Source: an uncultured virus (IMG/VR IMGVR_UViG_2916515220_000006)
Taxonomy: Duplodnaviria; Heunggongvirae; Uroviricota; Caudoviricetes
Direction: 5' to 3' (one strand)
Virus record (IMG/VR): IMGVR_UViG_2916515220_000006
Length of the DNA: 64,000 nt
Of this stretch, positions 1 through 64,000 are shown piece after piece; the first letter of the stretch is position 1, and every line of letters starts with the position of its first letter. The position numbers and the translations under genes were made by a program. The notes beneath the pieces were generated by a model. The model was not told the origin of the DNA. It searched no databases and saw nothing but the letters and a program-made list of their open reading frames with translations.

Positions 1-3000
1 ATGACTTCGATCATTTCTTCCCTGAATGTCAATCAGATCAAATATCTTTCGACAGCAGCAGTTGCAGCCTGGACAACCGATGAGGTGGCGACGCTTTCCA
101 CGGCTCAGATTAAAGCGCTTTCTTCCGATCAAGTCGCGGCACTGGATGCAGAGGATGTCAAAGTCCTCAACTCCCGACAGTTAAGCGCCATCTCACAGGG
201 CGCCATCATCGGTTTGACGTTGGATCAGCTGAACATCCTCGATCAATACGCCATCAAGAGCCTGAGTGCGGGTCAGATTTCTGCGCTCACCACCACGCAG
301 ATCGATGCGCTGACGGTCGATCAAGCGGAGGCGTTGACCGCGCCCCAGGTGAGCGCCCTCAAAGCAACGCAACTTGCGGCCTTCAGCGCGGAGGAATTAG
401 CGACCTTCTCGACCGCCGATATTGCGGCGATAGCCGCGAGAGCCATGCCCGGCTTGAGCACGGAGGCGATCGCAGCGCTTACCCCAGATCAGATCGCGGC
501 TCTGAACATAAGCGCCATTGCGAGCCTGACGACCGATCAGATCGCGGTTTTGAGTCCAGGTCAGATCGAAGCCCTGTCGCCCGCACAGATCAGGATGCTG
601 AATTCGGCGCAACTCGCGGCCTTCAGCGTGGAGGATATAGCAACCTTCTCGACCGCCGATATTGCGGCGATCAACGCCAAGGCCCTGCCGGGCATGACCA
701 CGGATAGTGTCGCCGCCCTGTCCCTCGATCAGATCGCCGCATTGACGGCAGCTCAGGTTGCCGCACTCAAAACGACACAGGTCGCGGCCTTCAGCGTCGG
801 CCAGATCGAAGCCCTGTCGCCGGCGCAGGTGATGGCGCTGAGTTCGGCGCAACTCGCGGTGCTCAGCACGGATGCCATAGCGGCCTTCTCCCTCGCCGAC
901 CTCGCGGCGGTGACGGCCAGAGCCGTGCCGGGCCTGAGCACGCAGGCGCTATCAGGCTTTACCCCCGATCAGACCGCTGCCCTCAGCACGGGCGTAATTG
1001 CAAGCCTGACGACCGATCAGATCGAAGTCTTGAGTACCGATCAGATCGCAGCCTTGACGACGGCTCAGATTGCCGCACTCGGGACGAAACAGATTTCGGC
1101 TTTCAGCACGAGCCAGATCGAGGCCCTGTCACCGGCGCAGGTGAAGGCGTTGAGTGCGGCGCAACTCACCGCCCTCGGCGCCGAGGATATAGCAACCTTC
1201 TCCACCGCTGATATCGCGGCGATCAACAGCAAAGCAATCTTCCGCCTGGGTACGGAGGCGATCGCTTCGCTTAGCGATGATCAGATCGCAGCCTTGACGA
1301 CAGCCCAGCTCAACGCCCTCAGCGCAGCGCAGTTTCAAGTCCTGAACGCCACTCAGATCGAACTCCTGTCGACCGCCCAGATTGCCGCCCTGAACGCCGG
1401 CGTGATCGCAAGCCTGACAGCAGATCAGATCGACATCTTGAGCACCAGTCAGGTCGAGGCCCTGTCCTCCGCGCAGGTGAGGTCGCTGAGTTCGACGCAA
1501 CTCGCGGCCCTGCGTCTGGAGCAGCTGATGACATTCTCGACCGCTGATGTCGCGGCAATCACGAACAAGGCCCTGCCGGGCCTGAGCGTGGATGCTATCG
1601 CCGCGCTGACCAGAGATCAGATCGCTGCTCTAAGCGCCAGCGCAGTCACGGGCCTGACCACCGATCAGGTCGAAGCCCTCAGTCGCGATCAGGTCGGCCT
1701 TCTCTCCGCCGCGCAGCTTAAAGCGTTGAGTTCGGCGCAGGTCGCTGCCCTTGGCAGCGATGTGACGGTCCTCTCCACCAGCCAAACCGCAATGTTGGGT
1801 GCAGCGGGTGTCAGGGGCCTGAGCGCCGATCAGATTGCCGCCATGAGCGTCGGTCAGTTTTCGGCCTTGACCGCAGTCCAGATCAGCGCGCTCAGCGCGG
1901 CGCAGATCGCGGCCGTGAGCGAGGACACCATAAAATCACTTTCGCCGGTCCAGATCGCGGCCATAAGCGCCGCAGGCATCGCGGGACTTTCAACCAGTCA
2001 GATCACCGCTTTGAGCACCGATCAGATTTCACGTCTGACCACCCGGCAGATGGCAAGCTTAAGCTCGGCGCAAATTGCCGGTCTGGGCACAGACGACATA
2101 GCTGCTCTTTCAAAAAACCAGATCGCTTCCATAAGTGCCGCAGGCATTATGGGACTGAGCGCCGAGCAGCTGGCGACCTTCAGCACCGGTCAGGCCAGCG
2201 CCCTGACGGGCGCGCAGATTGTCAATCTCGATTCCACGCAGATTTCGGCACTGGGCACGGATGATCTCGCGACATTCACACCCAGGGAGATTGCCGCCAT
2301 CGGTTCGACGGCGATCCCGGGCTTGTCGACCGAAACGATGGTGTCCCTGACGACGGCGCAGATCGCCGCCCTGAATACGCAAAGCATCAGTGCACTGAGC
2401 ACGGCGCAGATCGCCGCCCTGACCACCGCTCAGGTGGCTGCCCTGACCCCTGCACAGGTCAGCGCGCTCTCCTTGAAGCAGATCGCCGTCTTGAGCACGG
2501 ATGACATTGCAACATTCTCGACCAAGGATATTGCCGCGATCAGCTTAAACGCGATCCAAGGTCTGTCGACCGAGACCCTAGCCTCCATGACAACGGGTCA
2601 GATTTCGGCTCTCAACGCACAAAGCATCGGCGCGCTGACCACCGCGCAGATTGCCGCCTTGACGACGGCACAGGTGGAGGCTTTGACCACCGCACAGGTC
2701 GGCGCTCTCACCTCGAAACAGATCGCCGTCTTGAGCACGGAGGACATTGCAACATTCTCCGCCAGGGATATTGCCGCGATCAGCGCCAGCGCCATCCCCG
2801 GCCTGTCAACGGAGACCATAGCCTCCTTGACGACGATGCAGATTGCCGCCCTGAGTTCCGCTGGCATTGGTGGACTGAGCACCGGGCAGGTGGCCGCCTT
2901 GACCAGCGGTCAGGTGAACGCGCTGACCAATGCCCAAATCCGTGCCCTCGCCTCCAGACAGATTGCGGCGTTGCGCCCGGACGATATCGTCTCGCTTTCA

Positions 3001-5145
3001 GCAAGCCAGATAGCCGCTCTCAGCGCTGCGGGGATTATGGGCCTCACCCCTGATCAGATTGACGCCCTCACCACCGATCAGGTCGCGGCTCTGAACAGCG
3101 CTCAGATCGGCGCGCTTAACTCGAAACAGATTGCCGCCCTCAGTCCTGATGATCTCAACACCTTCACCGCCGCCGAGCTGGCTGCAATCAGCTCCACAGC
3201 GATCCGGGGTCTGTCGACAGCAACGGTCGCTTTGCTGACGACGGCTCAGATCGCAGCGCTGGGCACGGCAATATCGGGCATGACCACCGACCAGGTTGCA
3301 GCCCTCGGGACCAATCAGGTGGGCGCCCTGACCAGCGCCCAGGTCAGCGCCCTCACCTCCAGACAGATTGCAGCGCTGGGTACAGACGACATCGCCTCGC
3401 TTTCGGCAAACCAGATCGCCGCTCTCGGCACAGCGGGTGTGACTGGCCTGACCACCGATCAGGTCGCGGCGCTCAGCGCCGATCAGGTCGAGGCCCTGAC
3501 CAGTGCCCAGATCGGCGCTCTCAGCTCCAAACAGCTTGCCGCCCTCGGTGCTGATGACCTCAGCACTTTCACGACCGCGGAGCTGGCCGCAATCAGCCTG
3601 AATGCGATCCCCGGCTTGTCGACGACCACGATCGCTTCGTTGACGACCGCACAGATCGCCGCCTTCGGCACGGCGGCGATAGCCAGCCTGACCATCGACC
3701 AAATTGGCGCGCTCGGCACCAGCCAGGTAGAGGCCATGAGCAACGCCCAAATCGGCGCCTTCACCTCCAAACAGATTGCAGCGCTAGGCACGAATGACAT
3801 CGCCTCGCTTTCAACAGCCCAGATCGCCGCTCTCAGCACGGCGGGCATAACAGGCCTGACCAGCGATCAGATTGTGGCGTTGAGCAACGATCAGGTCGAG
3901 GCTCTGACCGGCGCTCAGATCGGCGCGCTCGACTCGAAACAGATCGTGGCCCTCAGCGCCGATGATCTGGTCACATTTACCAATTCCGAGCTGGCTGCAA
4001 TCGGCATGAATGCGATCGCGGGTCTTTCAACGGAGACCATAGCGTCGCTGACGGCAGCGCAGATCGCAGCATTGAGCCCGGATGCCATCAGTGGGCTGAG
4101 CACCGGGCAGGTGGCCGTCTTGACCAGTAGCCAGTTGAACACCCTGAGCAATGCCCAGGTTAGTGCCCTCACCTCCAGACAGATTGCCGTCCTCAGCCCC
4201 GCCCACATCGCCTCATTCTCGGCAACCCAGATAGCGGCTCTCGATGCTCTGGCTGCATCCGGCTTCAGCGGCGCACAGATCGGCGCCCTGAGTGGTGGGC
4301 AGATCGAAGCGCTCTCCACCCGCCACATCGCATCGTTGAGTTCGGAGGCGCTCACGGGCCTGTCTCCGGCCATGCTGAAAACCTTCTCGCCGGCGGAACT
4401 CGCTGCGATTGGCTCGAACGCGATAAGGGGATTGTCTACCGACTTCATCGCCACATTGTCTTCCACTGACGTTGCGGCCTTGAGTACAGCCGGCGTCGCC
4501 GGATTGACCAGCGACCAGATCGGCGCTTTCGGCAAGGAGCAGATCCGGGCACTCACCACCGGCCAGATCGCCGCGTTGAGTTCAGCCGCACTAGCAGGGT
4601 TGACGGCGGAAGGTCTGGCAACCTTTACCACCGAGGAACTCGCCGCGATCAACTCGTCGGCGATCAGGGGGCTTTCCACCGGCGTCATAGCGTCCCTTTC
4701 CTCTCAGGGTGTAGGCGCACTGACGACAAGCCAGGTGGCTTCGCTGAGCTACGGCCAGGTGGCGGCAATGGGTTCCGCGCAAATCGGAGCCCTGACATTG
4801 ACGCAGGTCGGCGCCCTTAAATCGCTGCAGACAGCCGCATTTGGCGGAGACGATCTCGCCGCATTGTCCACCGAGCAAATCATCAGCTTGAGTTCAAACG
4901 CGATCTCGGGATTGAGCACCAGCGCGCTCGCCGCATTGACGGCCTCGCAGGCGGCGGCCTTCACACCGGGTCAGATCGCCGCCATGAGTTCAGCGCAGGT
5001 CGTGGCTTTGAACAGCGACGATCCAGTCAGCAGCTCCGCCCAAACCATCGCCTCATCCACCGTAGCCGACACGTCGACGACGCAGGCGACGTCTCAACAG
5101 TCGCCAGACGTCGCTGCTGCGATTTTGTCCTACCTGAACGCATGA
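1..5145 (+). CDS. Large octapeptide-repeat (solenoid-like) protein, function unknown
   Basis: 1714-aa ORF built almost entirely of 8-aa units [ST]xxQ[IV]x[AG]L, with 80- and 136-aa higher-order blocks. No Cys and no obvious signal peptide. Ends in an S/T-rich tail followed by PDVAAAILSYLNA. Confidence 0.85.
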   Translation: MTSIISSLNVNQIKYLSTAAVAAWTTDEVATLSTAQIKALSSDQVAALDAEDVKVLNSRQLSAISQGAIIGLTLDQLNILDQYAIKSLSAGQISALTTTQIDALTVDQAEALTAPQVSALKATQLAAFSAEELATFSTADIAAIAARAMPGLSTEAIAALTPDQIAALNISAIASLTTDQIAVLSPGQIEALSPAQIRMLNSAQLAAFSVEDIATFSTADIAAINAKALPGMTTDSVAALSLDQIAALTAAQVAALKTTQVAAFSVGQIEALSPAQVMALSSAQLAVLSTDAIAAFSLADLAAVTARAVPGLSTQALSGFTPDQTAALSTGVIASLTTDQIEVLSTDQIAALTTAQIAALGTKQISAFSTSQIEALSPAQVKALSAAQLTALGAEDIATFSTADIAAINSKAIFRLGTEAIASLSDDQIAALTTAQLNALSAAQFQVLNATQIELLSTAQIAALNAGVIASLTADQIDILSTSQVEALSSAQVRSLSSTQLAALRLEQLMTFSTADVAAITNKALPGLSVDAIAALTRDQIAALSASAVTGLTTDQVEALSRDQVGLLSAAQLKALSSAQVAALGSDVTVLSTSQTAMLGAAGVRGLSADQIAAMSVGQFSALTAVQISALSAAQIAAVSEDTIKSLSPVQIAAISAAGIAGLSTSQITALSTDQISRLTTRQMASLSSAQIAGLGTDDIAALSKNQIASISAAGIMGLSAEQLATFSTGQASALTGAQIVNLDSTQISALGTDDLATFTPREIAAIGSTAIPGLSTETMVSLTTAQIAALNTQSISALSTAQIAALTTAQVAALTPAQVSALSLKQIAVLSTDDIATFSTKDIAAISLNAIQGLSTETLASMTTGQISALNAQSIGALTTAQIAALTTAQVEALTTAQVGALTSKQIAVLSTEDIATFSARDIAAISASAIPGLSTETIASLTTMQIAALSSAGIGGLSTGQVAALTSGQVNALTNAQIRALASRQIAALRPDDIVSLSASQIAALSAAGIMGLTPDQIDALTTDQVAALNSAQIGALNSKQIAALSPDDLNTFTAAELAAISSTAIRGLSTATVALLTTAQIAALGTAISGMTTDQVAALGTNQVGALTSAQVSALTSRQIAALGTDDIASLSANQIAALGTAGVTGLTTDQVAALSADQVEALTSAQIGALSSKQLAALGADDLSTFTTAELAAISLNAIPGLSTTTIASLTTAQIAAFGTAAIASLTIDQIGALGTSQVEAMSNAQIGAFTSKQIAALGTNDIASLSTAQIAALSTAGITGLTSDQIVALSNDQVEALTGAQIGALDSKQIVALSADDLVTFTNSELAAIGMNAIAGLSTETIASLTAAQIAALSPDAISGLSTGQVAVLTSSQLNTLSNAQVSALTSRQIAVLSPAHIASFSATQIAALDALAASGFSGAQIGALSGGQIEALSTRHIASLSSEALTGLSPAMLKTFSPAELAAIGSNAIRGLSTDFIATLSSTDVAALSTAGVAGLTSDQIGAFGKEQIRALTTGQIAALSSAALAGLTAEGLATFTTEELAAINSSAIRGLSTGVIASLSSQGVGALTTSQVASLSYGQVAAMGSAQIGALTLTQVGALKSLQTAAFGGDDLAALSTEQIISLSSNAISGLSTSALAALTASQAAAFTPGQIAAMSSAQVVALNSDDPVSSSAQTIASSTVADTSTTQATSQQSPDVAAAILSYLNA

Positions 5146-5183
5146 CCTTCAGTGCGACGCATGCTGGAGTAAAGAAAGATAGC

Positions 5184-5230
5184 TGGAGCGGGTGAAGGGA
5201 ATCGAACCCTCGTATTCAGCTTGGGAAGCT
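5184..5230 (-). repeat. att core: 3' 47 nt of tRNA-Gly(CCC), left boundary of prophage 1
   Basis: Reverse complement AGCTTCCCAAGCTGAATACGAGGGTTCGATTCCCTTCACCCGCTCCA gives the anticodon arm (CCC), T-arm and CCA end. The D-arm and 5' acceptor strand are missing. Identical to 47083-47129. Confidence 0.95.
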
Positions 5231-5262
5231 CGATCTATGTCAGGAATTTCAAGCACTTGCGG

Positions 5263-5321
5263 GTAAAACTCGTTTTCTCGCGTCAAAATTCTCTCAATGT
5301 TTTCAATAGCGCTGTAAAACT
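5263..5321. promoter_or_regulatory. Putative integrase arm-type sites (GTAAAACT), left end
   Basis: GTAAAACT at 5263-5270 and GCTGTAAAACT at 5311-5321. The same motif is tandemly repeated at 47013-47036, inside the other att. Confidence 0.6.
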
Positions 5322-5356
5322 TTGCCAGTCCTAAAACATGGCGGAGCCACTCCATA

Positions 5357-5391
5357 TTGACTCTCTTCTAAAATGAGAACATTTATAGAAC
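5357..5391 (+). promoter_or_regulatory. Promoter with alphaproteobacterial LexA (SOS) box
   Basis: TTGACT -35 element at 5357-5362. GAAC-ATTTATA-GAAC (GAAC-N7-GAAC) at 5377-5391 overlaps the -10 region, 19 nt upstream of ATG 5411. Confidence 0.8.
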
Positions 5392-5410
5392 AAACGAGAG
5401 AGCAAGAGAT

Positions 5411-5650
5411 ATGTCAGACGCCGAAAAGATCATCGTAGTACAGTTCAAAAAGGGACGCGGAGGCATTGTGCCGGGCGACATGCGACCCGCAACCAGCCAA
5501 GCATCCGCTGAAAAAATTGCTAGCGCCATGGCACCGCGTCATATCGGCGTTGCGGCATACGCCGTTACCGTGGACGAAGAAAGCGGCAGCATGGCTAACC
5601 CTCGCCTGCTGGTCCAGCACGGCCAAATTGCCGACCTTATGCCAGACTGA
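5411..5650 (+). CDS. Small hypothetical protein, first gene of the LexA-boxed cassette
   Basis: 79-aa ORF with a purine-rich RBS, directly downstream of the SOS box. Confidence 0.75.
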   Translation: MSDAEKIIVVQFKKGRGGIVPGDMRPATSQASAEKIASAMAPRHIGVAAYAVTVDEESGSMANPRLLVQHGQIADLMPD

Positions 5651-5723
5651 TTTACCGGCGCGGGGGCGCGCGCCTTTTCATGACAGGGGAAACTTTGCGG
5701 CTCTGAAACAGGAGATTGGAAAC

Positions 5724-5918
5724 GTGCGCCCGAACGCAATCAAACAGCCGGACGATATCGCGGCCTATGTCATTCAGTGCCATGACGGCAATGCTGTTGC
5801 CGCCGTGGAAACCTTGCTAGACGAAATCCACCATCTGCAAAACCAGCTATCCATCGCCGTCGCAGCGATGGGCCGGGGATATACACGCGGATGGAAGCCG
5901 AGCGCCGAACGAGAATGA
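5724..5918 (+). CDS. Small helical hypothetical protein
   Basis: GTG start after GGAGA RBS; product VRPNAIKQPDDIAAYVIQCHDGNAVAAVETLLDEI... This is the 3' part of listed ORF 5466..5918. Confidence 0.65.
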   Translation: MRPNAIKQPDDIAAYVIQCHDGNAVAAVETLLDEIHHLQNQLSIAVAAMGRGYTRGWKPSAERE

Positions 5919-5919
5919 C

Positions 5920-6228
5920 ATGCGCCATCGTCGCGGCATCGATCTAACCGGCGGCAATAATGACAACATGCCACCAAAGCCGACAGGCATTTTTGTACCG
6001 CAGCGCGATCACTCGGCGACCTTGGCCGATCTGCCGCAATGGTATGTCGTCGGCGCGCAATGCTGGCGCTGCAAACGCGTCGGTATGTTGGACAGGTGGG
6101 CGCTACAGCGTCGTTATGGAAAATTCCGGCCCATCATATCCATGGAACCGCTCTTGAGGTGTCTTGGCTGCGGCAATCGCGAGAAAAACAGTTTCGTTCT
6201 GGCGCGCGCAAAGAGGGACTGGCCATGA
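5920..6228 (+). CDS. Zn-ribbon-like protein
   Basis: Two CxxC pairs (CWRC, CLGC); closely packed in the operon. Confidence 0.7.
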   Translation: MRHRRGIDLTGGNNDNMPPKPTGIFVPQRDHSATLADLPQWYVVGAQCWRCKRVGMLDRWALQRRYGKFRPIISMEPLLRCLGCGNREKNSFVLARAKRDWP

Positions 6229-6545
6229 ACTATGAGCCGCAGCCCGGCACCTATGGTTATTTGTGGGTCAACTGCTACACCGTGACGGCCTACTGCACGC
6301 CGTGTAGCCGCGTCGTCAAAGTCGATCTAGAGATGATGCCACCCGAGCAAAGCTACATCAACAGGCGCTGGAGGTGCCAGTATTGCCACGGGTTAGGGCA
6401 AGCTAATTTAAGCCCGGATCATTCGCCGCGAGACTCACCCGCCGCCAAAGCGCTTGAAATCGAGAGGGCGCGCCGCAAGGAGGCGCTGACCCAGCGGATG
6501 GCCCTCAAACGCAAAAAGCCGCCCGGCGAACCAGACGGCTTTTGA
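6225..6545 (+). CDS. Zn-ribbon-like protein
   Basis: ATGA overlap with the previous gene; CTPC and CQYC pairs; basic C-terminus. Confidence 0.7.
   Translation: MNYEPQPGTYGYLWVNCYTVTAYCTPCSRVVKVDLEMMPPEQSYINRRWRCQYCHGLGQANLSPDHSPRDSPAAKALEIERARRKEALTQRMALKRKKPPGEPDGF
6513..6544. terminator. Probable bidirectional intrinsic terminator
   Basis: AAAAAGCCG-N14-CGGCTTTT lies between the convergent SOS cassette and holin. Confidence 0.6.
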
Positions 6546-6561
6546 CAATGGTAGGGATTGA

Positions 6562-6885
6562 TCAACCGGCCATGCGCCTGTCAAACCACTTATGGAACAG
6601 CGCTTCGACACCGCGCGGCCCGAGATAGGCCAGAAGCGCAATCAACCCGGTTGATGCAGGCTGACCAAGATCGGCGTAGGCGGCTGCACTTTCTCCGATG
6701 ACTGCCATGCCGAGCGCGACCGGCAGTTCCCAAAACAGTTCGATGCCGAAGAACTTGCGGCGACCCTTCCGGGCCTCGTTGCCGTGCCACATGAACCGCC
6801 CAAGCAAGGCGGCGATAATGGTGGTGAAGGCACCGCCAACCCAAGCATTCATCAGTTCGATGAAAGAAGTGTACTTTTCCGGCAT
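6562..6885 (-). CDS. Holin (3-TM, GTA-holin-like)
   Basis: 107 aa with three hydrophobic segments and a LAYLGPRG motif; last gene of the lysis cassette. Confidence 0.8.
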   Translation of the reverse strand: MPEKYTSFIELMNAWVGGAFTTIIAALLGRFMWHGNEARKGRRKFFGIELFWELPVALGMAVIGESAAAYADLGQPASTGLIALLAYLGPRGVEALFHKWFDRRMAG

Positions 6886-6886
6886 A

Positions 6887-7105
6887 TCAGCGCCCTTTGC
6901 CATGCCGGGCGCATTCGTCCCGGTTCCAGACGTCGCCGCCGCAAAGGCCCACAACAGTCCTGTCGATTTTTCTTTGATCTTCCGGCGTTGCACCACGCGC
7001 GCCGATGAGGTCAGTCCCGACCACCCGGCGCAGGCCGGATACATCGCCCGGCCCCGAAATCCCACACCCCGCCAGCGCAATCGTCAAAACGCCCACGAGC
7101 ACCAT
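6887..7105 (-). CDS. o-spanin-like lipoprotein (Rz1-like)
   Basis: LAGC lipobox after a hydrophobic stretch; overlaps the upstream membrane gene in another frame. Confidence 0.7.
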   Translation of the reverse strand: MVLVGVLTIALAGCGISGPGDVSGLRRVVGTDLIGARGATPEDQRKIDRTVVGLCGGDVWNRDECARHGKGR

Positions 7106-7250
7106 CCGCCCGATCCCCAGCCGCATTATTCTGCCTTTCAGTTTTGGTGACCGCGCGGTACGTCGCGTTGCGGTCGATGTAGAGGATGCCGGTGGCGATG
7201 AGAGACACCGCCGCCAGCCCGAGCAAAAGATAAAATCCGGTTTTCGCCAT
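7011..7250 (-). CDS. i-spanin-like protein (Rz-like)
   Basis: N-terminal TM followed by a helical periplasmic part; immediately follows the endolysin. Confidence 0.65.
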   Translation of the reverse strand: MAKTGFYLLLGLAAVSLIATGILYIDRNATYRAVTKTERQNNAAGDRADGARGRFDDCAGGVWDFGAGRCIRPAPGGRD

Positions 7251-8179
7251 CACACCGCGACCTCGCGACCGAACAAACTGTTGATCCGCCGGGAAAGGAC
7301 ATCGCGTTTGCGGTAGGCGATGACGCCGAGCACCACCGCCGCCGTAAGCAGCGCGATCCACCCCCAGGGCAAACCGAGCGACCATGCAGCAAAGCCGGAA
7401 CCGAAGAGCGAGCCTGCACCGCCCTGCACCGCCTCTTTCGTGGCGGCAGCGTCACGACGCAACTGCGACAAGGTGGCGGGACCAATGATGCCATCGGCAA
7501 CAAGGTGCGGGTGCGCAGACTGATATGCCTTGACTGCGGCGGCAGTCTTTTCGCCCATCCACCCATCAATTGCGCCGGGATTGAAGCCCTTCGCAGAAAG
7601 GATAGCCTGCGCTTCCTTCACCACCGGATCGGGCTGCGTCGGCGCATTCTCTTGGGCGGAGCGCGGTACGCCTTCACCGACGCCCGTATAGATACCCTTT
7701 TCGAACAAAAGGGCCTCTTCCTTGCGCCTGCGAACGAGACCGGGCAGCTTCTTGCCACCAGCAGTATTATGATGACTGCCGAGGTAATCCGCAGCCTGCT
7801 TGGGTTTTCCTGCGCGCCACAGCTTCGCCCACTGCCAATCCATAGCGCCAGTGCCGAGATTGAATATCGCCGACACTGCCGCATCCATTTCATGCTGTTT
7901 GCGCGCATCCGGCGACTTGGCGACCACGGCAGGCTCGAATTCATCGCGAAGCACCGCCGCGAAAATGGAGTCCGATTGTGCTGACGTGAGTTTCGTTTTG
8001 CCCGGCACCAGCTTTGTAATACCGATCTTTTCCAGTTCGCGGCGAACAGCCCGGCTTCGCATCGTGAAGCCGCGCCCGATGGTCGGAATGCGGACAGGGT
8101 CAAGATAACAGGTAAGGGGGTTGCCTTCATGAGCGTCCATAAAGGTACGCCCACGCGGTGACGTGGTCACAACGGACAT
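7250..8179 (-). CDS. Endolysin: GH24 lysozyme, peptidoglycan-binding domain and C-terminal TM
   Basis: HEG...YLDPVRIPTIGRG catalytic pattern, LPGLVRRRKEEA, PG_binding_1-like DGWMGEKT...DGIIGPAT, and a hydrophobic C-terminus. Confidence 0.9.
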   Translation of the reverse strand: MSVVTTSPRGRTFMDAHEGNPLTCYLDPVRIPTIGRGFTMRSRAVRRELEKIGITKLVPGKTKLTSAQSDSIFAAVLRDEFEPAVVAKSPDARKQHEMDAAVSAIFNLGTGAMDWQWAKLWRAGKPKQAADYLGSHHNTAGGKKLPGLVRRRKEEALLFEKGIYTGVGEGVPRSAQENAPTQPDPVVKEAQAILSAKGFNPGAIDGWMGEKTAAAVKAYQSAHPHLVADGIIGPATLSQLRRDAAATKEAVQGGAGSLFGSGFAAWSLGLPWGWIALLTAAVVLGVIAYRKRDVLSRRINSLFGREVAV

Positions 8180-8230
8180 GGATATCTCCTTGAGATTTTA
8201 GTGGAAGAATGATGGGAGCGCGACCGCGCT

Positions 8231-9391
8231 CTAGTTCTCGTCTGTCCGCCCGAAGCGGCGCGGGGTCAGGAAAGAGGAAGGCGTGGCCGGGGTGCCGGGC
8301 GCACTGTTCGGGGCAACCTTACCGGTCGCTTTCGCAGCATCCGGGGCGGCGCTGGAACTGCTGCTTTCCGTGCCGGCCGATTTCTCGGTTGCTGATTTGC
8401 CATCGTAGAGCCTGCCCGAAACCGCCACTTCAAGAGCGCCGGTTTTGGTGTAGGCCGTTTTGGCCGTCTTGATAATGTACGGCACGCCGTCAACGCCGGG
8501 CCGAACATCGGCGAACAACAATGGCAAGCCTGCATCAATACCTGCATCGCCGATCACGGTGACAGACACCGAACCTTCGCCGCGCTGCAATTCCTTGGCC
8601 TTGGCCTGCGCCGCCTTATCGGCTTCGGCGGGCGATGCATAAGGTTCCGGCAAACGATAAACGCTGTCGCCGTCAGCATCCGCATCGGCGTCGATTTCCA
8701 CCCGTTCAGCCTTGTCGGAATCCTGATAGTAGGCCACGACCTTGCTATATTTCGTGCGGTCGTTGATTTCGACTTTCAGGCTCCCGACCTTGATTTTCTC
8801 AGGCGTCAGGATGATGGAGCCGAGCGGCGCGCCGGACGCAGACAAACCAGAACCGAGCCGCGTGAAAATCAGGCGCTTTTGCTTGACGGCGAAGAGGCCG
8901 TTATGCCGCTCCGCAAGCCGCCGCAGGAAATTGATATTGCTTTCGTCCTGTTGCGCCAGCCATTCATATTCGAAGTCCGCAAGATCGTCATCAATGGCAG
9001 GCGTCAGCCCGCTTTCGCTGGCGATGCGAGACAGGATATCGCCGAGCTTCGCTTTATCCCATGACCGTTCCTGCCGCTCTTTCAGCTTTCCGCTGCGCAG
9101 GTCCGCAGCTTTGCCAGAGATAGACATTTTATAGGGCAGGCAATCAACGTTGACTTTGTCGGCGGTGAAGACACCTTTCGGCACCAGATCATCACCGAAA
9201 CCCATCTTGACCGAGATGATGGCACCCTTACGCGGGATCGCCAGAAAGTTCGGCGGTCCGTCATTAAGTTCGATATCCACCGTATCGGACTTCATGCCCT
9301 CTTCGTCAGTGACGGTCAGAGAGATCAAGCGCTCATAGAAATGGCCTGCCACCGGCACGCCGTCGATACTCACCTCCACGCGCGGCTTCAT
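8231..9391 (-). CDS. Phage late control/baseplate hub protein (P2 GpD-like)
   Basis: SLTVTDEEGMKSD and QQDESNINFLRRLAER motifs; position after GpX. Confidence 0.85.
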   Translation of the reverse strand: MKPRVEVSIDGVPVAGHFYERLISLTVTDEEGMKSDTVDIELNDGPPNFLAIPRKGAIISVKMGFGDDLVPKGVFTADKVNVDCLPYKMSISGKAADLRSGKLKERQERSWDKAKLGDILSRIASESGLTPAIDDDLADFEYEWLAQQDESNINFLRRLAERHNGLFAVKQKRLIFTRLGSGLSASGAPLGSIILTPEKIKVGSLKVEINDRTKYSKVVAYYQDSDKAERVEIDADADADGDSVYRLPEPYASPAEADKAAQAKAKELQRGEGSVSVTVIGDAGIDAGLPLLFADVRPGVDGVPYIIKTAKTAYTKTGALEVAVSGRLYDGKSATEKSAGTESSSSSAAPDAAKATGKVAPNSAPGTPATPSSFLTPRRFGRTDEN

Positions 9392-9393
9392 GG

Positions 9394-9606
9394 TCAGTCC
9401 CAAAGGCTGGTCAACGGCTTGGCCGTGCTGGTGGAAGGAATATCCGGCATGGTGATTTTCGTGCCGAGCGGAAGGACAGGACCGAGCGCAGCTAGACCCG
9501 GATTGGCATCAATAACGGCTTCGACCACTTTGGCCGTTCGCCCATAGAAAGCAAGGCAGGCGAGATCAACCGTCTCGCCCTGCCGTGTAGTGTAAATTGT
9601 CGCCAT
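9394..9606 (-). CDS. Tail protein X (P2 GpX, LysM-like)
   Basis: YTTRQGETVDL...ANPGLAALGPVLPLG signature. Confidence 0.9.
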   Translation of the reverse strand: MATIYTTRQGETVDLACLAFYGRTAKVVEAVIDANPGLAALGPVLPLGTKITMPDIPSTSTAKPLTSLWD

Positions 9607-9610
9607 AGGG

Positions 9611-10074
9611 TCACCGGAAAAGTTCGGAAAGGAAGGATGCGGCCCGATCCACCAGACCTCCCGCACTTGGCAGTGTGGCGGAGCCAGAGCGCTTGAGCGT
9701 GATGGAATAGGCGTTGCGCCCTGCCTCGCCCCGGCGGTTAATGTAACTGCGGTCCTCTTCGACGCTTTGGACCGTAAACGTACCTTGGATGACCCCTTGC
9801 GCCGCGTCACCGGTTACAAGCATCATCTCGGTTCCGGCCATGGACGCAGCGATAATACCGTCAAGCTGCGATTGCCCGCCGAATTCTTCGGGGAAAAGAA
9901 CCCCGAGATTGTAACTTCGTCGGAAGTGGGGCCGGTCCATTGCTGCTGGTTAAGAGTTTGGCCGACCGGAATTTCCACCCAAGGCGTATTCACCTTGCGC
10001 TTCACGCCTTGATATCCAAACCCTAGCCCCTCAAAGGCAAATCCGCCTAGCATCATTGATGTGTAACCAGACAT
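9611..10074 (-). CDS. Tail protein GpU (one-base frameshift at 9901-9904)
   Basis: MMLGGFAF...QWTGP (ORF 9823..10074) joins VLFPEEFGG (ORF 9611..9940) if one G is added. Confidence 0.8.
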
Positions 10075-10136
10075 AAAGACTCCGCGTGAGAATACGTGTA
10101 CCCGTTAAACGGGAGTTTAGGGGAAAGGGGTTTTCC

Positions 10137-10936
10137 GTGTGGCACTACAATTCGAACGGCAAACGAAACGGCCCGGTAGACGGAGCCACAATCATTGACC
10201 TTCACAAACGAGGCGAGATTTCAGACGACACGTTGCTTTGGAATCAACAACTCGGGAATCAATGGGCAAGATTCGACACGATTACAGAGTTCAAGAGTTC
10301 AAACGGGAGCGAGCCGCCCCGCTCCCTGCATCTGCTATCGGTGACCAATGGGCATTTTTGCTGGCGCTGACACCTTTGCTGGTAACTATCGTCGATGCGC
10401 TCATTCTAGACACCACAGGAAAGTCTATGGGCGGCGGCGTTGCGATAATTTCCTTCGTTCTTTATGTGATTTTCGTCACGCTCGACCTTCGTGTAATTGA
10501 GCTTGGCGGAAGAAAAAGACAGACGGGAACACTTGGCCCGTGGATTTTACTAACGCCAATCGCGTACAACCTAGTGCGGGATAGGCGGCTTCAAAAGTCC
10601 TATACATTGACCATCGCCTCTGTCGCCTCATTGGCGGCGACAATCGCGATCAGCAGCAGCTGGGTCGGATCAGACATCTATTTGGGCGCTGGAATTCCGG
10701 CCTGCGACTCCCGGACGTCGACTGCGCAAGTGAAAGAAATATTCCCGCGACTCCCGATGAACTTTAGCAAGATGAATGCACTCGCCGTCAACGAAGTAAA
10801 GGAGACGGCGAATGAGAACGCGAAGCGAACATGTACAGCAAAAGTTCTGGCAGATAATGGCGAGACGTATGGCGTCACCTTCACAATAGAAGAGAGAGAT
10901 GGGCAGTTCCTCTATTTCCTAATGCCGTCTGTCTAG
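10137..10936 (+). CDS. Moron membrane protein with N-terminal GYF_2/DUF4339-like domain (frameshift at 10317-10320)
   Basis: WHYNSNGKRNGPV...ISDDTLLWNQQLGNQW motif, a PPPLP linker, about 4 TM helices and a C-terminal CDS-motif periplasmic domain. Antisense to the tail operon, lower GC. Confidence 0.75.
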
Positions 10937-13081
10937 TCGCTAAACAGCCCTTCCGTGCCTGCCGCAATCTGGTTGCCGAGATCGGTAGCCGCAGCCGCGA
11001 CGGCTTCCTTGGAGTCGGCGACACCTGTTATTGTCGCGGTGGCATACACCGTGACATTCGGCGGCTGCGGGTTCACCACCCGGACATCCTGAGTAGCTGT
11101 CGGCCTAGTCATTTCCGAAAGAGACGCTGCATCAATCCTCACAGACTTGATACCGAGATCATCAGCGGTCTTGCCGGGGAGATTGTCGGTGCTTCCACCG
11201 AAGCCGTTAGCCCTTGCCGTCCTCGCCGCATCCAACGCAAATTGACTGGAGACCGATGGCGGCGCTGGATCGCTGGGAATAGATGAAAAAAACTTGCCGA
11301 TACTGTGAAGGGCATCCTCAACGCCCGGCAACCACGCCTTCCCTTGGCTGTATGGCGTATCGCCCGTATAGGCAGCTTTTCCTAGTTCGTACGCGCCAGC
11401 ACCAGCCCCACCGTAAATACCCATGCGGGCAAGGCCCAAGAGGATTGAGGACCATCCACCGGCAGCGCCGCCAGCGGCGGCGGCGGTTGCTGCGGTTGCT
11501 GCCCCGGTTCCAGCGGCAGCAGCGGGGGTACTTCCGCCGACAATAGCAGCGATGCCCCGGCGACTTTGAGCGCGCCGATCAGGGTGCTTGCACCAGACAA
11601 AACGAACAATGCCGCCGCGAGCTTGCGAATGGTGCCAGCCAACATGGAAATACCCATTCCCCACGCAAAAAGCTGGAAGCCATAACCGGACATTTCCGCA
11701 AAAAACTTGGCGATTGGATTATCCTTTATCGCATCGTTCAACTCGCGGATGGAAGCGCCCCATTCCTTCGCCCGCATGAAGATTGCGCCAATACGGTCGG
11801 CGGCATTCGGATCGACAGGACCAAGCAACAGGTCACCGAGATCGTTCATGAATTCCTTCATGCCGCCCGTATACCCGAAGCCCTGCGCAAACCCCTTCGT
11901 GAAATTCGTCATCTGGTCGAAGATCGTCACGCGGTTGCCGAGCGTGTCCAGCACCTCGCCAATACCCTGCGCGCCCTCGCGGATGGTCGGCAACATGCTG
12001 TCACCGATTTCCGCAAAGACATTGGAAATCTTGTTCCCGAGAAGGTCCAGAACGTTTTGCGTGGTGCTGGCGCGCTGGATGTACTCGTTGAACGCCGAGC
12101 CTGCATATTTCGTGCGGTCGGCGACGCTATCCAACGCTTGATCCAGCAGCTTGATATTGCCGACCAGCGGCATGAAGGCGCGGGCTTCGTCGCCGAAAAA
12201 TTCGGACAGCAAAGAAACCTGCTTATCCTTCGGCGCTTTCGCAATCGCCGTCAGCACCTTGCGCATGGTGCCTTTCGCGTCTTTCTGCATATCCTTGGCG
12301 ATGGACGGCAGGTGCAGCCCGAGCGCCTTGGCGGCGTCCCGCTGCGACTTCTGAGCAAACTCGCCTTTCGTCAGCCTGCGGATGACGTTCAACATGGCGG
12401 TTCCCGCCGTGCTGGCATCCGAACCGGCGGAGATCATGGCGCTACCCATGGCCGCAAGTTCTTCTTTTGCGAAGCCGCCCATTTCACCGAAGGAGCCGAC
12501 CCGCAACATGAATTCGGTCACGTCCTTTGCCTTGGACGCCATGTTGTTCGACAGGTGGTTGATGGCATCGGCCATGTCGCCGGTTTCGGCCACTGTCAAA
12601 CCAAGCTGCGTTTTCAGCTTGGCAAGGCTTTCGCCCGCCTGCCCGCCCCGAGATCGAAGGCGATGCCGACACGCGCGGCCATTTCTGCAAAGCTCTGCAA
12701 GTCTTCGGTCGCAATGCCGCTTTCGCCAGCAGCAGCGAATAGAGCGGCAATATCGTTTGCAGCCAGCGGGATTTCGCCGGACATGCGCCGGATGCTGCGG
12801 CGCATGTTTTCAAACTGTTCGTCATTGGCTTCGACAACCTTTTTCACGTCCGCAAATGCAGACTCAAAACTGATGGCCGCGCCCGCCGTAGCCTCGAAAC
12901 CACGCGTGACGCCGAAGTAACCAGCGCCGAGTGCGACAGCCTGCCCGATCAAACCGCGCATGGGTGCGAAGGCAGAAACAGATTGCGCCCGCAGGCCGTC
13001 CAGCGACCGCGTGATGTGCTTCGCGCGGGCCGACACATCGTCAAGAAGGGAGACGCGAAGGGTGCTTTGCTGGACGGCCAT
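10933..13081 (-). CDS. Tape measure protein (TP901-core type), split by two one-base frameshifts
   Basis: AISFESAFADVKKVV and LFAAAGESG motifs. ORFs 12614..13153, 11382..12599 and 10933..11664 join if one G is restored at ~12642-12649 and one at 11555-11558. Confidence 0.85.
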
Positions 13082-13083
13082 GG

Positions 13084-13475
13084 TCATTCTCTCATGATTT
13101 TTCGGTACTCCTTGCAGGTATCGAAATATGCAAGGAGCTTTCGGGCGGGCCATCGCTCAATGACATCGAGCGATGTTTTCGCAGTATCGGCAACGTAGAC
13201 GGCGACTATTCGCCAGTCGTGTTCGTCGGGTCGTTTCCCAACAGCGGTTTCGTCTTGGCGACGATGTTCTTAAAGTCGCCGCCCTTGATCTTCTTAAAGG
13301 CAGGCAGAGGCACATCAGAAATGAGGGCCAGCAGCGCGACCATCTGGCCGATGCCAGGAGAAGAGCTATCCGCTAACAGGAGGTCGCCGACTTCCGGTTC
13401 ACGGAACGTCAGTTCGGAATAGGTTTCGCCATCATGCTCCACCGGCTTGGCAAGCGTTACATTTACGGAATCCAT
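13084..13475 (-). CDS. Tail assembly chaperone G (13206-13475) and its -1 frameshift extension GT (to 13084)
   Basis: LTFREPEVGDL chaperone. G GGA AAC slippery heptamer at 13233-13239; the -1 frame stays open to TGA at 13084, next to the TMP start. Confidence 0.8.
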
Positions 13476-13549
13476 GGTATCACCTGAAAAAATGGCCCGC
13501 AGAACGCGGGCCGGATTAGAAGGAATTGGGGGAGAAAGAGCGCCAGCCG

Positions 13550-14062
13550 TTACAGCAGCAAAGCGTTGCGGATATCGCCGAACTGCGAGACGCCGCCGAC
13601 CTTGAAATCAAAATCGTCCATCTCGTAGATTTGCTCGCCATCGATTTCGAGCTTGTAATAGTTCACGTCCACGCCGTAGTCGTTTTCGGAAAGCTCGCCC
13701 GGCTTCCACGTCCCGGCGTCCGGCTTGAAGACCCTGCCGCGAATGGTCATCACCGCGCTATGCGTGGTGCCGTCTTCGTCCACCAGCGCCCCGGTGATCA
13801 TGAAGGGCGTTTCCTCGCCGATCTTGATGCCGTGCAGCTTCAAAATCTGCGGGTCCACGCCCGGCATCTTGAAGCTGAATTCCAGCGCGTTGTAACCGAG
13901 ATGGACCTTGCGGGCCTTGATCATACCGGCGTTGCGCACATCCTCGCGGACGGCTTCGGGAACCGGCGGGGTGATATCGCCGATCTGCCCAAGCTTGCTT
14001 TGACGGTCCGCCCACAGCATGCAGTTCCGCAGAATGTAGGCGGGGAGAGTTTTTTGCGCCAT
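13550..14062 (-). CDS. Major tail tube protein (P2 FII-like)
   Basis: QIGDITPP, RNAGM and YYKLEIDGEQIYEMD motifs; follows the sheath gene. Confidence 0.9.
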   Translation of the reverse strand: MAQKTLPAYILRNCMLWADRQSKLGQIGDITPPVPEAVREDVRNAGMIKARKVHLGYNALEFSFKMPGVDPQILKLHGIKIGEETPFMITGALVDEDGTTHSAVMTIRGRVFKPDAGTWKPGELSENDYGVDVNYYKLEIDGEQIYEMDDFDFKVGGVSQFGDIRNALLL

Positions 14063-14074
14063 GTGAAAAGCTCC

Positions 14075-15538
14075 TTACGCGGCGACCGAGAGCGCGCCGA
14101 TTTCGATTGCCCCGTTCACCTCGTCAATCAGCAACTGATAGCGGACGATGTTGCGGTGGGTGGTGATGTGGATTTGCTCCATGAGGCCAACCGGCTCGAA
14201 TTCGACCCCAAGCAGGGTCTTGCCGTTGACCATCAAGGTCGGATCGTTCTGGTCGGACAGCCAGACGCTACCGCCAAGGATATCTTCGTTCTTCGCGAAG
14301 ACACGCATTGCGGCGTTACCGTCTTCGATAAGCATCTTGAAATTGCCCTTCGTGGTCTTGCGATCCACGTAGAGGAAATAGAGGTCTTCAAGAGACTCAT
14401 TGATCATGTCGGCGGTCGCGCGCACGCTATCGAATTGCCACAGCGGATCATCAATCGCGAGACGGCTACCCCACGTCCTGAAACCGCCGCGCTCATTGAT
14501 GATCGTGGCGACCTGATTTTCGTTCAGGTAATTGCTGTCATCGGGATAGGAGATCGTCCGCGCCACGCCGTCGATGGTGCTGATGATCTTGTTCGACACC
14601 GAACCGGAGAATCCTTCCGCAGATGCCACGACACGGGCGCGGACGCCAGCGAAGACAGCCGCAACAGGCTTCGTCACCGGCACGCCGTTGACGTTCTTGA
14701 TCACCTTCGGATCGATGATGAGGATGCGCCCGCCATTGACCGTCTGGCGGAAGCGTACGGCTTCTGCGTCGGTCGTGTTCGGCCCGGAGATATAGGCGCG
14801 GGCGCGGATTTTCGGGGTGATGGCATTCAGCGCCGAAACGAAGGGGTTCGCCACGTCGCCGACATTGGCCGTGGCGGTCGGCAGCACCTTACCAGCGTCC
14901 GCCCCGCCGCCCGTGAAGGTCAGGACAGGCGGCTCCGACATTTTCTTGCCGGGCGTGACGACCTTGACCGAAACAACCTTGTCGGCGTCGGCCCCGGTCC
15001 CCATCACGGCTTCCAGCGTCGGCAACGTCTTGCCGGGATCATTGCCGCCGCCCGTCGCCGTAACGACCGGCGCTTCGGTCAGGTTATCGCCCTGCGAAGT
15101 CAGCGCCACCGAAACAACGCCGTCTTCGATCCACGCGCCAGTATCTCCGGCGGTGATAATCACACGCGGCTGATAGCCGGTCAGAGCCTTGGCGCGGAGT
15201 GCGGCATAAAGGCCGGTCCGGGCCACAGGGTCACCGATGAGATTATTTTGCAGCGTGGCCGCATCTGCGCTGTCGGGAACGCGGTTGACGATGCACCAAG
15301 AACCGCCTTCGTTGAAAATGGTGGTGACATCCTCCAGCAGCGTGCCAGCAGCGCCGAGCGCCACCGCCTGCGGCAAAGACCGGATGATAGTCGGATAGTT
15401 AAGGGGAAAGGCGGCAGGGTCCGCGTCGGGCGCGATGCCGTTGACGAAGGTAATGCCGCTGCGAGTCACGCGTGCGATTGCCGGGGTGTCGGTGCTTTCG
15501 ACAAGCTTGACGCCATGATGATAGGACAGGTCAACCAT
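14075..15538 (-). CDS. Tail sheath protein (P2 FI-like)
   Basis: YHHGVKLVE N-terminus; SVSNK, GFRTWGSR and WQFDSVRATADMI motifs. Confidence 0.92.
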   Translation of the reverse strand: MVDLSYHHGVKLVESTDTPAIARVTRSGITFVNGIAPDADPAAFPLNYPTIIRSLPQAVALGAAGTLLEDVTTIFNEGGSWCIVNRVPDSADAATLQNNLIGDPVARTGLYAALRAKALTGYQPRVIITAGDTGAWIEDGVVSVALTSQGDNLTEAPVVTATGGGNDPGKTLPTLEAVMGTGADADKVVSVKVVTPGKKMSEPPVLTFTGGGADAGKVLPTATANVGDVANPFVSALNAITPKIRARAYISGPNTTDAEAVRFRQTVNGGRILIIDPKVIKNVNGVPVTKPVAAVFAGVRARVVASAEGFSGSVSNKIISTIDGVARTISYPDDSNYLNENQVATIINERGGFRTWGSRLAIDDPLWQFDSVRATADMINESLEDLYFLYVDRKTTKGNFKMLIEDGNAAMRVFAKNEDILGGSVWLSDQNDPTLMVNGKTLLGVEFEPVGLMEQIHITTHRNIVRYQLLIDEVNGAIEIGALSVAA

Positions 15539-15654
15539 TCGGCTGGTCTCCGTTAAAGGTTCCAAAATTTGAAGGAAGGGTTCCGGCTCAAGCCGGGGAA
15601 TTTGGAAGCGCCACGCCGTATGGGGCGAGGCGAACTGTCAAGAATTTAGAGGCG

Positions 15655-16227
15655 TTAGGGCCAGTAAGCCGGGTTCGTGGCGAAATCCGCAGGGATCGGG
15701 GCCATGTCCTTCAATGTAAAATACGCCTGATAGATAGGCTGGCGATGCGCTCCAGCAGCAAGAAGGATTAGCTGCCATTCGGCTGCTGTAACAAACACTG
15801 GGCCAGTTTCCGTCTTGATGCCGATCCGCCCACCCGGCTGCCCCATATTGATGTATGCCTGTGAAAGAGGGGTGACCTCTTCCGTCCACCGCTTCATGTC
15901 CTGTGGTGTGGTGCCGAAATGATGGGTGCCGCGCTCATCACCGAAATTGTAGTCGAAACCAAGAGCGAGCCGCCGATCCAGTTCCGCTGAAACCATTGTT
16001 ACAGACACGACAGGTTCTTCGGTAGGCGGTGTCTCGTCCTCGCCTTCAGGTGAATAACCCCATGCACCATCTACAAAGCGACGGACAAAACCTTCGCGTT
16101 CGTCAGGAGGGGGAATGATGGTGGAAAACGCAGGCGCCAGATGCGCTCCGCTATTCAGTGGGTCAGGGTCGGCAGCAGACACGCCCAGATATTCACCCCC
16201 ATCAGGATGGTAGTTATAAATATCCAT
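15655..16227 (-). CDS. Tail fibre assembly protein
   Basis: IYNYHPDGGEYLG...PAFSTIIPPP Tfa-like N-terminus; YWP C-terminus. Confidence 0.75.
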   Translation of the reverse strand: MDIYNYHPDGGEYLGVSAADPDPLNSGAHLAPAFSTIIPPPDEREGFVRRFVDGAWGYSPEGEDETPPTEEPVVSVTMVSAELDRRLALGFDYNFGDERGTHHFGTTPQDMKRWTEEVTPLSQAYINMGQPGGRIGIKTETGPVFVTAAEWQLILLAAGAHRQPIYQAYFTLKDMAPIPADFATNPAYWP

Positions 16228-16235
16228 GTTCCACC

Positions 16236-17381
16236 TCAAAACTTTATGACGGCGTTGAAAGCAACGTTCCGAGATCGGGCTTCCGTACCGCCGCTCGCCA
16301 AGATCGTGATACCCACGGTGTTCTTTCTGACGCGGTAGGTTTTAAAATCGGAGATACCTTGCCCATATTCCCGCATTTGCGAGCCGGAACCTTGCGATAT
16401 GTCAGTTGGCAAATCGTGGTCATGTCCGGGGTCAGTGTAAGGGTGGGCGTGAGATTTATTGTCGCTATCCTGCCAAGAGCCAAAACCACGACCACTATCG
16501 ACGCCGCGCCCATCGTCCCACGCGCGGTCGAACTCACCGCGATTATCCGGCAACTTGAAGGTGCCGTTGCCATTATCGGCGAATACGAACGGACCCGCCG
16601 TCCAAGTTCCAAGCGCGACAACACGTCCATTGTGTAGCGCCCAATTCCAAAGGGCGGCATAGGATGCCTTGGAGAGAGACGCCCCATTACGCTTGACGTA
16701 GCCCGCCCGCGCCGCCGGTTGTCCGTCCTTGTCGGGATGCCCTACCATTTGTGAGGCGTAGCCTTCGTAAGCCGCGCCATTGGCGTTGAAAACCTGCCAC
16801 GTCATGATTGAGCAGTAATCGGCGTGCCAGATAGGCCCAATGTTTTCAGAGGGCAGCGCCGCGCCACTCTGGAAAAACGGTACGCGAGCCTCAATGGCGG
16901 ACTTTTGCGCGGTGCTGACAGGTTTGTCTGCATCAGCGGTATTATTGACCTTATCAAGCCCAACATCAGCTTTCGCAAGCTCGACATCGGCAGACAGTTC
17001 CTTGCCATTGACTTTGCGGCTCGTCGGCACCTTGCCCAAAAGACCTTCAGACAATGCCTGCGCCGTCGCATAATAGGCCGGAAGCTGGTTCCCGAACTTG
17101 AGAGCGTTCGGAGCCGATCCACCTATGATGATCTGGTCAATCTGCTGCTGCGCCAGATCGATTGAGGTTTGCAGATTGGCAATCTGCGGCGCGACGTTGA
17201 CCTGAATGTAATCAAGCGATGCCTGAATGCCTTGGGCTTCCAGGCTTTCGAACGATGCTTCCAGTTCTTCGCGGTCCACAAGCCGAGCATGAATGTCGGC
17301 CATCGTGGAATTCCACAATGGTCGGTCAATCAGCGTCTTCGGCCAGGACGGAAGCTGATATCCGTCAGACCTCTCTGGCAT
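16236..17381 (-). CDS. Tail fibre/collar-domain protein
   Basis: Collar motif TFKLPDNRGEFDRAWDDGRGVDSGRGFGSWQ, HxH pairs, and EARSRNVAFNAVIKF C-terminus. Confidence 0.85.
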   Translation of the reverse strand: MPERSDGYQLPSWPKTLIDRPLWNSTMADIHARLVDREELEASFESLEAQGIQASLDYIQVNVAPQIANLQTSIDLAQQQIDQIIIGGSAPNALKFGNQLPAYYATAQALSEGLLGKVPTSRKVNGKELSADVELAKADVGLDKVNNTADADKPVSTAQKSAIEARVPFFQSGAALPSENIGPIWHADYCSIMTWQVFNANGAAYEGYASQMVGHPDKDGQPAARAGYVKRNGASLSKASYAALWNWALHNGRVVALGTWTAGPFVFADNGNGTFKLPDNRGEFDRAWDDGRGVDSGRGFGSWQDSDNKSHAHPYTDPGHDHDLPTDISQGSGSQMREYGQGISDFKTYRVRKNTVGITILASGGTEARSRNVAFNAVIKF

Positions 17382-17538
17382 AATCAAGCACCTCGTCGCC
17401 TTCCTGCTCAATGATCGCAGCCACCAGCGATCCGCGCATGTTGATTTCGTTCAACGGGTAGAATGTGAAACGCCCACGTTTAACGATGCGAGAGAGTTTC
17501 ACATCATAGGATTTCTCCGGGTCGATCTTGAAAGCCAT
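17365..17538 (-). CDS. Small hypothetical tail-region protein (57 aa, not in ORF track)
   Basis: MAFKIDPEKSYDVKLSRIVKRGRFTFYPLNEINMRGSLVAAIIEQEGDEVLDYAREV, with GAGG RBS; fills the gap between tail genes. Confidence 0.65.
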   Translation of the reverse strand: MAFKIDPEKSYDVKLSRIVKRGRFTFYPLNEINMRGSLVAAIIEQEGDEVLDYAREV

Positions 17539-17546
17539 GGGAACCT

Positions 17547-19816
17547 CTAAAGTGCCGCAATGAAGGCGTCCTGCACGAACGGCACGGACACGACATTATT
17601 GGTGGTGGCCGCAGGGCGCATGCGGGCGGCAGTCGCCGACGCGCCGAGCGTATAGGTGGAAAGATAGGTCCGGCGCGCAGGCATCTGCGGGTCAACCGTG
17701 ATTTCGGTGGTGTCCGGGTTGACAACCGTGTTTCCGACCATGATGGCGGGCGTGAAGGTGTGCCGGTCGGGATCGAAGGAATCCAGCGTGTATTGCGTCT
17801 GGATGCTTGTGGTGGCGAAGCCGAACGCAAAACTGTCACTGACCGCCCGCATACTGTTGCGATTGCGGGCAACGCGGGAAATCGCTTTCTGGTCAAGCTG
17901 GATCATTGGCTGCAAATCAGCCGTCCCCATCATGACCATGCGCAACTCCACGGAAGCGGGAAGACCTACAAGCGGGTTCGTCGCCGGGTCGCCGTCATCC
18001 AGTTCCGTCCAGACAGTGGAACCGGAAGGCCGGATTTCCCAACCGAGCGTGCAGCCACCCGGCACCCACCCGGCAAACAGCATGTCGATCTGCGTCATGC
18101 CGTCCGCGAGGTTCAAAGCCTGCATCGGAATGACCGTGCGCGGGCTGCGATAACGGGCAGCATTCAGCCGGAAGCAGATATCCGTTTCCGTCGACCCCTG
18201 CGCAAATGCGCCATCTGTCGTCAGGAACTGCGTGCCGCCCGTATACTTGTTCGACCCGGAAATATGCAGCGCATGCGCGCCGGTCGTTACCGTGACGAAA
18301 GCGTAGCGCTTTCCGCTTTCCAGCAGCGTGATGGGCAATTCCGCCCGGTTCCAGCCGACCATAAGATTGGCATGGTCCAGTTTGCCCTGCGCAAGCACCG
18401 CATCAAAACGCGGCATGCCGCCGGTCGTGGTTTCCACGATGAAGATATGTACATCGCCATCAGCACCGACACGGGCAAATGACAGGTCAAGACTTGTGAC
18501 CTGCATAGGCTGCGCCACGAGGAAGGATTGGCCGTAGATCGAGCCGCTGATACCAACCTCTTCTGTCACGTATTCCCAATAAGGTTCGCTATAAGACTCG
18601 TACCGAACCTGCCGGACGCCGTAAGTTTGATGGCCGGGACCGCCGTTCGCACCGACATAGACCACTTCGAACGTCTCGCCGCCGACATTGAACATCTGCC
18701 CAACGCGAGCATCGCCACCGAGACCCGACCATCCCGCAACATTTTCGCACGCCCATTGCGTCGGACCATAGGTGATGCGAATACGGGACGCTTCCTTTCG
18801 GACAAGCGTGGTTTCCGTGTGCACCAACTGCGAAATATTTAGCGTCGCATCCAGCGAAGTGTTTGCAATGCGCGTCACCTCATCAAAGGCAGGCACCATG
18901 CGGCGACCACGAAAAGCAATCTTCGGATCGTCTTCTGCCTGCACTTCAAGGCGGGCCTGCCCTTCGGCGGCGAAGCCGAACCGAATACCCTCTTCGATCC
19001 GCGCGAGCCAGTCCACATGCGCCATGTCCCAACGGTCGGGGATAAGGCCGTCATCGAACACATAGGCGCGCGCCTCATCCGGCAGATCGACTTTCAGGCG
19101 GGCAGCGCCGATATCGCGTTGCATCTGGCGAATAATGACCGGACGCGGGATTTCGGTAAGCTTGCCCTGAATATTGACGATCTGCGTTTCAATCGTCTCG
19201 GTCCTCATGAACAGGCCGTCCAGATCGACTTCCAGCGCCGTAACGCGACCCTCCACTTCGTAGAGGGTTTTCACCCGGTCGCTATTGCCCGGCTCGATGG
19301 CATTGGCATCAATCCCGAAGAGGTCAGCAGCACGAAGGCAATGCATGCGTCCGTTGACGCCACCACCGGCTTGACCGGAACCGGGTTTGCTTCGCCTGCC
19401 GGCACGATCAATTCGACAACCCGGCGGATTGTCTTGGGCGTGCTCCGGTTGACGATAACACTGGTTTCAGGATCATCGGAGGTTTCGAAGGGGCGCGTTG
19501 CCGTGTCGGTCACTTCCTTGCCGCGCAGCAGGATGGCAACCCAACGCTGGTCGGAAGCTGCCGCAGGGATATGAATCTGGAGGTTCATATCGTTCGGCGC
19601 TTCCTGCGCATAAACGATTTCCCCGGCGACATAGCGGCCTGCCGACACCGTGATTTCCTGCGCCGATTTCCGCGCCACCGTGAAGGCGGCCCAATGGGCG
19701 GGATAGCCGATGGCATCCAGCCAGAGGCCGTCCGTCGCGGCCTGCGCCTGCAAACCGATGGCTTCGAAATCCGCGTGATCGGCGATTTCAGCTTCTGCAA
19801 AGGAAGTGCGCTGCAT
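17547..19816 (-). CDS. Large baseplate/tail structural protein (frameshift at 19314-19316)
   Basis: ORFs 19271..19816 and 17547..19346 join if one G is added; lies between gpI and the tail fibre. Confidence 0.7.
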
Positions 19817-19828
19817 GTGTCGTTACCC

Positions 19829-20494
19829 TCAATCCAGCCGCTTGCGATCCATGTAACCGCCGATGGCATGGCTTCCGTCGATGAAAATAATGTCGTTAAA
19901 GGTGATGCCGCGCCGCCATGCGAAGGACACGGAATAAAGCGTGTCCGGCGTCTTGGCTGTGACCATTGCGCGCTTGGCGCGGCGGATGGGTTCGAGATCG
20001 ATGGCCGTCATCGCCGCCCGCCCGAAGGCGCTACGGCCAATCTGAAAAAGGTTCTTCGGCGCGGTCAGCGTGACGCGGACAAGATAATGCGCAACGAACG
20101 GCTGATGCGCTATCGGCGTTCGGCCAATCACCGCCCGCCCGAAGGTGAAGCGGTTCGGATGCGCGATGCGGTCCACGATTTCCGCATCGACAAACGCAAG
20201 ATAGCGTTTCAGCCCGGCAAGTGTGCCTTTCAGCGCGCCCAAGGGAGACGCGGGATAGAGCGTCGAAACCCCGGCGCACTGCGCAATCATTTCCCGCTTG
20301 CGCTCTTCGGTCCAATCATCAAACCAGAGATCGACCGAATGATGCACGGCCAGCCACGGCAGAAACCGTGCGGGCGTCTGGTAGGGGTCCATCAGAACCG
20401 CGTAAGGTATCGGCAGATCATCCGACATACCGGCGGCAAGCGCCTTTTCGAACGGCTCAGCCGATGACGGCAGCAACACACCTACATCGCTCAT
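19829..20494 (-). CDS. Baseplate/tail protein I (P2 gpI-like)
   Basis: LLPSSAEPFEKAL, FLPWLAVHHSVDLW and KGTLAGLKRYL motifs. Confidence 0.88.
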   Translation of the reverse strand: MSDVGVLLPSSAEPFEKALAAGMSDDLPIPYAVLMDPYQTPARFLPWLAVHHSVDLWFDDWTEERKREMIAQCAGVSTLYPASPLGALKGTLAGLKRYLAFVDAEIVDRIAHPNRFTFGRAVIGRTPIAHQPFVAHYLVRVTLTAPKNLFQIGRSAFGRAAMTAIDLEPIRRAKRAMVTAKTPDTLYSVSFAWRRGITFNDIIFIDGSHAIGGYMDRKRLD

Positions 20495-21438
20495 GCCCGC
20501 ACCTCGACAGCGATGTTAAGGCTGGTCATCACCGGCACCTTGTAGGCATCGGGCTGGATGACAACCGGCGCGAGGTCGCGCACCCTGATAACGCCGTCAC
20601 CAAATGCCGCCCCCGAAAACAAGGCTTCGGGGATTTCGCCGCCGATCAGGATGCGGGCGGTTGCCGCTGCGGTGACACGTTTTTCCGCTTCCTGCCGGAC
20701 GATATCGGCAGACGGCCCGACAGCCGGAATTTCGAGAACAAGCGAGACCGCATATTCCGTCCGCCCGGCGGCCATGACAGAGATAGCCACAGCTTCCGGC
20801 GCACGGTTCGGGTTCGTTACCGACGCCCGGACTGTATCCAGCTCCAAGGCGGTCGGAAGCCTGCCCATCGGCCCAATGACAACAACATCCGTATCGCCGC
20901 GACGGCCATGCACCGCCCGGCCATTCACCCGCGCATCCCAAAGCCCAAGTGCCTTATCAGCAGATTGCGGCCAAGCCGTCCACGCATCATAGAGGTAGCG
21001 ACCGGCAGAACCGGCGGACGGCAGATCGTAAGACAGGAGATAACGGCGCAATAGCGCGTCATCGCCTTCCATGATCGCCGCCGCGTTCGCGGTGGCAGGA
21101 ACCACGGTCAGGCGGACTATGTTGCGGTTTGCTGCGATGGCGTCCAGATTGGACCCCTTCGCATATGCCGCCAGAAGCGACCGGAACGTGTCATTGACAT
21201 TCTGGCGGTCCAGAAGGCGCAGGTATGACCAAGCTTCACCGACGACGCCCGCCGGGTCTGTTTCGAGATCCTGCACGTCATATTCCGGCAGCGATGGATT
21301 GACCGCCCGCAGGGTGTTCCAGAATGCGAGGAAGCGGACCTTGAATTCGCTGTACAGCGTTTCGAAATCCAGCGGGCTAATCGCATCAGGCAACGGCAGG
21401 CGCGAAACATCAATCGTCGTCGGTGCGTAAATCGCCAT
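20491..21438 (-). CDS. Baseplate J protein
   Basis: IDVSRLPLPDAISPLDFE, AKGSNLDAIAA and EGDDALLRR motifs. Confidence 0.9.
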   Translation of the reverse strand: MAIYAPTTIDVSRLPLPDAISPLDFETLYSEFKVRFLAFWNTLRAVNPSLPEYDVQDLETDPAGVVGEAWSYLRLLDRQNVNDTFRSLLAAYAKGSNLDAIAANRNIVRLTVVPATANAAAIMEGDDALLRRYLLSYDLPSAGSAGRYLYDAWTAWPQSADKALGLWDARVNGRAVHGRRGDTDVVVIGPMGRLPTALELDTVRASVTNPNRAPEAVAISVMAAGRTEYAVSLVLEIPAVGPSADIVRQEAEKRVTAAATARILIGGEIPEALFSGAAFGDGVIRVRDLAPVVIQPDAYKVPVMTSLNIAVEVRA

Positions 21439-21440
21439 GG

Positions 21441-21818
21441 TCACTTGCCCGGATAAATGACGCGGACGCTGGCGCTCTCCGCAATGGAGTAATCGCCGCG
21501 ATGGCCGCGAGGATAATAGGTGCCGAAGATATCGAGCGCGATGACGCCACCGGCATCCGCTTGGGTCACGCGCCCGGCAGTCATTCGGAAGCGCGGTTCC
21601 CATTCGAGGATTGCCGTTGCGGCGGCAGAGTAGAGCGCAAGCACGTTCCGCCGCGTCATCTTGCCGTCGATAAAATCAGGGACATTGCTGCCGAAGGTTC
21701 GGCGCATGACGCGCGAACCTTTCGGCGTTCTCAGAATTTTGCGGATTGATTGCTCCGTATGCGGCCAATCATTCAGCGGTGCGCCGGTCTGACCGTTTAC
21801 GCCGGTTGAGCTTGCCAT
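21441..21818 (-). CDS. Baseplate wedge GPW/gp25
   Basis: QSIRKILRTPKGSRVMRRTFGS and WEPRF motifs. Confidence 0.9.
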   Translation of the reverse strand: MASSTGVNGQTGAPLNDWPHTEQSIRKILRTPKGSRVMRRTFGSNVPDFIDGKMTRRNVLALYSAAATAILEWEPRFRMTAGRVTQADAGGVIALDIFGTYYPRGHRGDYSIAESASVRVIYPGK

Positions 21819-21966
21819 GGGCGCTATCCTCTTTTTCAGGAAGAACGACATTGCCGAAGGGCGGCGCAAGCTCGCGGGCTTCGTCGTCGGTCAGGGGGAT
21901 GATTTCGCCAGCCGACCGCCAGCGCCCGGCGATTTCGCAGCCGGTTCGGACCTTGTAATTTTTCAT
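21769..21966 (-). CDS. Small hypothetical protein
   Basis: MKNYKVRTGCEIAGRW..., with GAGG RBS; between gpV and gpW. Confidence 0.55.
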   Translation of the reverse strand: MKNYKVRTGCEIAGRWRSAGEIIPLTDDEARELAPPFGNVVLPEKEDSAHGKLNRRKRSDRRTAE

Positions 21967-21976
21967 GGGGCGTTCC

Positions 21977-22528
21977 TCAGTCCACAGCGAAGACGTGTTC
22001 CGAGCCTTCGACAATCGGCCACTTGCCCGATGAAGAACCGGACATGACATGTACAAGGTCGCCGATCCGGGCAACGCGCTTGCCGCCGTTACCGCCAAGC
22101 TGCACGTTCGGCGATTCAACAATCACCTTCGGCGACGTGACTTTCGCCTGTTCCGCCGATGCTTCAATAACGGTGTCGCCGATCTTGATATGAAACGGCG
22201 TGTCGCTGTTTTCGCGGGCGTTGTCGTCGCTGTAGGTGGAAAAATCTATCTGCGCATCGGTCATGTCGCCGTTTTCGGAAACAACATCCACCTGCTCGCC
22301 GACGCTGTAGAGGACATCCACCTTGACGCCACCGGCAGCAAGCGTCCGCGCCTTGATCCATGGCGTCAGGTACGGCTTTCCCGCCTGTTCCGACAGCTTG
22401 ACGCGGTATTTGGATTTGTCGTCACTGACTTCGGCAATCGTACCCTTGCGCCGCCGGTTGCGGTTCCGGCGCTCAAGTTCGGCTATGCGAACATAAAGGT
22501 CTGTGATCTGGTCCACCAAACTGGCCAT
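21977..22528 (-). CDS. Baseplate spike/assembly protein V
   Basis: RRKGTIAEV, TPWI, SVGEQVDVVSENGD and VARIGD motifs. Confidence 0.85.
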   Translation of the reverse strand: MASLVDQITDLYVRIAELERRNRNRRRKGTIAEVSDDKSKYRVKLSEQAGKPYLTPWIKARTLAAGGVKVDVLYSVGEQVDVVSENGDMTDAQIDFSTYSDDNARENSDTPFHIKIGDTVIEASAEQAKVTSPKVIVESPNVQLGGNGGKRVARIGDLVHVMSGSSSGKWPIVEGSEHVFAVD

Positions 22529-23274
22529 CAGGGCGATCCCTCGTAAGGCGTGATCAACATGGCGTCGGCCTCGTCATGAATAAGACCGTATCGCCGCATG
22601 GCGGTCTGCAATTCGCTGGCGTTGCCGGACAACTGCGCACGAATGAGAGCAATCTTTTCGGCCATGGAAGGATCATTCGGAACAAGGTCGCTTTCGCATT
22701 TGGCGAGGAACTTGGCGAACGCCGAATCCGGGTTGAGCGGGACACCGCGTAACGGTTCGGCGACCATGCTCGCGGTGATTTTCAGTTGGTGCGCGGCAAG
22801 CCGCACGCCGTTCGTATCGCCGCTGATGCGCGAGCGCGATGCAGATTGAAACGACGAACAGAGAGAGCGGAAGATTTCCGCCCATTCGTTCTCCGGGTCA
22901 TTGAGAGCATCGCCGGTCTGACGAAGCGCCATATCAAGGTGAAACTCAAACGTCGCGTCGGTCGCGGGCATTCCGAGAATAACGCTTTCGTCCGTCTCGG
23001 TATCGGTGACGGCGTGCGCCGTGGTCACGCCAGCTTCAAAAACGATATCGAGTTGCCCCGGCGATGCCAGCGAGCGAAGCTCAAGGCCCTCTATCAATTT
23101 CGAACCGTCCGTGTAGACGGAGATGAAAGGCTTATCTTTATCCGTCCGCAAGGAGCCATCGGCAGCGATATCAAGCACGCCGATTTCGCTGTCCAGCACG
23201 TTGGAACCGACAACCGTGTTTCCCTTGATCGCCTCCACGGCGCAGATGCGGGCAGCAAACCGGATGAAGGACAT
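22528..23274 (-). CDS. Putative tail completion/neck protein
   Basis: 248-aa ORF coupled into the late operon between the head-tail joining gene and gpV. Confidence 0.6.
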   Translation of the reverse strand: MSFIRFAARICAVEAIKGNTVVGSNVLDSEIGVLDIAADGSLRTDKDKPFISVYTDGSKLIEGLELRSLASPGQLDIVFEAGVTTAHAVTDTETDESVILGMPATDATFEFHLDMALRQTGDALNDPENEWAEIFRSLCSSFQSASRSRISGDTNGVRLAAHQLKITASMVAEPLRGVPLNPDSAFAKFLAKCESDLVPNDPSMAEKIALIRAQLSGNASELQTAMRRYGLIHDEADAMLITPYEGSP

Positions 23275-23282
23275 GGAGGCTC

Positions 23283-23660
23283 CTAAAGCTCTTTCAGGGC
23301 GACAGCGATAAGGTTGCTGTGCCGGTCACTGACGAAATCGACCGACCAAGCCGGTTCGCCAGCCCTGTCCATCGCACGCACCCGGTCACCGGATTGAAGC
23401 GCCGGGCCTTGGTATGTCGAGCGGTCAACGAACAGAACGGCATCCGCCGCAGCGAAGCGAACGCGATGAGGGCCGCTAGCGGCATTGCCTGCCGGTCGCG
23501 TTGTGTCGTCTTCCGTGTGAAGGGCCTCGCAGCGGATGACGATCTGCGGGCGTTCCGGGTCCACCCTGCCGTTCGCCATGAACGACAGGCGAACTGTTTC
23601 GCCAAAAGCGCCGCCAACCTTACGGTCAACGGCAGCTTCCAGTTTCCGCCAATCGACCAT
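23283..23660 (-). CDS. Head-tail joining protein (FII-like)
   Basis: AFGETVRL motif; position after the capsid decoration gene. Confidence 0.6.
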   Translation of the reverse strand: MVDWRKLEAAVDRKVGGAFGETVRLSFMANGRVDPERPQIVIRCEALHTEDDTTRPAGNAASGPHRVRFAAADAVLFVDRSTYQGPALQSGDRVRAMDRAGEPAWSVDFVSDRHSNLIAVALKEL

Positions 23661-23661
23661 G

Positions 23662-23985
23662 TTACTGGTCAACCAGCACTTCGCCGAAATCGGACGGGTT
23701 GATTGCATCCGCAGCGGCATAGCCGATCTTCGGACTCGCACCACCGTTGTCAGCGGTTGTTGCTTTAGCGCCATCCCAATAAAGGATTGCACCTTCAGCC
23801 CACCCCTGCGCTTTGGTCTTCGGCAGAGTGAAGAGACCCTTTCGGGCAATATTGACACGCTGACCAGCCTTGGCGGAAAACTCCGCTACGCCGAACAGCT
23901 TGCCGACAAGAACGCCGTCGCCGGAATTGACATCGGCGGGCGCGGTGACTTCCACCGTATCGGCGGGGCCTCGATAATTTTTCAT
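23662..23985 (-). CDS. DUF2190 / capsid cement protein
   Basis: MKNYRGPADTVEVTAPADVNSGDGVLVGKLFGVA signature. Confidence 0.85.
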   Translation of the reverse strand: MKNYRGPADTVEVTAPADVNSGDGVLVGKLFGVAEFSAKAGQRVNIARKGLFTLPKTKAQGWAEGAILYWDGAKATTADNGGASPKIGYAAADAINPSDFGEVLVDQ

Positions 23986-24060
23986 GGTGATCTTCCTTGC
24001 GATCAACGTGAGGGGAAAGGGAGAGCCGGGCGGCTCTCCTAACGAAGTCAGGCGGGCGGC

Positions 24061-25716
24061 TTACGCTTGGCCGGGGTTGTGATAGCCGAAGCGGAAATCG
24101 GTCGCGCCGCAACCGAAGTCGTGTTCCACCGACATGCTGAAACCCTGCGAGCCGAAGGGTTCGTCCATGCGAACGCGCGGAGCCTCGTAACCTTCGAGGT
24201 AACCCCAACGGTAATTGGAGCCGGTCGAAGGATCGGCAAAGAGGTCCCAGGAATTGTCCGCGATCTGCGAGGTTTCCACCAGTTCGAACTTGCCGGAGAA
24301 AATGTTGACGGTGGAGACCGTTGCGGGCGTGATCGACGCCAGCAGCTTTTCGGCTTCGGTCAACTGGTTCGGACCGACCAGCATGATACGTGCCGGGTTT
24401 GCGAGCAACGGCTTACCATCCACAGAGGTTTGCCGACCCATCGATTTGCGGCCTTCGCCGACGCTATCGACCGTGATCGCAGAACCCGCAGCGGCAAGGT
24501 TCTTATGGTCCGCATGGAAGACGGTTTTGCCGTCCGCCAGCTTGCCGTTATACGCGCCGGCATAGAAGGTGACTTCTTCGAAAAGAGCGACCGAAGCCCC
24601 GTAGCTCGTCAACAGTTCGGCGATGGCGCCAAGGTCGTCATTGATGAGCATCTGGCGGCTGACAGTCAACGCGATTGCATAGCTGAACGCCTGCACGGAT
24701 TCCTTGCCTTCGCCGAAGGACCCGAACTTGATCTTGCCGTTTTCCAGAATCTTTTCCAGCATCGGGAAATCGCCGGTCTTGACGATCGTATCCGGGCGGA
24801 AGTCGCGGAAGTTCTTCTTACGGGCAAAGCGCTTGAAGGTCGGCTGCGCCAGCGCGTAGCGCTGTTCCAGCGTGCGATTGACAGCACCTTCGAAAATCAC
24901 CGGGAAATCAGAAGTCGAATGCGCGGCACGGCTGAAGATGTTGTCGATATCGCGGGCATTCAGCATGCGGCGACCGTGGAAATTCACGCAGTCGGCAGCG
25001 ATATCGACCAGACCTTGGCCCATATACTGGCGAGCGGCGGCGGACGGACCTCCCTGCGGGACCGGCGCGCCGAGACCGTACGCCAGAGCTTCCACACGGG
25101 CCGCACGGATGGTGTCGGCTTCGTCGTTGCCGACATGTACGCGAACGCGGCTATCGGTCGGCGCGGCGCGCTCACTGGTCACCAAGTGATCCAGAAGCAA
25201 GCCCCGGAAGCTATCCAGAGGAGTGCCGGAGCGGATATGGTCACGACCGAAGCCCGCTTGCCCGGCACGCTCCGCCAGTTCTTCGATAGCAGTCACACGG
25301 TCGCGTTCGGCACGAACGGCATTCTGCGCAATTGCCTGCGGGTTGCTTTCCGTGGGCGTCGGCGCGTTCCGCTCCGCATTTTCAAGTGCGGTAATCTCGG
25401 CACGGACGCCATCCAGTTCGGCGAGGATCGCAGAATGATCCTTTTCGATGGCGCGGGCGGCTTCATCGGAAAGCCCCTCCACCAGTTCCGCGCGCTTGCT
25501 TTCCGCGCGCGTCGTCAGATCGGTGGCCTTCGCCCGGAGTGCGAGCAGTGCCGGGGTGGCCTGATAGACATGATCCAGCATGCCGCGCGTCTGCACGAAT
25601 GCATCGTGACCGAGCAGCGAGGCCGCGTGGGAAGGGTCGGCGGAAAGAATGGTGAAGGCGAGACCGAAGCAGACGATTGCGGCGACGGTCGCGAAAACAT
25701 ATGCAGCCTTTTTCAT
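24061..25716 (-). CDS. Major capsid protein (Mu gpT-like) with N-terminal scaffold and signal-peptide-like leader
   Basis: HSTSDFPVIF, SRQMLINDDLGAI, YLEGYEAP and VEHDFGCGATDFR motifs. Confidence 0.9.
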   Translation of the reverse strand: MKKAAYVFATVAAIVCFGLAFTILSADPSHAASLLGHDAFVQTRGMLDHVYQATPALLALRAKATDLTTRAESKRAELVEGLSDEAARAIEKDHSAILAELDGVRAEITALENAERNAPTPTESNPQAIAQNAVRAERDRVTAIEELAERAGQAGFGRDHIRSGTPLDSFRGLLLDHLVTSERAAPTDSRVRVHVGNDEADTIRAARVEALAYGLGAPVPQGGPSAAARQYMGQGLVDIAADCVNFHGRRMLNARDIDNIFSRAAHSTSDFPVIFEGAVNRTLEQRYALAQPTFKRFARKKNFRDFRPDTIVKTGDFPMLEKILENGKIKFGSFGEGKESVQAFSYAIALTVSRQMLINDDLGAIAELLTSYGASVALFEEVTFYAGAYNGKLADGKTVFHADHKNLAAAGSAITVDSVGEGRKSMGRQTSVDGKPLLANPARIMLVGPNQLTEAEKLLASITPATVSTVNIFSGKFELVETSQIADNSWDLFADPSTGSNYRWGYLEGYEAPRVRMDEPFGSQGFSMSVEHDFGCGATDFRFGYHNPGQA

Positions 25717-25815
25717 GGCGTGCGGTTCCTTTTGTATTACCGGGCAGGACAAGCGCCGTCGCCCTGCATCCCCGGTGGAAGTCAGGCGGCGAACTGGAAA
25801 AAATTGGAATGAGTG

Positions 25816-26466
25816 TCAGGCGAAGCGGCGTTCGGCTTCGGCCATGCGCATGCGAACGGCCCGAAGGTCGAGACATGCCGCAGACTGGATAGAGAGCGGG
25901 AACGTGGCTTCGCTGGATCGGACCTGCGCGCCGGGATCGGCCGGTACGGTCACAAAAGAAATCTCGTTCGGCGTCCAGCGCTCCACGAAAATCTTTTCGA
26001 CCTCGCCTTTCTTCGCCGCTTCCTCCACCCGGATTTTATCGATGGAATACCCAACCGACACATTCTTGATGATCTTGTCAGAGACCAGCCCGAACATGCG
26101 GTCGGCGGCCAGATCAATTCCGGCCTTCGGGAAACGGATGGTCGCCCACCCTTCGGCTTTCTCGATCCACGCCCGCTCAACAACGGCGATCTGCGAGAAC
26201 GTGGACCAACGGGAATGGCTGTCCAGAACCGGCGCACCCAAATTCATGCGCGACAAGTCCAGCGCCCGTTCGCTGACGACAAGGATTTCATCGAACGGGA
26301 CAGCCGTATCCCATCCGGTATAGCGCAGGCGGCGCACCGCAGCGCCGGTTGTGAAAACCAGCGTAACGGTGCGCGCCTCCGCATCGATAGAACTAACATT
26401 CAGGTCCTGCCCGCGAACCTGCATCGGCAGGGACGCAGGCGCTTTACGCAGTTCAAGTTTCGTCAT
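25816..26466 (-). CDS. Prohead maturation protease (HK97/U35 type)
   Basis: APVLDSH, NVSVGY and WTPNEISFVTVPAD motifs. Confidence 0.9.
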   Translation of the reverse strand: MTKLELRKAPASLPMQVRGQDLNVSSIDAEARTVTLVFTTGAAVRRLRYTGWDTAVPFDEILVVSERALDLSRMNLGAPVLDSHSRWSTFSQIAVVERAWIEKAEGWATIRFPKAGIDLAADRMFGLVSDKIIKNVSVGYSIDKIRVEEAAKKGEVEKIFVERWTPNEISFVTVPADPGAQVRSSEATFPLSIQSAACLDLRAVRMRMAEAERRFA

Positions 26467-28000
26467 CGTCGGGGTCCTTGTCATCGTCTTCCGACTTGTC
26501 GTCGGGCGGGTCGTCTGTTTCGTCCCGCTGCTGCACCTGCCCGGCCTGAGACATCCGCCGGGGGTCGCTGTCGAGAACAAGCTTGCGCTTGTCGATCTTG
26601 GCCGTGTCGGACGCGATTTCGTCCAGCACGTCATCCGGGTTTTCGCCCATTTCGGCGATAACGCTGGACAGCGAGCGGAAGCCGGACCGCACTTCCTTGA
26701 TGCGGGCGTTCACGTCTTTGAGCGGGTCAGCGGAATAGAAGCGCGGCGGCGACCATTCCACGGCAACCTTGGGCGTCTTGATGATGCCAGCGAAGTAGGC
26801 CGCCTCGCAGAACCAGTCCCAAATTGGCTGCAACAGCATCGGAATGATGATTAGCCACTGAACGGCGGACATTGTCCGGCGGAACCCTTCAAGCCCGACC
26901 TTACTGGAAGAGTAGTTTACCTTGTCGAGCCGACCGGACAGAATGGCGTGGGGAACTCGCCAACCTGCGGCAATGGTATGCAGCATCGAGTTCTTGTACG
27001 GATCATAGCTATCCGTCACTGCCGGTTGCGAGAACTCTATGCCCCGACCGCCAACGGCATTGTAGAACATGCCCGGCTCGAATTTTTCGACGCGCCTGCC
27101 GTTTACGTCATAGATGCCGGGTTTGGTTGGGCCATTATCCGCCACAGGCATGCCAAGCGGGTCGGTTTCATCACCGCCAGTCATCACGCCGACGATGCAG
27201 GCTTCCAGCCGCTTGCGTATCAATTCGGACTGTTCGTAAGACGCGAGATCGTAGGTATCCACCATTGACGGCGCGCCCCACGGCGCGCCCATCACCTGCG
27301 TCCGCTTCTTTTCGAAGGCGTGGGCAATGTCTGATGCCGGAACAGGCTTCGAAACAATCGTAGACTTCGGATCAAAAAAGCTGTTGCCGGGATGCGAGCC
27401 GAACATCCAATAGGCGCGTTTCCTGCCGAGAGCATCGAATTCGATACCTTGGATGATCTTGCCGCCATCTGAAAGAATACCTTCCTTGGCGGTGTCAATC
27501 AGGTCAACTTCAAGCACCTGCAATTGAAGCGGGACGGGCAGACCGTCTTCCAGCCTGCGACGGCGGCGGCGAACCAGACCATTCCCGCTTTCAAACATCC
27601 CACGGGTCGCGAGGTTGATGAGGCCGTTGAAGTCAAGATCGCCGTCCGCATCGCAGACCTTACTCCATTCCGCAAAAAGCTTATTGAGCTTTTTGTTTTT
27701 CGAGCGCGGAATAATGCCGTCGCCGATGGCGTGGGTAACGAGTTCATGGACGGCCTTTTCCGCATACGGATTGTTGCGGACGAGATCGCGCATGCGGTCC
27801 CGAAGATTCCGACTGGCGCGCGCAAGTTCTGCGTCCGCCGATGTTGATTGTGCACGCCTGCCGGATTTCAGGCGGCTGGTCTCTGCGCCAGCGTATGCAC
27901 GGGACATGATCTCCAGTGCGGCGCGGTGCTTTACCCGCCGAAGGCCAGCTTCGGGCGAGAAATAGCCAATGGTCCGGTCGAGAACGGTAGCGAGGCCCAT
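26453..28000 (-). CDS. Portal protein, lambda family
   Basis: LRDRMRDLVRNNPYA, GIEFDALGRKRAYW, VNYSS and DPLKD motifs. Confidence 0.93.
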   Translation of the reverse strand: MGLATVLDRTIGYFSPEAGLRRVKHRAALEIMSRAYAGAETSRLKSGRRAQSTSADAELARASRNLRDRMRDLVRNNPYAEKAVHELVTHAIGDGIIPRSKNKKLNKLFAEWSKVCDADGDLDFNGLINLATRGMFESGNGLVRRRRRRLEDGLPVPLQLQVLEVDLIDTAKEGILSDGGKIIQGIEFDALGRKRAYWMFGSHPGNSFFDPKSTIVSKPVPASDIAHAFEKKRTQVMGAPWGAPSMVDTYDLASYEQSELIRKRLEACIVGVMTGGDETDPLGMPVADNGPTKPGIYDVNGRRVEKFEPGMFYNAVGGRGIEFSQPAVTDSYDPYKNSMLHTIAAGWRVPHAILSGRLDKVNYSSSKVGLEGFRRTMSAVQWLIIIPMLLQPIWDWFCEAAYFAGIIKTPKVAVEWSPPRFYSADPLKDVNARIKEVRSGFRSLSSVIAEMGENPDDVLDEIASDTAKIDKRKLVLDSDPRRMSQAGQVQQRDETDDPPDDKSEDDDKDPDDDET

Positions 28001-28194
28001 CAGTCGAGCGCCGCGTAAATGGTGCGGGAGCCGCCCGACCGGGTGGATTTCAGGGCGGCAAGTGCCTCCCTCATTTCTTTGAGAGAGTGATATTCCACCT
28101 CGCGGCGCGTGCCGCCAGAGTGGAATATCACCTTTCGCGCGCCCATTGCGATTGCATCTTCAAGCGCAGCAATTTGATCGTCTGTAGTCGCCAT
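28000..28194 (-). CDS. Head completion protein (lambda gpW-like)
   Basis: QIAALEDAIAMGARKV...VEYHSLKEM; lies between terL and portal. Confidence 0.85.
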   Translation of the reverse strand: MATTDDQIAALEDAIAMGARKVIFHSGGTRREVEYHSLKEMREALAALKSTRSGGSRTIYAALD

Positions 28195-29975
28195 TATGCA
28201 AGCCACTCCGGTTTCGCGATTTCTTGTGTGTAGGTTGCGACCGCCGGTTCCGGCGGTGTCGAAAGTTCGCCCTCGCGGTGCGCCCAATTGGCGTTGACCA
28301 TCTGGCGAGCGGCAAAGGCGTATACTGTGCAGTCAAGCGCTTCATGGCGTCGGCCCGGTACCGGAACGAACTGGCGGCTTGGCTGGCCTCGCAGATAGCG
28401 GACCTCCATCTTTTCGCCCGCAAGCTGCTCGTACCAAACTTCCGGCAAGTCTTTCGAAAACCGAATGGACTTGGGCCGGGCCAGCCTGCCGAATATGTGA
28501 CTCTTGATGCCGTCCACGCCGACGATGAAAAGGCGTCCGCCCTTCACGCTGGTTTTGGAACGCTCAATCCATGGCCGGTTGCCCGCAGCACCCTTGATCG
28601 CCAGAACGCGGCGATTGAAACGCGGGAATGCGAAGCGATAGACCGTTTCCATCGTTTCGCCGTCCGAGCTATCGACGCAAACGGCATCGACCTTGATCTT
28701 GCCGCCAAGTGGATGGTCCCATTGCGTCGTCAGGGCAACATCCAGTTCGGCCCATGTGGTATGGTCATCATAGCGACCCCACACAACGGTATGGCCGAGA
28801 ACATAGGGGATGCCCTCTTTGTCCCAACCGACGAAGGTTGCCTCCAGACGATCATCCTGCACGTCCACGCCGACCGTGATAATCAGGACTTGGACAGGGA
28901 TATTCTCCAGCCCGAAATCTTCGGCGCGGCCCGCAAGCTCGATATCGTCCAGTTCGTCGCCGTCCTCTTTCCACCCTTGGGCAAGGATGGTGTTGACGAA
29001 GGTTTGCAGCGTCGAAGGGTCGTTTTTGACCGTGACGAATTCGCGCGCCAGCCGTCCCCAGGAGGCGTTAGGCAAAAGCGAAATCAGGGCGTTCATGCGG
29101 AAACCGGCATGATCCTTGATTTCCGGTCGAAGAGCGCGCCAGCGGCCATTCGCCACCATGCCCGGCTTATGCCGTTCCTCCACAACAGAACCGCATTCGA
29201 CGCAAACATAATACGCCTTCTCCGGTTCGCCTTCGGGCCAATGGATATCGGCCCATGTGATTTCATGGAAGTGACCGCACTCGGGGCAAGGCACCTCATA
29301 AATTCGCTTGTCCGATTGCTCATAGGCCCGCAACACATGGCTGGTCGCCTCGTAAACAGGCGTCGAACCCATGACAATCTTGCGGTCGGCAAAGGACAGC
29401 GTGCGGCGTTCCGCCAGCAGGATCGGCGACCCTTCCTTCGTCGCATCCATGCCGTCCGCCTCGTCAATGAAGAGGATGCGGACATTGTGACGGCGCAGGT
29501 TGCGCGGTGCCTTGGCGGCAATGACTTTCAAAAAGCCGCCGGGAAAGCGACGGGCAAGAAGGGTGTTGCGTCCACCTTCGCTAGTATCGCCGGTTAAAAG
29601 ACCGCGAAGCGCTGGCGAGGCATCGAAAATCGGTTCAACGTCCGAAACCATATAGTCGCGGCAGTCGGCCTCTGTCGGCAGAAGCGAAAGGATCGGCGAC
29701 GGGTCGTTCGAACAGAAGCTTGCCATGGCGCTTGTCAACAGCGTCGTGAAGCCGACGCGGACCGGCTTGACCAGCGTTACCCGCTCAATCGCGCTATCGC
29801 CAATGGCGTCGGCGATTTCACGCTGCGGGGGCCACAGCCGAACCTTGCCGGTCAGCGATGAAACGCCTTCCGGCAGATGGACGGTATGTTCAATCCATTC
29901 CGACAGCCGAAGTTTCGGCGGCGGCAACAGGCTGTCCCATACCGCTCGCCGCAATGTCGCCAGCGCCGTTGTCAT
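28194..29975 (-). CDS. terL: Terminase large subunit (lambda GpA family)
   Basis: VKPVRVGFT Walker A variant, LFIDEAD Walker B, GSTP, CPEC/CVEC, GVDVQDDRLE and HEALDC motifs. Confidence 0.95.
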   Translation of the reverse strand: MTTALATLRRAVWDSLLPPPKLRLSEWIEHTVHLPEGVSSLTGKVRLWPPQREIADAIGDSAIERVTLVKPVRVGFTTLLTSAMASFCSNDPSPILSLLPTEADCRDYMVSDVEPIFDASPALRGLLTGDTSEGGRNTLLARRFPGGFLKVIAAKAPRNLRRHNVRILFIDEADGMDATKEGSPILLAERRTLSFADRKIVMGSTPVYEATSHVLRAYEQSDKRIYEVPCPECGHFHEITWADIHWPEGEPEKAYYVCVECGSVVEERHKPGMVANGRWRALRPEIKDHAGFRMNALISLLPNASWGRLAREFVTVKNDPSTLQTFVNTILAQGWKEDGDELDDIELAGRAEDFGLENIPVQVLIITVGVDVQDDRLEATFVGWDKEGIPYVLGHTVVWGRYDDHTTWAELDVALTTQWDHPLGGKIKVDAVCVDSSDGETMETVYRFAFPRFNRRVLAIKGAAGNRPWIERSKTSVKGGRLFIVGVDGIKSHIFGRLARPKSIRFSKDLPEVWYEQLAGEKMEVRYLRGQPSRQFVPVPGRRHEALDCTVYAFAARQMVNANWAHREGELSTPPEPAVATYTQEIAKPEWLA

Positions 29976-30624
29976 CGTCCTCGTCACCAAGTTCGGTAAG
30001 CGCCGACCGGATTTCTTGGCCGATCAGATCAACATCGTAAGTCGTGAGGTGCGGGAGCATCTGCCGACAGCGCGAAGGCACCGACAAAACGGCGTTGCGG
30101 ATGCGTCGGCCTATCGAAACCCACTCGTTTCGCACGTCCGTCATCGAAATCAGTTCGCCGCGCATGGCCGCGTTTTTCATGGCCGTCTGGTCGGCCTGTT
30201 CGCGCGCCAGTCTGGCGCGTTCGGCAGTCAGAACATCCGCGCCGTCACCGCCGCGACCGGCGGCAACACCGCGCAAATGCTCACAGTAACGCTGGATAGA
30301 CTGGCGAAGATCGAAGCGATTCCGTTCTGTCTTCACCACGATTCCACGCTCTACGAAATCCGACACCGCCCGCTTGGAAACCTTCAGCAGTTCGGCCAGT
30401 TCGGATGCGGTGATTTCGATATCGAGCGAAGGCTTTTCCGGTTCGGCAGGTGCCGTTTCGGTAAGCAACGGGAGGCTCTCGCCAGCTTCCGCATGTTTCT
30501 TGTGCGATTTGGCCGCGAAACTCGGGCTGACGTTGAACTTTGCCGCCGCCTCCCGAACGGTGTGGCCCTCGTCCATGAAGGCCACGACCTGTTCACGCAA
30601 CTCGTCAGGATAGCTCTTTGCCAT
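29890..30624 (-). CDS. terS: Terminase small subunit (Nu1-like) with an extra N-terminal HTH
   Basis: Winged-HTH ASELAELLKVSKRAV...FDLRQSIQRYCEHLR and coiled coil ERARLAREQAD; upstream of terL. Confidence 0.85.
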   Translation of the reverse strand: MAKSYPDELREQVVAFMDEGHTVREAAAKFNVSPSFAAKSHKKHAEAGESLPLLTETAPAEPEKPSLDIEITASELAELLKVSKRAVSDFVERGIVVKTERNRFDLRQSIQRYCEHLRGVAAGRGGDGADVLTAERARLAREQADQTAMKNAAMRGELISMTDVRNEWVSIGRRIRNAVLSVPSRCRQMLPHLTTYDVDLIGQEIRSALTELGDEDDDNGAGDIAASGMGQPVAAAETSAVGMD

Positions 30625-30666
30625 CTGATTCCGATTCCATCGAAAGGGCGGTGGAACCCCCCTATA

Positions 30667-30735
30667 ATTTTCTTCACAGAGCGAAATCCCGCAGTCGCCC
30701 ACACCCGCTACTTGGCCTCTTTTGGGGGAGGACCC
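30667..30735 (-). other. Lambda-like cos site (cosQ GGGTCCT; predicted 12-nt cohesive end GGTGTGGGCGAC at 30694-30705)
   Basis: GGGTCCT, 23 nt, 12-mer, then TGCGGGATTTCGCT...GAAAATT. Matches the spacing and flanks of lambda cos as I recall it; lies just upstream of terS. Confidence 0.75.
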
Positions 30736-30783
30736 GACCGAGGGGGCATGGGGCGGGTCTAGGTCGGGGGTCGGGGTGGCCGG

Positions 30784-31353
30784 TCAGAGGACCAGCGTGG
30801 CAAGGGCGGCTTCGACCCGCTCTTTCAGCAAGGGCGCTGCTATGCGCTGGAATGCTTCGGCTGTTGCGCCGCTGGTCATCTCCTTCGGGATGAAGACCCC
30901 CGAGCGGGCGAAGGTAATCTTCGTGCCGGAGCGGTTGAGCCGGTAATAGGCATGGCCATTGAACTGCGCCACCGGCTTACGGTCAGGGAACTGTCCACCC
31001 CGCAGGAACGCGCCGGGATAGAGCGTCGGCTTTCCGAATGGTCGCGCCACGACACCGGCTTCGGTTTCCTTCGGGCGCAGATATTTGAGGCGAATGTTGC
31101 CGCCCCGCGTGGTCATGTCATAGACGTACCGGCCCGGCTTTGCGGTTGCCGGATTGCCGATGGCCTTAACGATGGTGGCACGCGGCAAGCCCGTCTGTTT
31201 CGTCAATTCGCGGATGACAACGGTTTTCGTCCTGTTGCCGACCTGATTGACGATGCGCGGTAGAACGGTCGGGAAGCGCCGTTTCAATTCCGCTATCCGG
31301 TCGCCGTACTCCGCAAGATTGCGGTCGGCCCATTTCATGGACAGAACAGCCAT
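30784..31353 (-). CDS. Minor tail/GpZ-like basic protein
   Basis: RIVNQVGNRTKT...TGLPRATI motif; first gene of the late operon. Confidence 0.6.
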   Translation of the reverse strand: MAVLSMKWADRNLAEYGDRIAELKRRFPTVLPRIVNQVGNRTKTVVIRELTKQTGLPRATIVKAIGNPATAKPGRYVYDMTTRGGNIRLKYLRPKETEAGVVARPFGKPTLYPGAFLRGGQFPDRKPVAQFNGHAYYRLNRSGTKITFARSGVFIPKEMTSGATAEAFQRIAAPLLKERVEAALATLVL

Positions 31354-31394
31354 CGTCAGATTTTCCCGGAAGTTGCCTACACCCTACGCAAACG

Positions 31395-31423
31395 AAAAAG
31401 GCGACCGGGTTAGGGTCGCCTTT
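31395..31423 (-). terminator. Intrinsic terminator ahead of the late operon
   Basis: AAAGGCGACC-N7-GGTCGCCTTTTT on the minus strand. Confidence 0.8.
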
Positions 31424-31598
31424 GCTCAAGTCCGCCGATGATATAGCTATCGCACTGGCCTTGAATCGGTCTCTCTGGCGAGAGGGTCAAGGCAGGGTCC
31501 GCCCCGGCTTACCAGCGTGGAGGTTTTTGGAACCCCACTCGCCGGTCGAAACCGGCGCGCCTGCACAGGATCAGCAGATCATCCTGCGCTATGCATAG
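31424..31598 (-). ncRNA. Putative structured late-leader RNA (candidate antitermination signal)
   Basis: Hairpins at 31563-31589, 31540-31557 (UUCG loop) and 31458-31493, between the nusG paralog and the terminator. Confidence 0.45.
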
Positions 31599-32285
31599 TC
31601 ACAACTGTTCGAGCAATGCAAGAGGGGCTTCGATGGTCGAAACCTTGCCGAACACGTCCACCGCCACCACAGCGCCGGTAGCAACGCGCTCGCCGTCAAC
31701 GGTCCGATCCTTGCGCAGTTTCAGGATGGTGCCGCCGAAACTGGCGAAGGGGCCAAGCACGAAACGAACCTTATCGCCGCGCTTGAACTGTTCGCAGTGC
31801 TTCACGTCCGGCGCAGTCTCGTCATCGCCGAAAGCCTTGAAACGATTCATTTCCTCGTCTGATACACGATGAGGGTGAACCATCCCGCCAACGAAGCCCG
31901 CGACACCTTCCAGCCGGGCAATACCGCAGACTGCGGCGGGAGAATAGACGATGTTGACCAGCACATAACCCGGCAGAAGAGGACGCGAAACAGCAGGGAT
32001 AATGCGACCGCGAACGACCGTTTCACCGATGGTTTCGAGCGGGAGAAAAACTTTCACGCCAGCTTTCCGAAGGGCGTCTTCAACAGCTTTTTCCGCCTTA
32101 TGCTTCGTCTCCACCACGAACCATTCGTGTTTCCCCGGCTGATTCTCCGCCGCCATGGAAAGCATGGTGACATTGAGTCGCTTCGTGTTCTGCATCTGGT
32201 CGAACAGAGACGCGAAACGCGACAGGTCATAAAGCTCCGGGTTGACCGGCTTGCTGGCGGCATAAATCTTCACGTTATGCATCAT
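31599..32285 (-). CDS. NusG-family transcription antiterminator (phage paralog)
   Basis: WFVVETKHKAEKAV and PLLPGYVLV (NGN); FKRGDKVRFVLGPFASFGG (KOW); VDVFGK. Confidence 0.9.
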   Translation of the reverse strand: MMHNVKIYAASKPVNPELYDLSRFASLFDQMQNTKRLNVTMLSMAAENQPGKHEWFVVETKHKAEKAVEDALRKAGVKVFLPLETIGETVVRGRIIPAVSRPLLPGYVLVNIVYSPAAVCGIARLEGVAGFVGGMVHPHRVSDEEMNRFKAFGDDETAPDVKHCEQFKRGDKVRFVLGPFASFGGTILKLRKDRTVDGERVATGAVVAVDVFGKVSTIEAPLALLEQL

Positions 32286-33545
32286 TGGTGCGTCCCTCGC
32301 TGATGGTGGAAAGAAATTTGGAAAGCGCGGCATCAACTGCCGCTTCGAGATCGTCAGCCCCGTCATCGACCGGGGGAAGTAGACCCATTCGGGCGGATGC
32401 TCGATAAAGGGCCAGCCGTTGCGTTCATGCAGGTGCTTCCAAGCTGCGAACAGATCGGTGTCGCGGTGCACCTGCCGGAAGTCCTGCACCAACGGGAGAA
32501 GCGAGAGCGAAGTGTTGAAAGGCTCGCGGCGACGGGCGAGGTCGCGCATGGTGTTGACGAGTGGCCAGCCATTGTCACGGCGCTTTTCGAACATAAGCTG
32601 TTCGCGGGAAATCATGCCCTTGGCGATACGGGTTTCGTCAAAGCTGGTCACATACAGCAGGCCGGTCGGTTCTTTCGACAACGCCTCGAAGCGCGTTCCC
32701 ATCCAGAGCTTGCCGCAGACCTTGGCAATGCCATGGGCGTTGATCGGCTCAGCAAGAACATGCTCCGGCAGGTCGCGCCAGTGACGGTTTTTGAGGTAGA
32801 CCGCTGCGGCCATCAGGTCGGCAGGCTTGGCCCAACGAAGATAGGCGGGCGTCCGCTCCACGCACTCGGTCCGATCTTCCGGGGAAAGAGCGAACCACGC
32901 GTTGCGGGCATATTCGATATCGCCCTTTTTCCACGTCGCGAACCACAGCGTGAAAGCATGCTCTATCTTTTTTCGATCAACCTTTTTCAAAACTCCCTCT
33001 TCCGCGCCAGCGGCTGGAGAGTTTTCTGGAATGTTAGTTGGAAGATTCTTATCTTGGTGGAACTCCTCCACCACCTTCCGGTCGTCATTTCCACCACCTT
33101 CGGGAACGATTTCCACCGCCTTGGCGACGGAACGCGGTGGAACTGTTCCACCACCTTGGGAGGCGCATGCGTCGTCGGAACGTGGTGGAGGATTTCCACC
33201 ACCTTCGCTGTCTTCGTTACTGGCTGCATTGCCGGAAAGGTCGCGTCCCGGCCACCGCGCAACATATTCGTTCCGCTTCCATTTCTGGCCGCGAAAACCG
33301 TGTTGCGTGACGACAATCCAACCGCTCTCTTCGGCGATTTCGAGGTGTTTCAGGACGGTTTTCTTGTCGAGGCCCGTCAGGTCCACCAGTTCCGAAATCG
33401 GCGGATAGCAGGAACCGCCGGTCGCATCCATTTTCAGGCCAAGCGTATGCAGCACGAGGCGCGTGATAGGCGGCAGGCCGGATTTACCGACCGCGTGACG
33501 CCAAGACCATGCGCGCGACATTGCGCCGTGATCCGGTTCCATCAC
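32275..33545 (-). CDS. Replication initiator with N-terminal HTH (true stop at 32275 if one C is restored at 32372-32376)
   Basis: CYPPISELVDLTGLDKKTVLKHLEIAEESGWI HTH and internal iterons. The 648-aa Rep-NusG fusion in the ORF track arises from the missing base. Confidence 0.8.
33056..33205. repeat. Replication origin iterons inside the initiator gene
   Basis: TCCACC(A/G)CCTT at 33067, 33090, 33112, 33147 and 33195, several within GGTGGA-N5-TCCACC palindromes. AT-rich tract adjacent at ~32960-33055. Confidence 0.8.
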
Positions 33546-33835
33546 TGTGCACCGCCTTTCCGCACCACGTCGCGCAGGAATGAACGCACAGCGTGGACGC
33601 CGAGAACGACCGTATGCGGCAATCCGCCGTCCGGCAGGCGCGTGGCGTTGATAGCTGCGAATTCCACATCCAGCGCGTCAACGCCGAGCGTAAAATGCGC
33701 TTCCTGCAAGACACGGCGGATTGTGGTGTGGTCGCGGTAAATGACGCCTTGCGGGGCGCGCAAAAGCCAGTCCGCGCGCGCCGCGTCCGTCTGGCAGTCC
33801 GCCAGAATTTCAACGATGGGCATAAGGTCGGTCAT
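33542..33835 (-). CDS. Hypothetical phage protein
   Basis: MTDLMPIVEILADCQTDAARADWLLRAP; overlapping start/stop coupling in the early-right operon. Confidence 0.65.
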   Translation of the reverse strand: MTDLMPIVEILADCQTDAARADWLLRAPQGVIYRDHTTIRRVLQEAHFTLGVDALDVEFAAINATRLPDGGLPHTVVLGVHAVRSFLRDVVRKGGAQ

Positions 33836-34493
33836 CGGCTGATTTCCCGCTCTACCTTGCGCGCCAGAGCGCGGTAGCTGTCCATCGCCTTGCAAAGATC
33901 ACCATGCGCCCGGCGCTGGTCAGCAGCGGCCTTCTCGGCGCGCGCGGTCGCTTCCTCGCAGGCGAGGAACGCGCCTTCCACCAACTTTGTCTCTTTCAGG
34001 AACTCGTCATAAAGCGGGTTTGAGCCTGCCGGGCCGAAGAACTGGTCGCGGACTTGCGCCACCCAATCACGCGGCACGCCCAAATCCTTCGCCACGGCAG
34101 AATCCGTCCAGGGGATTTATAGGCGTCCTTGGCGTAAACCTCATCCAGCTTGTCGTTGATAATGCGCCGGTCTTCGCGGCTCATTTCACGGGGCTTGTCT
34201 GCAATCGTCGCTACCCTGTCCACCATGGCTTTTTGTCCTTTACGCTTGGCCGGGGCGGCGTGGATCGGGCAGAAATCCTTGCGCGGATTGCTGCCGACCA
34301 CCCATCCCTTGTTCTGGAAATGTTGTGTTGCCGCGATTGGCGGCTTGCGATTGATCCCGGTTTGATGCGGGAAATAAGCGACAGCACCGCAGCAGGCGCA
34401 TGTGATCTGCATGGCCTTTGTGGACTTGTCGCCGTAGGGGATGGAAACTTCTGGAAAGATGCGGTCGCTCACCGGGAACCCCCTCTTTTCCAC
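33832..34493 (-). CDS. Hypothetical Zn-binding/HTH protein (frameshift at 34111-34114)
   Basis: CACC...FCPIH N-terminal part joins WTDSAVAKDLGVPRDWV if one C is added. Confidence 0.65.
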
Positions 34494-35020
34494 GCTTCGA
34501 AGTCCTTCCGAAAATGAAGGAAGGCGGCTTGCGCGCGCGGGTCGTTGTCGATTTCTTTTTTGCTGGAAATGGCGAGGATGCTTTTCAACCGGGTGTCGGC
34601 CTGCGTCTTGTCGCGCACCGGTCCGCCCGCGCCCTTGATTTCAAGGAAACGCTGGAAGGTGCGGTCGGAAAGCAGCATTGCGGCCTGCGCCGCGTACTTT
34701 TTCCGCACGGCGGCGGCTTGCTGCGCCTCCAGCTGCTTTTTCAGGTTCCGAACGGCATCAGATGCCCGACCAATAAGGCCCAAAAGGAAGGCGAGGTTTT
34801 CCGCCGCCCCGCAAATCAGGTCGCGTTCATCCGGCAGGGCGTCGGCATGAAGCGTGCAGATAAGCGCCTCGTCACCCGTTGAGCGACGGGCGATCACGGC
34901 GATGTTGTTTCCGCGCGGCTCGAATGCCCAAACGTCGCCTTCAATGCGCGCCGAAAGGTAGCGCAGGCGATCAACGGCTTTTAGCTCGCGAGCGCGGGCA
35001 GGATCGACAAGCCCCGTCAT
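34469..35020 (-). CDS. Hypothetical phage protein
   Basis: 183-aa ORF coupled in the operon. Confidence 0.65.
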   Translation of the reverse strand: MTGLVDPARARELKAVDRLRYLSARIEGDVWAFEPRGNNIAVIARRSTGDEALICTLHADALPDERDLICGAAENLAFLLGLIGRASDAVRNLKKQLEAQQAAAVRKKYAAQAAMLLSDRTFQRFLEIKGAGGPVRDKTQADTRLKSILAISSKKEIDNDPRAQAAFLHFRKDFEAWKRGGSR

Positions 35021-35397
35021 CGCGTACCGCCTTGCCGCGCGCGAATACCCTCAAACGTGGCTAATCGCGCCCGCACGGCCTGCGCTTCAACCTCATTCCC
35101 GGCAGCAAGGGCAGCGGCAAGCCGCAGCTTGGCCGTATGAATGACCGGACCGAACCTGTCTGTTTCGATAGCCCCAAATTTGACGGCAAGGGCGCGTGTC
35201 GAAAGGGCGATATCGAAATGAACCCAACTGGCATTTCGATGTTTGCCAAACGAAAGAACAGGATGCCCCTGAATCCATTTGCGCTGCACGCCAATGCGGT
35301 CCGCCATGGCAAGCAGTTCATCATCCGCATCCGCCCACATATGGCACATGACCATGTTGCCAAACGGGGCGCGCATGTCGTCAACATAAACGCTCAT
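35017..35397 (-). CDS. DUF4031-family protein
   Basis: MSVYVDD...MCHMWADADDELLAMADRIGVQRKWIQ...HFDI signature. Confidence 0.85.
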   Translation of the reverse strand: MSVYVDDMRAPFGNMVMCHMWADADDELLAMADRIGVQRKWIQGHPVLSFGKHRNASWVHFDIALSTRALAVKFGAIETDRFGPVIHTAKLRLAAALAAGNEVEAQAVRARLATFEGIRARQGGTR

Positions 35398-36779
35398 GCT
35401 GCCTCGCTTTCCGCCGTTACGGCGGGTTGCTGAGGCTGGTAATCCTTCCAGTCCACGCGGCGAACGATGGTGGCGCTGCCATAATTTCCGGCCTCGTCAC
35501 GCTCCCAAACGAACCACGCCGTATTCATGCGGCTGCTGGCCTTGTTTCCCTCCCATCCGTCGCGGTGCATCATCGGGAGGCGGCGCTTGAAGACGTAGAC
35601 GCGTGCAGGCGGGCAATCGTCCATGACGAAATTGCGGTCATCGTCCGCGAACCCGCAAAGGAAATTCAGGTTGAGCAAAAGCGCCATCTTGCGGGGCCGG
35701 TAGACGCGCAGCGCATGGGCCACAAAGGCATTCAGCACGTCGCCGTAAGGTGGATTGGTGACGATATCGTATGAACCGACTTCTTGCGGCTGCGAGGTCA
35801 AAAAGTCCTGCACCGACTGCAATTCGCCGTTGCTGTCCGCCGTGCCGTAGTCGTTGATATCGGCCAGCACTACGCCGTAGTGAAACGCTTCCAGCATCCG
35901 CGAGATTGCACCGCGCCCGCAGGCGGGTTCAAGAACGCACGCGGTGAATTCCTCCAGAGCCAGCAGCGTAAACATCGCTTCCGGTGGCGTCTCGTAGAGG
36001 TTAGCCCCACGCTCTTCCTTTGTGGCGCTGGCCGTGCCGACCGCCGCGCGAAGATTGGCCTTCGTCGGTTCCAGCCCGGCAGCAAGACGCGCCTGAATGG
36101 CCCGTTCGACAATGCCGGGTTCGCGATGCTCCGCCGCTGCGAGCTTGCGGGCTTCGTGAATCTCTTTGTAAGACAGTCCGGCATCATCGACAGAAAAAAC
36201 CTTTCCATCGGGAAGGTTTTTCGGCCTGCCTCGCGTGGCGGCTTCGCCCGCCGCCTGCGCTTCGTCCCATTTATCGGCAATGAGGATTTTCGCGCGGGCT
36301 TCGATCAATAGGGCGTCGGCCTGCATGCGCCGAGCCTTGGCAATCAGCTTTTCCGTTGCGCCGATCTGTTCCGCAAACTGTGCGGCAGTCTTGGCCTGAT
36401 TATAGGCGACCGATGCGACGATGCGGGCATTGATGATGTCGCCATCGTCCAGAAGCGCCCGCGCCCGTTCCACCGTAGCAACCAGCCCCGACGCATCGGC
36501 AACCGGCACCACGGCACTTTCTGTTTCGCGTTCCGGCATGTCGCCCGGCTCCGCAATGCCTTCCAGCATGGTAAGCATTTCGCGGGCGCGGTCGGTCGGG
36601 TAGTAGGTCTTGCCGTCCTTCTTGTCCCGCGTCAGGTAACCGTTGCTAACGGACTTATTCGCGCTGATACCCTGCTGCTGCGATTCGACTGTCACTACAC
36701 CATCGCGAACGGCGGTGGTGATGATCGCAAGAGCATTCGGGCCGGGCTTTGGAAGCTTGACTTGCTTGTAAGGGGCCAT
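35394..36779 (-). CDS. Helical/HTH domain fused to an amino-DNA methyltransferase
   Basis: C-terminal LYETPP, VLEPACGRG (motif I) and IVTNPPYG (motif IV). Central GRPK..GLSYKEIHEARKL HTH-like region. Confidence 0.85.
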   Translation of the reverse strand: MAPYKQVKLPKPGPNALAIITTAVRDGVVTVESQQQGISANKSVSNGYLTRDKKDGKTYYPTDRAREMLTMLEGIAEPGDMPERETESAVVPVADASGLVATVERARALLDDGDIINARIVASVAYNQAKTAAQFAEQIGATEKLIAKARRMQADALLIEARAKILIADKWDEAQAAGEAATRGRPKNLPDGKVFSVDDAGLSYKEIHEARKLAAAEHREPGIVERAIQARLAAGLEPTKANLRAAVGTASATKEERGANLYETPPEAMFTLLALEEFTACVLEPACGRGAISRMLEAFHYGVVLADINDYGTADSNGELQSVQDFLTSQPQEVGSYDIVTNPPYGDVLNAFVAHALRVYRPRKMALLLNLNFLCGFADDDRNFVMDDCPPARVYVFKRRLPMMHRDGWEGNKASSRMNTAWFVWERDEAGNYGSATIVRRVDWKDYQPQQPAVTAESEAA

Positions 36780-37540
36780 CAGTTCGACCCCTCGCCTGCA
36801 CGATGGAACAGATCATCAAGCACCGTGTCCGACAGGACATCCTCAATCCGTGACAACGGATCGACATTCGCAACGTGGTTTTCGATGAGGGCGAGAAAGC
36901 GCGCTTCAACTTCGAGCCGCTGGCGGAGAGCGTGGAGTTCGTGAAACGCAACCCTGCCCAAGTTTTTCGCCGACAACACCTCAATGCGGGCCTTTTCCGG
37001 CTTCTCGGACGGGTGCGCGCGACGAATACCAGACCGAACCGACATCAGTTCCCGGCGCAGGAACGAGCGTGTTGGCTCCTTTCCGCTAGCAAGAATTTCT
37101 TCAAGAATAGAACGAAGCGCAGCAGGTTGCTTAGTGATCGCGTCACGCAAGTTTCGCGCCTCGAACAACTGTTTCCTTGAGAGGCCAAAATCACGAACGG
37201 TAAGCTCTTCGTTCCGGCCCTTGCCAGGACGCCCGCCCTTGGAGAGATCACCGCGAGTTTGCGCCGCGTCTACTTCATCGGCTAACTTGCGGTCCGCAAG
37301 AACCTCGATTTCCAAAGCGTCCGTCTGCGCTTTGCGGGCGATGAAAACGATATGAGCGTGGGCCTTATTCGCCGCTGCAACACGCGCCACCCGCCGGGCG
37401 GCATCAAAAACAAGACCAGCCTCCTGTTTCGCTACGAGGATAACAGCGGGGTTTGCAGCAGAGGCAAGACGAAAGGCGGCAGCTTTGATCATGGATGGCA
37501 GAGCTTCGGCGCTGGCGTTTATGGTGATGAGGTCGGCCAT
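36779..37540 (-). CDS. Paralog of the central helical/HTH domain of 35394-36779, without the MTase
   Basis: ARKAQTDALEIE..LADEVDAAQTRG..GGRP..GLSRKQLFEARNL..GKEPTRSFLR aligns by eye with ARRMQADALLIE..IADKWDEAQAAG..RGRP..GLSYKEIHEARKL..GLEPTKANLR. Confidence 0.75.
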   Translation of the reverse strand: MADLITINASAEALPSMIKAAAFRLASAANPAVILVAKQEAGLVFDAARRVARVAAANKAHAHIVFIARKAQTDALEIEVLADRKLADEVDAAQTRGDLSKGGRPGKGRNEELTVRDFGLSRKQLFEARNLRDAITKQPAALRSILEEILASGKEPTRSFLRRELMSVRSGIRRAHPSEKPEKARIEVLSAKNLGRVAFHELHALRQRLEVEARFLALIENHVANVDPLSRIEDVLSDTVLDDLFHRAGEGSN

Positions 37541-37791
37541 CAGTGCGCCCTCATCAAACGATCAAGGTACGCCTGCCCCAAGCCGGTAAGCTTCGCAGTC
37601 TCTCCATCGGCGGTAATGTGAAGATAGCCGCAGCTGCGGCATTCTTCGGCGACGATATGGTAAGCGAGGCCAAGGGCGGACAAATCCAACTTGCCGCCCT
37701 CGCATTTCACATGCCGCAAAAAGCCCCTTGCACGTTCGGACAAGGGGCGCTTCATCAGTTCGGTGATAGCCGGATCGGTCTGGCGCTTCAT
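37540..37791 (-). CDS. Small winged-helix-like hypothetical protein
   Basis: 83 aa ending in AKLTGLGQAYL; coupled in the operon. Confidence 0.6.
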   Translation of the reverse strand: MKRQTDPAITELMKRPLSERARGFLRHVKCEGGKLDLSALGLAYHIVAEECRSCGYLHITADGETAKLTGLGQAYLDRLMRAH

Positions 37792-38285
37792 TCCGCACCC
37801 CCGACGACGCTAAGCCCGACCTTGTGACCGCCCTTGGCTTTCACACTGGCGAGCGCCTTGCGAAATGCGGCCAGACCGGCTTCCAGTTCCGCCGCATCAC
37901 GGTCCATTTTGGTCGCTTCGGCTGGCGTCACAACCATGTCGGCGATAGCAACCGCGCCGCCGGAAATCAGATCGCCAGCCTTGCGGACCATTTCGGAATA
38001 GGTGACGACGACGCACTGTTCGGCGGCGCGCTCATTTTCCGGGTCGGCCAGCCGCCGCCCGTTAAGTTCCGCCATCGCAGAGGTGACGACCGGCACGCCG
38101 CATTCGCTTTCCAGCGCATAGACAGCGTGCAGCGGCATCAATTCCGGGTCGGTCGCATTGTTCATGCGCCCGATGTGGCTTTTCGAAATCGAGGAAATTT
38201 CCGCTGCACGCTCGATACCGCCCACGAGGCGGATAAGGTCACGTTGCGCGGCTTTGATACGGTGAAACCATGCGTTTGAAATCAT
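37788..38285 (-). CDS. CII-like regulatory protein
   Basis: IKAAQRDLIRLVGGIERAA HTH-like segment and LESECGVPVVT; directly downstream of cro. Confidence 0.7.
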   Translation of the reverse strand: MISNAWFHRIKAAQRDLIRLVGGIERAAEISSISKSHIGRMNNATDPELMPLHAVYALESECGVPVVTSAMAELNGRRLADPENERAAEQCVVVTYSEMVRKAGDLISGGAVAIADMVVTPAEATKMDRDAAELEAGLAAFRKALASVKAKGGHKVGLSVVGGAE

Positions 38286-38494
38286 GAGACAATACCTTTC
38301 CCGCGCCGGGAAAATCCCGGCGTTTTTCCCGTGGTGGGAATTGATTGGAGATGAGAGTTTCAGGGCGTCAGGAAGTTATGGAGGCCCACATGCAAAACGA
38401 GAGTTGCCCGCGCCGGGCGAGAAGAAGGAAAGCGCACCGGCGCGGGTCGCAGCAGGCCGGGAGGATTGGCCGCGCGAAAGGAGAAGGAGGCCGC

Positions 38495-38716
38495 TCATTC
38501 TGCGGCCTCCAAAGGAATCGCCACAAGCTCCGCAAGGCGTTCATAAGTTACGTCTGCGAAACCACGACGCTTGGCAGCATCAACCACGCGAACCCAATAA
38601 CCGGGCGGAATTGATGCCCGGCGGCGCATAGCTTTTGCCGTCTCATAGTGCGCGCCGATTTCATCAGCGAACACCGAGAGCGAAGGCCAGAGATTTATAA
38701 GATCGGCGTGGGTCAT
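38495..38716 (-). CDS. Cro-like protein
   Basis: 73-aa HTH protein (RRRASIPPGYW) transcribed divergently from the repressor. Confidence 0.8.
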   Translation of the reverse strand: MTHADLINLWPSLSVFADEIGAHYETAKAMRRRASIPPGYWVRVVDAAKRRGFADVTYERLAELVAIPLEAAE

Positions 38717-38722
38717 GTGGCA

Positions 38723-38802
38723 GTGGTACAATATACACCACCTTGTCGTCAAGCTGGCGGAACATGATCTGCACCCCCACAAGGCGGTATGATTCACACC
38801 AT
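38723..38802. promoter_or_regulatory. OR/PR-PRM switch region
   Basis: 19-bp operators GTGGTACAATATACACCAC (38723-38741) and GCGGTATGATTCACACCAT (38784-38802). Minus-strand CTTGAC -35 at 38748-38753. Confidence 0.75.
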
Positions 38803-39448
38803 GAGCAAATCAGCAGATCAGTTCCAGCGCGCCGAACGCGCCGAGCGGTTAAAGCAGGCGAGAATCAATTCTGGTTTTGGCGGCGTCAAAGCTGTCGCGA
38901 AGAAATTTGGCTGGTCTGTCAACACCTACAAGGCTCACGATTCCGGCCAGAACGGTTTCAGTCCGGCAGATGCCAAGAAGTATGCGCGCGCTTTTGGTGT
39001 ATCACTACAGTGGCTATACTTCGGGACCGGAGCACCGGAAGACATTGACGTAGAACCGGTAAGTGTCACCGACGTTCCTCTTATATCTGCTGTTAGCGCC
39101 GGACAACTTGTGAGTAGCGATGGTGTCAGCGACCTTTCCGATTTCCCCACGGTTCCCGCGCTCGACTTGCCGGAAGGGCAATGGATAGCACTTCGTGTTG
39201 ACGGCGATTCCATGAACAAGATTTCGCCGCCAGATTCTATAGTTTTCGCAAACCTGCGCGATAGACGCCTAGTTCATAACGCTTGCTACATCGTGACGGA
39301 TGAAGAAGGAAATACAACATACAAACGATACCGTCAGAATGAAGAGCCACCGTTCCAGCCAGCTTCGTATCATGATGTTGCCCCACCTAAATTTAAAGGC
39401 ACCATCACGGTTGTCGGCAGGGTTAAACGTTCAATTATTGAAATGTAA
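38801..39448 (+). CDS. CI-like repressor (XRE HTH and S24 autopeptidase)
   Basis: RLKQAR...YARAFGVSLQWLYFG, VSAG cleavage site, LRVDGDSM and TYKR motifs. Confidence 0.92.
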   Translation: MSKSADQFQRAERAERLKQARINSGFGGVKAVAKKFGWSVNTYKAHDSGQNGFSPADAKKYARAFGVSLQWLYFGTGAPEDIDVEPVSVTDVPLISAVSAGQLVSSDGVSDLSDFPTVPALDLPEGQWIALRVDGDSMNKISPPDSIVFANLRDRRLVHNACYIVTDEEGNTTYKRYRQNEEPPFQPASYHDVAPPKFKGTITVVGRVKRSIIEM

Positions 39449-39466
39449 ATTCACTTCGGGGGAAGC

Positions 39467-39772
39467 ATGAAGCCTGAAAGCTTAACTACGCTAGTCAAGA
39501 TGACCAACACCAGCGCGAATGCGGCGAGCATATTATGCGCATTGAGGAAATCGGGACACGCTAAGGAAGTTGAATATCCATCCACAACAGGTTCCGGCGA
39601 GATCAAGACTTTTACCTCCCTGACAGATGAGGGGCTAGCTTTCGGTATCAACCGCTCATCAGATCACCCCTTCAAAACGGAAGCACGATTTTATCCAGAC
39701 AAGTTCCCTGCGCTGCTCGCGGTGGTGGCGACACAAATAAAAGCAGAAGCCGAAAAACTGCTAATAGCCTGA
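39467..39772 (+). CDS. Hypothetical protein co-transcribed with the repressor
   Basis: 101-aa ORF with GGGGA RBS, lower GC, upstream of the terminator. Confidence 0.6.
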   Translation: MKPESLTTLVKMTNTSANAASILCALRKSGHAKEVEYPSTTGSGEIKTFTSLTDEGLAFGINRSSDHPFKTEARFYPDKFPALLAVVATQIKAEAEKLLIA

Positions 39773-39790
39773 GACTCAGTAACCGAAATC

Positions 39791-39818
39791 AAAAGCCCGC
39801 CAATCGGCGGGTTTTTTT
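39791..39818 (+). terminator. Intrinsic terminator of the repressor operon
   Basis: AAAAGCCCGCC-AATC-GGCGGGTTTTTTT. Confidence 0.85.
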
Positions 39819-39854
39819 ATGCCTGAAAACGGTAGACACGATACGCACCACCAA

Positions 39855-39909
39855 GTGGTACAATTTGCACCACATCATATTGACAGCATGGTGGTGCATA
39901 ATATACCAC
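39855..39909 (+). promoter_or_regulatory. OL/PL: two operators flanking a TTGACA -35
   Basis: GTGGTACAATTTGCACCAC (39855-39873), TTGACA (39880-39885) and GTGGTGCATAATATACCAC (39891-39909). Confidence 0.8.
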
Positions 39910-40022
39910 TTCTCCATCCGAGCCGCTAAACCCCGCAGCGGCTTGGGCAGACTGCCGGGCGGCGCACCCTCGAAATGTCAACATGCCGCCCGGCTCCCTC
40001 AACGAAAGAAGGATGGAGCCTT

Positions 40023-40445
40023 ATGCTTGCAATGTTCAAAAGCCTCGTCGGAGACAAGGCAAAGAAGTTTTCCGGCAAGACCGATTTTCTGGAAGCGGTT
40101 TGCGCCGCGTCCGCACTCGTCGCCACTGCTGACGGCGAGCTTGACGACAAGGAACTTCTGGCGGCTGTCGCCGCCGTGAAATCCAACGCCGCCCTTTCCG
40201 GCGCGTTCGATGCCCGAGCCATCGAAACCACGATGGACAAGATGTGCAGCCGCGCCGTGGGCCGCGTGGGCAAGGCCGGTCTCTTCAAGGAAATCGAAGA
40301 CATCAAGGCCGACCACGATATGAGCGAAACCGTGCTTCTGGTCGCGCTCGACGTGGCAGACAGCGGCGGCATTTCTGACGACGAAAAAGCAGTGCTTGCC
40401 AAGATCGCATCCACGGTCGGGCTTGATCTGGCCAAGTATCTCTAA
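40023..40445 (+). CDS. TerB-family protein
   Basis: FLEAVCAASALVATADGELDDKE and VALDVADSGGISDDEKAVLAKIASTVGL duplicated A-D-G-x3-E motifs. Confidence 0.85.
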   Translation: MLAMFKSLVGDKAKKFSGKTDFLEAVCAASALVATADGELDDKELLAAVAAVKSNAALSGAFDARAIETTMDKMCSRAVGRVGKAGLFKEIEDIKADHDMSETVLLVALDVADSGGISDDEKAVLAKIASTVGLDLAKYL

Positions 40446-40447
40446 CC

Positions 40448-40594
40448 ATGGCGACCGCAAAGAATATCGCCTTGGCGACGGCGGCGGGCCTTCTCGTCAC
40501 GATGCAGGCCCTCTTCTTTTCCTTCGCCATGGACCTCGTTTCCAGCGTCCTGCTGGTCGCAATCGGCTTCGTCGCAGGCCGCTTGTCCCGCTGA
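40448..40594 (+). CDS. 48-aa two-TM membrane protein (not in ORF track)
   Basis: MATAKNIALATAAGLLVTMQALFFSFAMDLVSSVLLVAIGFVAGRLSR; starts 2 nt after the terB stop. Confidence 0.7.
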   Translation: MATAKNIALATAAGLLVTMQALFFSFAMDLVSSVLLVAIGFVAGRLSR

Positions 40595-40652
40595 AAAGCC
40601 CTCCTGAGCATGAGGAAAAAGGCTCGCCCCACCCCAATCAGGAGATAACGGA

Positions 40653-40844
40653 ATGCGCATCAATACCGCAAACGACACCGAACTGACGCAGGCGATGGCG
40701 GAAGCCATCCAACGCGTGGGCGAAGGCTGCACGAAAGCCGACCTTCGGGAATGGTTCACCGCCGATGAAATTCACCGCTGCGGCGATGCAGCCACTGCCC
40801 GGCTCCATGACATGCGCGTTCAGGACGCGCGTGCTGCGGCCTGA
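40653..40844 (+). CDS. Small hypothetical protein
   Basis: GGAGA RBS; 63 aa. Confidence 0.6.
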   Translation: MRINTANDTELTQAMAEAIQRVGEGCTKADLREWFTADEIHRCGDAATARLHDMRVQDARAAA

Positions 40845-40901
40845 TGCCGTTTGGCGATGGCCTTCGGGCCATCATCCGACAGCATCACCGGAGCGCCAAA
40901 C

Positions 40902-41165
40902 ATGGCAAACAAAGCAGCACAAAGGTTCAACGACATGTCTTCCTTCCTTCGGATGGTGCGACAGCCGATCTTGAACCAGCATACGGGATGGACCGAAGAA
41001 GCGGCCCAATCTTTGCGCGCGGCGCGAAACTACGTGAGCGAACTCACATCCGGCTCGGTGACACCAAGATATTCCCGCGAGTTTCGGAACCACGCGCGGC
41101 TCAAAATTCTGCATGCGAAAAACTGCCGATTCCGCGCGGCGCAGGTTGGCAGACGCCTGCCATGA
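40902..41165 (+). CDS. Hypothetical protein
   Basis: GGAG RBS, ATG at 40902; early-left operon. Confidence 0.5.
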   Translation: MANKAAQRFNDMSSFLRMVRQPILNQHTGWTEEAAQSLRAARNYVSELTSGSVTPRYSREFRNHARLKILHAKNCRFRAAQVGRRLP

Positions 41166-41344
41166 TCCAGATTTCACCCATGATTCCGACAGAGCGCCCG
41201 CAGCAGGCAACGCCGCCCTATGGCCGGTTCTTTCTGGCCTGCGTTTGCGCCGTCCTCATCCTCTCCATCATCGGCGGCGCGGCGCTTTGCGCCACCAGCC
41301 TCGCCGAGATCAAGCGCCACCACGACGCCAGCGGGCGCGCGTGA
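41162..41344 (+). CDS. Small single-TM protein
   Basis: MIQISPMIP...FFLACVCAVLILSIIGGAAL; ATGA overlap with the previous gene. Confidence 0.55.
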   Translation: MIQISPMIPTERPQQATPPYGRFFLACVCAVLILSIIGGAALCATSLAEIKRHHDASGRA

Positions 41345-41374
41345 CCTTCCTCCAAACTACAAGGAACCATCCGC

Positions 41375-41707
41375 ATGAAGAAAATACGCGATGCCTCCAC
41401 CATCATCGGCATGCTGGAAAACGGCCAGCTTAACCCCGCCTTTTCCGCCGAGATCGGCCAGACGCTGGAGAAGCTTTCGGACATGTCCGAAGCCAACCCC
41501 ATGCAGACTTTCAAGGGTTCCGTGACCCTGAAACTCTCCCTGTCCGTCAAGGATGGCATGGTGACGATTGCCGCCGACATGGAATCCAAAACCCCCAAGC
41601 TACCGCGCAAGAACTCGGTCTTTTGGGTTGTCGAAGACGGCGCGCTTTCGACTGAGCATCCCCGCCAGCACGACATGTTTTCGCCGCGCGAAGTCTCCGC
41701 GAACTGA
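41375..41707 (+). CDS. Conserved phage protein, usual upstream partner of DUF2303
   Basis: KGSVTLKLSL...GALSTEHPRQHDMF; directly upstream of the DUF2303 gene. Confidence 0.75.
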   Translation: MKKIRDASTIIGMLENGQLNPAFSAEIGQTLEKLSDMSEANPMQTFKGSVTLKLSLSVKDGMVTIAADMESKTPKLPRKNSVFWVVEDGALSTEHPRQHDMFSPREVSAN

Positions 41708-41766
41708 TTTCCCCACTTTAGCAACCGCGTCCGGCCAGTGACCGGCGCACCAATAGAGGAACCGAA

Positions 41767-42672
41767 ATGGACCAACTCACTCAAACCGCCGTCGCCGAGA
41801 TCGCAAAGCTTGCGGCGCGGACCAACGCCGCGATTGTGCAGGTTCCGGCACCTGCCGACGCCAAGGGCATTCCCTCCAACGTCCCGGCGCTGCTGGACCC
41901 GACCAGCGGCAAGCTGTCGGATGTGTCGGCAGTCTTCGCGCCGTGGCGCACCCGTCCGGAGCGCAAGAATGGCACCGCCAATGTCGAAACGCTGGATTCC
42001 TTCGTCAAGCTGGTCGAGCGCCACAAGACGGACAACAGCGTCATCTTTGCGGTGACCGACTGGCGCAACCCTACCTTCACCGCCGTAATCGACTACCACG
42101 GCGACGACCCGGACAACGGCAAGCACCGCGTGCACTATGCGTTCCCGCTTTCCGAAGAATGGAAAGCTTGGCAGGGTATCCATGGCAAAGCGTTGACTCA
42201 AAACGAGTTCGCGGAATTCATCGAAGACCATATCGCCGAACTGGCCTCGCCGGACTCTGACGAGGTGAAAGACCTCGAATTGCTGTTCCGGGCGAAGATT
42301 GCCTATCCGAATGAGCTGGTAGTGCTTTCGCAGGGCTTGCAGATCAACGCGGAAACCCGCGTCAAGACGGCCCTGAAACTGCAAACGGGCGAAAGCCAGA
42401 TCGTTTTCGAGGAAGACCACAAGAACGCCAACGGCGACCCGATCACCGTGCCGGGCGTCTTCGTCCTCAACATCGCGCCGTTCTTCCAGGGTGAAAGCAT
42501 CCGCTTGCCAGTGCGCCTGCGCTACCGCCTCCGTGAAGGCACGCTTTCGTGGACCTGCATGCTTTACCGGCCCGACATCCATATCACCAAGGCCGTCAAC
42601 TTCGCCCTGCACGAAACCGCCGCAGAACTTGCTCTGCCGAAGTTCGCGGGCAAGCCGGAAATGTTGGCCTGA
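41767..42672 (+). CDS. DUF2303 (YfdQ-like) protein
   Basis: TLDSFV, FTAVIDYH, SEEWKAW, QNEFAEFIED and RLRYR motifs. Confidence 0.88.
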   Translation: MDQLTQTAVAEIAKLAARTNAAIVQVPAPADAKGIPSNVPALLDPTSGKLSDVSAVFAPWRTRPERKNGTANVETLDSFVKLVERHKTDNSVIFAVTDWRNPTFTAVIDYHGDDPDNGKHRVHYAFPLSEEWKAWQGIHGKALTQNEFAEFIEDHIAELASPDSDEVKDLELLFRAKIAYPNELVVLSQGLQINAETRVKTALKLQTGESQIVFEEDHKNANGDPITVPGVFVLNIAPFFQGESIRLPVRLRYRLREGTLSWTCMLYRPDIHITKAVNFALHETAAELALPKFAGKPEMLA

Positions 42673-42731
42673 TTTCACCCGGAGCGCGGGCGGTCGCCGC
42701 CCGCGTCCATCCAGCCAGAGAGAACCCAACC

Positions 42732-43724
42732 ATGTCCGACAATACAAAAATCGAGTGGACCGACGCCACTTGGAACCCGATCACGGGTTGCGCTGTAGTC
42801 TCTCCGGGCTGCACCAACTGTTATGCGATGAAGCTCGCCGGAACCCGGCTGAAAAATCACAGGAGCCGGGAAGGACTTACGGTTGAAACGAAGTCCGGCC
42901 CCGTGTGGAACGGCAAGGTGCGTCTTAATGCGGAGTGGATGGAACAGCCGTTGCGCTGGAGCCGTCCGCGCATGATCTTCGTTTGCGCCCACGGAGACCT
43001 TTTTGCCGAAGGCGTGCCGGACGAGTGGATTGACATGGTTTTCGCCGTCATGGCGAGCGCCCCGCAGCACACGTTTCAGGTCTTGACCAAGAGGCCAGAG
43101 CGGATGCGCGACTACTTGTTTGCGCGCCGACACCTGCCGTTTCCTAATATCTGGCTTGGCACCTCCGCCGAAGATCAGCCCCGGTATTCCGCGCGCTGGC
43201 CATTCATGGAAGATATCGCAGAGCGTGGCTGGATGGTTTGGGTCTCTGCCGAACCGCTGTTAGGCCCGCTTGATCTGCTCGCTACGCCGCTTCGGAAAGT
43301 CGGCCCCGATGGCAAAGCACACCTTGCACGCCCTCCTATGTGGGTCGTGGCAGGCGGAGAAAGCGGACCGGGCGCACGTCCGATGCACCCCGACTGGACA
43401 CGCGCTTTGCGCGACCAGAGCCAAATCCATGGGATTCCGTTTCTGTTCAAGCAATGGGGCGCATGGAAGCCCGTCCCTTGGAAACTTGAGCGGACCGAAA
43501 CCGAAACGGACGCGGAATATATCGAGCGGTCCGAAAAGGAATGCTCCACGCACGCGCTTTCCCGAACAGGATATTTGATCGAGCTTGATCACAAGCCATG
43601 GAGTTGGGCGCGCGTATTGCCGCAGCCGGACACCCACCATGCCGTTAAACTGGTAGGCAAGAAGGTGGCAGGCCGCGTGCTGGACGGCGTTGAACACAAC
43701 GCATTCCCGGAGGGCCGAGCATGA
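42732..43724 (+). CDS. Phage Gp37/Gp68 (DUF5131) family protein
   Basis: TKIEWTDATWNPITGCAVVSPGCTNCYA, HTFQVLTKRPERM, SAEPLLGP, WVVAGGESG and FLFKQWG motifs. Confidence 0.92.
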   Translation: MSDNTKIEWTDATWNPITGCAVVSPGCTNCYAMKLAGTRLKNHRSREGLTVETKSGPVWNGKVRLNAEWMEQPLRWSRPRMIFVCAHGDLFAEGVPDEWIDMVFAVMASAPQHTFQVLTKRPERMRDYLFARRHLPFPNIWLGTSAEDQPRYSARWPFMEDIAERGWMVWVSAEPLLGPLDLLATPLRKVGPDGKAHLARPPMWVVAGGESGPGARPMHPDWTRALRDQSQIHGIPFLFKQWGAWKPVPWKLERTETETDAEYIERSEKECSTHALSRTGYLIELDHKPWSWARVLPQPDTHHAVKLVGKKVAGRVLDGVEHNAFPEGRA

Positions 43725-44167
43725 CGCCCGAACAGCTTTCCGTTCTCGCCGCCCTGCCGCAACTGGCGCTGTCGGTCCGACAGCCGTGGGTTTACTGCAT
43801 TTTCGAACTCGGCAAGCCGGTTGAAAACCGGACGTGGGCGACGAAGTATCGCGGGCCGGTCTGCATCCATGCCGCCAAGGGCATGACCACGAATGAATGG
43901 TATGAGGGCCTTGATACCGCACGCGAAGCGGCGTTGACCGATATCAGCCTTGCGAAAAAAAAGTTTCCAGCCGGGAAGAATGACCTCCTGCGCGGCGGCA
44001 TCGTCGGAACCGTCGATATCGTGGATTGCGTCACGCGCCACGAAAGCCCGTGGTTCTTCGGTCCCTACGGCTTTGTGCTGGCAAATCCCAAACCCTGCGA
44101 ATTTATCCCGGTCAAAGGCGCACTTGGCTTCTTCGACTGGCGGAAGAATCTTGAGGCCACCCCATGA
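43721..44167 (+). CDS. ASCH-domain protein
   Basis: ALSVRQPW, GKPVENRTW, YRGPVCIHAAK and KGALGFF motifs. Confidence 0.9.
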   Translation: MTPEQLSVLAALPQLALSVRQPWVYCIFELGKPVENRTWATKYRGPVCIHAAKGMTTNEWYEGLDTAREAALTDISLAKKKFPAGKNDLLRGGIVGTVDIVDCVTRHESPWFFGPYGFVLANPKPCEFIPVKGALGFFDWRKNLEATP

Positions 44168-44550
44168 CAGATATCACCAAAGCAGCGAAGAAGCTTATTG
44201 ATTGCGTCGAATTCGACATGAACGGCGCAGGCGGCAAGGGTGGCAACGGTGGCTTGCTGTCCGATACCACCTTGCGCGCCGCCCACGATCTGCGCGTTAT
44301 CATGAGCCGCGAGGCCGTCAGCGCGTGGAAGACGATGGACACCGCGCCCCGAAACGGAACTGTCATTCAGGCGTGGCACACCGTGCACAAATGCCCGATT
44401 TCCATTCTCTGGAATGAGCAAGGCCACGACTTTAACGGCGAGACGCTTCACTGGTTCGAGCGCTCATATACAACCGTGTGGCCGGAGCATGTATTTTCTC
44501 ACTGGATGCCCCTGCCTAGCCAGCCCATGACGAAAGGCGGTGCAGCATGA
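44164..44550 (+). CDS. Hypothetical protein (DUF551-like C-terminus)
   Basis: WKTMDTAPRNGT...SHWMPLP. Confidence 0.7.
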   Translation: MTDITKAAKKLIDCVEFDMNGAGGKGGNGGLLSDTTLRAAHDLRVIMSREAVSAWKTMDTAPRNGTVIQAWHTVHKCPISILWNEQGHDFNGETLHWFERSYTTVWPEHVFSHWMPLPSQPMTKGGAA

Positions 44551-45524
44551 GCGCCGTGACGCCCGAGGCTTCAAACGGCCTTCGCAGCCGCATCGTCGCG
44601 GTACTGCGCGAAGATCGCGACGTGCGGAACATCGGTGCCTTGGCCGACCAATTGGAGACCGCTATCCGTAGCGCCGAACCGGTGGCATGGCTGCGGCACG
44701 GCGAGGAAGCGCCCGTTCAAAATGTGCCGTTTGGCGCCATGTGGATTAGTGACAAAGATGATCCACGCTCCTTTCCGGTCTACGACTGCCCACAGCAGCC
44801 CGCGCCGTCCGTGGCCGTGAAGGCTTTGGAGTGGTCGCCATGGCCCGGAAATGACCAGACAAAGAACGGGCAAAGCGGCAGGCGCATCATGCGGCGCGCA
44901 GACGGAGCAGGCGTGGCTTACTCGCTTGAGCGGGTGGAGCCTCAAAGTGAGTGGTTCTATATCCCTCCGGGTCAGGTAGCGGGCGACTGGTATGTAATGA
45001 AATTCTGGAACGAAGTGGCTGGCCCCTTTAAGACGGACTTGGAAGCGCTGGAATGGTGCAGACAGGACCATGAAACGCGCATTCGCTCCGCCTTCTCCGC
45101 ACAGGTGCAGGACGTGGCGATGGAAGACGTTCTTTTGGAGGTAAAGCGTCAGGTTGAGGTTGAAGGCTGGTCTTCGGATCATGACGACGCTCACGACAAA
45201 GGCGAGATGGCAGGTGCGGCAGCTTGTTACGCCCTTGAGGGGGTGGCCTACACGGCACCTGATCACTATCCGCCGCGAAAGAAATACGCGGCTGTCGTGG
45301 ACGCAAGGAACTCCATTCCCGAAAAAGAACGAGAAACGACCCGCGAGGCAATCAAACTGGCACTTGGAGAACCTGCGGCACCACGAAACTGGCCTTGGCA
45401 TGCGTCTTGGTGGAAGCCGACCACCACGCGGCGTAATCTTGTTAAAGCCGCCGCACTTCTCATTTCTGAGATCAAGCGTCTCGACCGCGCCGCAGCACCC
45501 GCAAATCAGGAGGGCGGCATATGA
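44547..45524 (+). CDS. Mosaic hypothetical phage protein
   Basis: Modules EPVAW, VAVKALEW and RQVEVEGWSSDHDD...WKPTTTRRNLVKAAALLISEIKRLDR. Confidence 0.7.
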   Translation: MSAVTPEASNGLRSRIVAVLREDRDVRNIGALADQLETAIRSAEPVAWLRHGEEAPVQNVPFGAMWISDKDDPRSFPVYDCPQQPAPSVAVKALEWSPWPGNDQTKNGQSGRRIMRRADGAGVAYSLERVEPQSEWFYIPPGQVAGDWYVMKFWNEVAGPFKTDLEALEWCRQDHETRIRSAFSAQVQDVAMEDVLLEVKRQVEVEGWSSDHDDAHDKGEMAGAAACYALEGVAYTAPDHYPPRKKYAAVVDARNSIPEKERETTREAIKLALGEPAAPRNWPWHASWWKPTTTRRNLVKAAALLISEIKRLDRAAAPANQEGGI

Positions 45525-45778
45525 AAAAGCCAACCGCCGAGGACAAGGCAAACGTTCTGCGTTTCTGTTTCGTCGCCCTTACCGCTTTCAGTGAAAACGC
45601 TCTTGGCCCTACTCAAAAGCGATGGGCGCGAGAACGTGCGGAGAATTGCCTATGGGCGCTAAGGGTTGCCGAATTTAAGACTGACCGGGCGACTTACACG
45701 GCTCGCGAGCTTGAAGAAGCCATGATCACTATTGACCTAAAGGCCACCACGCCTTTGACGGAGGCCGGAAATGGCTGA
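45521..45778 (+). CDS. Hypothetical protein
   Basis: Coupled ORF, 85 aa. Confidence 0.55.
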   Translation: MKKPTAEDKANVLRFCFVALTAFSENALGPTQKRWARERAENCLWALRVAEFKTDRATYTARELEEAMITIDLKATTPLTEAGNG

Positions 45779-46001
45779 CCTCGCCCCAACCCCAAAGAAG
45801 AAAAACCGCCGTCCGACGCTTCGAATTCGCGACGTAAACGCTACGCTTGAAGCGCTCAAAAAGAACGGCATGACTCCGACCGCGTTGGACACATTGCCAG
45901 ACGGTACATTTCGATGGCATTTTACGCCACCGGCACAGAACGACGAAGACGATCTGGACCGCGAACTTGCGGAGTTTGACAAGAAGCATGGTTACAGTTG
46001 A
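45771..46001 (+). CDS. Putative excisionase/recombination directionality factor
   Basis: Small protein with a basic N-terminus, overlapping the integrase start. Confidence 0.5.
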   Translation: MADLAPTPKKKNRRPTLRIRDVNATLEALKKNGMTPTALDTLPDGTFRWHFTPPAQNDEDDLDRELAEFDKKHGYS

Positions 46002-47010
46002 GCTAAAGGGCATCCACACCGTACGGGCCAAGGGCAATATCTACTATTACGCTTGGCGCGGTGGCCCAAGGCTCGACGGCCAGCCTGGAACGGCGGCATT
46101 CATGGCATCCTATAACGAAGCCATCGCCAGCCGCATGGAACCCGAAAGCGGACGCTTCCGCTCAATCATCACCCACTACAAGGCAACCGAGTTCAAGAAG
46201 CTCGCCGATTCCACGAAGCGCGTCTGGTCGCCGTGGATTGATCGCATTTCCGAATATTTTGGCAATTTGAGCATTGCGCAGTTCAATCGTGCGGACAAAA
46301 TCCGCCCCCGCATTCGCCAATGGCGCGGGCAATATAGCGAGACCCCGCGCGCGGCAGACACAGGCATGCAGGTTCTTTCCCGCATCCTGTCCCATGGCGT
46401 AGACCCTATGGGAAAGCTGAGCGCCAATCCAGCCGAAGGCATCAAGCATCTTTATAGTTCCGACCGCTCCGAAATCATCTGGACTGACGCAGACATTGCG
46501 CAGGTCAAAGCCGAATGCTCTGACGAGGTGAAATGGGTTATTGACCTTGCCGCCCATACAGGCTTGCGCGTCAGCGATCTGCTGAAACTGTCATGGTCGC
46601 ATGTCGGCCCCGATGCCATCATCATTTCGACCGGCAAGAGCAAGCACAAGCGCGAGGCGATCATACCGCGCTACGACGCATTGAATGAAATTCTTGATCG
46701 CATTCCAAAGCGCTCGCCCGTCATCCTCACCAGCTCCAAAAAGAAGCCGTGGAAGCCGAGCGGATTGAATACGATGTTCTGGCGCGCGAAAGAAAAGACG
46801 AACATGCTTGAGCGCGATTTGCACTTCCACGACCTGCGAGGGACCGCCGCTACAAAATTCTATATCGCGGGCCTGTCGGTCCGCGTGATCGCCGAAATTA
46901 TGGCGTGGGAGGAAGAGACGGTTGAGAAAATTATTCGCCGTTACGTGGGCCGAAATTCCGCCACGAAAGAAATGATCCGGCAGTTAAACGAGGCCAGAAC
47001 GCGAACATAA
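45988..47010 (+). CDS. int: Tyrosine integrase
   Basis: HTGLRVSDL (R), KSK, FHDLRGT (HxxR), IMAW and RRY catalytic residues; adjacent to att. Confidence 0.95.
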   Translation: MVTVELKGIHTVRAKGNIYYYAWRGGPRLDGQPGTAAFMASYNEAIASRMEPESGRFRSIITHYKATEFKKLADSTKRVWSPWIDRISEYFGNLSIAQFNRADKIRPRIRQWRGQYSETPRAADTGMQVLSRILSHGVDPMGKLSANPAEGIKHLYSSDRSEIIWTDADIAQVKAECSDEVKWVIDLAAHTGLRVSDLLKLSWSHVGPDAIIISTGKSKHKREAIIPRYDALNEILDRIPKRSPVILTSSKKKPWKPSGLNTMFWRAKEKTNMLERDLHFHDLRGTAATKFYIAGLSVRVIAEIMAWEEETVEKIIRRYVGRNSATKEMIRQLNEARTRT

Positions 47011-47012
47011 CT

Positions 47013-47036
47013 TGTAAAACTGGCTGTAAAACTGGC
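47013..47036. repeat. Tandem TGTAAAACTGGC x2, putative integrase arm sites
   Basis: Exact 12-bp tandem repeat between the int stop and att; same core as at 5263 and 5311. Confidence 0.7.
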
Positions 47037-47082
47037 CTGTTTTTCGGGGGCAAAAAACGGCGGAAAGCCCTGAGAAATAAGG

Positions 47083-47129
47083 TGGAGCGGGTGAAGGGAA
47101 TCGAACCCTCGTATTCAGCTTGGGAAGCT
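47083..47129 (-). repeat. att core: second 3' fragment of tRNA-Gly(CCC), junction of prophage 1 and prophage 2
   Basis: 47/47 identical to 5184-5230 and also lacks the tRNA 5' half. Confidence 0.95.
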
Positions 47130-47226
47130 TCGAGAACAGCGAGGAAAATCAATGCGACGTGTCATTTCGTTTACCTCGTGTCAGGTAACGAGAGACACGC
47201 GTTTCAATGAAAATTCGGGAAAACAA

Positions 47227-47661
47227 ATGAAGAAAATGACGATCGGCAGCGTGGTGATCTTAGGTCTTTTGTCGTCGGCACCGGCCCATTCTGGCCAAGG
47301 CGTTGCATGTGCATCGCTGGTAGTAATCGACGGCGACACCATCAAATGCGACGGCCAGAACATGCGACTGCTGGGCGGCGGGGTGCCGTTCAAGTCTGGC
47401 GTGGATGCGCCCGAAATGGGAAGCCGTGCCAAATGCGAGTTTGAACGGGATCTGGCGCTGAAGGCAAAGGCCAGGCTGAAAGAACTGCTGCTGGACGGCG
47501 TACCTCGTATCGAGGACAGCGGCGCGAGGGACCGGACGCAAAGCCGCCGACCGCTCGTCAACATCTATCTTCCTGATGGCCGGGAAGCTGGGCAGGTTCT
47601 TATGTCGGAAGGACTGGCGCGAGAATGGCGCCCAAAGCACCGCATTGATTGGTGCAATTGA
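47227..47661 (+). CDS. Thermonuclease (SNase-like) with signal peptide
   Basis: VVIDGDT, RLLG..GVDAPE and GQVLMSEGLAR motifs, DWC C-terminus; N-terminal MKKMTIGSVVILGLLSSAPAHS signal. Confidence 0.88.
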   Translation: MKKMTIGSVVILGLLSSAPAHSGQGVACASLVVIDGDTIKCDGQNMRLLGGGVPFKSGVDAPEMGSRAKCEFERDLALKAKARLKELLLDGVPRIEDSGARDRTQSRRPLVNIYLPDGREAGQVLMSEGLAREWRPKHRIDWCN

Positions 47662-47868
47662 TCTGCACATACCTTAAGGGGGGTGCAGACTTCGGCGCGA
47701 ACGCGCCAGAGTTCAATCCGCTCAATTGTGCGGCTTGATCTCAAAAGGGCAAATTTGCCCGATTGGGAACTTGTGGACAATCGTCCCGAAGTTCAAACCC
47801 AGAATTTCTGGGACTGATCAAAGTGCCCAATCGGGCACATTGAACTTCCGGCCAATCGGCAGGAAGTT
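47662..47868. repeat. Array of eight abutting, sequence-diverse 25-28-bp palindromes
   Basis: Dyad centres at 47675, 47700, 47725, 47753, 47780, 47805, 47830 and 47855. Outer arms TCAA..TTGA or AACTT..AAGTT; centres mostly AATC/AATT. Confidence 0.9.
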
Positions 47869-47909
47869 GAGAACCCGCTGGTAGTACGAGGCTGCCGACG
47901 GGTTTTCTC
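47869..47909 (+). terminator. Intrinsic-terminator-like hairpin closing the array
   Basis: AACCCG-C-TGGTAG-loop-CTGCCG-A-CGGGTTTTCTC; convergent with the stop at 47912. Confidence 0.6.
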
Positions 47910-47911
47910 TA

Positions 47912-48544
47912 TCAGCTTCCCGGTGAGGCCTTCTCACGCTCCATGCGGTCTACCCGCTGGCGAAGGTCTAGGATCACATCGCGCGCGCCATACACACTTG
48001 TCTGAGCCTGCTTCAGTTCATCAAGCTGGCGCTGTTGGTCCGCATCGGTGTTCGCTTGGCTGGTCCATACTCGTTCAAGCTCGGCGCGGGGGACTTGGGC
48101 CTCCCTCACCTCTTTGACGGACGCCTCCATTCGGGCCCGGTCTTCTGAACCGCGCGCGGTCCGCCACTCCATTTCCTTCTGCGTCACCATCTTGTCGACA
48201 ACAGCCGTGATCGCTGATTGTGCCGTTTCCGCGTTCTTCGCGACGATGAGATCAAGCCGATCCTGCCCCTTGCTCAGGCTGTTGTAGAAGAAGGCGCCGC
48301 CGGTCGCGAGAACGGTAAAGCAGACGCCGGCCGCAGCCCAGATAACTGGCCACTGCGTCTTGCTCGAATTCCGAAGCTCATTCGACAGTTGCGAAATACT
48401 GGTGTTTATCGTCTGAAACCCGGTGTTCATGTTCGACCGGAGATCGACAATGTCCTTGCCCTGGTTCTCAACCCGCTCGGATAATCGAGCATATTGGGCC
48501 ATTGGATCGAAGCCGTTGCTGCTCATCTCTTGGTTTCCTGCCAT
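47912..48544 (-). CDS. Coiled-coil single-TM membrane protein
   Basis: Coiled coil, then TQWPVIWAAAGVCFTVLATGGAFFY TM, then coiled coil; last gene of the late operon. Confidence 0.7.
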   Translation of the reverse strand: MAGNQEMSSNGFDPMAQYARLSERVENQGKDIVDLRSNMNTGFQTINTSISQLSNELRNSSKTQWPVIWAAAGVCFTVLATGGAFFYNSLSKGQDRLDLIVAKNAETAQSAITAVVDKMVTQKEMEWRTARGSEDRARMEASVKEVREAQVPRAELERVWTSQANTDADQQRQLDELKQAQTSVYGARDVILDLRQRVDRMEREKASPGS

Positions 48545-48602
48545 TATCCCAGCCTGCATGCGAGTAAAAGAAAGCCCCGGCCACAGGTCGATGGGGATGA
48601 TT

Positions 48603-50255
48603 TCAGAGCGTGATAATTGAGCCGCCGACGATGGCGCCATTATTTGCGCTTGCGATGGTCGCCGGCAGCGTGGAACCGGTGGCGTTCACAGCGTCCCATT
48701 CCTCAACAAGCCCACTGGTCACGTCTGCCTCAGAACTACCAAGACCAGCCCGAGCAAAGCGACTGGCAACTTCAGAAGGTGTCAGGGCGCGATTGTACAG
48801 CCTTGCCAGAGAAACGCGCTGGCGCGACATCTGGACCGGTGCGCCCGCATTGTAGGCAGCGCCAAGGATCATGCGATGACCCGCTTGCCCGTCGATGTTC
48901 GGTTGACCGTTGATGGCGACCATATCAAGGGCGCGCTGGCGCACCAGCTGTCCGTTGCGATATAGCATCCACCCGCCCGATCCGTCGTGTGTGGCGAGCC
49001 AATGGATCAAATTGCCATAGTCTGGAATGAGACCTGTTCGGAACGGGTTCAGGATGTTTGTTGACGACGTTGCGAAGTCCATGCGGTCAGAACAGCCAAC
49101 GGCCATGATAGGGCCGCTCCAGTTCCCGGCAAGGCCAACCCAACCTATAGCGCCCATGAATAGCGACTGCTGAAGCGCGGATACCGACGTGCTTGCCCCG
49201 CGCCACATCATGACGCTGGCGTTGGCGCGGGTGGTCGGCTCGATACCGCCCATCCACTCCATCGACATGGCGCCGTCGATTACCAGGCTGTTGTCAGTGC
49301 CGCAGTTGATCCATGACGTTGTGCCGCGCGCAGAAAGCAAAACGGCTTTCTTGCCGGATTTCTTTACCGCAGGGGCCGCGATTGGCGTTTCGGCATGGTC
49401 ACGGAAAGCAATGACGACATAGGTTGCTGTGTTGACGTTCAGCGCGGAACCGGCGGTGAGCTGGAGGCCATCCGCGTCGAATGAGATACCGGACGCCACA
49501 ATTCCGGCCGCCGCAGACATTTGCTTCGCGCCACTGGCTGACATGGTGTCTGTTTTGATCCATGCAGCCTGAAGCGTGCCACTCAGTTTTGCGACGATGA
49601 CGGCTTTCGGCTGGAACCCGAGACTGACAGCGCGGTTTGCACCGGAACCTGTGTAAGCGGCCGTGGCGAAGTTCGCGCCGCTCTCAAAGCCGATGAAGTC
49701 AATCCCCTCGCCCAGCTCCTGCGCCGCGTCATATTCGTTGACATAGCCTGAAGCCGATACCGTGCACTGGCCTGTCGTCAGATTGGTGATTGCCCCCGAT
49801 TCCGTCAGCGCCGTTCCACCGAGTAGTGCGGTGGTAGAAGACCCGACCTGAAGAACCCCATCGCGCGTGCTGTCCCGCTTGGCGATCACGGCAGCGAGGT
49901 TAATCATGCTGTCATCGAACTTGATCGCCCGGCTGGCAATGGCGTTGCCCTGCGATCCTGCAAGGGCCATCTTCAGCGCGGCAGAGCGCGATATGGCGAG
50001 GTGGTGATAGGTGATGTCCTGATCGTTCCACTTGGGCGATTGCGAGACGGTAAAGCCGTCCTTCGTGAGTGTGGCACCATCTGCATAGCTGTTCGATGCG
50101 CCCAGCACGTTTGTCCGTCCGGCCCAGAGGTCATGCAGTTTGATGCCAACCATCTTCGGAGCATCGGGAATGCAAATGACGACTTCCGGTTTCCAGCCGA
50201 TGGAGACGCTGCGCCGCGAGCCGTTGCCAACCGAAGTTCCTGTCTTGATGCTCAT
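48603..50255 (-). CDS. Beta-rich virion/receptor-binding protein with C-terminal LamG-like domain
   Basis: Repeated YTGSGANRAVSLGFQPKAVIV-type modules; LamG-like HWLATHDG..LYRNGQL..ARLYNRALTPSEV. Confidence 0.7.
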   Translation of the reverse strand: MSIKTGTSVGNGSRRSVSIGWKPEVVICIPDAPKMVGIKLHDLWAGRTNVLGASNSYADGATLTKDGFTVSQSPKWNDQDITYHHLAISRSAALKMALAGSQGNAIASRAIKFDDSMINLAAVIAKRDSTRDGVLQVGSSTTALLGGTALTESGAITNLTTGQCTVSASGYVNEYDAAQELGEGIDFIGFESGANFATAAYTGSGANRAVSLGFQPKAVIVAKLSGTLQAAWIKTDTMSASGAKQMSAAAGIVASGISFDADGLQLTAGSALNVNTATYVVIAFRDHAETPIAAPAVKKSGKKAVLLSARGTTSWINCGTDNSLVIDGAMSMEWMGGIEPTTRANASVMMWRGASTSVSALQQSLFMGAIGWVGLAGNWSGPIMAVGCSDRMDFATSSTNILNPFRTGLIPDYGNLIHWLATHDGSGGWMLYRNGQLVRQRALDMVAINGQPNIDGQAGHRMILGAAYNAGAPVQMSRQRVSLARLYNRALTPSEVASRFARAGLGSSEADVTSGLVEEWDAVNATGSTLPATIASANNGAIVGGSIITL

Positions 50256-50983
50256 GCTGCGAACTCCAGTTCGACTGTCCCGGTTGATTGCGTCTGCTTC
50301 CGAAGACTGATCTTGTCGAAGCAGCCAGTAACGCCGGCCGACGCGGAACCCGCGATGGTGATGCTCGTTGCTGCGGCGACAAACGAGGTGACAATCGGAA
50401 GCAACTGCCCTGCCGACACGTTGGCCGATCCATAAATCTGACCGGTGGAAGAACCGGCCGTGTCTGTCGTCAGGCGGCACGAAATAGAATTCGCGCTCGG
50501 CTCCAGCATTGTGGCGCGGAAAACATAGGTTTCGCCAATCTCAAGGCCGGACACGGTTTGCGTTGCGCGACCGCCGCCCGAGCCGCCGAACAATTCCATC
50601 TTTCCATCGCGCCATGTGATGGTTGCCCCGGTAAGTTGCGGTGCCCAGCCGGAAACGTCAGTGTTGAAATTACCGTTGGTGACAAGTTCCGGCCCAAGAG
50701 CGGAGGTCATGTCGACATAGACGCCGTTGATGATGGGGAGATCGACGGATGCTTTCTCGCCTGTCGCAAGCGCGCCCTGATACGGCATGATGCCAGCGCC
50801 CGCGAAAGGGCTGTCGTAAATAGAGACCAGCGGCGGAGAACCTGACGCGACCTTGACCGAAAGAAGACGACCGGGAGAGATGATCGCAACGCCGGAATTG
50901 GTGATGGGCACGGTAAAGCGCTCAGCGGCGCGACCGGGCTTACCAGCCCCAACAAGAGCAAGACCGTTTCCAAGCCACATCAT
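50252..50983 (-). CDS. Carbohydrate-binding-module-like protein
   Basis: GPELVTNGNFNTDVSGW...QTVSGLEIGETYVF...FDKISLRK (CBM4/9-like pattern). Confidence 0.65.
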   Translation of the reverse strand: MMWLGNGLALVGAGKPGRAAERFTVPITNSGVAIISPGRLLSVKVASGSPPLVSIYDSPFAGAGIMPYQGALATGEKASVDLPIINGVYVDMTSALGPELVTNGNFNTDVSGWAPQLTGATITWRDGKMELFGGSGGGRATQTVSGLEIGETYVFRATMLEPSANSISCRLTTDTAGSSTGQIYGSANVSAGQLLPIVTSFVAAATSITIAGSASAGVTGCFDKISLRKQTQSTGTVELEFAA

Positions 50984-51267
50984 TGTGCAATTCTCCGGTT
51001 ATAGTCGTCTGCCCATGCCTGGCAGTCTCTGGCCAATTGGTCGCGGTTGTCGGCGGCGACGTTCCAGCGGAAGGAATGAACCACCCACGGCTCGTCGCGG
51101 AGTTTCACACGCTCCATAAGTGCGGTGCAGGCGGCGGGAAGAACGAGAACCGGCTGACGAGCGGCATTTTCGCCCTTGACGACGGATGCGGCCTTGAGGC
51201 GCTCCTTGTCGGTCTGGCATCCGGTCAGCGCGATTGCGGCGATCAGGATTAGCGCTCGGATAGCCAT
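50980..51267 (-). CDS. o-spanin lipoprotein
   Basis: IALTGC lipobox; overlaps the i-spanin 3' end. Confidence 0.75.
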   Translation of the reverse strand: MAIRALILIAAIALTGCQTDKERLKAASVVKGENAARQPVLVLPAACTALMERVKLRDEPWVVHSFRWNVAADNRDQLARDCQAWADDYNRRIAQ

Positions 51268-51596
51268 TTCTTGTCGCTTTCATTAGGGCGGGAAAGGGTG
51301 GCGTCCTTGGCGGCTTCTTCGGCCAGCCGGTCGACCTCTGCCTCTGCGGCCTGTCTCGCCTTGGTAGCTTCGTCAGCGCGTTTTGTGGCGGCGGCTAGAG
51401 ATTGGTCGGCCGCCTCACGCAAAGAGCGCTCCCGGTCAAGCTGAGCTTGAAGCGCGTCACGTTCCGATTGCTGCACGTATCCTGCCAGCGCCTGCCGCCG
51501 CACAGCGGGATTGTCGATCGTCACGTTGTAGAGGTGAGCGACGGCCAGCATCGCCAGCGCGCCGACGGTCATGTAAATGTAGGTCAGGACGCTCAT
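51249..51596 (-). CDS. i-spanin
   Basis: N-terminal TM followed by an Ala-rich coiled coil. Confidence 0.75.
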   Translation of the reverse strand: MSVLTYIYMTVGALAMLAVAHLYNVTIDNPAVRRQALAGYVQQSERDALQAQLDRERSLREAADQSLAAATKRADEATKARQAAEAEVDRLAEEAAKDATLSRPNESDKKWLSER

Positions 51597-51883
51597 GGCT
51601 CCACCTTTACCGTCGTGTCGGTATCGCCCTGTTCAACGGCCTGCTGGGCAATATCGGCCTTGACCTGGGTGTTCTTCTCCCAGACAGCCCCGAAGACATA
51701 GGAGCCAATGATGCCACCGATTAGCAGGATCAGGTTCATGGCCACAGTATCGCTGAGCGCAATTGGCCGCCCCCAGATAGCCAGGTACGTCACAAGGCCG
51801 CCGGACCAGATCAGGGCAATGATGATGATGCGTCGACGCACAGCCCATTCAGCGGACGCCTTATGATCCATGAAGAACTTCAT
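51593..51883 (-). CDS. Holin (2 TM)
   Basis: WAVRRR followed by two TM segments and SYVFGAVWE; between endolysin and spanins. Confidence 0.75.
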   Translation of the reverse strand: MKFFMDHKASAEWAVRRRIIIIALIWSGGLVTYLAIWGRPIALSDTVAMNLILLIGGIIGSYVFGAVWEKNTQVKADIAQQAVEQGDTDTTVKVEP

Positions 51884-52407
51884 CACATCCGCGCCTTTAC
51901 ATCGCGCCGCATCTTGTCGCCGCAAGCCTTGGCGCCGACCAGCGAAGCGTCGAAAGGCAGCCGGGTTATGTCCCACTTCCCTCTTTGAACGATGCCTAAG
52001 TTCGGCTGAACTTCGGCGTGGGTCAGGACGGTCTTGTCAGTGACAGGGATTTTGTAGAACGAGGCAAGGTGTGCGACCACCTCCATGCCCCGCGCCCACT
52101 GCGCCTCCGTCAACGGGAACTTGCCTGGGTTGAACGGGCTTTCGATAGCGCCCGCCATCGAGGCGAAGGAAACGCCGATCGAGCCCGTGTTGCAGCCGCG
52201 AGTGTGGGCAGCATAGTTGTCATCGGCGGTGTTGACGTTGTCGGCAATCGTGTGATCACCACGAACGACATTGCCGGTTCCCTCGATGATGAAGTGATAA
52301 TGCTCCTTGTCGAGATCGGACGCCCGATACGCGCCGGCAGACCAGTGCACAATAATGCGCGCCATCTTAACCGGCTGGAGCCATTCCAGCGGAAGCTTGT
52401 AAGTCAT
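51883..52407 (-). CDS. Endolysin, N-acetylmuramoyl-L-alanine amidase (Amidase_2)
   Basis: RIIVHWSA, HYHFII, AAHTRGCNTGSIGV and LTHAEV motifs. Confidence 0.9.
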   Translation of the reverse strand: MTYKLPLEWLQPVKMARIIVHWSAGAYRASDLDKEHYHFIIEGTGNVVRGDHTIADNVNTADDNYAAHTRGCNTGSIGVSFASMAGAIESPFNPGKFPLTEAQWARGMEVVAHLASFYKIPVTDKTVLTHAEVQPNLGIVQRGKWDITRLPFDASLVGAKACGDKMRRDVKARM

Positions 52408-52429
52408 AGCGATGTCCTTGATTTTTGGA

Positions 52430-52861
52430 TTAGGCCGTAACGGCCTCACGCCACATGGCGTCAACTTGCGCTTCGGTCAGGCCGAGCGCGGCTGCAATGA
52501 GCAAAAGCGTCGGGTGATTGCGGCTGAATGTGCTGGCGTCGGCCCATTCGATCTGGGCTTCTTCCTTTGCGAGACCATCCGGCATGGCGGCGATTGCAGT
52601 TTCGACGGATGCAAGCGCGATACCATTTCGAACGAGCGTGAGACGAAGCTGCCGCCGTGTGATTGGCATTGTCAGCGCGTCGGTATTCGCGCTACCACCT
52701 TCCTCCGGCGGTATGGGCGTGACGATCCCGAAGCCTCCGGCAATTGTCACAGCCTTTCCGTCGTCAATGGCGGCCAGCGCTTCACTGTACTGAGCTTCAG
52801 TAATTTCAATGGCACCCTCAACGGGGTCGGTGCAGATGCCGCCTTCGAATGCATAGGGCAT
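52430..52861 (-). CDS. Tail fibre assembly/chaperone-like protein
   Basis: GAIEITEAQY, ITRRQLRLTL, IEWADASTFSRNHP and QVDAMW motifs; downstream of the tail fibre. Confidence 0.7.
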   Translation of the reverse strand: MPYAFEGGICTDPVEGAIEITEAQYSEALAAIDDGKAVTIAGGFGIVTPIPPEEGGSANTDALTMPITRRQLRLTLVRNGIALASVETAIAAMPDGLAKEEAQIEWADASTFSRNHPTLLLIAAALGLTEAQVDAMWREAVTA

Positions 52862-54180
52862 TATTTGATCCTCATATAATAATCGACACCGATGTTTCGG
52901 GATCTGGTTTCCGTGTCGCCGTTGGCGTTGATGGTGATGCCCGTCGTTGCAACGGATGTCGCATCGTTGAAGAATTTCTGGTTGGATATGCCCTGATTAT
53001 CTATGCGAGGAATGCTGGCGACGCCTGAGGCGCCATCTCCAATAAGGGTATGCTTATGCCCACCGTCGTTGTAGGTGTGCGCGTGAGACCCGAAGGCGCT
53101 GTCCTGCAATGTGCCGGGCGATCCCGCGCGGAGGAAGCGACGTTCAGTATTGATGAGCCTGACTGGCTGGCCGTTCATCACTGATCCGGCGAGATTGATT
53201 GTCGCATAAGCCGATACTGTTGGCTGAGAACCGGAAACGACCTCCGAAGTCAGAACGCCTTCGTTGTAAGCCCCGGTCCCGGTCTGCCCAGCAGTCAGAA
53301 GGATATAGCGGTACGCCTTGTTTTTGGGCGGCTCTGGTATTTGCGTAATGCCGTGGCGCAGAGCGATGAGGGCTCCAATCGGTTGCAGTGCAAAAGGGTC
53401 GGAGATTGAAACGTCAATTTCTGCCTTTGTATAGTAATTCGAAGGGTCAATAATTTCCGCAAAATCAGCCGCTTCGTCTCGGTATTGAAGCGCCAAATCC
53501 TTCGCTTCTTTTGCTTCTTGTGCATTTTCGGCGGCGTTCTGCACATCCGCGAGATTGTCTTTCACGGCCTGGACGGCAGGCGCAACGCCGGCGACTGTGA
53601 CGACTTCATCTCTGATGCCCGAGACGGTAACGACTGCTGCACGGATATCCGACACATGCACGACTTCATCGTCGATCGCAGCCACTTGCACGACCTGCGG
53701 CGCGATTGCGGCCACAGTGTCAAGCGCGTCGGCACTAGCCGATAACCGAAGGACATCCGCAAGAAGGGCATCCAACTCTTCTGGATCAGCAGAAGGCGGT
53801 ATCTTCACTGACCGGTCGATCTGCTCTTGAAGCTGCTGGTCGCGCATTGCCGCCAGATCGAACGCAGCTTCGACCACGTCAGGGAAATAGGCACCCTGAT
53901 TTTCAAGCGCCGTCTCCTGTTTGAAAGGAACCTTGCGAAGAATTTTGACAACCTCGCCCACGGCAGGCGGAACGAGGATGGTGATGCTTCCGGTCTGCCC
54001 ACCCACGCCAGCGACGGTGTAGTGAACGCCCAGCGTGAGGACGGTTTCCGCACCGGACACCAAACGCTTGATGACCTGGACATGGGTTTCATCGACGATC
54101 CTAAACTCGTACGGGAAAACGGTCGTCACGCCGTTTCCCTGGTACGGTCCCGCCGAGTTTGTTTCGCTCGAAACAGTCAT
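52861..54180 (-). CDS. Podoviral tail fibre
   Basis: YQGNGVTTVFPYEFRI N-terminal anchor (T7 gp17-N-like); C-terminal QDSAFGSHAH..HKH..ETRSRNI. Confidence 0.85.
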   Translation of the reverse strand: MTVSSETNSAGPYQGNGVTTVFPYEFRIVDETHVQVIKRLVSGAETVLTLGVHYTVAGVGGQTGSITILVPPAVGEVVKILRKVPFKQETALENQGAYFPDVVEAAFDLAAMRDQQLQEQIDRSVKIPPSADPEELDALLADVLRLSASADALDTVAAIAPQVVQVAAIDDEVVHVSDIRAAVVTVSGIRDEVVTVAGVAPAVQAVKDNLADVQNAAENAQEAKEAKDLALQYRDEAADFAEIIDPSNYYTKAEIDVSISDPFALQPIGALIALRHGITQIPEPPKNKAYRYILLTAGQTGTGAYNEGVLTSEVVSGSQPTVSAYATINLAGSVMNGQPVRLINTERRFLRAGSPGTLQDSAFGSHAHTYNDGGHKHTLIGDGASGVASIPRIDNQGISNQKFFNDATSVATTGITINANGDTETRSRNIGVDYYMRIK

Positions 54181-54192
54181 GCTTCACCCCAT

Positions 54193-54217
54193 AAAAAAAC
54201 GCCCCCGGAGGAGCGTT
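54193..54217 (-). terminator. Intrinsic terminator
   Basis: AACGCTCC-TCCG-GGGGCGTTTTTTT on the minus strand. Confidence 0.7.
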
Positions 54218-54241
54218 GGTGAATTGTGAATGGCGGGCATG

Positions 54242-57200
54242 TCATTTCGACTTGCCCATGATGTATTCCAAGGGCGAGACATCTTCGCCTTCGGCCTGCC
54301 GCCACGTCGCATCGACGAAGCGATTTATTTGGGTGGACGGCATATGCAGGAACAACCCGCCCGCATCGACGAGGGATCGAATGAACGCCTTGTCCACGTC
54401 TCCTTGCGATGCCTGGAAAAGCGGTCTGGCAATCGTGTCCATGATCGAGCCATAGGCACCGCCGCCACTGAAGCCCTGCACGGCGCTCGCGGCGTCGCGG
54501 ATAAAGGGCAGCGTTCCCGCCGCACTGAGAGCGGTTTGCTTGGCGAGGAATTCCGCCCAGCCGTCTTCCTCATCATCGTCGTCGCCCCATGGCAGCTGGC
54601 CCCGGACCAGCGCCGCAAGGACAGCTTCGACCGTGAACAGCATGACCATGTCGGAGGTCCATGACAAAACTTGCCGAGGATCTCGGAATTCAGTCTGCCG
54701 TGTCTTTTCGTAAGCGACGTTGAACTTCGCGAACATGTACGAACCGAGTGCCGTGAAAAGCCTCACGACGTCGTTCTGCCGAACGCTGCGCGACAGGGAG
54801 CCGCGTTCGATCGGGGTCCGGTCCGAGAAGTTGCCCGAGGCCGCAGCGCGCGCCACGATGCGGTCAGCGTGCGCAATGGCGTCGGCTTCTCCCTTGCCCT
54901 CATCAAGCGCCTGTCTGTAACCGGCAAGCCACGTTGGCATGTCCACCGTGTAAAACTGCGCCTTCTGCATCAGCCAGAAGCCCCACGGCGCGAGATAATC
55001 GCTTGTGAACTGCGACACCCGGTTTTGCGACGGACCCGCTCTCACCTCTCCAAGGATGTCATAAACATCTTTGTTGAAGGTGGTTTCGCGCTCACGCATG
55101 AAAGGCGACTTATCGATGATGATGCTGGCTGCGCTTCCCGGCCCGCTCAGAGGCCGGCGGAAGACATCCTGCATACCCAGCAGCATATTCTTCTTACCGA
55201 CCACGACAAACGACTGTGCGATGCCTGTAGGCTGCAACAGGACCGTTGTAAGGTTGAAGGCCAGCTTCGACACCGTGAAGCCAGACTTAAGCTTGCGAGC
55301 CCACCGGTTCATGAAGTCAGCGCCACGGACCTCCCCGCTTGCCACGTCCTGCAACCATACTTCGAGCGCATCGAAGTCCGATTTCATTCCGCGATCGAGG
55401 AAGGCGCTTTTCACTTCATTGTTCTGCAGGATGCGCCACGCGTTTGCGACGACTTCCGACAGTGCCAGGTCGTGCATCACCTGATTGACGTGGCCATGAA
55501 GGACGCCGATATCGATGAGCACCGGGCGACCCGAGGAGTTCGAACGTTCCTTTGTGTGTCCGTTCTTCGTCTGGGCCTTACCAAAGCGACCGCCGGTCAT
55601 TGAGGCCGCAAGGTCATGAAGATCATCATCGCGAGCGAGAGACGAAATCTCGGCATCATATTTCAGCGGATAATAGCCGCCTTTGAATGTGCCGAACTTG
55701 GTCTGCACTTCACGAGCAGCTATCTTTTCAGGCGCGACGCCAGTAACGCGCTTTTCGCGAGCTTCGATTTCAGGCCAGTAGCCGTCAATCAAATCCCAAG
55801 CCGACTGGACGAACTTCCAGTCACGAGCATCGAGGCGGGAAAGAGCCATGTCGATCTGACCTGGCGTGAAGTGGCCCTTCACCCGCAGGTCGGTCAGACG
55901 CTGGAAGTTGCCTTCGTTGCCGACATTCAGCGCCAGCGAAATCAGATCCCACTTCGAGAACTGTCCATTCAATTCCGGAATGGATTGCAGCCGCGTCATC
56001 GAACGGCGCTCTTCCTTCGAGTAGACGGAATACAGATTTTCGAAATCCTCGCCCGCTTGGCGTCGCTTCACGGTCAGTTCGTTGACGGCCTCGTCGATGG
56101 GTGCCTTGATATGGCGATATGCGGCACCATCCTTGAAGCCGTCGATTTCACGCAAGATGGTGTCGGCTGTCTTTACGAGATTGAGATAGCTTCGGAAGCC
56201 TTCCTTTGCCCCCCTCTACCCGACTTCGCACGAGACGGCGCGCTGCCCTTCACGTTTTCGTCGAACTCGGCAACGATATCACTGACGACCGCATCCAACT
56301 CCCTTTCGCGCTTGGCATCCTTCAGTCTCTGCTTAAGACGAGCCGTGTGTTCGATGTTCTTCAAGGTGTCGACAATGCCGCGGAGTTCTTCGACTGAAAG
56401 CTGTTTATACGGCCGGCGGCGTGCGTCCTGTACAACGCTGTCAGGGATCGACAGCTCGTTCTCCCGGCCTTCCGCCTTCATCCGGTCGACATAGGCCAGC
56501 AGGGAGCCACGGCGCTGTTCGGCATTCACCGAAAGCTTCCGGAAGTCGTAACGCTCAAGCAGTTCGTCGATCGCTTCCAGATAATCCCCGGCAAGGTTCT
56601 GACGAGTGGACCGCTTGCCCAGCTTCGAAACGAACCGTTCCGCCTTCTCCACTTCCTCTGCCGCCTTGACGCTTTCGGCATAAAGCATGTGGTTCATAAG
56701 CTGCCGGCGCTTCTGCTCGACGAGAAGCGAGACGGCGTCGTTATATCGATCGGTCGAAGCGTTTGCGCGTTCGGTCGCGCTATTGGCGGCCCGCAGCGAG
56801 CCATTGCGGACGGCGGATTGAACATCCCGGCGACGCTGGCGAGACCACAGGTTTTCGCGTTCGACAAGGCGAGCGAGCTTGATAGCCTCATTGGCAGCCT
56901 TTCTTTCGGCCGTCAGGAAGCGATTGCTGTTGATCGCATCACGAACCTGCATTCGGCTCACGGTGAGCCTTGCTGCCTCTCTGGCCTGCGCCACGGTCGT
57001 GTTGGGCGAGGTGTCACCCGCCCGCGCCTTGAGCACCTTCAATTCGGCCGCAAGGAACTGTGCCCGCTTGTCATTGTGGAACGCGTCCAGTGCTCGCTCT
57101 TCGATTTGGCCATCACGCATGACGTCGCCGTGGCGCTCGCGCATAACCCGATCAGTCTCAGCGTCAATCGCCTCACGGCGCAGTTGCGCTTTCTCAAGCG

Positions 57201-60200
57201 AATGGACGAGAGCGTCGCCGCTCTCGAAGCCGAACCACCCGGCAACCTCATCAGGGTCCATACCGCCTTCGTTGGCATAGAGCGTGAAACGGCCCCTTGG
57301 CAGGGTTTTCAAAACACCTTCCCCGTAACGGTCGACGAGCATCTGTCGATCAAGGCGCATGTCCGGCAGGCCGTCGGGAGTTTCGCCGCCCAGCCAGCGG
57401 CGATTGCCGAGCCATTCCCACGCACGATAGACCGGCGTGCGGTTGATCTGTTCCGCGACCTCGTCACGAACCTTGCCCTTCTCCTCCTTGAACCAGCGTT
57501 CAGTCTCACGCTTTATCGGCGCCATGATCTCCTGACGCAGCTTTTCGTTGGCAGCATCGACGGACTGGTCGTGCAGCTTCACCAACTGGCGATAGTCATT
57601 TGGCGACAGGCCTGCGGCATCCGCAGCGGCGAAGAGCATATCGTCAGACAGATCGGACCGGGCGGCCTGAATTTCTTCATCAGTCGCCAGCATCCGGTCA
57701 AAGACCGTCCTGATTTCCGGCGAGATGCTTACGTTCAAGCCACGGAGCGTTTTGTAAAGGCGCATCAGCCATTGAGCGAACCGTTCGAAGGCGGATCGAA
57801 GTTCGATAGACGGCGCCTTGCCTTCCATCACATAGGCTTCGAAGCCACGGGCAAACTGTTCATGCATGCCCACCTCGACCGCCCGGTCGATAGCCGCGTC
57901 ACCGGACGTGCCATGCTGGATGACATCGCTCACGTTCTGAGCCGAGACTTTCAGGCCAGTCGCCAACGTGGCGTCGGTAGCGACCGCTTCCGCATTGTCG
58001 CCCCACCATGTCCGTACGGCGTCATGCATCTCCTGAATGTCCGGTCCCATCGTCCGCAGGTCTTCCAGCGTGAAGAGGAAGTAGTGAGCGGATTCGTGGA
58101 TGGTCGTGGACAGGTCAGCGCTTTCGAAGAGGCTGATGATGACCGAGCTTTCGGAAGCGCCAGCCAAAGGCAACTGGATAGAACCACGCCTCTGGCCATC
58201 CCCTTGTTGAAAATACTGGCGAATGCGCGGAGGGATTCCGAGGGAGCCGTAGCCATCGCGCTCATCGCTTACAAAGGATGAAAGGCCTTCCATGTCGGCC
58301 TGCGCGATTGACATCGACTTACCGTCGTAAACAAGAGATGGCGCGCGCTCCATCAGTTCTTGCCACTCACCATCATTGCCTTTGATGCTATCGAAGTATT
58401 CGACCTCTTTCTTGGTCAGCACTAGCGACGCGCTTTTGCCGTCGGTGGCCCAGATAAGTTTTTCTTTCCGGGCGCCGCTCTGAAACAGAGTCTTGGAGTT
58501 TGCCGGAACATCGGTTATTGTCACCTCATTCCCGCCATCGTTTCGGACGTTGGGACTGATGGTTTTAGCAATGCTAGAATAGTCACTCGTGGCGGGATAT
58601 TTTCTCATCGAAACAGCTGCCAGCGCCTTGCGACCACGTCGAGCCTCTTCGATGTAGAGCGTCGTGCCGTCGTCGAGCTTCTTCAGGTAGCCCACAAGCT
58701 CCTCTCCCCGGCGGCCTTTGGCACCGGTGACAATCTTGTCAGCCGAAGCAATCATATCGGGAATACCAACTAGATCCTCTTCGGTGATAGGCACCATGCC
58801 GCGCGCGGTTTCCTTGCCCGCATCGCCGTGGTTTTTCAGGATGTGGCGGATTGCCGAACTGTCGATCGTATGGCGATAGCCGTGAATATCGAGACCAGTC
58901 TGCTGCTCGACGATATCTGCGATAGCATCCGATACCTGCGCAATCTCAACCACCTGAGATTCGCCACGCGGCGCAGTTTGCGAGAAAGACACCAGATCGG
59001 TAAGTGACTGGCGCAGCTTCGCCAGCTTCTGCCGCAGCGTCGCCTGGCCGAACGTCCTCCCATTCTCGGCTTCTGCTTTCTCCAGCGCTGCACGAATGAC
59101 GTCGTCAGCGTCATCGAGCGTGACGCCCAATTCGTTCAGATACGCGACATTGCGTTCCATCGTCGCGGCGCGTTCATCGATCTGGGCTTCGCCCGCATAC
59201 TGGACGTTGCCCCGAAGCTCTTCATCGATCGCCTCCAAAAGGGCTTTGCCGATGTCCGGAACTTCAGTGCCGTTTTCCAGCGCAGCGCGGTATTCAATCG
59301 CGACGGGGTTGTCCTGCAAGTAACCAGCATCAAGCATAGCCTGAGCGACATCATCAATGCCGTGCTTTTTGCCATCCGCACCGCCGAACATATCCTTGAC
59401 GCCATCGACGATACCCCCGCGCGCAAGGCGCAGCGTCTTTTTGCCCTTGCCGCGTTTGATGACTGCAGCGTCACGGGATTTCAGTTCCCCGCCGACGTCA
59501 TTGATACCGCCGTACTCGGAAATGGCTTCCAGCAACGAAGGACCATTGTTGACGGTCTTCGGGATGTAGGAGCGCATTTCCGCAAGCTGGCGCGTCAGCT
59601 GGTCGACGTTCTTCGGCTGAAGACCTTCAGGGACGGCCCCGCGCACCAGCGGCAGCGGGTTCCGCTGGGCAAACTCTTCCTGCGTCATGCCCGAGCGTGC
59701 AGCCATGGTCCTGCGCATCGCGATCAACGGCATGGCCTCGAAACGGGCAACATCTGTGGAACGGCCGGCAGCGCGGAGACGGCCAATCATCTCGTCCAGT
59801 TCCTGCACGTCAAGCGACCGCTCGCTTTCATCAGCGATCCGGGCAGCTTCCGATTCCTCGAAGGCTTCCATCTGGATTTCAGAAGCCCGAGCGTTGAATT
59901 CCTGCGCTTCAGCAAACGTCATCGCATCCGGCGAAAACCGCATGTTCTCGCGAAGGAAGACATCGAAATCAGAACCGGCGAGCTTTGCCGCATAGGTGGC
60001 GGTCGGAATGCGGATGTCGCCGCCCGTTGCAAGAGCAGTGTCCCAATCAGCAACATCGACACCGGGGAGCTCGCCAAGGAACTCCGAGGGGTCGTAGCGG
60101 TAGCTCTGGAAGAGTTCCTGCATCTTCTCCGCGGGAACGAACACATCCTGAATTGGAGTGCCTTCTGTCGCCTTGCCCACGAAGTCCATGAACGAGCCGT

Positions 60201-61551
60201 CGAGACGCTGGCGGAGCTTCGATACTGAGGCTTTGTCGCCAAGCTCGTCGATCAAGCCTTTCGCTTCTTCGGCGCCGCGTGAGGATGAGCGGTCTTTCAC
60301 AAACTTCCGACCAGCCATACCCATGTCAAACGGCGTGGACGCTATTTCCGCCAAACCTTCTGCGATGATTTCATTCCAGTCGATCTCCTGACCGGCCGCT
60401 TTTCTTGCGGCATACTCGCCCAACGAGCCGTTTACGGCTTGCTGAGCCGACTGCGCTAAGGCTTCAGCAATGGGATTTCTCGATAACGCCTTACCGGCAA
60501 GGCCAAATGAAAGCGCGTCAAATGCCGAGATGACGGCGCCTCTGATCACACCCCTGTCATTAGCCTCTTTCAGCAGCGACGGGTCAGACAGGAGTTTTTC
60601 AATGCCTTCAGCCTTTCCAAGGTCAACGCCTTTTTCAGCCAAAAAATCAGACGGAGCCGTGTAGCGTTCGGTTGCGTAGCTAGCGCTCATGCCAACTGCG
60701 CGTCCCAAGGTGGGATTTTTTGTCGCCGACGTTACCGCGATACCCAAACCAACTTGAGGAGCGAATTCCCCCATCGTCTCCATCGCCCAAGAAAGTACGC
60801 CAAGCGGGTTTTCCAAGAACGCCGAGCCGACATTCTGGACAACGGCGCCCAAAGAAGAGGAAGCCTCGTCTTTGAACATGCTCGTTTCGGCCTGCGTCGC
60901 GAGCCCCGATTTCGGAGTTGATTTCAACGCCGCCACGTTCGCCGCAAGTGCGCCGGCGTATTCCCGCGCTGCGCCTTCGTCGTCCGTGCCAATCAGGTCC
61001 GCATAACGCGCATCGATGTACCTTGCGGATGCAGAGACGATATCACTCAAGTTGATCCACGGGCGCACGTTACCAGCAGGCGTTTGGATGGTTTCGCGTT
61101 CGCTATCCAGTATCTCACCGAACGACATTTCCCGATCCTGCGCGCGGCCGGCGGTCTGGTTCAGCATGTACTGATTACGCATCTGATCCAGCCTATAGAC
61201 GGATCGAGCCAAAGTGTTACGCGCGCCCCTTGCGGCACCTTCAAACCAAGACATATTTTCAACATCGTCCCAAGATGCTCGGGCGTTGTCGGCATCTTTC
61301 AGCCACTGAGCAGTACGCGGTGATCCTTTGAGAATGGAGGTGTTCCGGAGGCTGTCCATGCGAGTTTGCAGCATGTCCCTGCCAGCATTCGCCAGATCCG
61401 CGCTAAGTCCAAACGCCTTCCCCAACTTGACGTCCGATGCGAATGCATCCGGGTCCACCTTGCGAGCATTGTTCAGGATGAAGTCTGTGGCGCCGACGCT
61501 TGCAGCTTCCTGCTTCGTCTTCCAGGCGTCGTATTCCTCTAAGGTCGGCAT
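54242..61551 (-). CDS. Giant (~2400 aa) internal virion/polyvalent protein with PBECR-like nuclease and zincin metallopeptidase (frameshift at 56209-56214)
   Basis: The 1801-aa and 637-aa ORFs join if one G is added. IDSSAIRHILKNHG..PITEEDLVGIPDMI..YIEE..AVSMRK (PBECR3-like); ADLSTTIHESAHYF..HEQFARGFEAY (HExxH plus E); GGYYPLKYD. Confidence 0.75.
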
Positions 61552-61622
61552 CTGCGCTCCGTGAAATAATCTCGACAAAAAGCGGACAATCTGTTTGTCT
61601 GGCCCAAATATTGGGGGCCAGC

Positions 61623-61928
61623 ATGTTAGAATTGACGCTATCTTTCGGGGTTGGGCTGCTGATCGCGGCGCTAATCGCTCAACAACTGCGCGATCGGCGT
61701 CCTACAGTTTCCGTGCTTGCCTCGATCATCGTTGCACTGATCGTGACTGTTATCGTTTGCGGCATCGGCATCGGTCTCGCTAACTTTGGCGTGACCTTCT
61801 TGTCTTCGAGTGCATCAGCCCCCGGCCCAGCTATGGCGTGGGTGTTGGAGACTGGAGGCGAGTTATGGATTACCGCATTGTTAGGTGCTGCGGCCGGCAG
61901 CCTGCTTGGCCGGCGTCGCGCCAATTGA
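61623..61928 (+). CDS. Moron membrane protein (3 TM)
   Basis: 101 aa, highly hydrophobic, antisense to the virion operon. Confidence 0.65.
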   Translation: MLELTLSFGVGLLIAALIAQQLRDRRPTVSVLASIIVALIVTVIVCGIGIGLANFGVTFLSSSASAPGPAMAWVLETGGELWITALLGAAAGSLLGRRRAN

Positions 61929-62182
61929 GCCAACAAGTCAAATCTCTTGCCGTTGTTGCCGTGGCTGTCATCCCTGCCATCGTTACAGCGTTGTTGATCG
62001 CCTACTTTGATGACTGGCGATACAGGACGGGAACCTTTGAAATCCCCGTCCTAGTGTTCGTTCTGATGATTGCCTTGCTTGCTAAAAACAAACGCGCAAT
62101 CAGAATGGTGCTCATATGGTTCTCGATGTGCGTTGGGCTCCCCGCCGCGCTCATCCTTGCCTCAAAGCTTGTGTTTGCTTAA
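61925..62182 (+). CDS. Moron membrane protein (3 TM)
   Basis: TTG start overlaps the previous stop (TTGA); three hydrophobic segments. Confidence 0.55.
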   Translation: MSQQVKSLAVVAVAVIPAIVTALLIAYFDDWRYRTGTFEIPVLVFVLMIALLAKNKRAIRMVLIWFSMCVGLPAALILASKLVFA

Positions 62183-64000
62183 CGCCCGAGCAGGAACCGC
62201 GCATACTCATCGCTGATTTCTTCCTGCGAAGGCTTCCTTCCGGTCGATGATTGCAAATCCGACTTAATCCGCTCGCGCAGATCGACCGGAATATCACCGT
62301 AAGGAATTCGAACCTCGAAGGCCGTTCCATCCTCGCGCGTTGCCGCTTCGAACAGAAATTTGCCGCCCTCTTCGCTTGTTCCCCAGATCAATCCCGGCTT
62401 CTGAAAAACGACCGGCAACAGAAGTTCGTTGATCAGGTTCTGCGTTTCGGAAAAGGACGGCGCTTTACCGGCATTGTCTTTCCGGAAGTCGTCTATCCTC
62501 AGTTTAAGCTCACTCTGGAAGCGCCCGATACGCCGTTCCATTTCAGCCCTGTCTTCGGTCTTCTCGCTCTTGATGCCCGTTGTCGTGATGCCTGCGGAGT
62601 TCAAGGCTTGCTCAGCCTGTTTGAAGGCGCCGGAGTAGAGGGAGCCGTCTTGCTGGGCTTTTCGCTGGTCCGTCAGCGCCGTCTGCCGCCAGCCGGTAAC
62701 GGCTTGCCAGTCGGAGTTATCCAGCTTGTCGCGGTACTGGAAGAGATCCGTCTGCGCAAATGCTGTCGGGTTCTCCGCATACTGCGTTTGAAGCTCGTAG
62801 AGCACCCGATAGTCGGTTGTCGGCTGCCCCTGAGTGCGGACCTTTTCTTGATAGTTCATCAGCGTCGTCATGCCGCTGGCCCCGAGTGTCTGCTGGACAT
62901 CGATCGGGATTTGCGTGAGATCCATGGTCGGGTTCGAAATAACCTGCGTTTCCGCCCAGGATTGGACCTGTTCTTTCTGCGCGTCCATCAGCTTCTTGCG
63001 CTGCGTCAGCTGAGCATCCACCGCCTTGCGCGTCGCTTCCCGCTCTTCGGGGTCGGTGATTTTGTTCAACTGATCATAAATGTGGGCGATGCCCTGCGGC
63101 GAATAGTTCGGCAGGCTGGCCGTATTTTCGTTCACGCCGCCGGCAGTGCGGAAACCGAGCAGGTCGTTTGCTGAATAGGTCGATTCCTTCACGCTGTTGG
63201 ACTGGTTGCCGCCGACGACCTTGATGTTCCCGTTGCCATCAAAGCCCTGAAAGAAACCCACATGGCCTTGTTCGCCGGTTCCACGCTTGAGAACCACGAT
63301 GTCACCCGGTCGCGGGTTATCCGTCGGCATCCCGAAACTCAGGAAGGAGCGGGCATTGAGTTTTCCCGTGCCTTCAATGCCCTGCGTTGCCAAAACAGCG
63401 TTGACGAAAGCCGCACACCACGGCGTCACGCGCGGGTCGATTGATATCCCCGCAGAGTTCTTGATGAAGGAGGATATCGCCTTCGCATCGGTGCGCTCAT
63501 TGAGGCCAGACAGGGAGCCGAGAACAGTTCCGAGCTTTCCCCCGATAGCCGGAAGGGCACGACGCTCGACAGCATCCGGCCTCTCCGGCCCATCCAACCG
63601 TTCCGGCCCGTCGTACCTTTGAACCGGAGCACCAGAAAGCAGCGCCTGGGTGTTCTGGTTTGCTTTCGCGGCCAGCACCGGAGCCTTCATCGCCTCGTCA
63701 AGGGTGAGCTTGTCACCTGCCGAAAGACGATCGGCATACTTGTCCATATAGCCTTTCGCCTGAAGGACGCCACTTTCACCCTTTGCCGCGAGCGTCAGGA
63801 CCATCTTTTTCGTCGTGTCAGAAAGAAACTCTCGTTCCTTCATGTCAATTGCTTCAGGCGGCAAGCCTTGTTTCCGATAGACCTCCCTCAATTCCAGCAG
63901 GGCGGCAGCCGTGTATTTGTCTGCCATTGCCTGATCGGTGGGATTCCGCAGAGCTTCGTTCTGGAGGTTGCTCGCCCCGGCAACACCTTCCTGCACCACA
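62179..64000 (-). CDS. Internal virion (ejection) protein with TIGR02594/NlpC-P60-like peptidoglycan hydrolase domain (5' end beyond window)
   Basis: TPWCAAFVNAVL..NARSFLSFG..PRPGDIVVLKRG..GHVGFF..VVGGNQSNSV Cys-His motif set within a helical protein. Confidence 0.8.
   Translation of the reverse strand, partial: VVQEGVAGASNLQNEALRNPTDQAMADKYTAAALLELREVYRKQGLPPEAIDMKEREFLSDTTKKMVLTLAAKGESGVLQAKGYMDKYADRLSAGDKLTLDEAMKAPVLAAKANQNTQALLSGAPVQRYDGPERLDGPERPDAVERRALPAIGGKLGTVLGSLSGLNERTDAKAISSFIKNSAGISIDPRVTPWCAAFVNAVLATQGIEGTGKLNARSFLSFGMPTDNPRPGDIVVLKRGTGEQGHVGFFQGFDGNGNIKVVGGNQSNSVKESTYSANDLLGFRTAGGVNENTASLPNYSPQGIAHIYDQLNKITDPEEREATRKAVDAQLTQRKKLMDAQKEQVQSWAETQVISNPTMDLTQIPIDVQQTLGASGMTTLMNYQEKVRTQGQPTTDYRVLYELQTQYAENPTAFAQTDLFQYRDKLDNSDWQAVTGWRQTALTDQRKAQQDGSLYSGAFKQAEQALNSAGITTTGIKSEKTEDRAEMERRIGRFQSELKLRIDDFRKDNAGKAPSFSETQNLINELLLPVVFQKPGLIWGTSEEGGKFLFEAATREDGTAFEVRIPYGDIPVDLRERIKSDLQSSTGRKPSQEEISDEYARFLLGR

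Follow-up and report, generated by a model that had tools for sequence, protein, structure and literature searches.

Among the closest described counterparts of the locus studied here are the enterobacterial REP/BIME clusters, in which imperfect palindromes of 20-40 nt stand head to tail in a 3′UTR, often between convergent genes, with alternating orientation or type and a copy number that differs between strains. The array described below resembles them in all these respects, being a cluster of head-to-tail, hairpin-forming palindromes outside genes. It differs from them in other respects. REPs are scattered as hundreds of copies of a common consensus and are associated with RAYT, whereas the stems of the array all differ, the array is present at one locus without a Y1 transposase, and it belongs to a phage lineage rather than to the host. 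A search for RAYT (Y1 transposase, PF01797) gave 0 matches in the array's own genome; the control search matched 6 of 14 named genomes.

The host genome also carries a dispersed element of ~115 bp with four hairpins, which we take to be a Rhizobiaceae intergenic mosaic element (RIME-like). In this element as in the array, GC-rich hairpins that differ from one another and have A/T-rich loops directly adjoin each other, and both occur in the same host. The element is, however, a composite of fixed structure framed by a large inverted repeat, whereas the array lacks such a frame and varies in steps of whole units, and no sequence common to the two was found. A scan for hairpin runs yielded 34 runs of four or five hairpins; among the 14 longest, 13 were this ~115-bp element or a close variant.

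RNAs of the CsrB/RsmZ type are free-standing sRNAs with a constant GGA loop motif for CsrA. The array is like these sponges in having many hairpins of the same build with differing stems, in a number that varies between relatives. Unlike them, it has variable loops and would be a 3′UTR, not a free-standing sRNA. Integron attC sites have conserved R and L boxes with extrahelical bases, cassettes between the sites and an IntI integrase nearby; in the array the units abut without spacers, and there are no gene cassettes between them.

The moron architecture of temperate phages has been reported as promoter, gene and terminator (PMC3594210). As in morons, the locus has an accessory gene beside an att site, its own stem-loop terminator and mosaic flanks. 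Morons are described with a single terminator, whereas here 2-9 hairpins are stacked, and here the module is kept when the gene is swapped, at loci baited with the module.

Location of the array in a tandem prophage

The host genome has 5.86 Mb in nine contigs and is 100% complete. The window (the whole stretch analysed, 64,000 nucleotides of IMG/VR record IMGVR_UViG_2916515220_000006) contains the first and part of the second of two prophages that lie in tandem at tRNA-Gly(CCC). The array lies in the second, a BPP-1-like podovirus prophage, ~0.5 kb inside attL, in agreement with the prophage-edge position proposed in an earlier sequence-only reading. The features of the locus are as follows.

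5184-47130: prophage 1
47131 to ~90.9 kb, running past the window end: prophage 2, which bears the array
47083-47129, - strand: att core of 47 bp, the 3′ part of tRNA-Gly(CCC), at the junction of prophages 1 and 2; an identical 47-bp copy is at 5184
47152-47661, + strand: SNase-like (thermonuclease family) moron gene, stop codon TGA at 47659-47661
47912-48640, - strand: terminal gene of prophage 2's convergent late operon (242 aa), without family, different among the module alleles

No complete tRNA was found within the window; the complete tRNA-Gly(CCC) is on the complementary strand of contig C1 (1758079-1758152). The two integrases present are of the phage type, each beside an att site.

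The SNase ORF matched the Pfam SNase family with E of 0.002, under the curated cut-off, and matched PHROG endonuclease families. Its homologues in Rhizobium phages carry an SNase-like nuclease annotation. The true start of the gene is likely ATG at 47229, ahead of a signal-peptide-like N-terminus.

At this location a putative + strand transcription unit (early/integrase side, attP and moron) converges on the late operon of the - strand at its end. Judging from the tandem-prophage layout, int, attP, the moron and the module would follow one another on the same strand in the circular form. A scan of 46900-48100 gave no promoter-like site.

The array was absent at 8 loci in other genomes that carry homologues of the 242-aa late gene. 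At one locus beside such a homologue (G140), a tRNA and a small gene occupy the place of the array. The Mesorhizobium phage vB_MseS-P1 lacks the array although the integrase and the late gene are common to both.

Anatomy of the array

Eight imperfect palindromes stand back to back at 47662-47868, the first beginning 1 nt past the SNase stop. Each of them (U1-U8) was recovered as an inverted repeat in a repeat search of 47500-48000, and their coordinates and letters agreed with the sequence-only reading. The same search recovered a ninth hairpin at 47869-47907 that was absent from that reading. The units fill the entire space from the SNase stop to this + strand hairpin with a U-tract, beyond which the next gene converges on the - strand. 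The hairpins, all on the + strand, are listed here with their folding energies and their relatives in other alleles.

47637-47655, + strand: H0, a hairpin in the last SNase codons, helix 1 in alignment A1, where 96% of cells pair and one G·U is invariant
47662-47689, + strand: U1 (H1, allele B), first hairpin past the stop, -12.4 kcal/mol
47689-47712, + strand: U2, A-type (ACTT...AAGT arms), -12.2 kcal/mol
47713-47738, + strand: U3, T-type (TCAA...TTGA arms), -9.4 kcal/mol, resembling unit 2 of L154 and L158
47741-47766, + strand: U4, T-type, -10.5 kcal/mol, without a counterpart among the other alleles recovered
47768-47793, + strand: U5, A-type, -8.9 kcal/mol, resembling the commonest single unit (L151 type)
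47793-47817, + strand: U6, T-type, -9.3 kcal/mol, without a counterpart among the other alleles recovered
47818-47843, + strand: U7, T-type, -13.9 kcal/mol, resembling unit 3 of L154 and L158
47843-47868, + strand: U8, A-type, -13.4 kcal/mol
47869-47915, + strand: intrinsic-terminator-like hairpin (47869-47907; 16 pairs, predicted 5-nt loop), then TTTTCTCT

The unit centres are 24.5-28 bp apart. The hairpins share a common build: an AU-rich outer stem of 3-5 bp, a small symmetric internal loop, a GC-rich inner stem of 4-6 bp and an A/T-rich loop of 3-4 nt. The stem letters differ between units while pairing is kept, which supports the earlier proposal of one structural class with differing self-complementary cores. 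The loops seen were AATC, AATT, GATT, GACT, GAAC, AGCT and ACTA, and many centres are themselves palindromic (AATT, AGCT, CAATTG, AAATTT). No U-tract was present in U1-U8.

Pairwise alignment separated two classes, A-type (U2, U5, U8) and T-type (U3, U4, U6, U7), in the order A-T-T-A-T-T-A from U2; the alternation of AACTT, TCAA and TCAA arms noted earlier was thus correct. The earlier statement that the array is no tandem duplication held at the level of TRF, which returned 0 rows, although the blocks U2-U4 and U5-U7 share 48 of 73 aligned positions.

Folding energies of the individual units ranged from -8.9 to -13.9 kcal/mol, with z between -2.8 and -5.1. The terminator-like hairpin is more stable (-24.1 kcal/mol, z -4.6). 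By folding, 47869-47915 shows the GC-rich hairpin and trailing U-tract of a Rho-independent terminator, but a simple terminator scanner made no call on the hairpin (47869-47907). The hairpin forms helix 4 of alignment A1, in which 97.7% of cells pair, three U·G pairs are invariant and two pairs alternate between G·U and G-C, and it is the conserved 3′ anchor of the module. For the region 47630-47915, the predicted + strand RNA folded at -136.7 kcal/mol, compared with -89.5 ± 5.6 in 200 shuffles, none of which folded as well (z -8.4); for the - strand RNA the value was -123.5 kcal/mol (z -7.4).

We scanned the nine contigs for hairpin centres with 11-nt arms, at least 9 of them paired, and a loop of 0-5. 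Centres occurred at 0.8-1.6 per kb across the contigs. The array was the densest 230-bp window of the whole genome, with 7 centres. Elsewhere the maximum was 5, found at four loci. One of these is in an apparently coding stretch, and the remaining three are intergenic palindromes, nested mosaic or otherwise.

Alleles with one, four and seven units

We recovered 20 distinct alleles of the module between the stop codon and the terminator. Seventeen are short (105-111 nt, with lengths of 105, 106, 107, 109 and 111) and have one unit, and two (L154 and L158) have 180 nt and four units. The window allele, of 259 nt, has seven units in addition to the first hairpin. The unit numbers of 1, 4 and 7 therefore indicate growth in three-hairpin blocks (T-T-A), and the gain or loss of whole units in related prophages, which the earlier reading had proposed as a check, was observed. 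When only the 3′ end of the SNase gene was used as bait, the same H1-unit-terminator module was found at 12 of 13 evaluable loci.

Contigs from individual runs gave the same picture. Relative to the window, those of one run skipped 207 letters and carried 53 inserted, and those of another skipped 147 and carried 68 inserted, which again corresponds to the classes of 105 and 180 nt. In a third run the contigs had the full array with 1 difference.

No allele lacked H1, of which there are two main sequence forms. U1 of the window is identical to H1 of L156, and a 97% match to U1 over 30 nt was found in another genus (G377). The three A units of the window each resemble the single unit of a different allele. 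U2 resembles that of L155 and L156, both of which also have H1 allele B. U5 resembles the L151 type with the 2x2 internal loop inverted relative to the loop. U8 resembles that of L152, L157 and L174 and also the unit that closes the arrays of L154 and L158; the stem changes among these are compensated. The earlier suggestion of independently acquired modules fits this pattern, as expected from assembly from separate sources. Among T-type units, the loop of U7, AATC, is replaced by its exact reverse complement, GATT, in L158 and by GACT in L154. The flip of the U7 loop and the inverted internal loop of U5 both fit template switching.

The 17 short alleles have a hairpin of constant size and build at one place despite at least five unrelated stem sequences. 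H0 was kept where the rest of the SNase gene was deleted or replaced (L174, L188, L194, L187, L175 and pMK-3). The hairpin-terminator module was also kept where SNase was swapped for another gene; these loci were baited with the module sequence, so the estimate of module retention after SNase loss is biased. The sequence downstream of the module is not the same among alleles.

Pairing conservation and strand bias

Covariation was tested on the 17 single-unit alleles against 500 shuffles. Paired cells made up 90.8% (87.4 ± 0.5 in shuffles), cells changed on both sides numbered 20 (8.3 ± 2.1), and the covariation score was 0.146 (0.095); none of these values was reached in any of the 500 shuffles, a support that is overstated because the alleles are related to one another. 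With slid partners, pairing was found in 33-47% of cells. Two of the five covariation measures were not above the shuffles, namely pairs changed on both sides (6 compared with 4.6, reached by 124 of 500) and further pair types (19 compared with 18.7, reached by 289 of 500). Examples of compensated stems are CCCGCC/GGCGGG in L154, CGCGCC/GGCGCG in L158 and CCGGGC/GCCCGG in L157.

On the + strand, 90 cells were G·T and 13 were A·C. By helix, these counts were 17/0 in H0, 14/10 in H1, 7/1 in the unit and 52/2 in the terminator, so that the bias of H1 is weak. Among 29 distinct units, G·T outnumbered A·C by 15 to 4. The + strand RNA was predicted to be the more stable in 15 of the 20 alleles, with 2 ties and 3 opposite cases. 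The strand bias fits a putative + strand RNA, and the positive GC skew of the region could add G·T cells.

Mean pairwise identity (91 pairs among 14 alleles) was 0.66 for the unit with its linker, 0.77 for H1 and 0.79 for SNase third codon positions. The primary sequence of the unit is unconstrained and drifts faster than third codon positions.

Searches for copies and rejected identities

No copy of a unit was found elsewhere in the array's own genome with up to 4 mismatches, by BLAST, by arm pattern or with a covariance model. A dispersed host repeat was thus ruled out, as the earlier reading had held in setting the array apart from REP clusters. INPHARED phages gave one match, at chance level (E = 3), and the sole match among PLSDB plasmids was a remnant of the same locus. 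A scan of genome contigs returned one locus. Eight loci came from metagenomes, one of which (L176) was a chance match without the module. In IMG/VR, T-type units were found only in the two four-unit alleles. A scan of IMG/VR with the A-type pattern gave at least 117 stretches; among those listed, only L142 is a relative and the rest are chance matches.

Several known types of element were considered and rejected. As the earlier reading had also concluded, this is not a CRISPR array: there is no constant direct repeat with spacers, the units abut, TRF gave 0 rows, and direct repeats are only 8-11 nt in two copies. A protein-coding reading was ruled out by the lengths of the short alleles, since these differ by 1-6 nt, not by a multiple of 3. 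A type III toxin-antitoxin RNA (ToxI-like), in which near-identical tandem repeats, a terminator and a toxin gene follow one another on one strand, does not agree with units that are unlike each other and a next gene on the opposite strand. The array is not part of attP, as it starts ~530 bp from the core with a gene between. The likeness of the prophage to BPP-1 suggested a DGR target hairpin, but no reverse transcriptase was found in 32 further prophage ORFs or in 47-64 kb. No Rfam family reached its gathering threshold in 44000-51000; the only two matches were at chance level (Leu_leader, 23.1 bits against 50; sR28, 19.7 bits against 39).

A structured 3′ tail as the preferred explanation

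Starting from the anatomy, uniqueness, allele series, pairing conservation and strand bias observed here, we tentatively favour the explanation that the array is a lineage-specific structured 3′UTR that would act like a REP/BIME cluster and would have been shaped by recombination and template switching. Its transcription, its role as stabiliser or insulator and its mutational route are what we infer. A structured RNA tail is most likely when compared with a library of protein-binding sites.

The + strand transcript would include the upstream moron gene (here SNase) and the array. Its tail would consist of H0 in the last codons, H1 (U1) past the stop, 1, 4 or 7 hairpins of 23-26 nt and the intrinsic terminator. 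Such a fully folded tail would block 3′-to-5′ exonucleases and Rho loading, and we propose that the upstream message would therefore be stabilised. The tail would also help to stop antisense run-on into the converging operon. There is a precedent in REP325, a REP cluster in an E. coli 3′UTR that has been reported as a terminator and mRNA stabiliser; the same source reports that genes with REPs between them in convergent orientation are both more highly expressed (bioRxiv 10.64898/2026.03.23.713779).

Arrays would grow from one to four to seven hairpins by unequal recombination between alleles, in T-T-A blocks. Compensatory change would keep the pairing, partly by replication template switching, which also inverts loops. 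Template switching has been reported to create stems and multibase compensatory changes (PMC8794818) and to homogenise the arms of inverted repeats and invert spacers (PMC8604942).

Two observations are not accounted for by a structured tail. Palindromic centres are unnecessary for an RNA loop and point to a process at the DNA level. A tail of one hairpin is evidently enough in most alleles, so the seven units of the window are left unexplained.

If the structured-tail explanation is true, temperate phages of Rhizobiaceae would own a private equivalent of REP/BIME, a transcript-end module in which all hairpins differ in sequence and which grows by discrete blocks of three hairpins. The 1-4-7 series, with its loop flips and compensated stems, would be a compact natural record of how hairpins are made, kept and multiplied, on which the template-switch model could be tested in bacteria. 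The array also offers a testable system for the number of hairpins needed to protect a message or to insulate converging operons.

Alternative explanations

The array might be a functionless by-product, in which template switching perfects palindromes in a non-coding spacer and unequal recombination stacks them, so that only the terminator and perhaps one hairpin matter. We regard this as possible but doubtful. Loop inversions and arm-symmetric double changes, which are reported footprints of template switching (PMC8794818, PMC8604942), are present here. Many centres are perfectly palindromic, the short form suffices in 17 of 20 alleles, and mosaic elements with several hairpins abound in the host genome itself. 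The divergence of the units (0.34) is ~1.6 times that of third codon positions (0.21) and does not exceed the twofold value to be expected if arms copy each other. However, the 17 short alleles keep the hairpin in the same build and place and hold the module length at 105-111 nt. The conserved outer arms, the position of the internal loop and the fixed A-T-T-A order are unexpected from random switches, and the excess of G·T over A·C is specific to one strand.

The tail might instead be an RNA decoy or sponge, or a precursor of small hairpin RNAs, whose common build (outer arms, internal loop and A/U-rich loop) is read by a nuclease or hairpin-binding protein from the host, from this phage or from a competing one; extra hairpins would titrate more of it or widen the specificities. 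This is unlikely, although a uniform build with differing stems recalls the multi-hairpin sponges of CsrB/RsmZ type, the copy number differs among relatives, and the window joins three A-type units found singly in different alleles. The AU-rich junctions could serve as RNase E-type cleavage sites, and the strand bias is compatible with RNA. On the other hand, no obvious RNA-binding protein was found among the prophage genes read, the variation of the loops argues against a loop-reading protein, and there is no single-stranded stretch for base-pairing with targets.

In a bolder form of the decoy explanation, which we consider quite unlikely, the array would be a collection of hairpin 'specificities' open to expansion, with each A-type hairpin as the allele-specific partner of an RNA-binding protein or nuclease of phage or host. 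The array of the window would stack the hairpins of three lineages, joined by T-type linker pairs, and would thereby serve as decoy, sponge or immunity factor towards more than one competitor or defence at a time. Fast stem turnover under a fixed build would then be the signature of an arms race, not of drift, and phage conflict would involve an RNA decoy of a new kind.

Action at the DNA level, through duplex palindromes or extruded cruciforms, is very unlikely. Binding or decoy sites for dimeric proteins, crossover sites for a recombinase and an element for replication or partition would all agree with the dyad symmetry, A/T-rich centre and 26-bp size of each unit and with the frequent palindromic centres, and loop flips would be neutral in a double-stranded site. 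Eight different cores, however, could not be read by one protein. No core recurred at operator-like places in the array's own genome, including both prophages, or in the public phages and plasmids searched (INPHARED, PLSDB). These searches gave no support to the earlier proposal of decoy or sensor sites for DNA-binding proteins. No match was found inside an antirepressor or other DNA-binding gene, and neither the proposed donor cassettes for a gene segment nor the suggested resemblance to Rha, Ant and KilA-N genes found support. The strand-specific G·T excess is unexpected for duplex sites, internal mismatches at fixed positions weaken a duplex site and are usual in RNA hairpins, and no recombinase or partition gene adjoins the array.

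Retroregulation on the principle of lambda sib, in which read-through transcripts from int across attP in the circular phage would gain a nuclease-sensitive tail and shut down int, which in the prophage is separated from the module, would agree with the same-strand order deduced for the circular form but is highly improbable, because the module lies ~0.5 kb and one gene beyond att rather than adjoining it, its hairpins of 10-12 bp are shorter than the usual RNase III duplexes, expansion to seven units would be left unexplained, and in the neighbouring prophage the integrase has a terminator-like site of its own ahead of att.

Position of the array between two prophages

Two unrelated prophages, a contractile-tail phage (prophage 1) and a BPP-1-like podovirus (prophage 2), lie in tandem at tRNA-Gly(CCC). 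The 47-bp att core, which is the 3′ part of this tRNA gene, has copies at 5184 and 47083. The complete gene is found only at the far right end (contig C1, c[1758079-1758152]; ~90.9 kb in window coordinates), and a tRNA search found no whole tRNA gene in the 64,000-nt window. Prophage 1, between the att copies, carries genes for lysis, contractile tail, head, replication and immunity. Rightward from 47130, prophage 2 carries the SNase moron gene on the + strand, the array, and then - strand genes for a 242-aa protein, fibre-like proteins, an endolysin, a tail protein, a 637-aa protein and an 1801-aa polyvalent protein. The 637-aa protein has matches over 90-100% of its length in Bordetella BPP-1, Xanthomonas CP2 and related podoviruses; Caulobacter podoviruses share it as well. 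Farther right are a T7 gp14-like protein, a head-tail connector, a CI-type repressor, a KilA-N protein and a tRNA-adjacent 417-aa ORF. This layout and the att copies therefore place the array ~0.5 kb inside attL of prophage 2. Judged from the layout, its place in the circular phage would be the junction of a + strand unit (early side, int, attP, moron) with the end of the - strand late operon.

45967-47010: prophage 1 integrase
47022-47047, + strand: terminator-like hairpin with T-run, directly after the prophage 1 integrase and before the att core
47152-47661, + strand: SNase ORF, ending in TGA; the first unit of the array, U1, begins one base later
56173-61578, - strand: 1801-aa polyvalent virion protein with LPD22 and PBECR3 (Barnase/EndoU/colicin E5-D/RelE-like nuclease) domains; the 637-aa protein follows

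A very long open frame of at least 1714 aa (1-5145, + strand), incomplete at the left end of the window, stops 39 bp before the prophage 1 att core. Its sole match is a short PHROG hit, phrog_15773.

A dense cluster of hairpins

The sequence-only reading had described eight palindromic units, U1-U8, and all of their letters and positions agree with the sequence. Each was recovered by an inverted-repeat search, which also returned a ninth hairpin at 47869-47907 and a long-range inverted match between U5 and U8. In folding, all units are built alike, with 3-5 AU-rich pairs in the outer stem, an internal loop of 1×1 or 2×2, a GC-rich inner stem of 4-6 pairs, and an A/T-rich loop of 3-4 nt (wider in U3, up to 8 nt). 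Folding energies were -8.9 to -13.9 kcal/mol for individual units and -24.1 kcal/mol for the ninth hairpin. As + strand RNA, 47630-47915 folds at -136.7 kcal/mol (z -8.4; none of 200 shuffles equal), and as - strand RNA at -123.5 kcal/mol (z -7.4).

Hairpin centres (11-nt arms, at least 9 pairs, loop 0-5 nt) were scanned in the nine contigs of the genome, where their background was 0.8-1.6 per kb. The array, with 7 centres, was the densest 230-bp stretch in 5.86 Mb; the maximum elsewhere was 5, reached by four loci. Three of these are palindromes between genes, nested mosaic or of other kinds, and the fourth is in sequence that appears to be coding. The clustering is far above chance.

The host genome also has a dispersed, RIME-like mosaic element of ~115 bp, in which a large inverted repeat encloses four different hairpins. 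Copies lie at C2:370841-370950, C1:133884-133999 and C2:1897480-1897566, among further places. This element or a close variant accounted for 13 of the 14 longest hairpin runs (the best 14 of 34 runs of four or five hairpins). It has no sequence kinship with the array.

Repeat and tandem-repeat searches agree with the earlier view that the array is neither a CRISPR nor a tandem duplication. It matches no Rfam family. A dispersed host repeat was rejected, as BLAST, the arm pattern, a fuzzy unit search and a covariance model gave no other genomic match; the units have no second copy in the remainder of prophage 2 (47131 to ~90.9 kb) or in the rest of the genome, prophage 1 included. The suggested unit-by-unit search of other phages gave one chance-level match in INPHARED and, in PLSDB, only a remnant on plasmid pMK-3. 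The ORFs scanned in prophage 2 included no reverse transcriptase, so that a link to a DGR is unlikely.

Alleles with one, four or seven units

Homologues of the 242-aa gene at 8 loci in 400 family genomes had no array beside them; in one genome (G140) a tRNA and a small gene occupy its place. In IMG/VR, the structural pattern of the A-type units (ACTT...AAGT arms; U2, U5 and U8) gave one true relative among at least 117 stretches, and its flanks were then used as bait. The last 19 nt of SNase led to 14 loci. The putative terminator, which is the ninth hairpin, led to 9 and then 14 viral loci plus one species genome (Agrobacterium pusense LMG 25623), and in metagenomes to 8 loci, one a chance match. 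In a genus sample, 3 of 48 genomes matched, our own counted, and the module (the stretch from stop codon to terminator) was present in one other. Among 13 evaluable loci baited by the SNase end alone, 12 had the module; the remaining one, L167, differs after the stop.

The 47 loci gave 20 distinct alleles. Seventeen are short (105, 106, 107, 109 or 111 nt), with H1 (the first hairpin after the stop, U1 in the window), one unit of 23-26 nt, a short linker and the terminator. In L163 and L186 (IMGVR_UViG_3300034072_000829), two hairpins of 17-19 nt with a shared GGAAATTCC centre replace the single 26-nt unit, the total still being 111 nt. Two alleles, L154 and L158, have four units in 180 nt each, and the window allele has seven units after H1 in 259 nt. 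A contig of another run spans 47613-47932 with one difference. Contigs from two other runs skip 207 nt with 53 inserted, giving the 105-nt class, and 147 nt with 68 inserted, giving the 180-nt class. The lengths of the short alleles differ by non-multiples of 3, and a coding reading was therefore rejected.

The length steps of 73 and 79 nt correspond to three hairpins each. With T-type units (TCAA...TTGA arms; U3, U4, U6 and U7), the four-unit alleles run A-T-T-A, and the window runs A-T-T-A-T-T-A. Whole units are thus gained or lost across related prophages, as the sequence-only reading had suggested looking for. A and T units are separated by pairwise alignment scores, and blocks U2-U4 and U5-U7 are identical at 48 of 73 aligned positions. 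Each A unit of the window is akin to one that is solitary in other alleles: U2 to that of L155 and L156, both of which carry the window's form of H1; U5 to that of L151, the commonest type; and U8 to that of L152, L157 and L174. U3 and U7 are akin to units 2 and 3 of L154 and L158, and U4 and U6 are so far unmatched. Relative to L154, the window thus looks as if U4-U5-U6 had been inserted between U3 and U7, with a different first unit.

The converging gene downstream varies between alleles. In L174, L188, L194, L187, L175 and pMK-3, SNase has been deleted or replaced, with its last 20-90 nt retained; the use of module sequence as bait for the loci means that this retention is no evidence of selection.

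Pairing is kept while sequence turns over

Covariation was analyzed in the 17 short alleles, on a structure of 39 pairs that we named as H0 (a hairpin within the last SNase codons), H1, unit and terminator. Against 500 shuffles, whose counts overstate the support because the alleles are related, paired cells made up 90.8% (87.4 ± 0.5 shuffled), 20 cells were changed on both sides (8.3 ± 2.1) and the covariation score was 0.146 (0.095); no shuffle reached any of these values. Slid partners were paired in only 33-47%. Pairs with two-sided change (6 vs 4.6 shuffled; 124 of 500 reach) and further pair types (19 vs 18.7; 289 of 500) were not outstanding.

For example, the stem of the last unit is CCCGCC...GGCGGG in L154 and CGCGCC...GGCGCG in L158, two alleles with five differences in a 133-nt module. 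It is CCGGGC...GCCCGG in L157 and CCGGCC AGCT GGCCGG in L174; the U8 and L152 versions have one mismatch each. Over 91 pairs among 14 alleles, mean identity was 0.90 in the last 300 nt of SNase (0.79 at third codon positions), 0.77 in H1, 0.66 in unit plus linker, and 0.89 in the terminator, part of which the bait had held constant. The unit's primary sequence is therefore no more constrained than silent sites; the hairpin persists all the same.

Signals of RNA and of DNA

G·T is a wobble pair in + strand RNA, and A·C wobbles only on the opposite strand. Paired cells had 90 G·T and 13 A·C (H0 17/0, H1 14/10, unit 7/1, terminator 52/2); G·T was ever seen in 15 of 39 columns and A·C in 7. The 29 distinct units of all alleles had 15 and 4. 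The + strand RNA was more stable in 15 of 20 alleles, with two ties and three in reverse, and only on the + strand is the last hairpin followed by a U-tract. These features point to a + strand RNA, with the caveats of a weak strand bias in H1 and a positive local GC skew; further, a scan found no promoter-like site, and a simple terminator scanner did not call the last hairpin.

Many unit centres are themselves palindromic (AATT, AGCT, CAATTG, AAATTT). The U7 loop AATC appears as GATT, an exact inversion, in L158, and U5 is the L151 unit with its 2×2 internal loop inverted relative to the loop. The palindromic centres and the two exact inversions speak for a process at the DNA level. Polymerase template switching between inverted repeats is reported to homogenise arms and invert the spacer (PMC8604942). 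In RNA genes, template switching reportedly gives rise to stems that pair perfectly and to compensatory changes of several bases (PMC8794818). In our view, template switching is the mutational mechanism that maintains and alters the hairpins rather than the reason for their presence. That the array is nothing but a by-product of template switching and recombination is unlikely, yet the strongest of the alternatives.

Possible working of the array

The array is real, clean and unusually informative on hairpin evolution; its function is putative. Our tentative preference, at somewhat below even chances, is for a structured + strand 3′UTR whose behaviour resembles that of a REP/BIME cluster. With the tail folded all the way from stop codon to terminator, 3′ exonucleases and Rho would have no single-stranded entry. 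The moron message might thereby be protected, and transcription hindered from entering the converging late operon. Unlike stems could keep neighbouring hairpins from mispairing and recombining, and the short conserved arms AAGTTCAA, TTGATCAA and TTGAACTT may be where unequal exchange between alleles enlarges the array. Nothing in the present data explains the advantage of seven hairpins over one.

Among described systems, REP325 of E. coli comes closest. This REP hairpin cluster is reported to be both terminator and stabiliser, and REPs located between two convergent genes are reportedly associated with raised expression of the pair (bioRxiv 10.64898/2026.03.23.713779). The array lacks the defining features of REP/BIME, namely dispersal, consensus and RAYT, but its working, on present evidence, would be most like theirs. 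No Y1 transposase was found in the genome. The literature on tandem stem-loops in prophage morons and on Agrobacterium prophage palindromes, as far as it was accessible, contains no description of the array.

Other roles seem less probable than this structured 3′UTR. The + strand signals would also suit an RNA decoy, sponge or precursor, but we consider such a role improbable. An array of sites acting at the DNA level, which the palindromic centres might suggest, is more doubtful still. A sib-like retroregulator of int is the least credible of these roles.

Partial copies

The pMK-3 remnant of the same prophage end, found by BLAST (L209; CP041206.1, 2320-2560), is on a 520-kb conjugative plasmid of Rhizobium sp. 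It consists of the att-proximal arm, only the last ~40 nt of SNase, H1, one unit and the terminator hairpin without U-tract. The allele-B hairpin of H1 (U1) was also seen in another genus (L028; G377:C13, ~1500-1530), with 97% identity over 30 nt. The gene whose 3′ end holds this copy appears to be truncated, and the other parts of the module are missing; several further palindromes lie less than 250 bp away.
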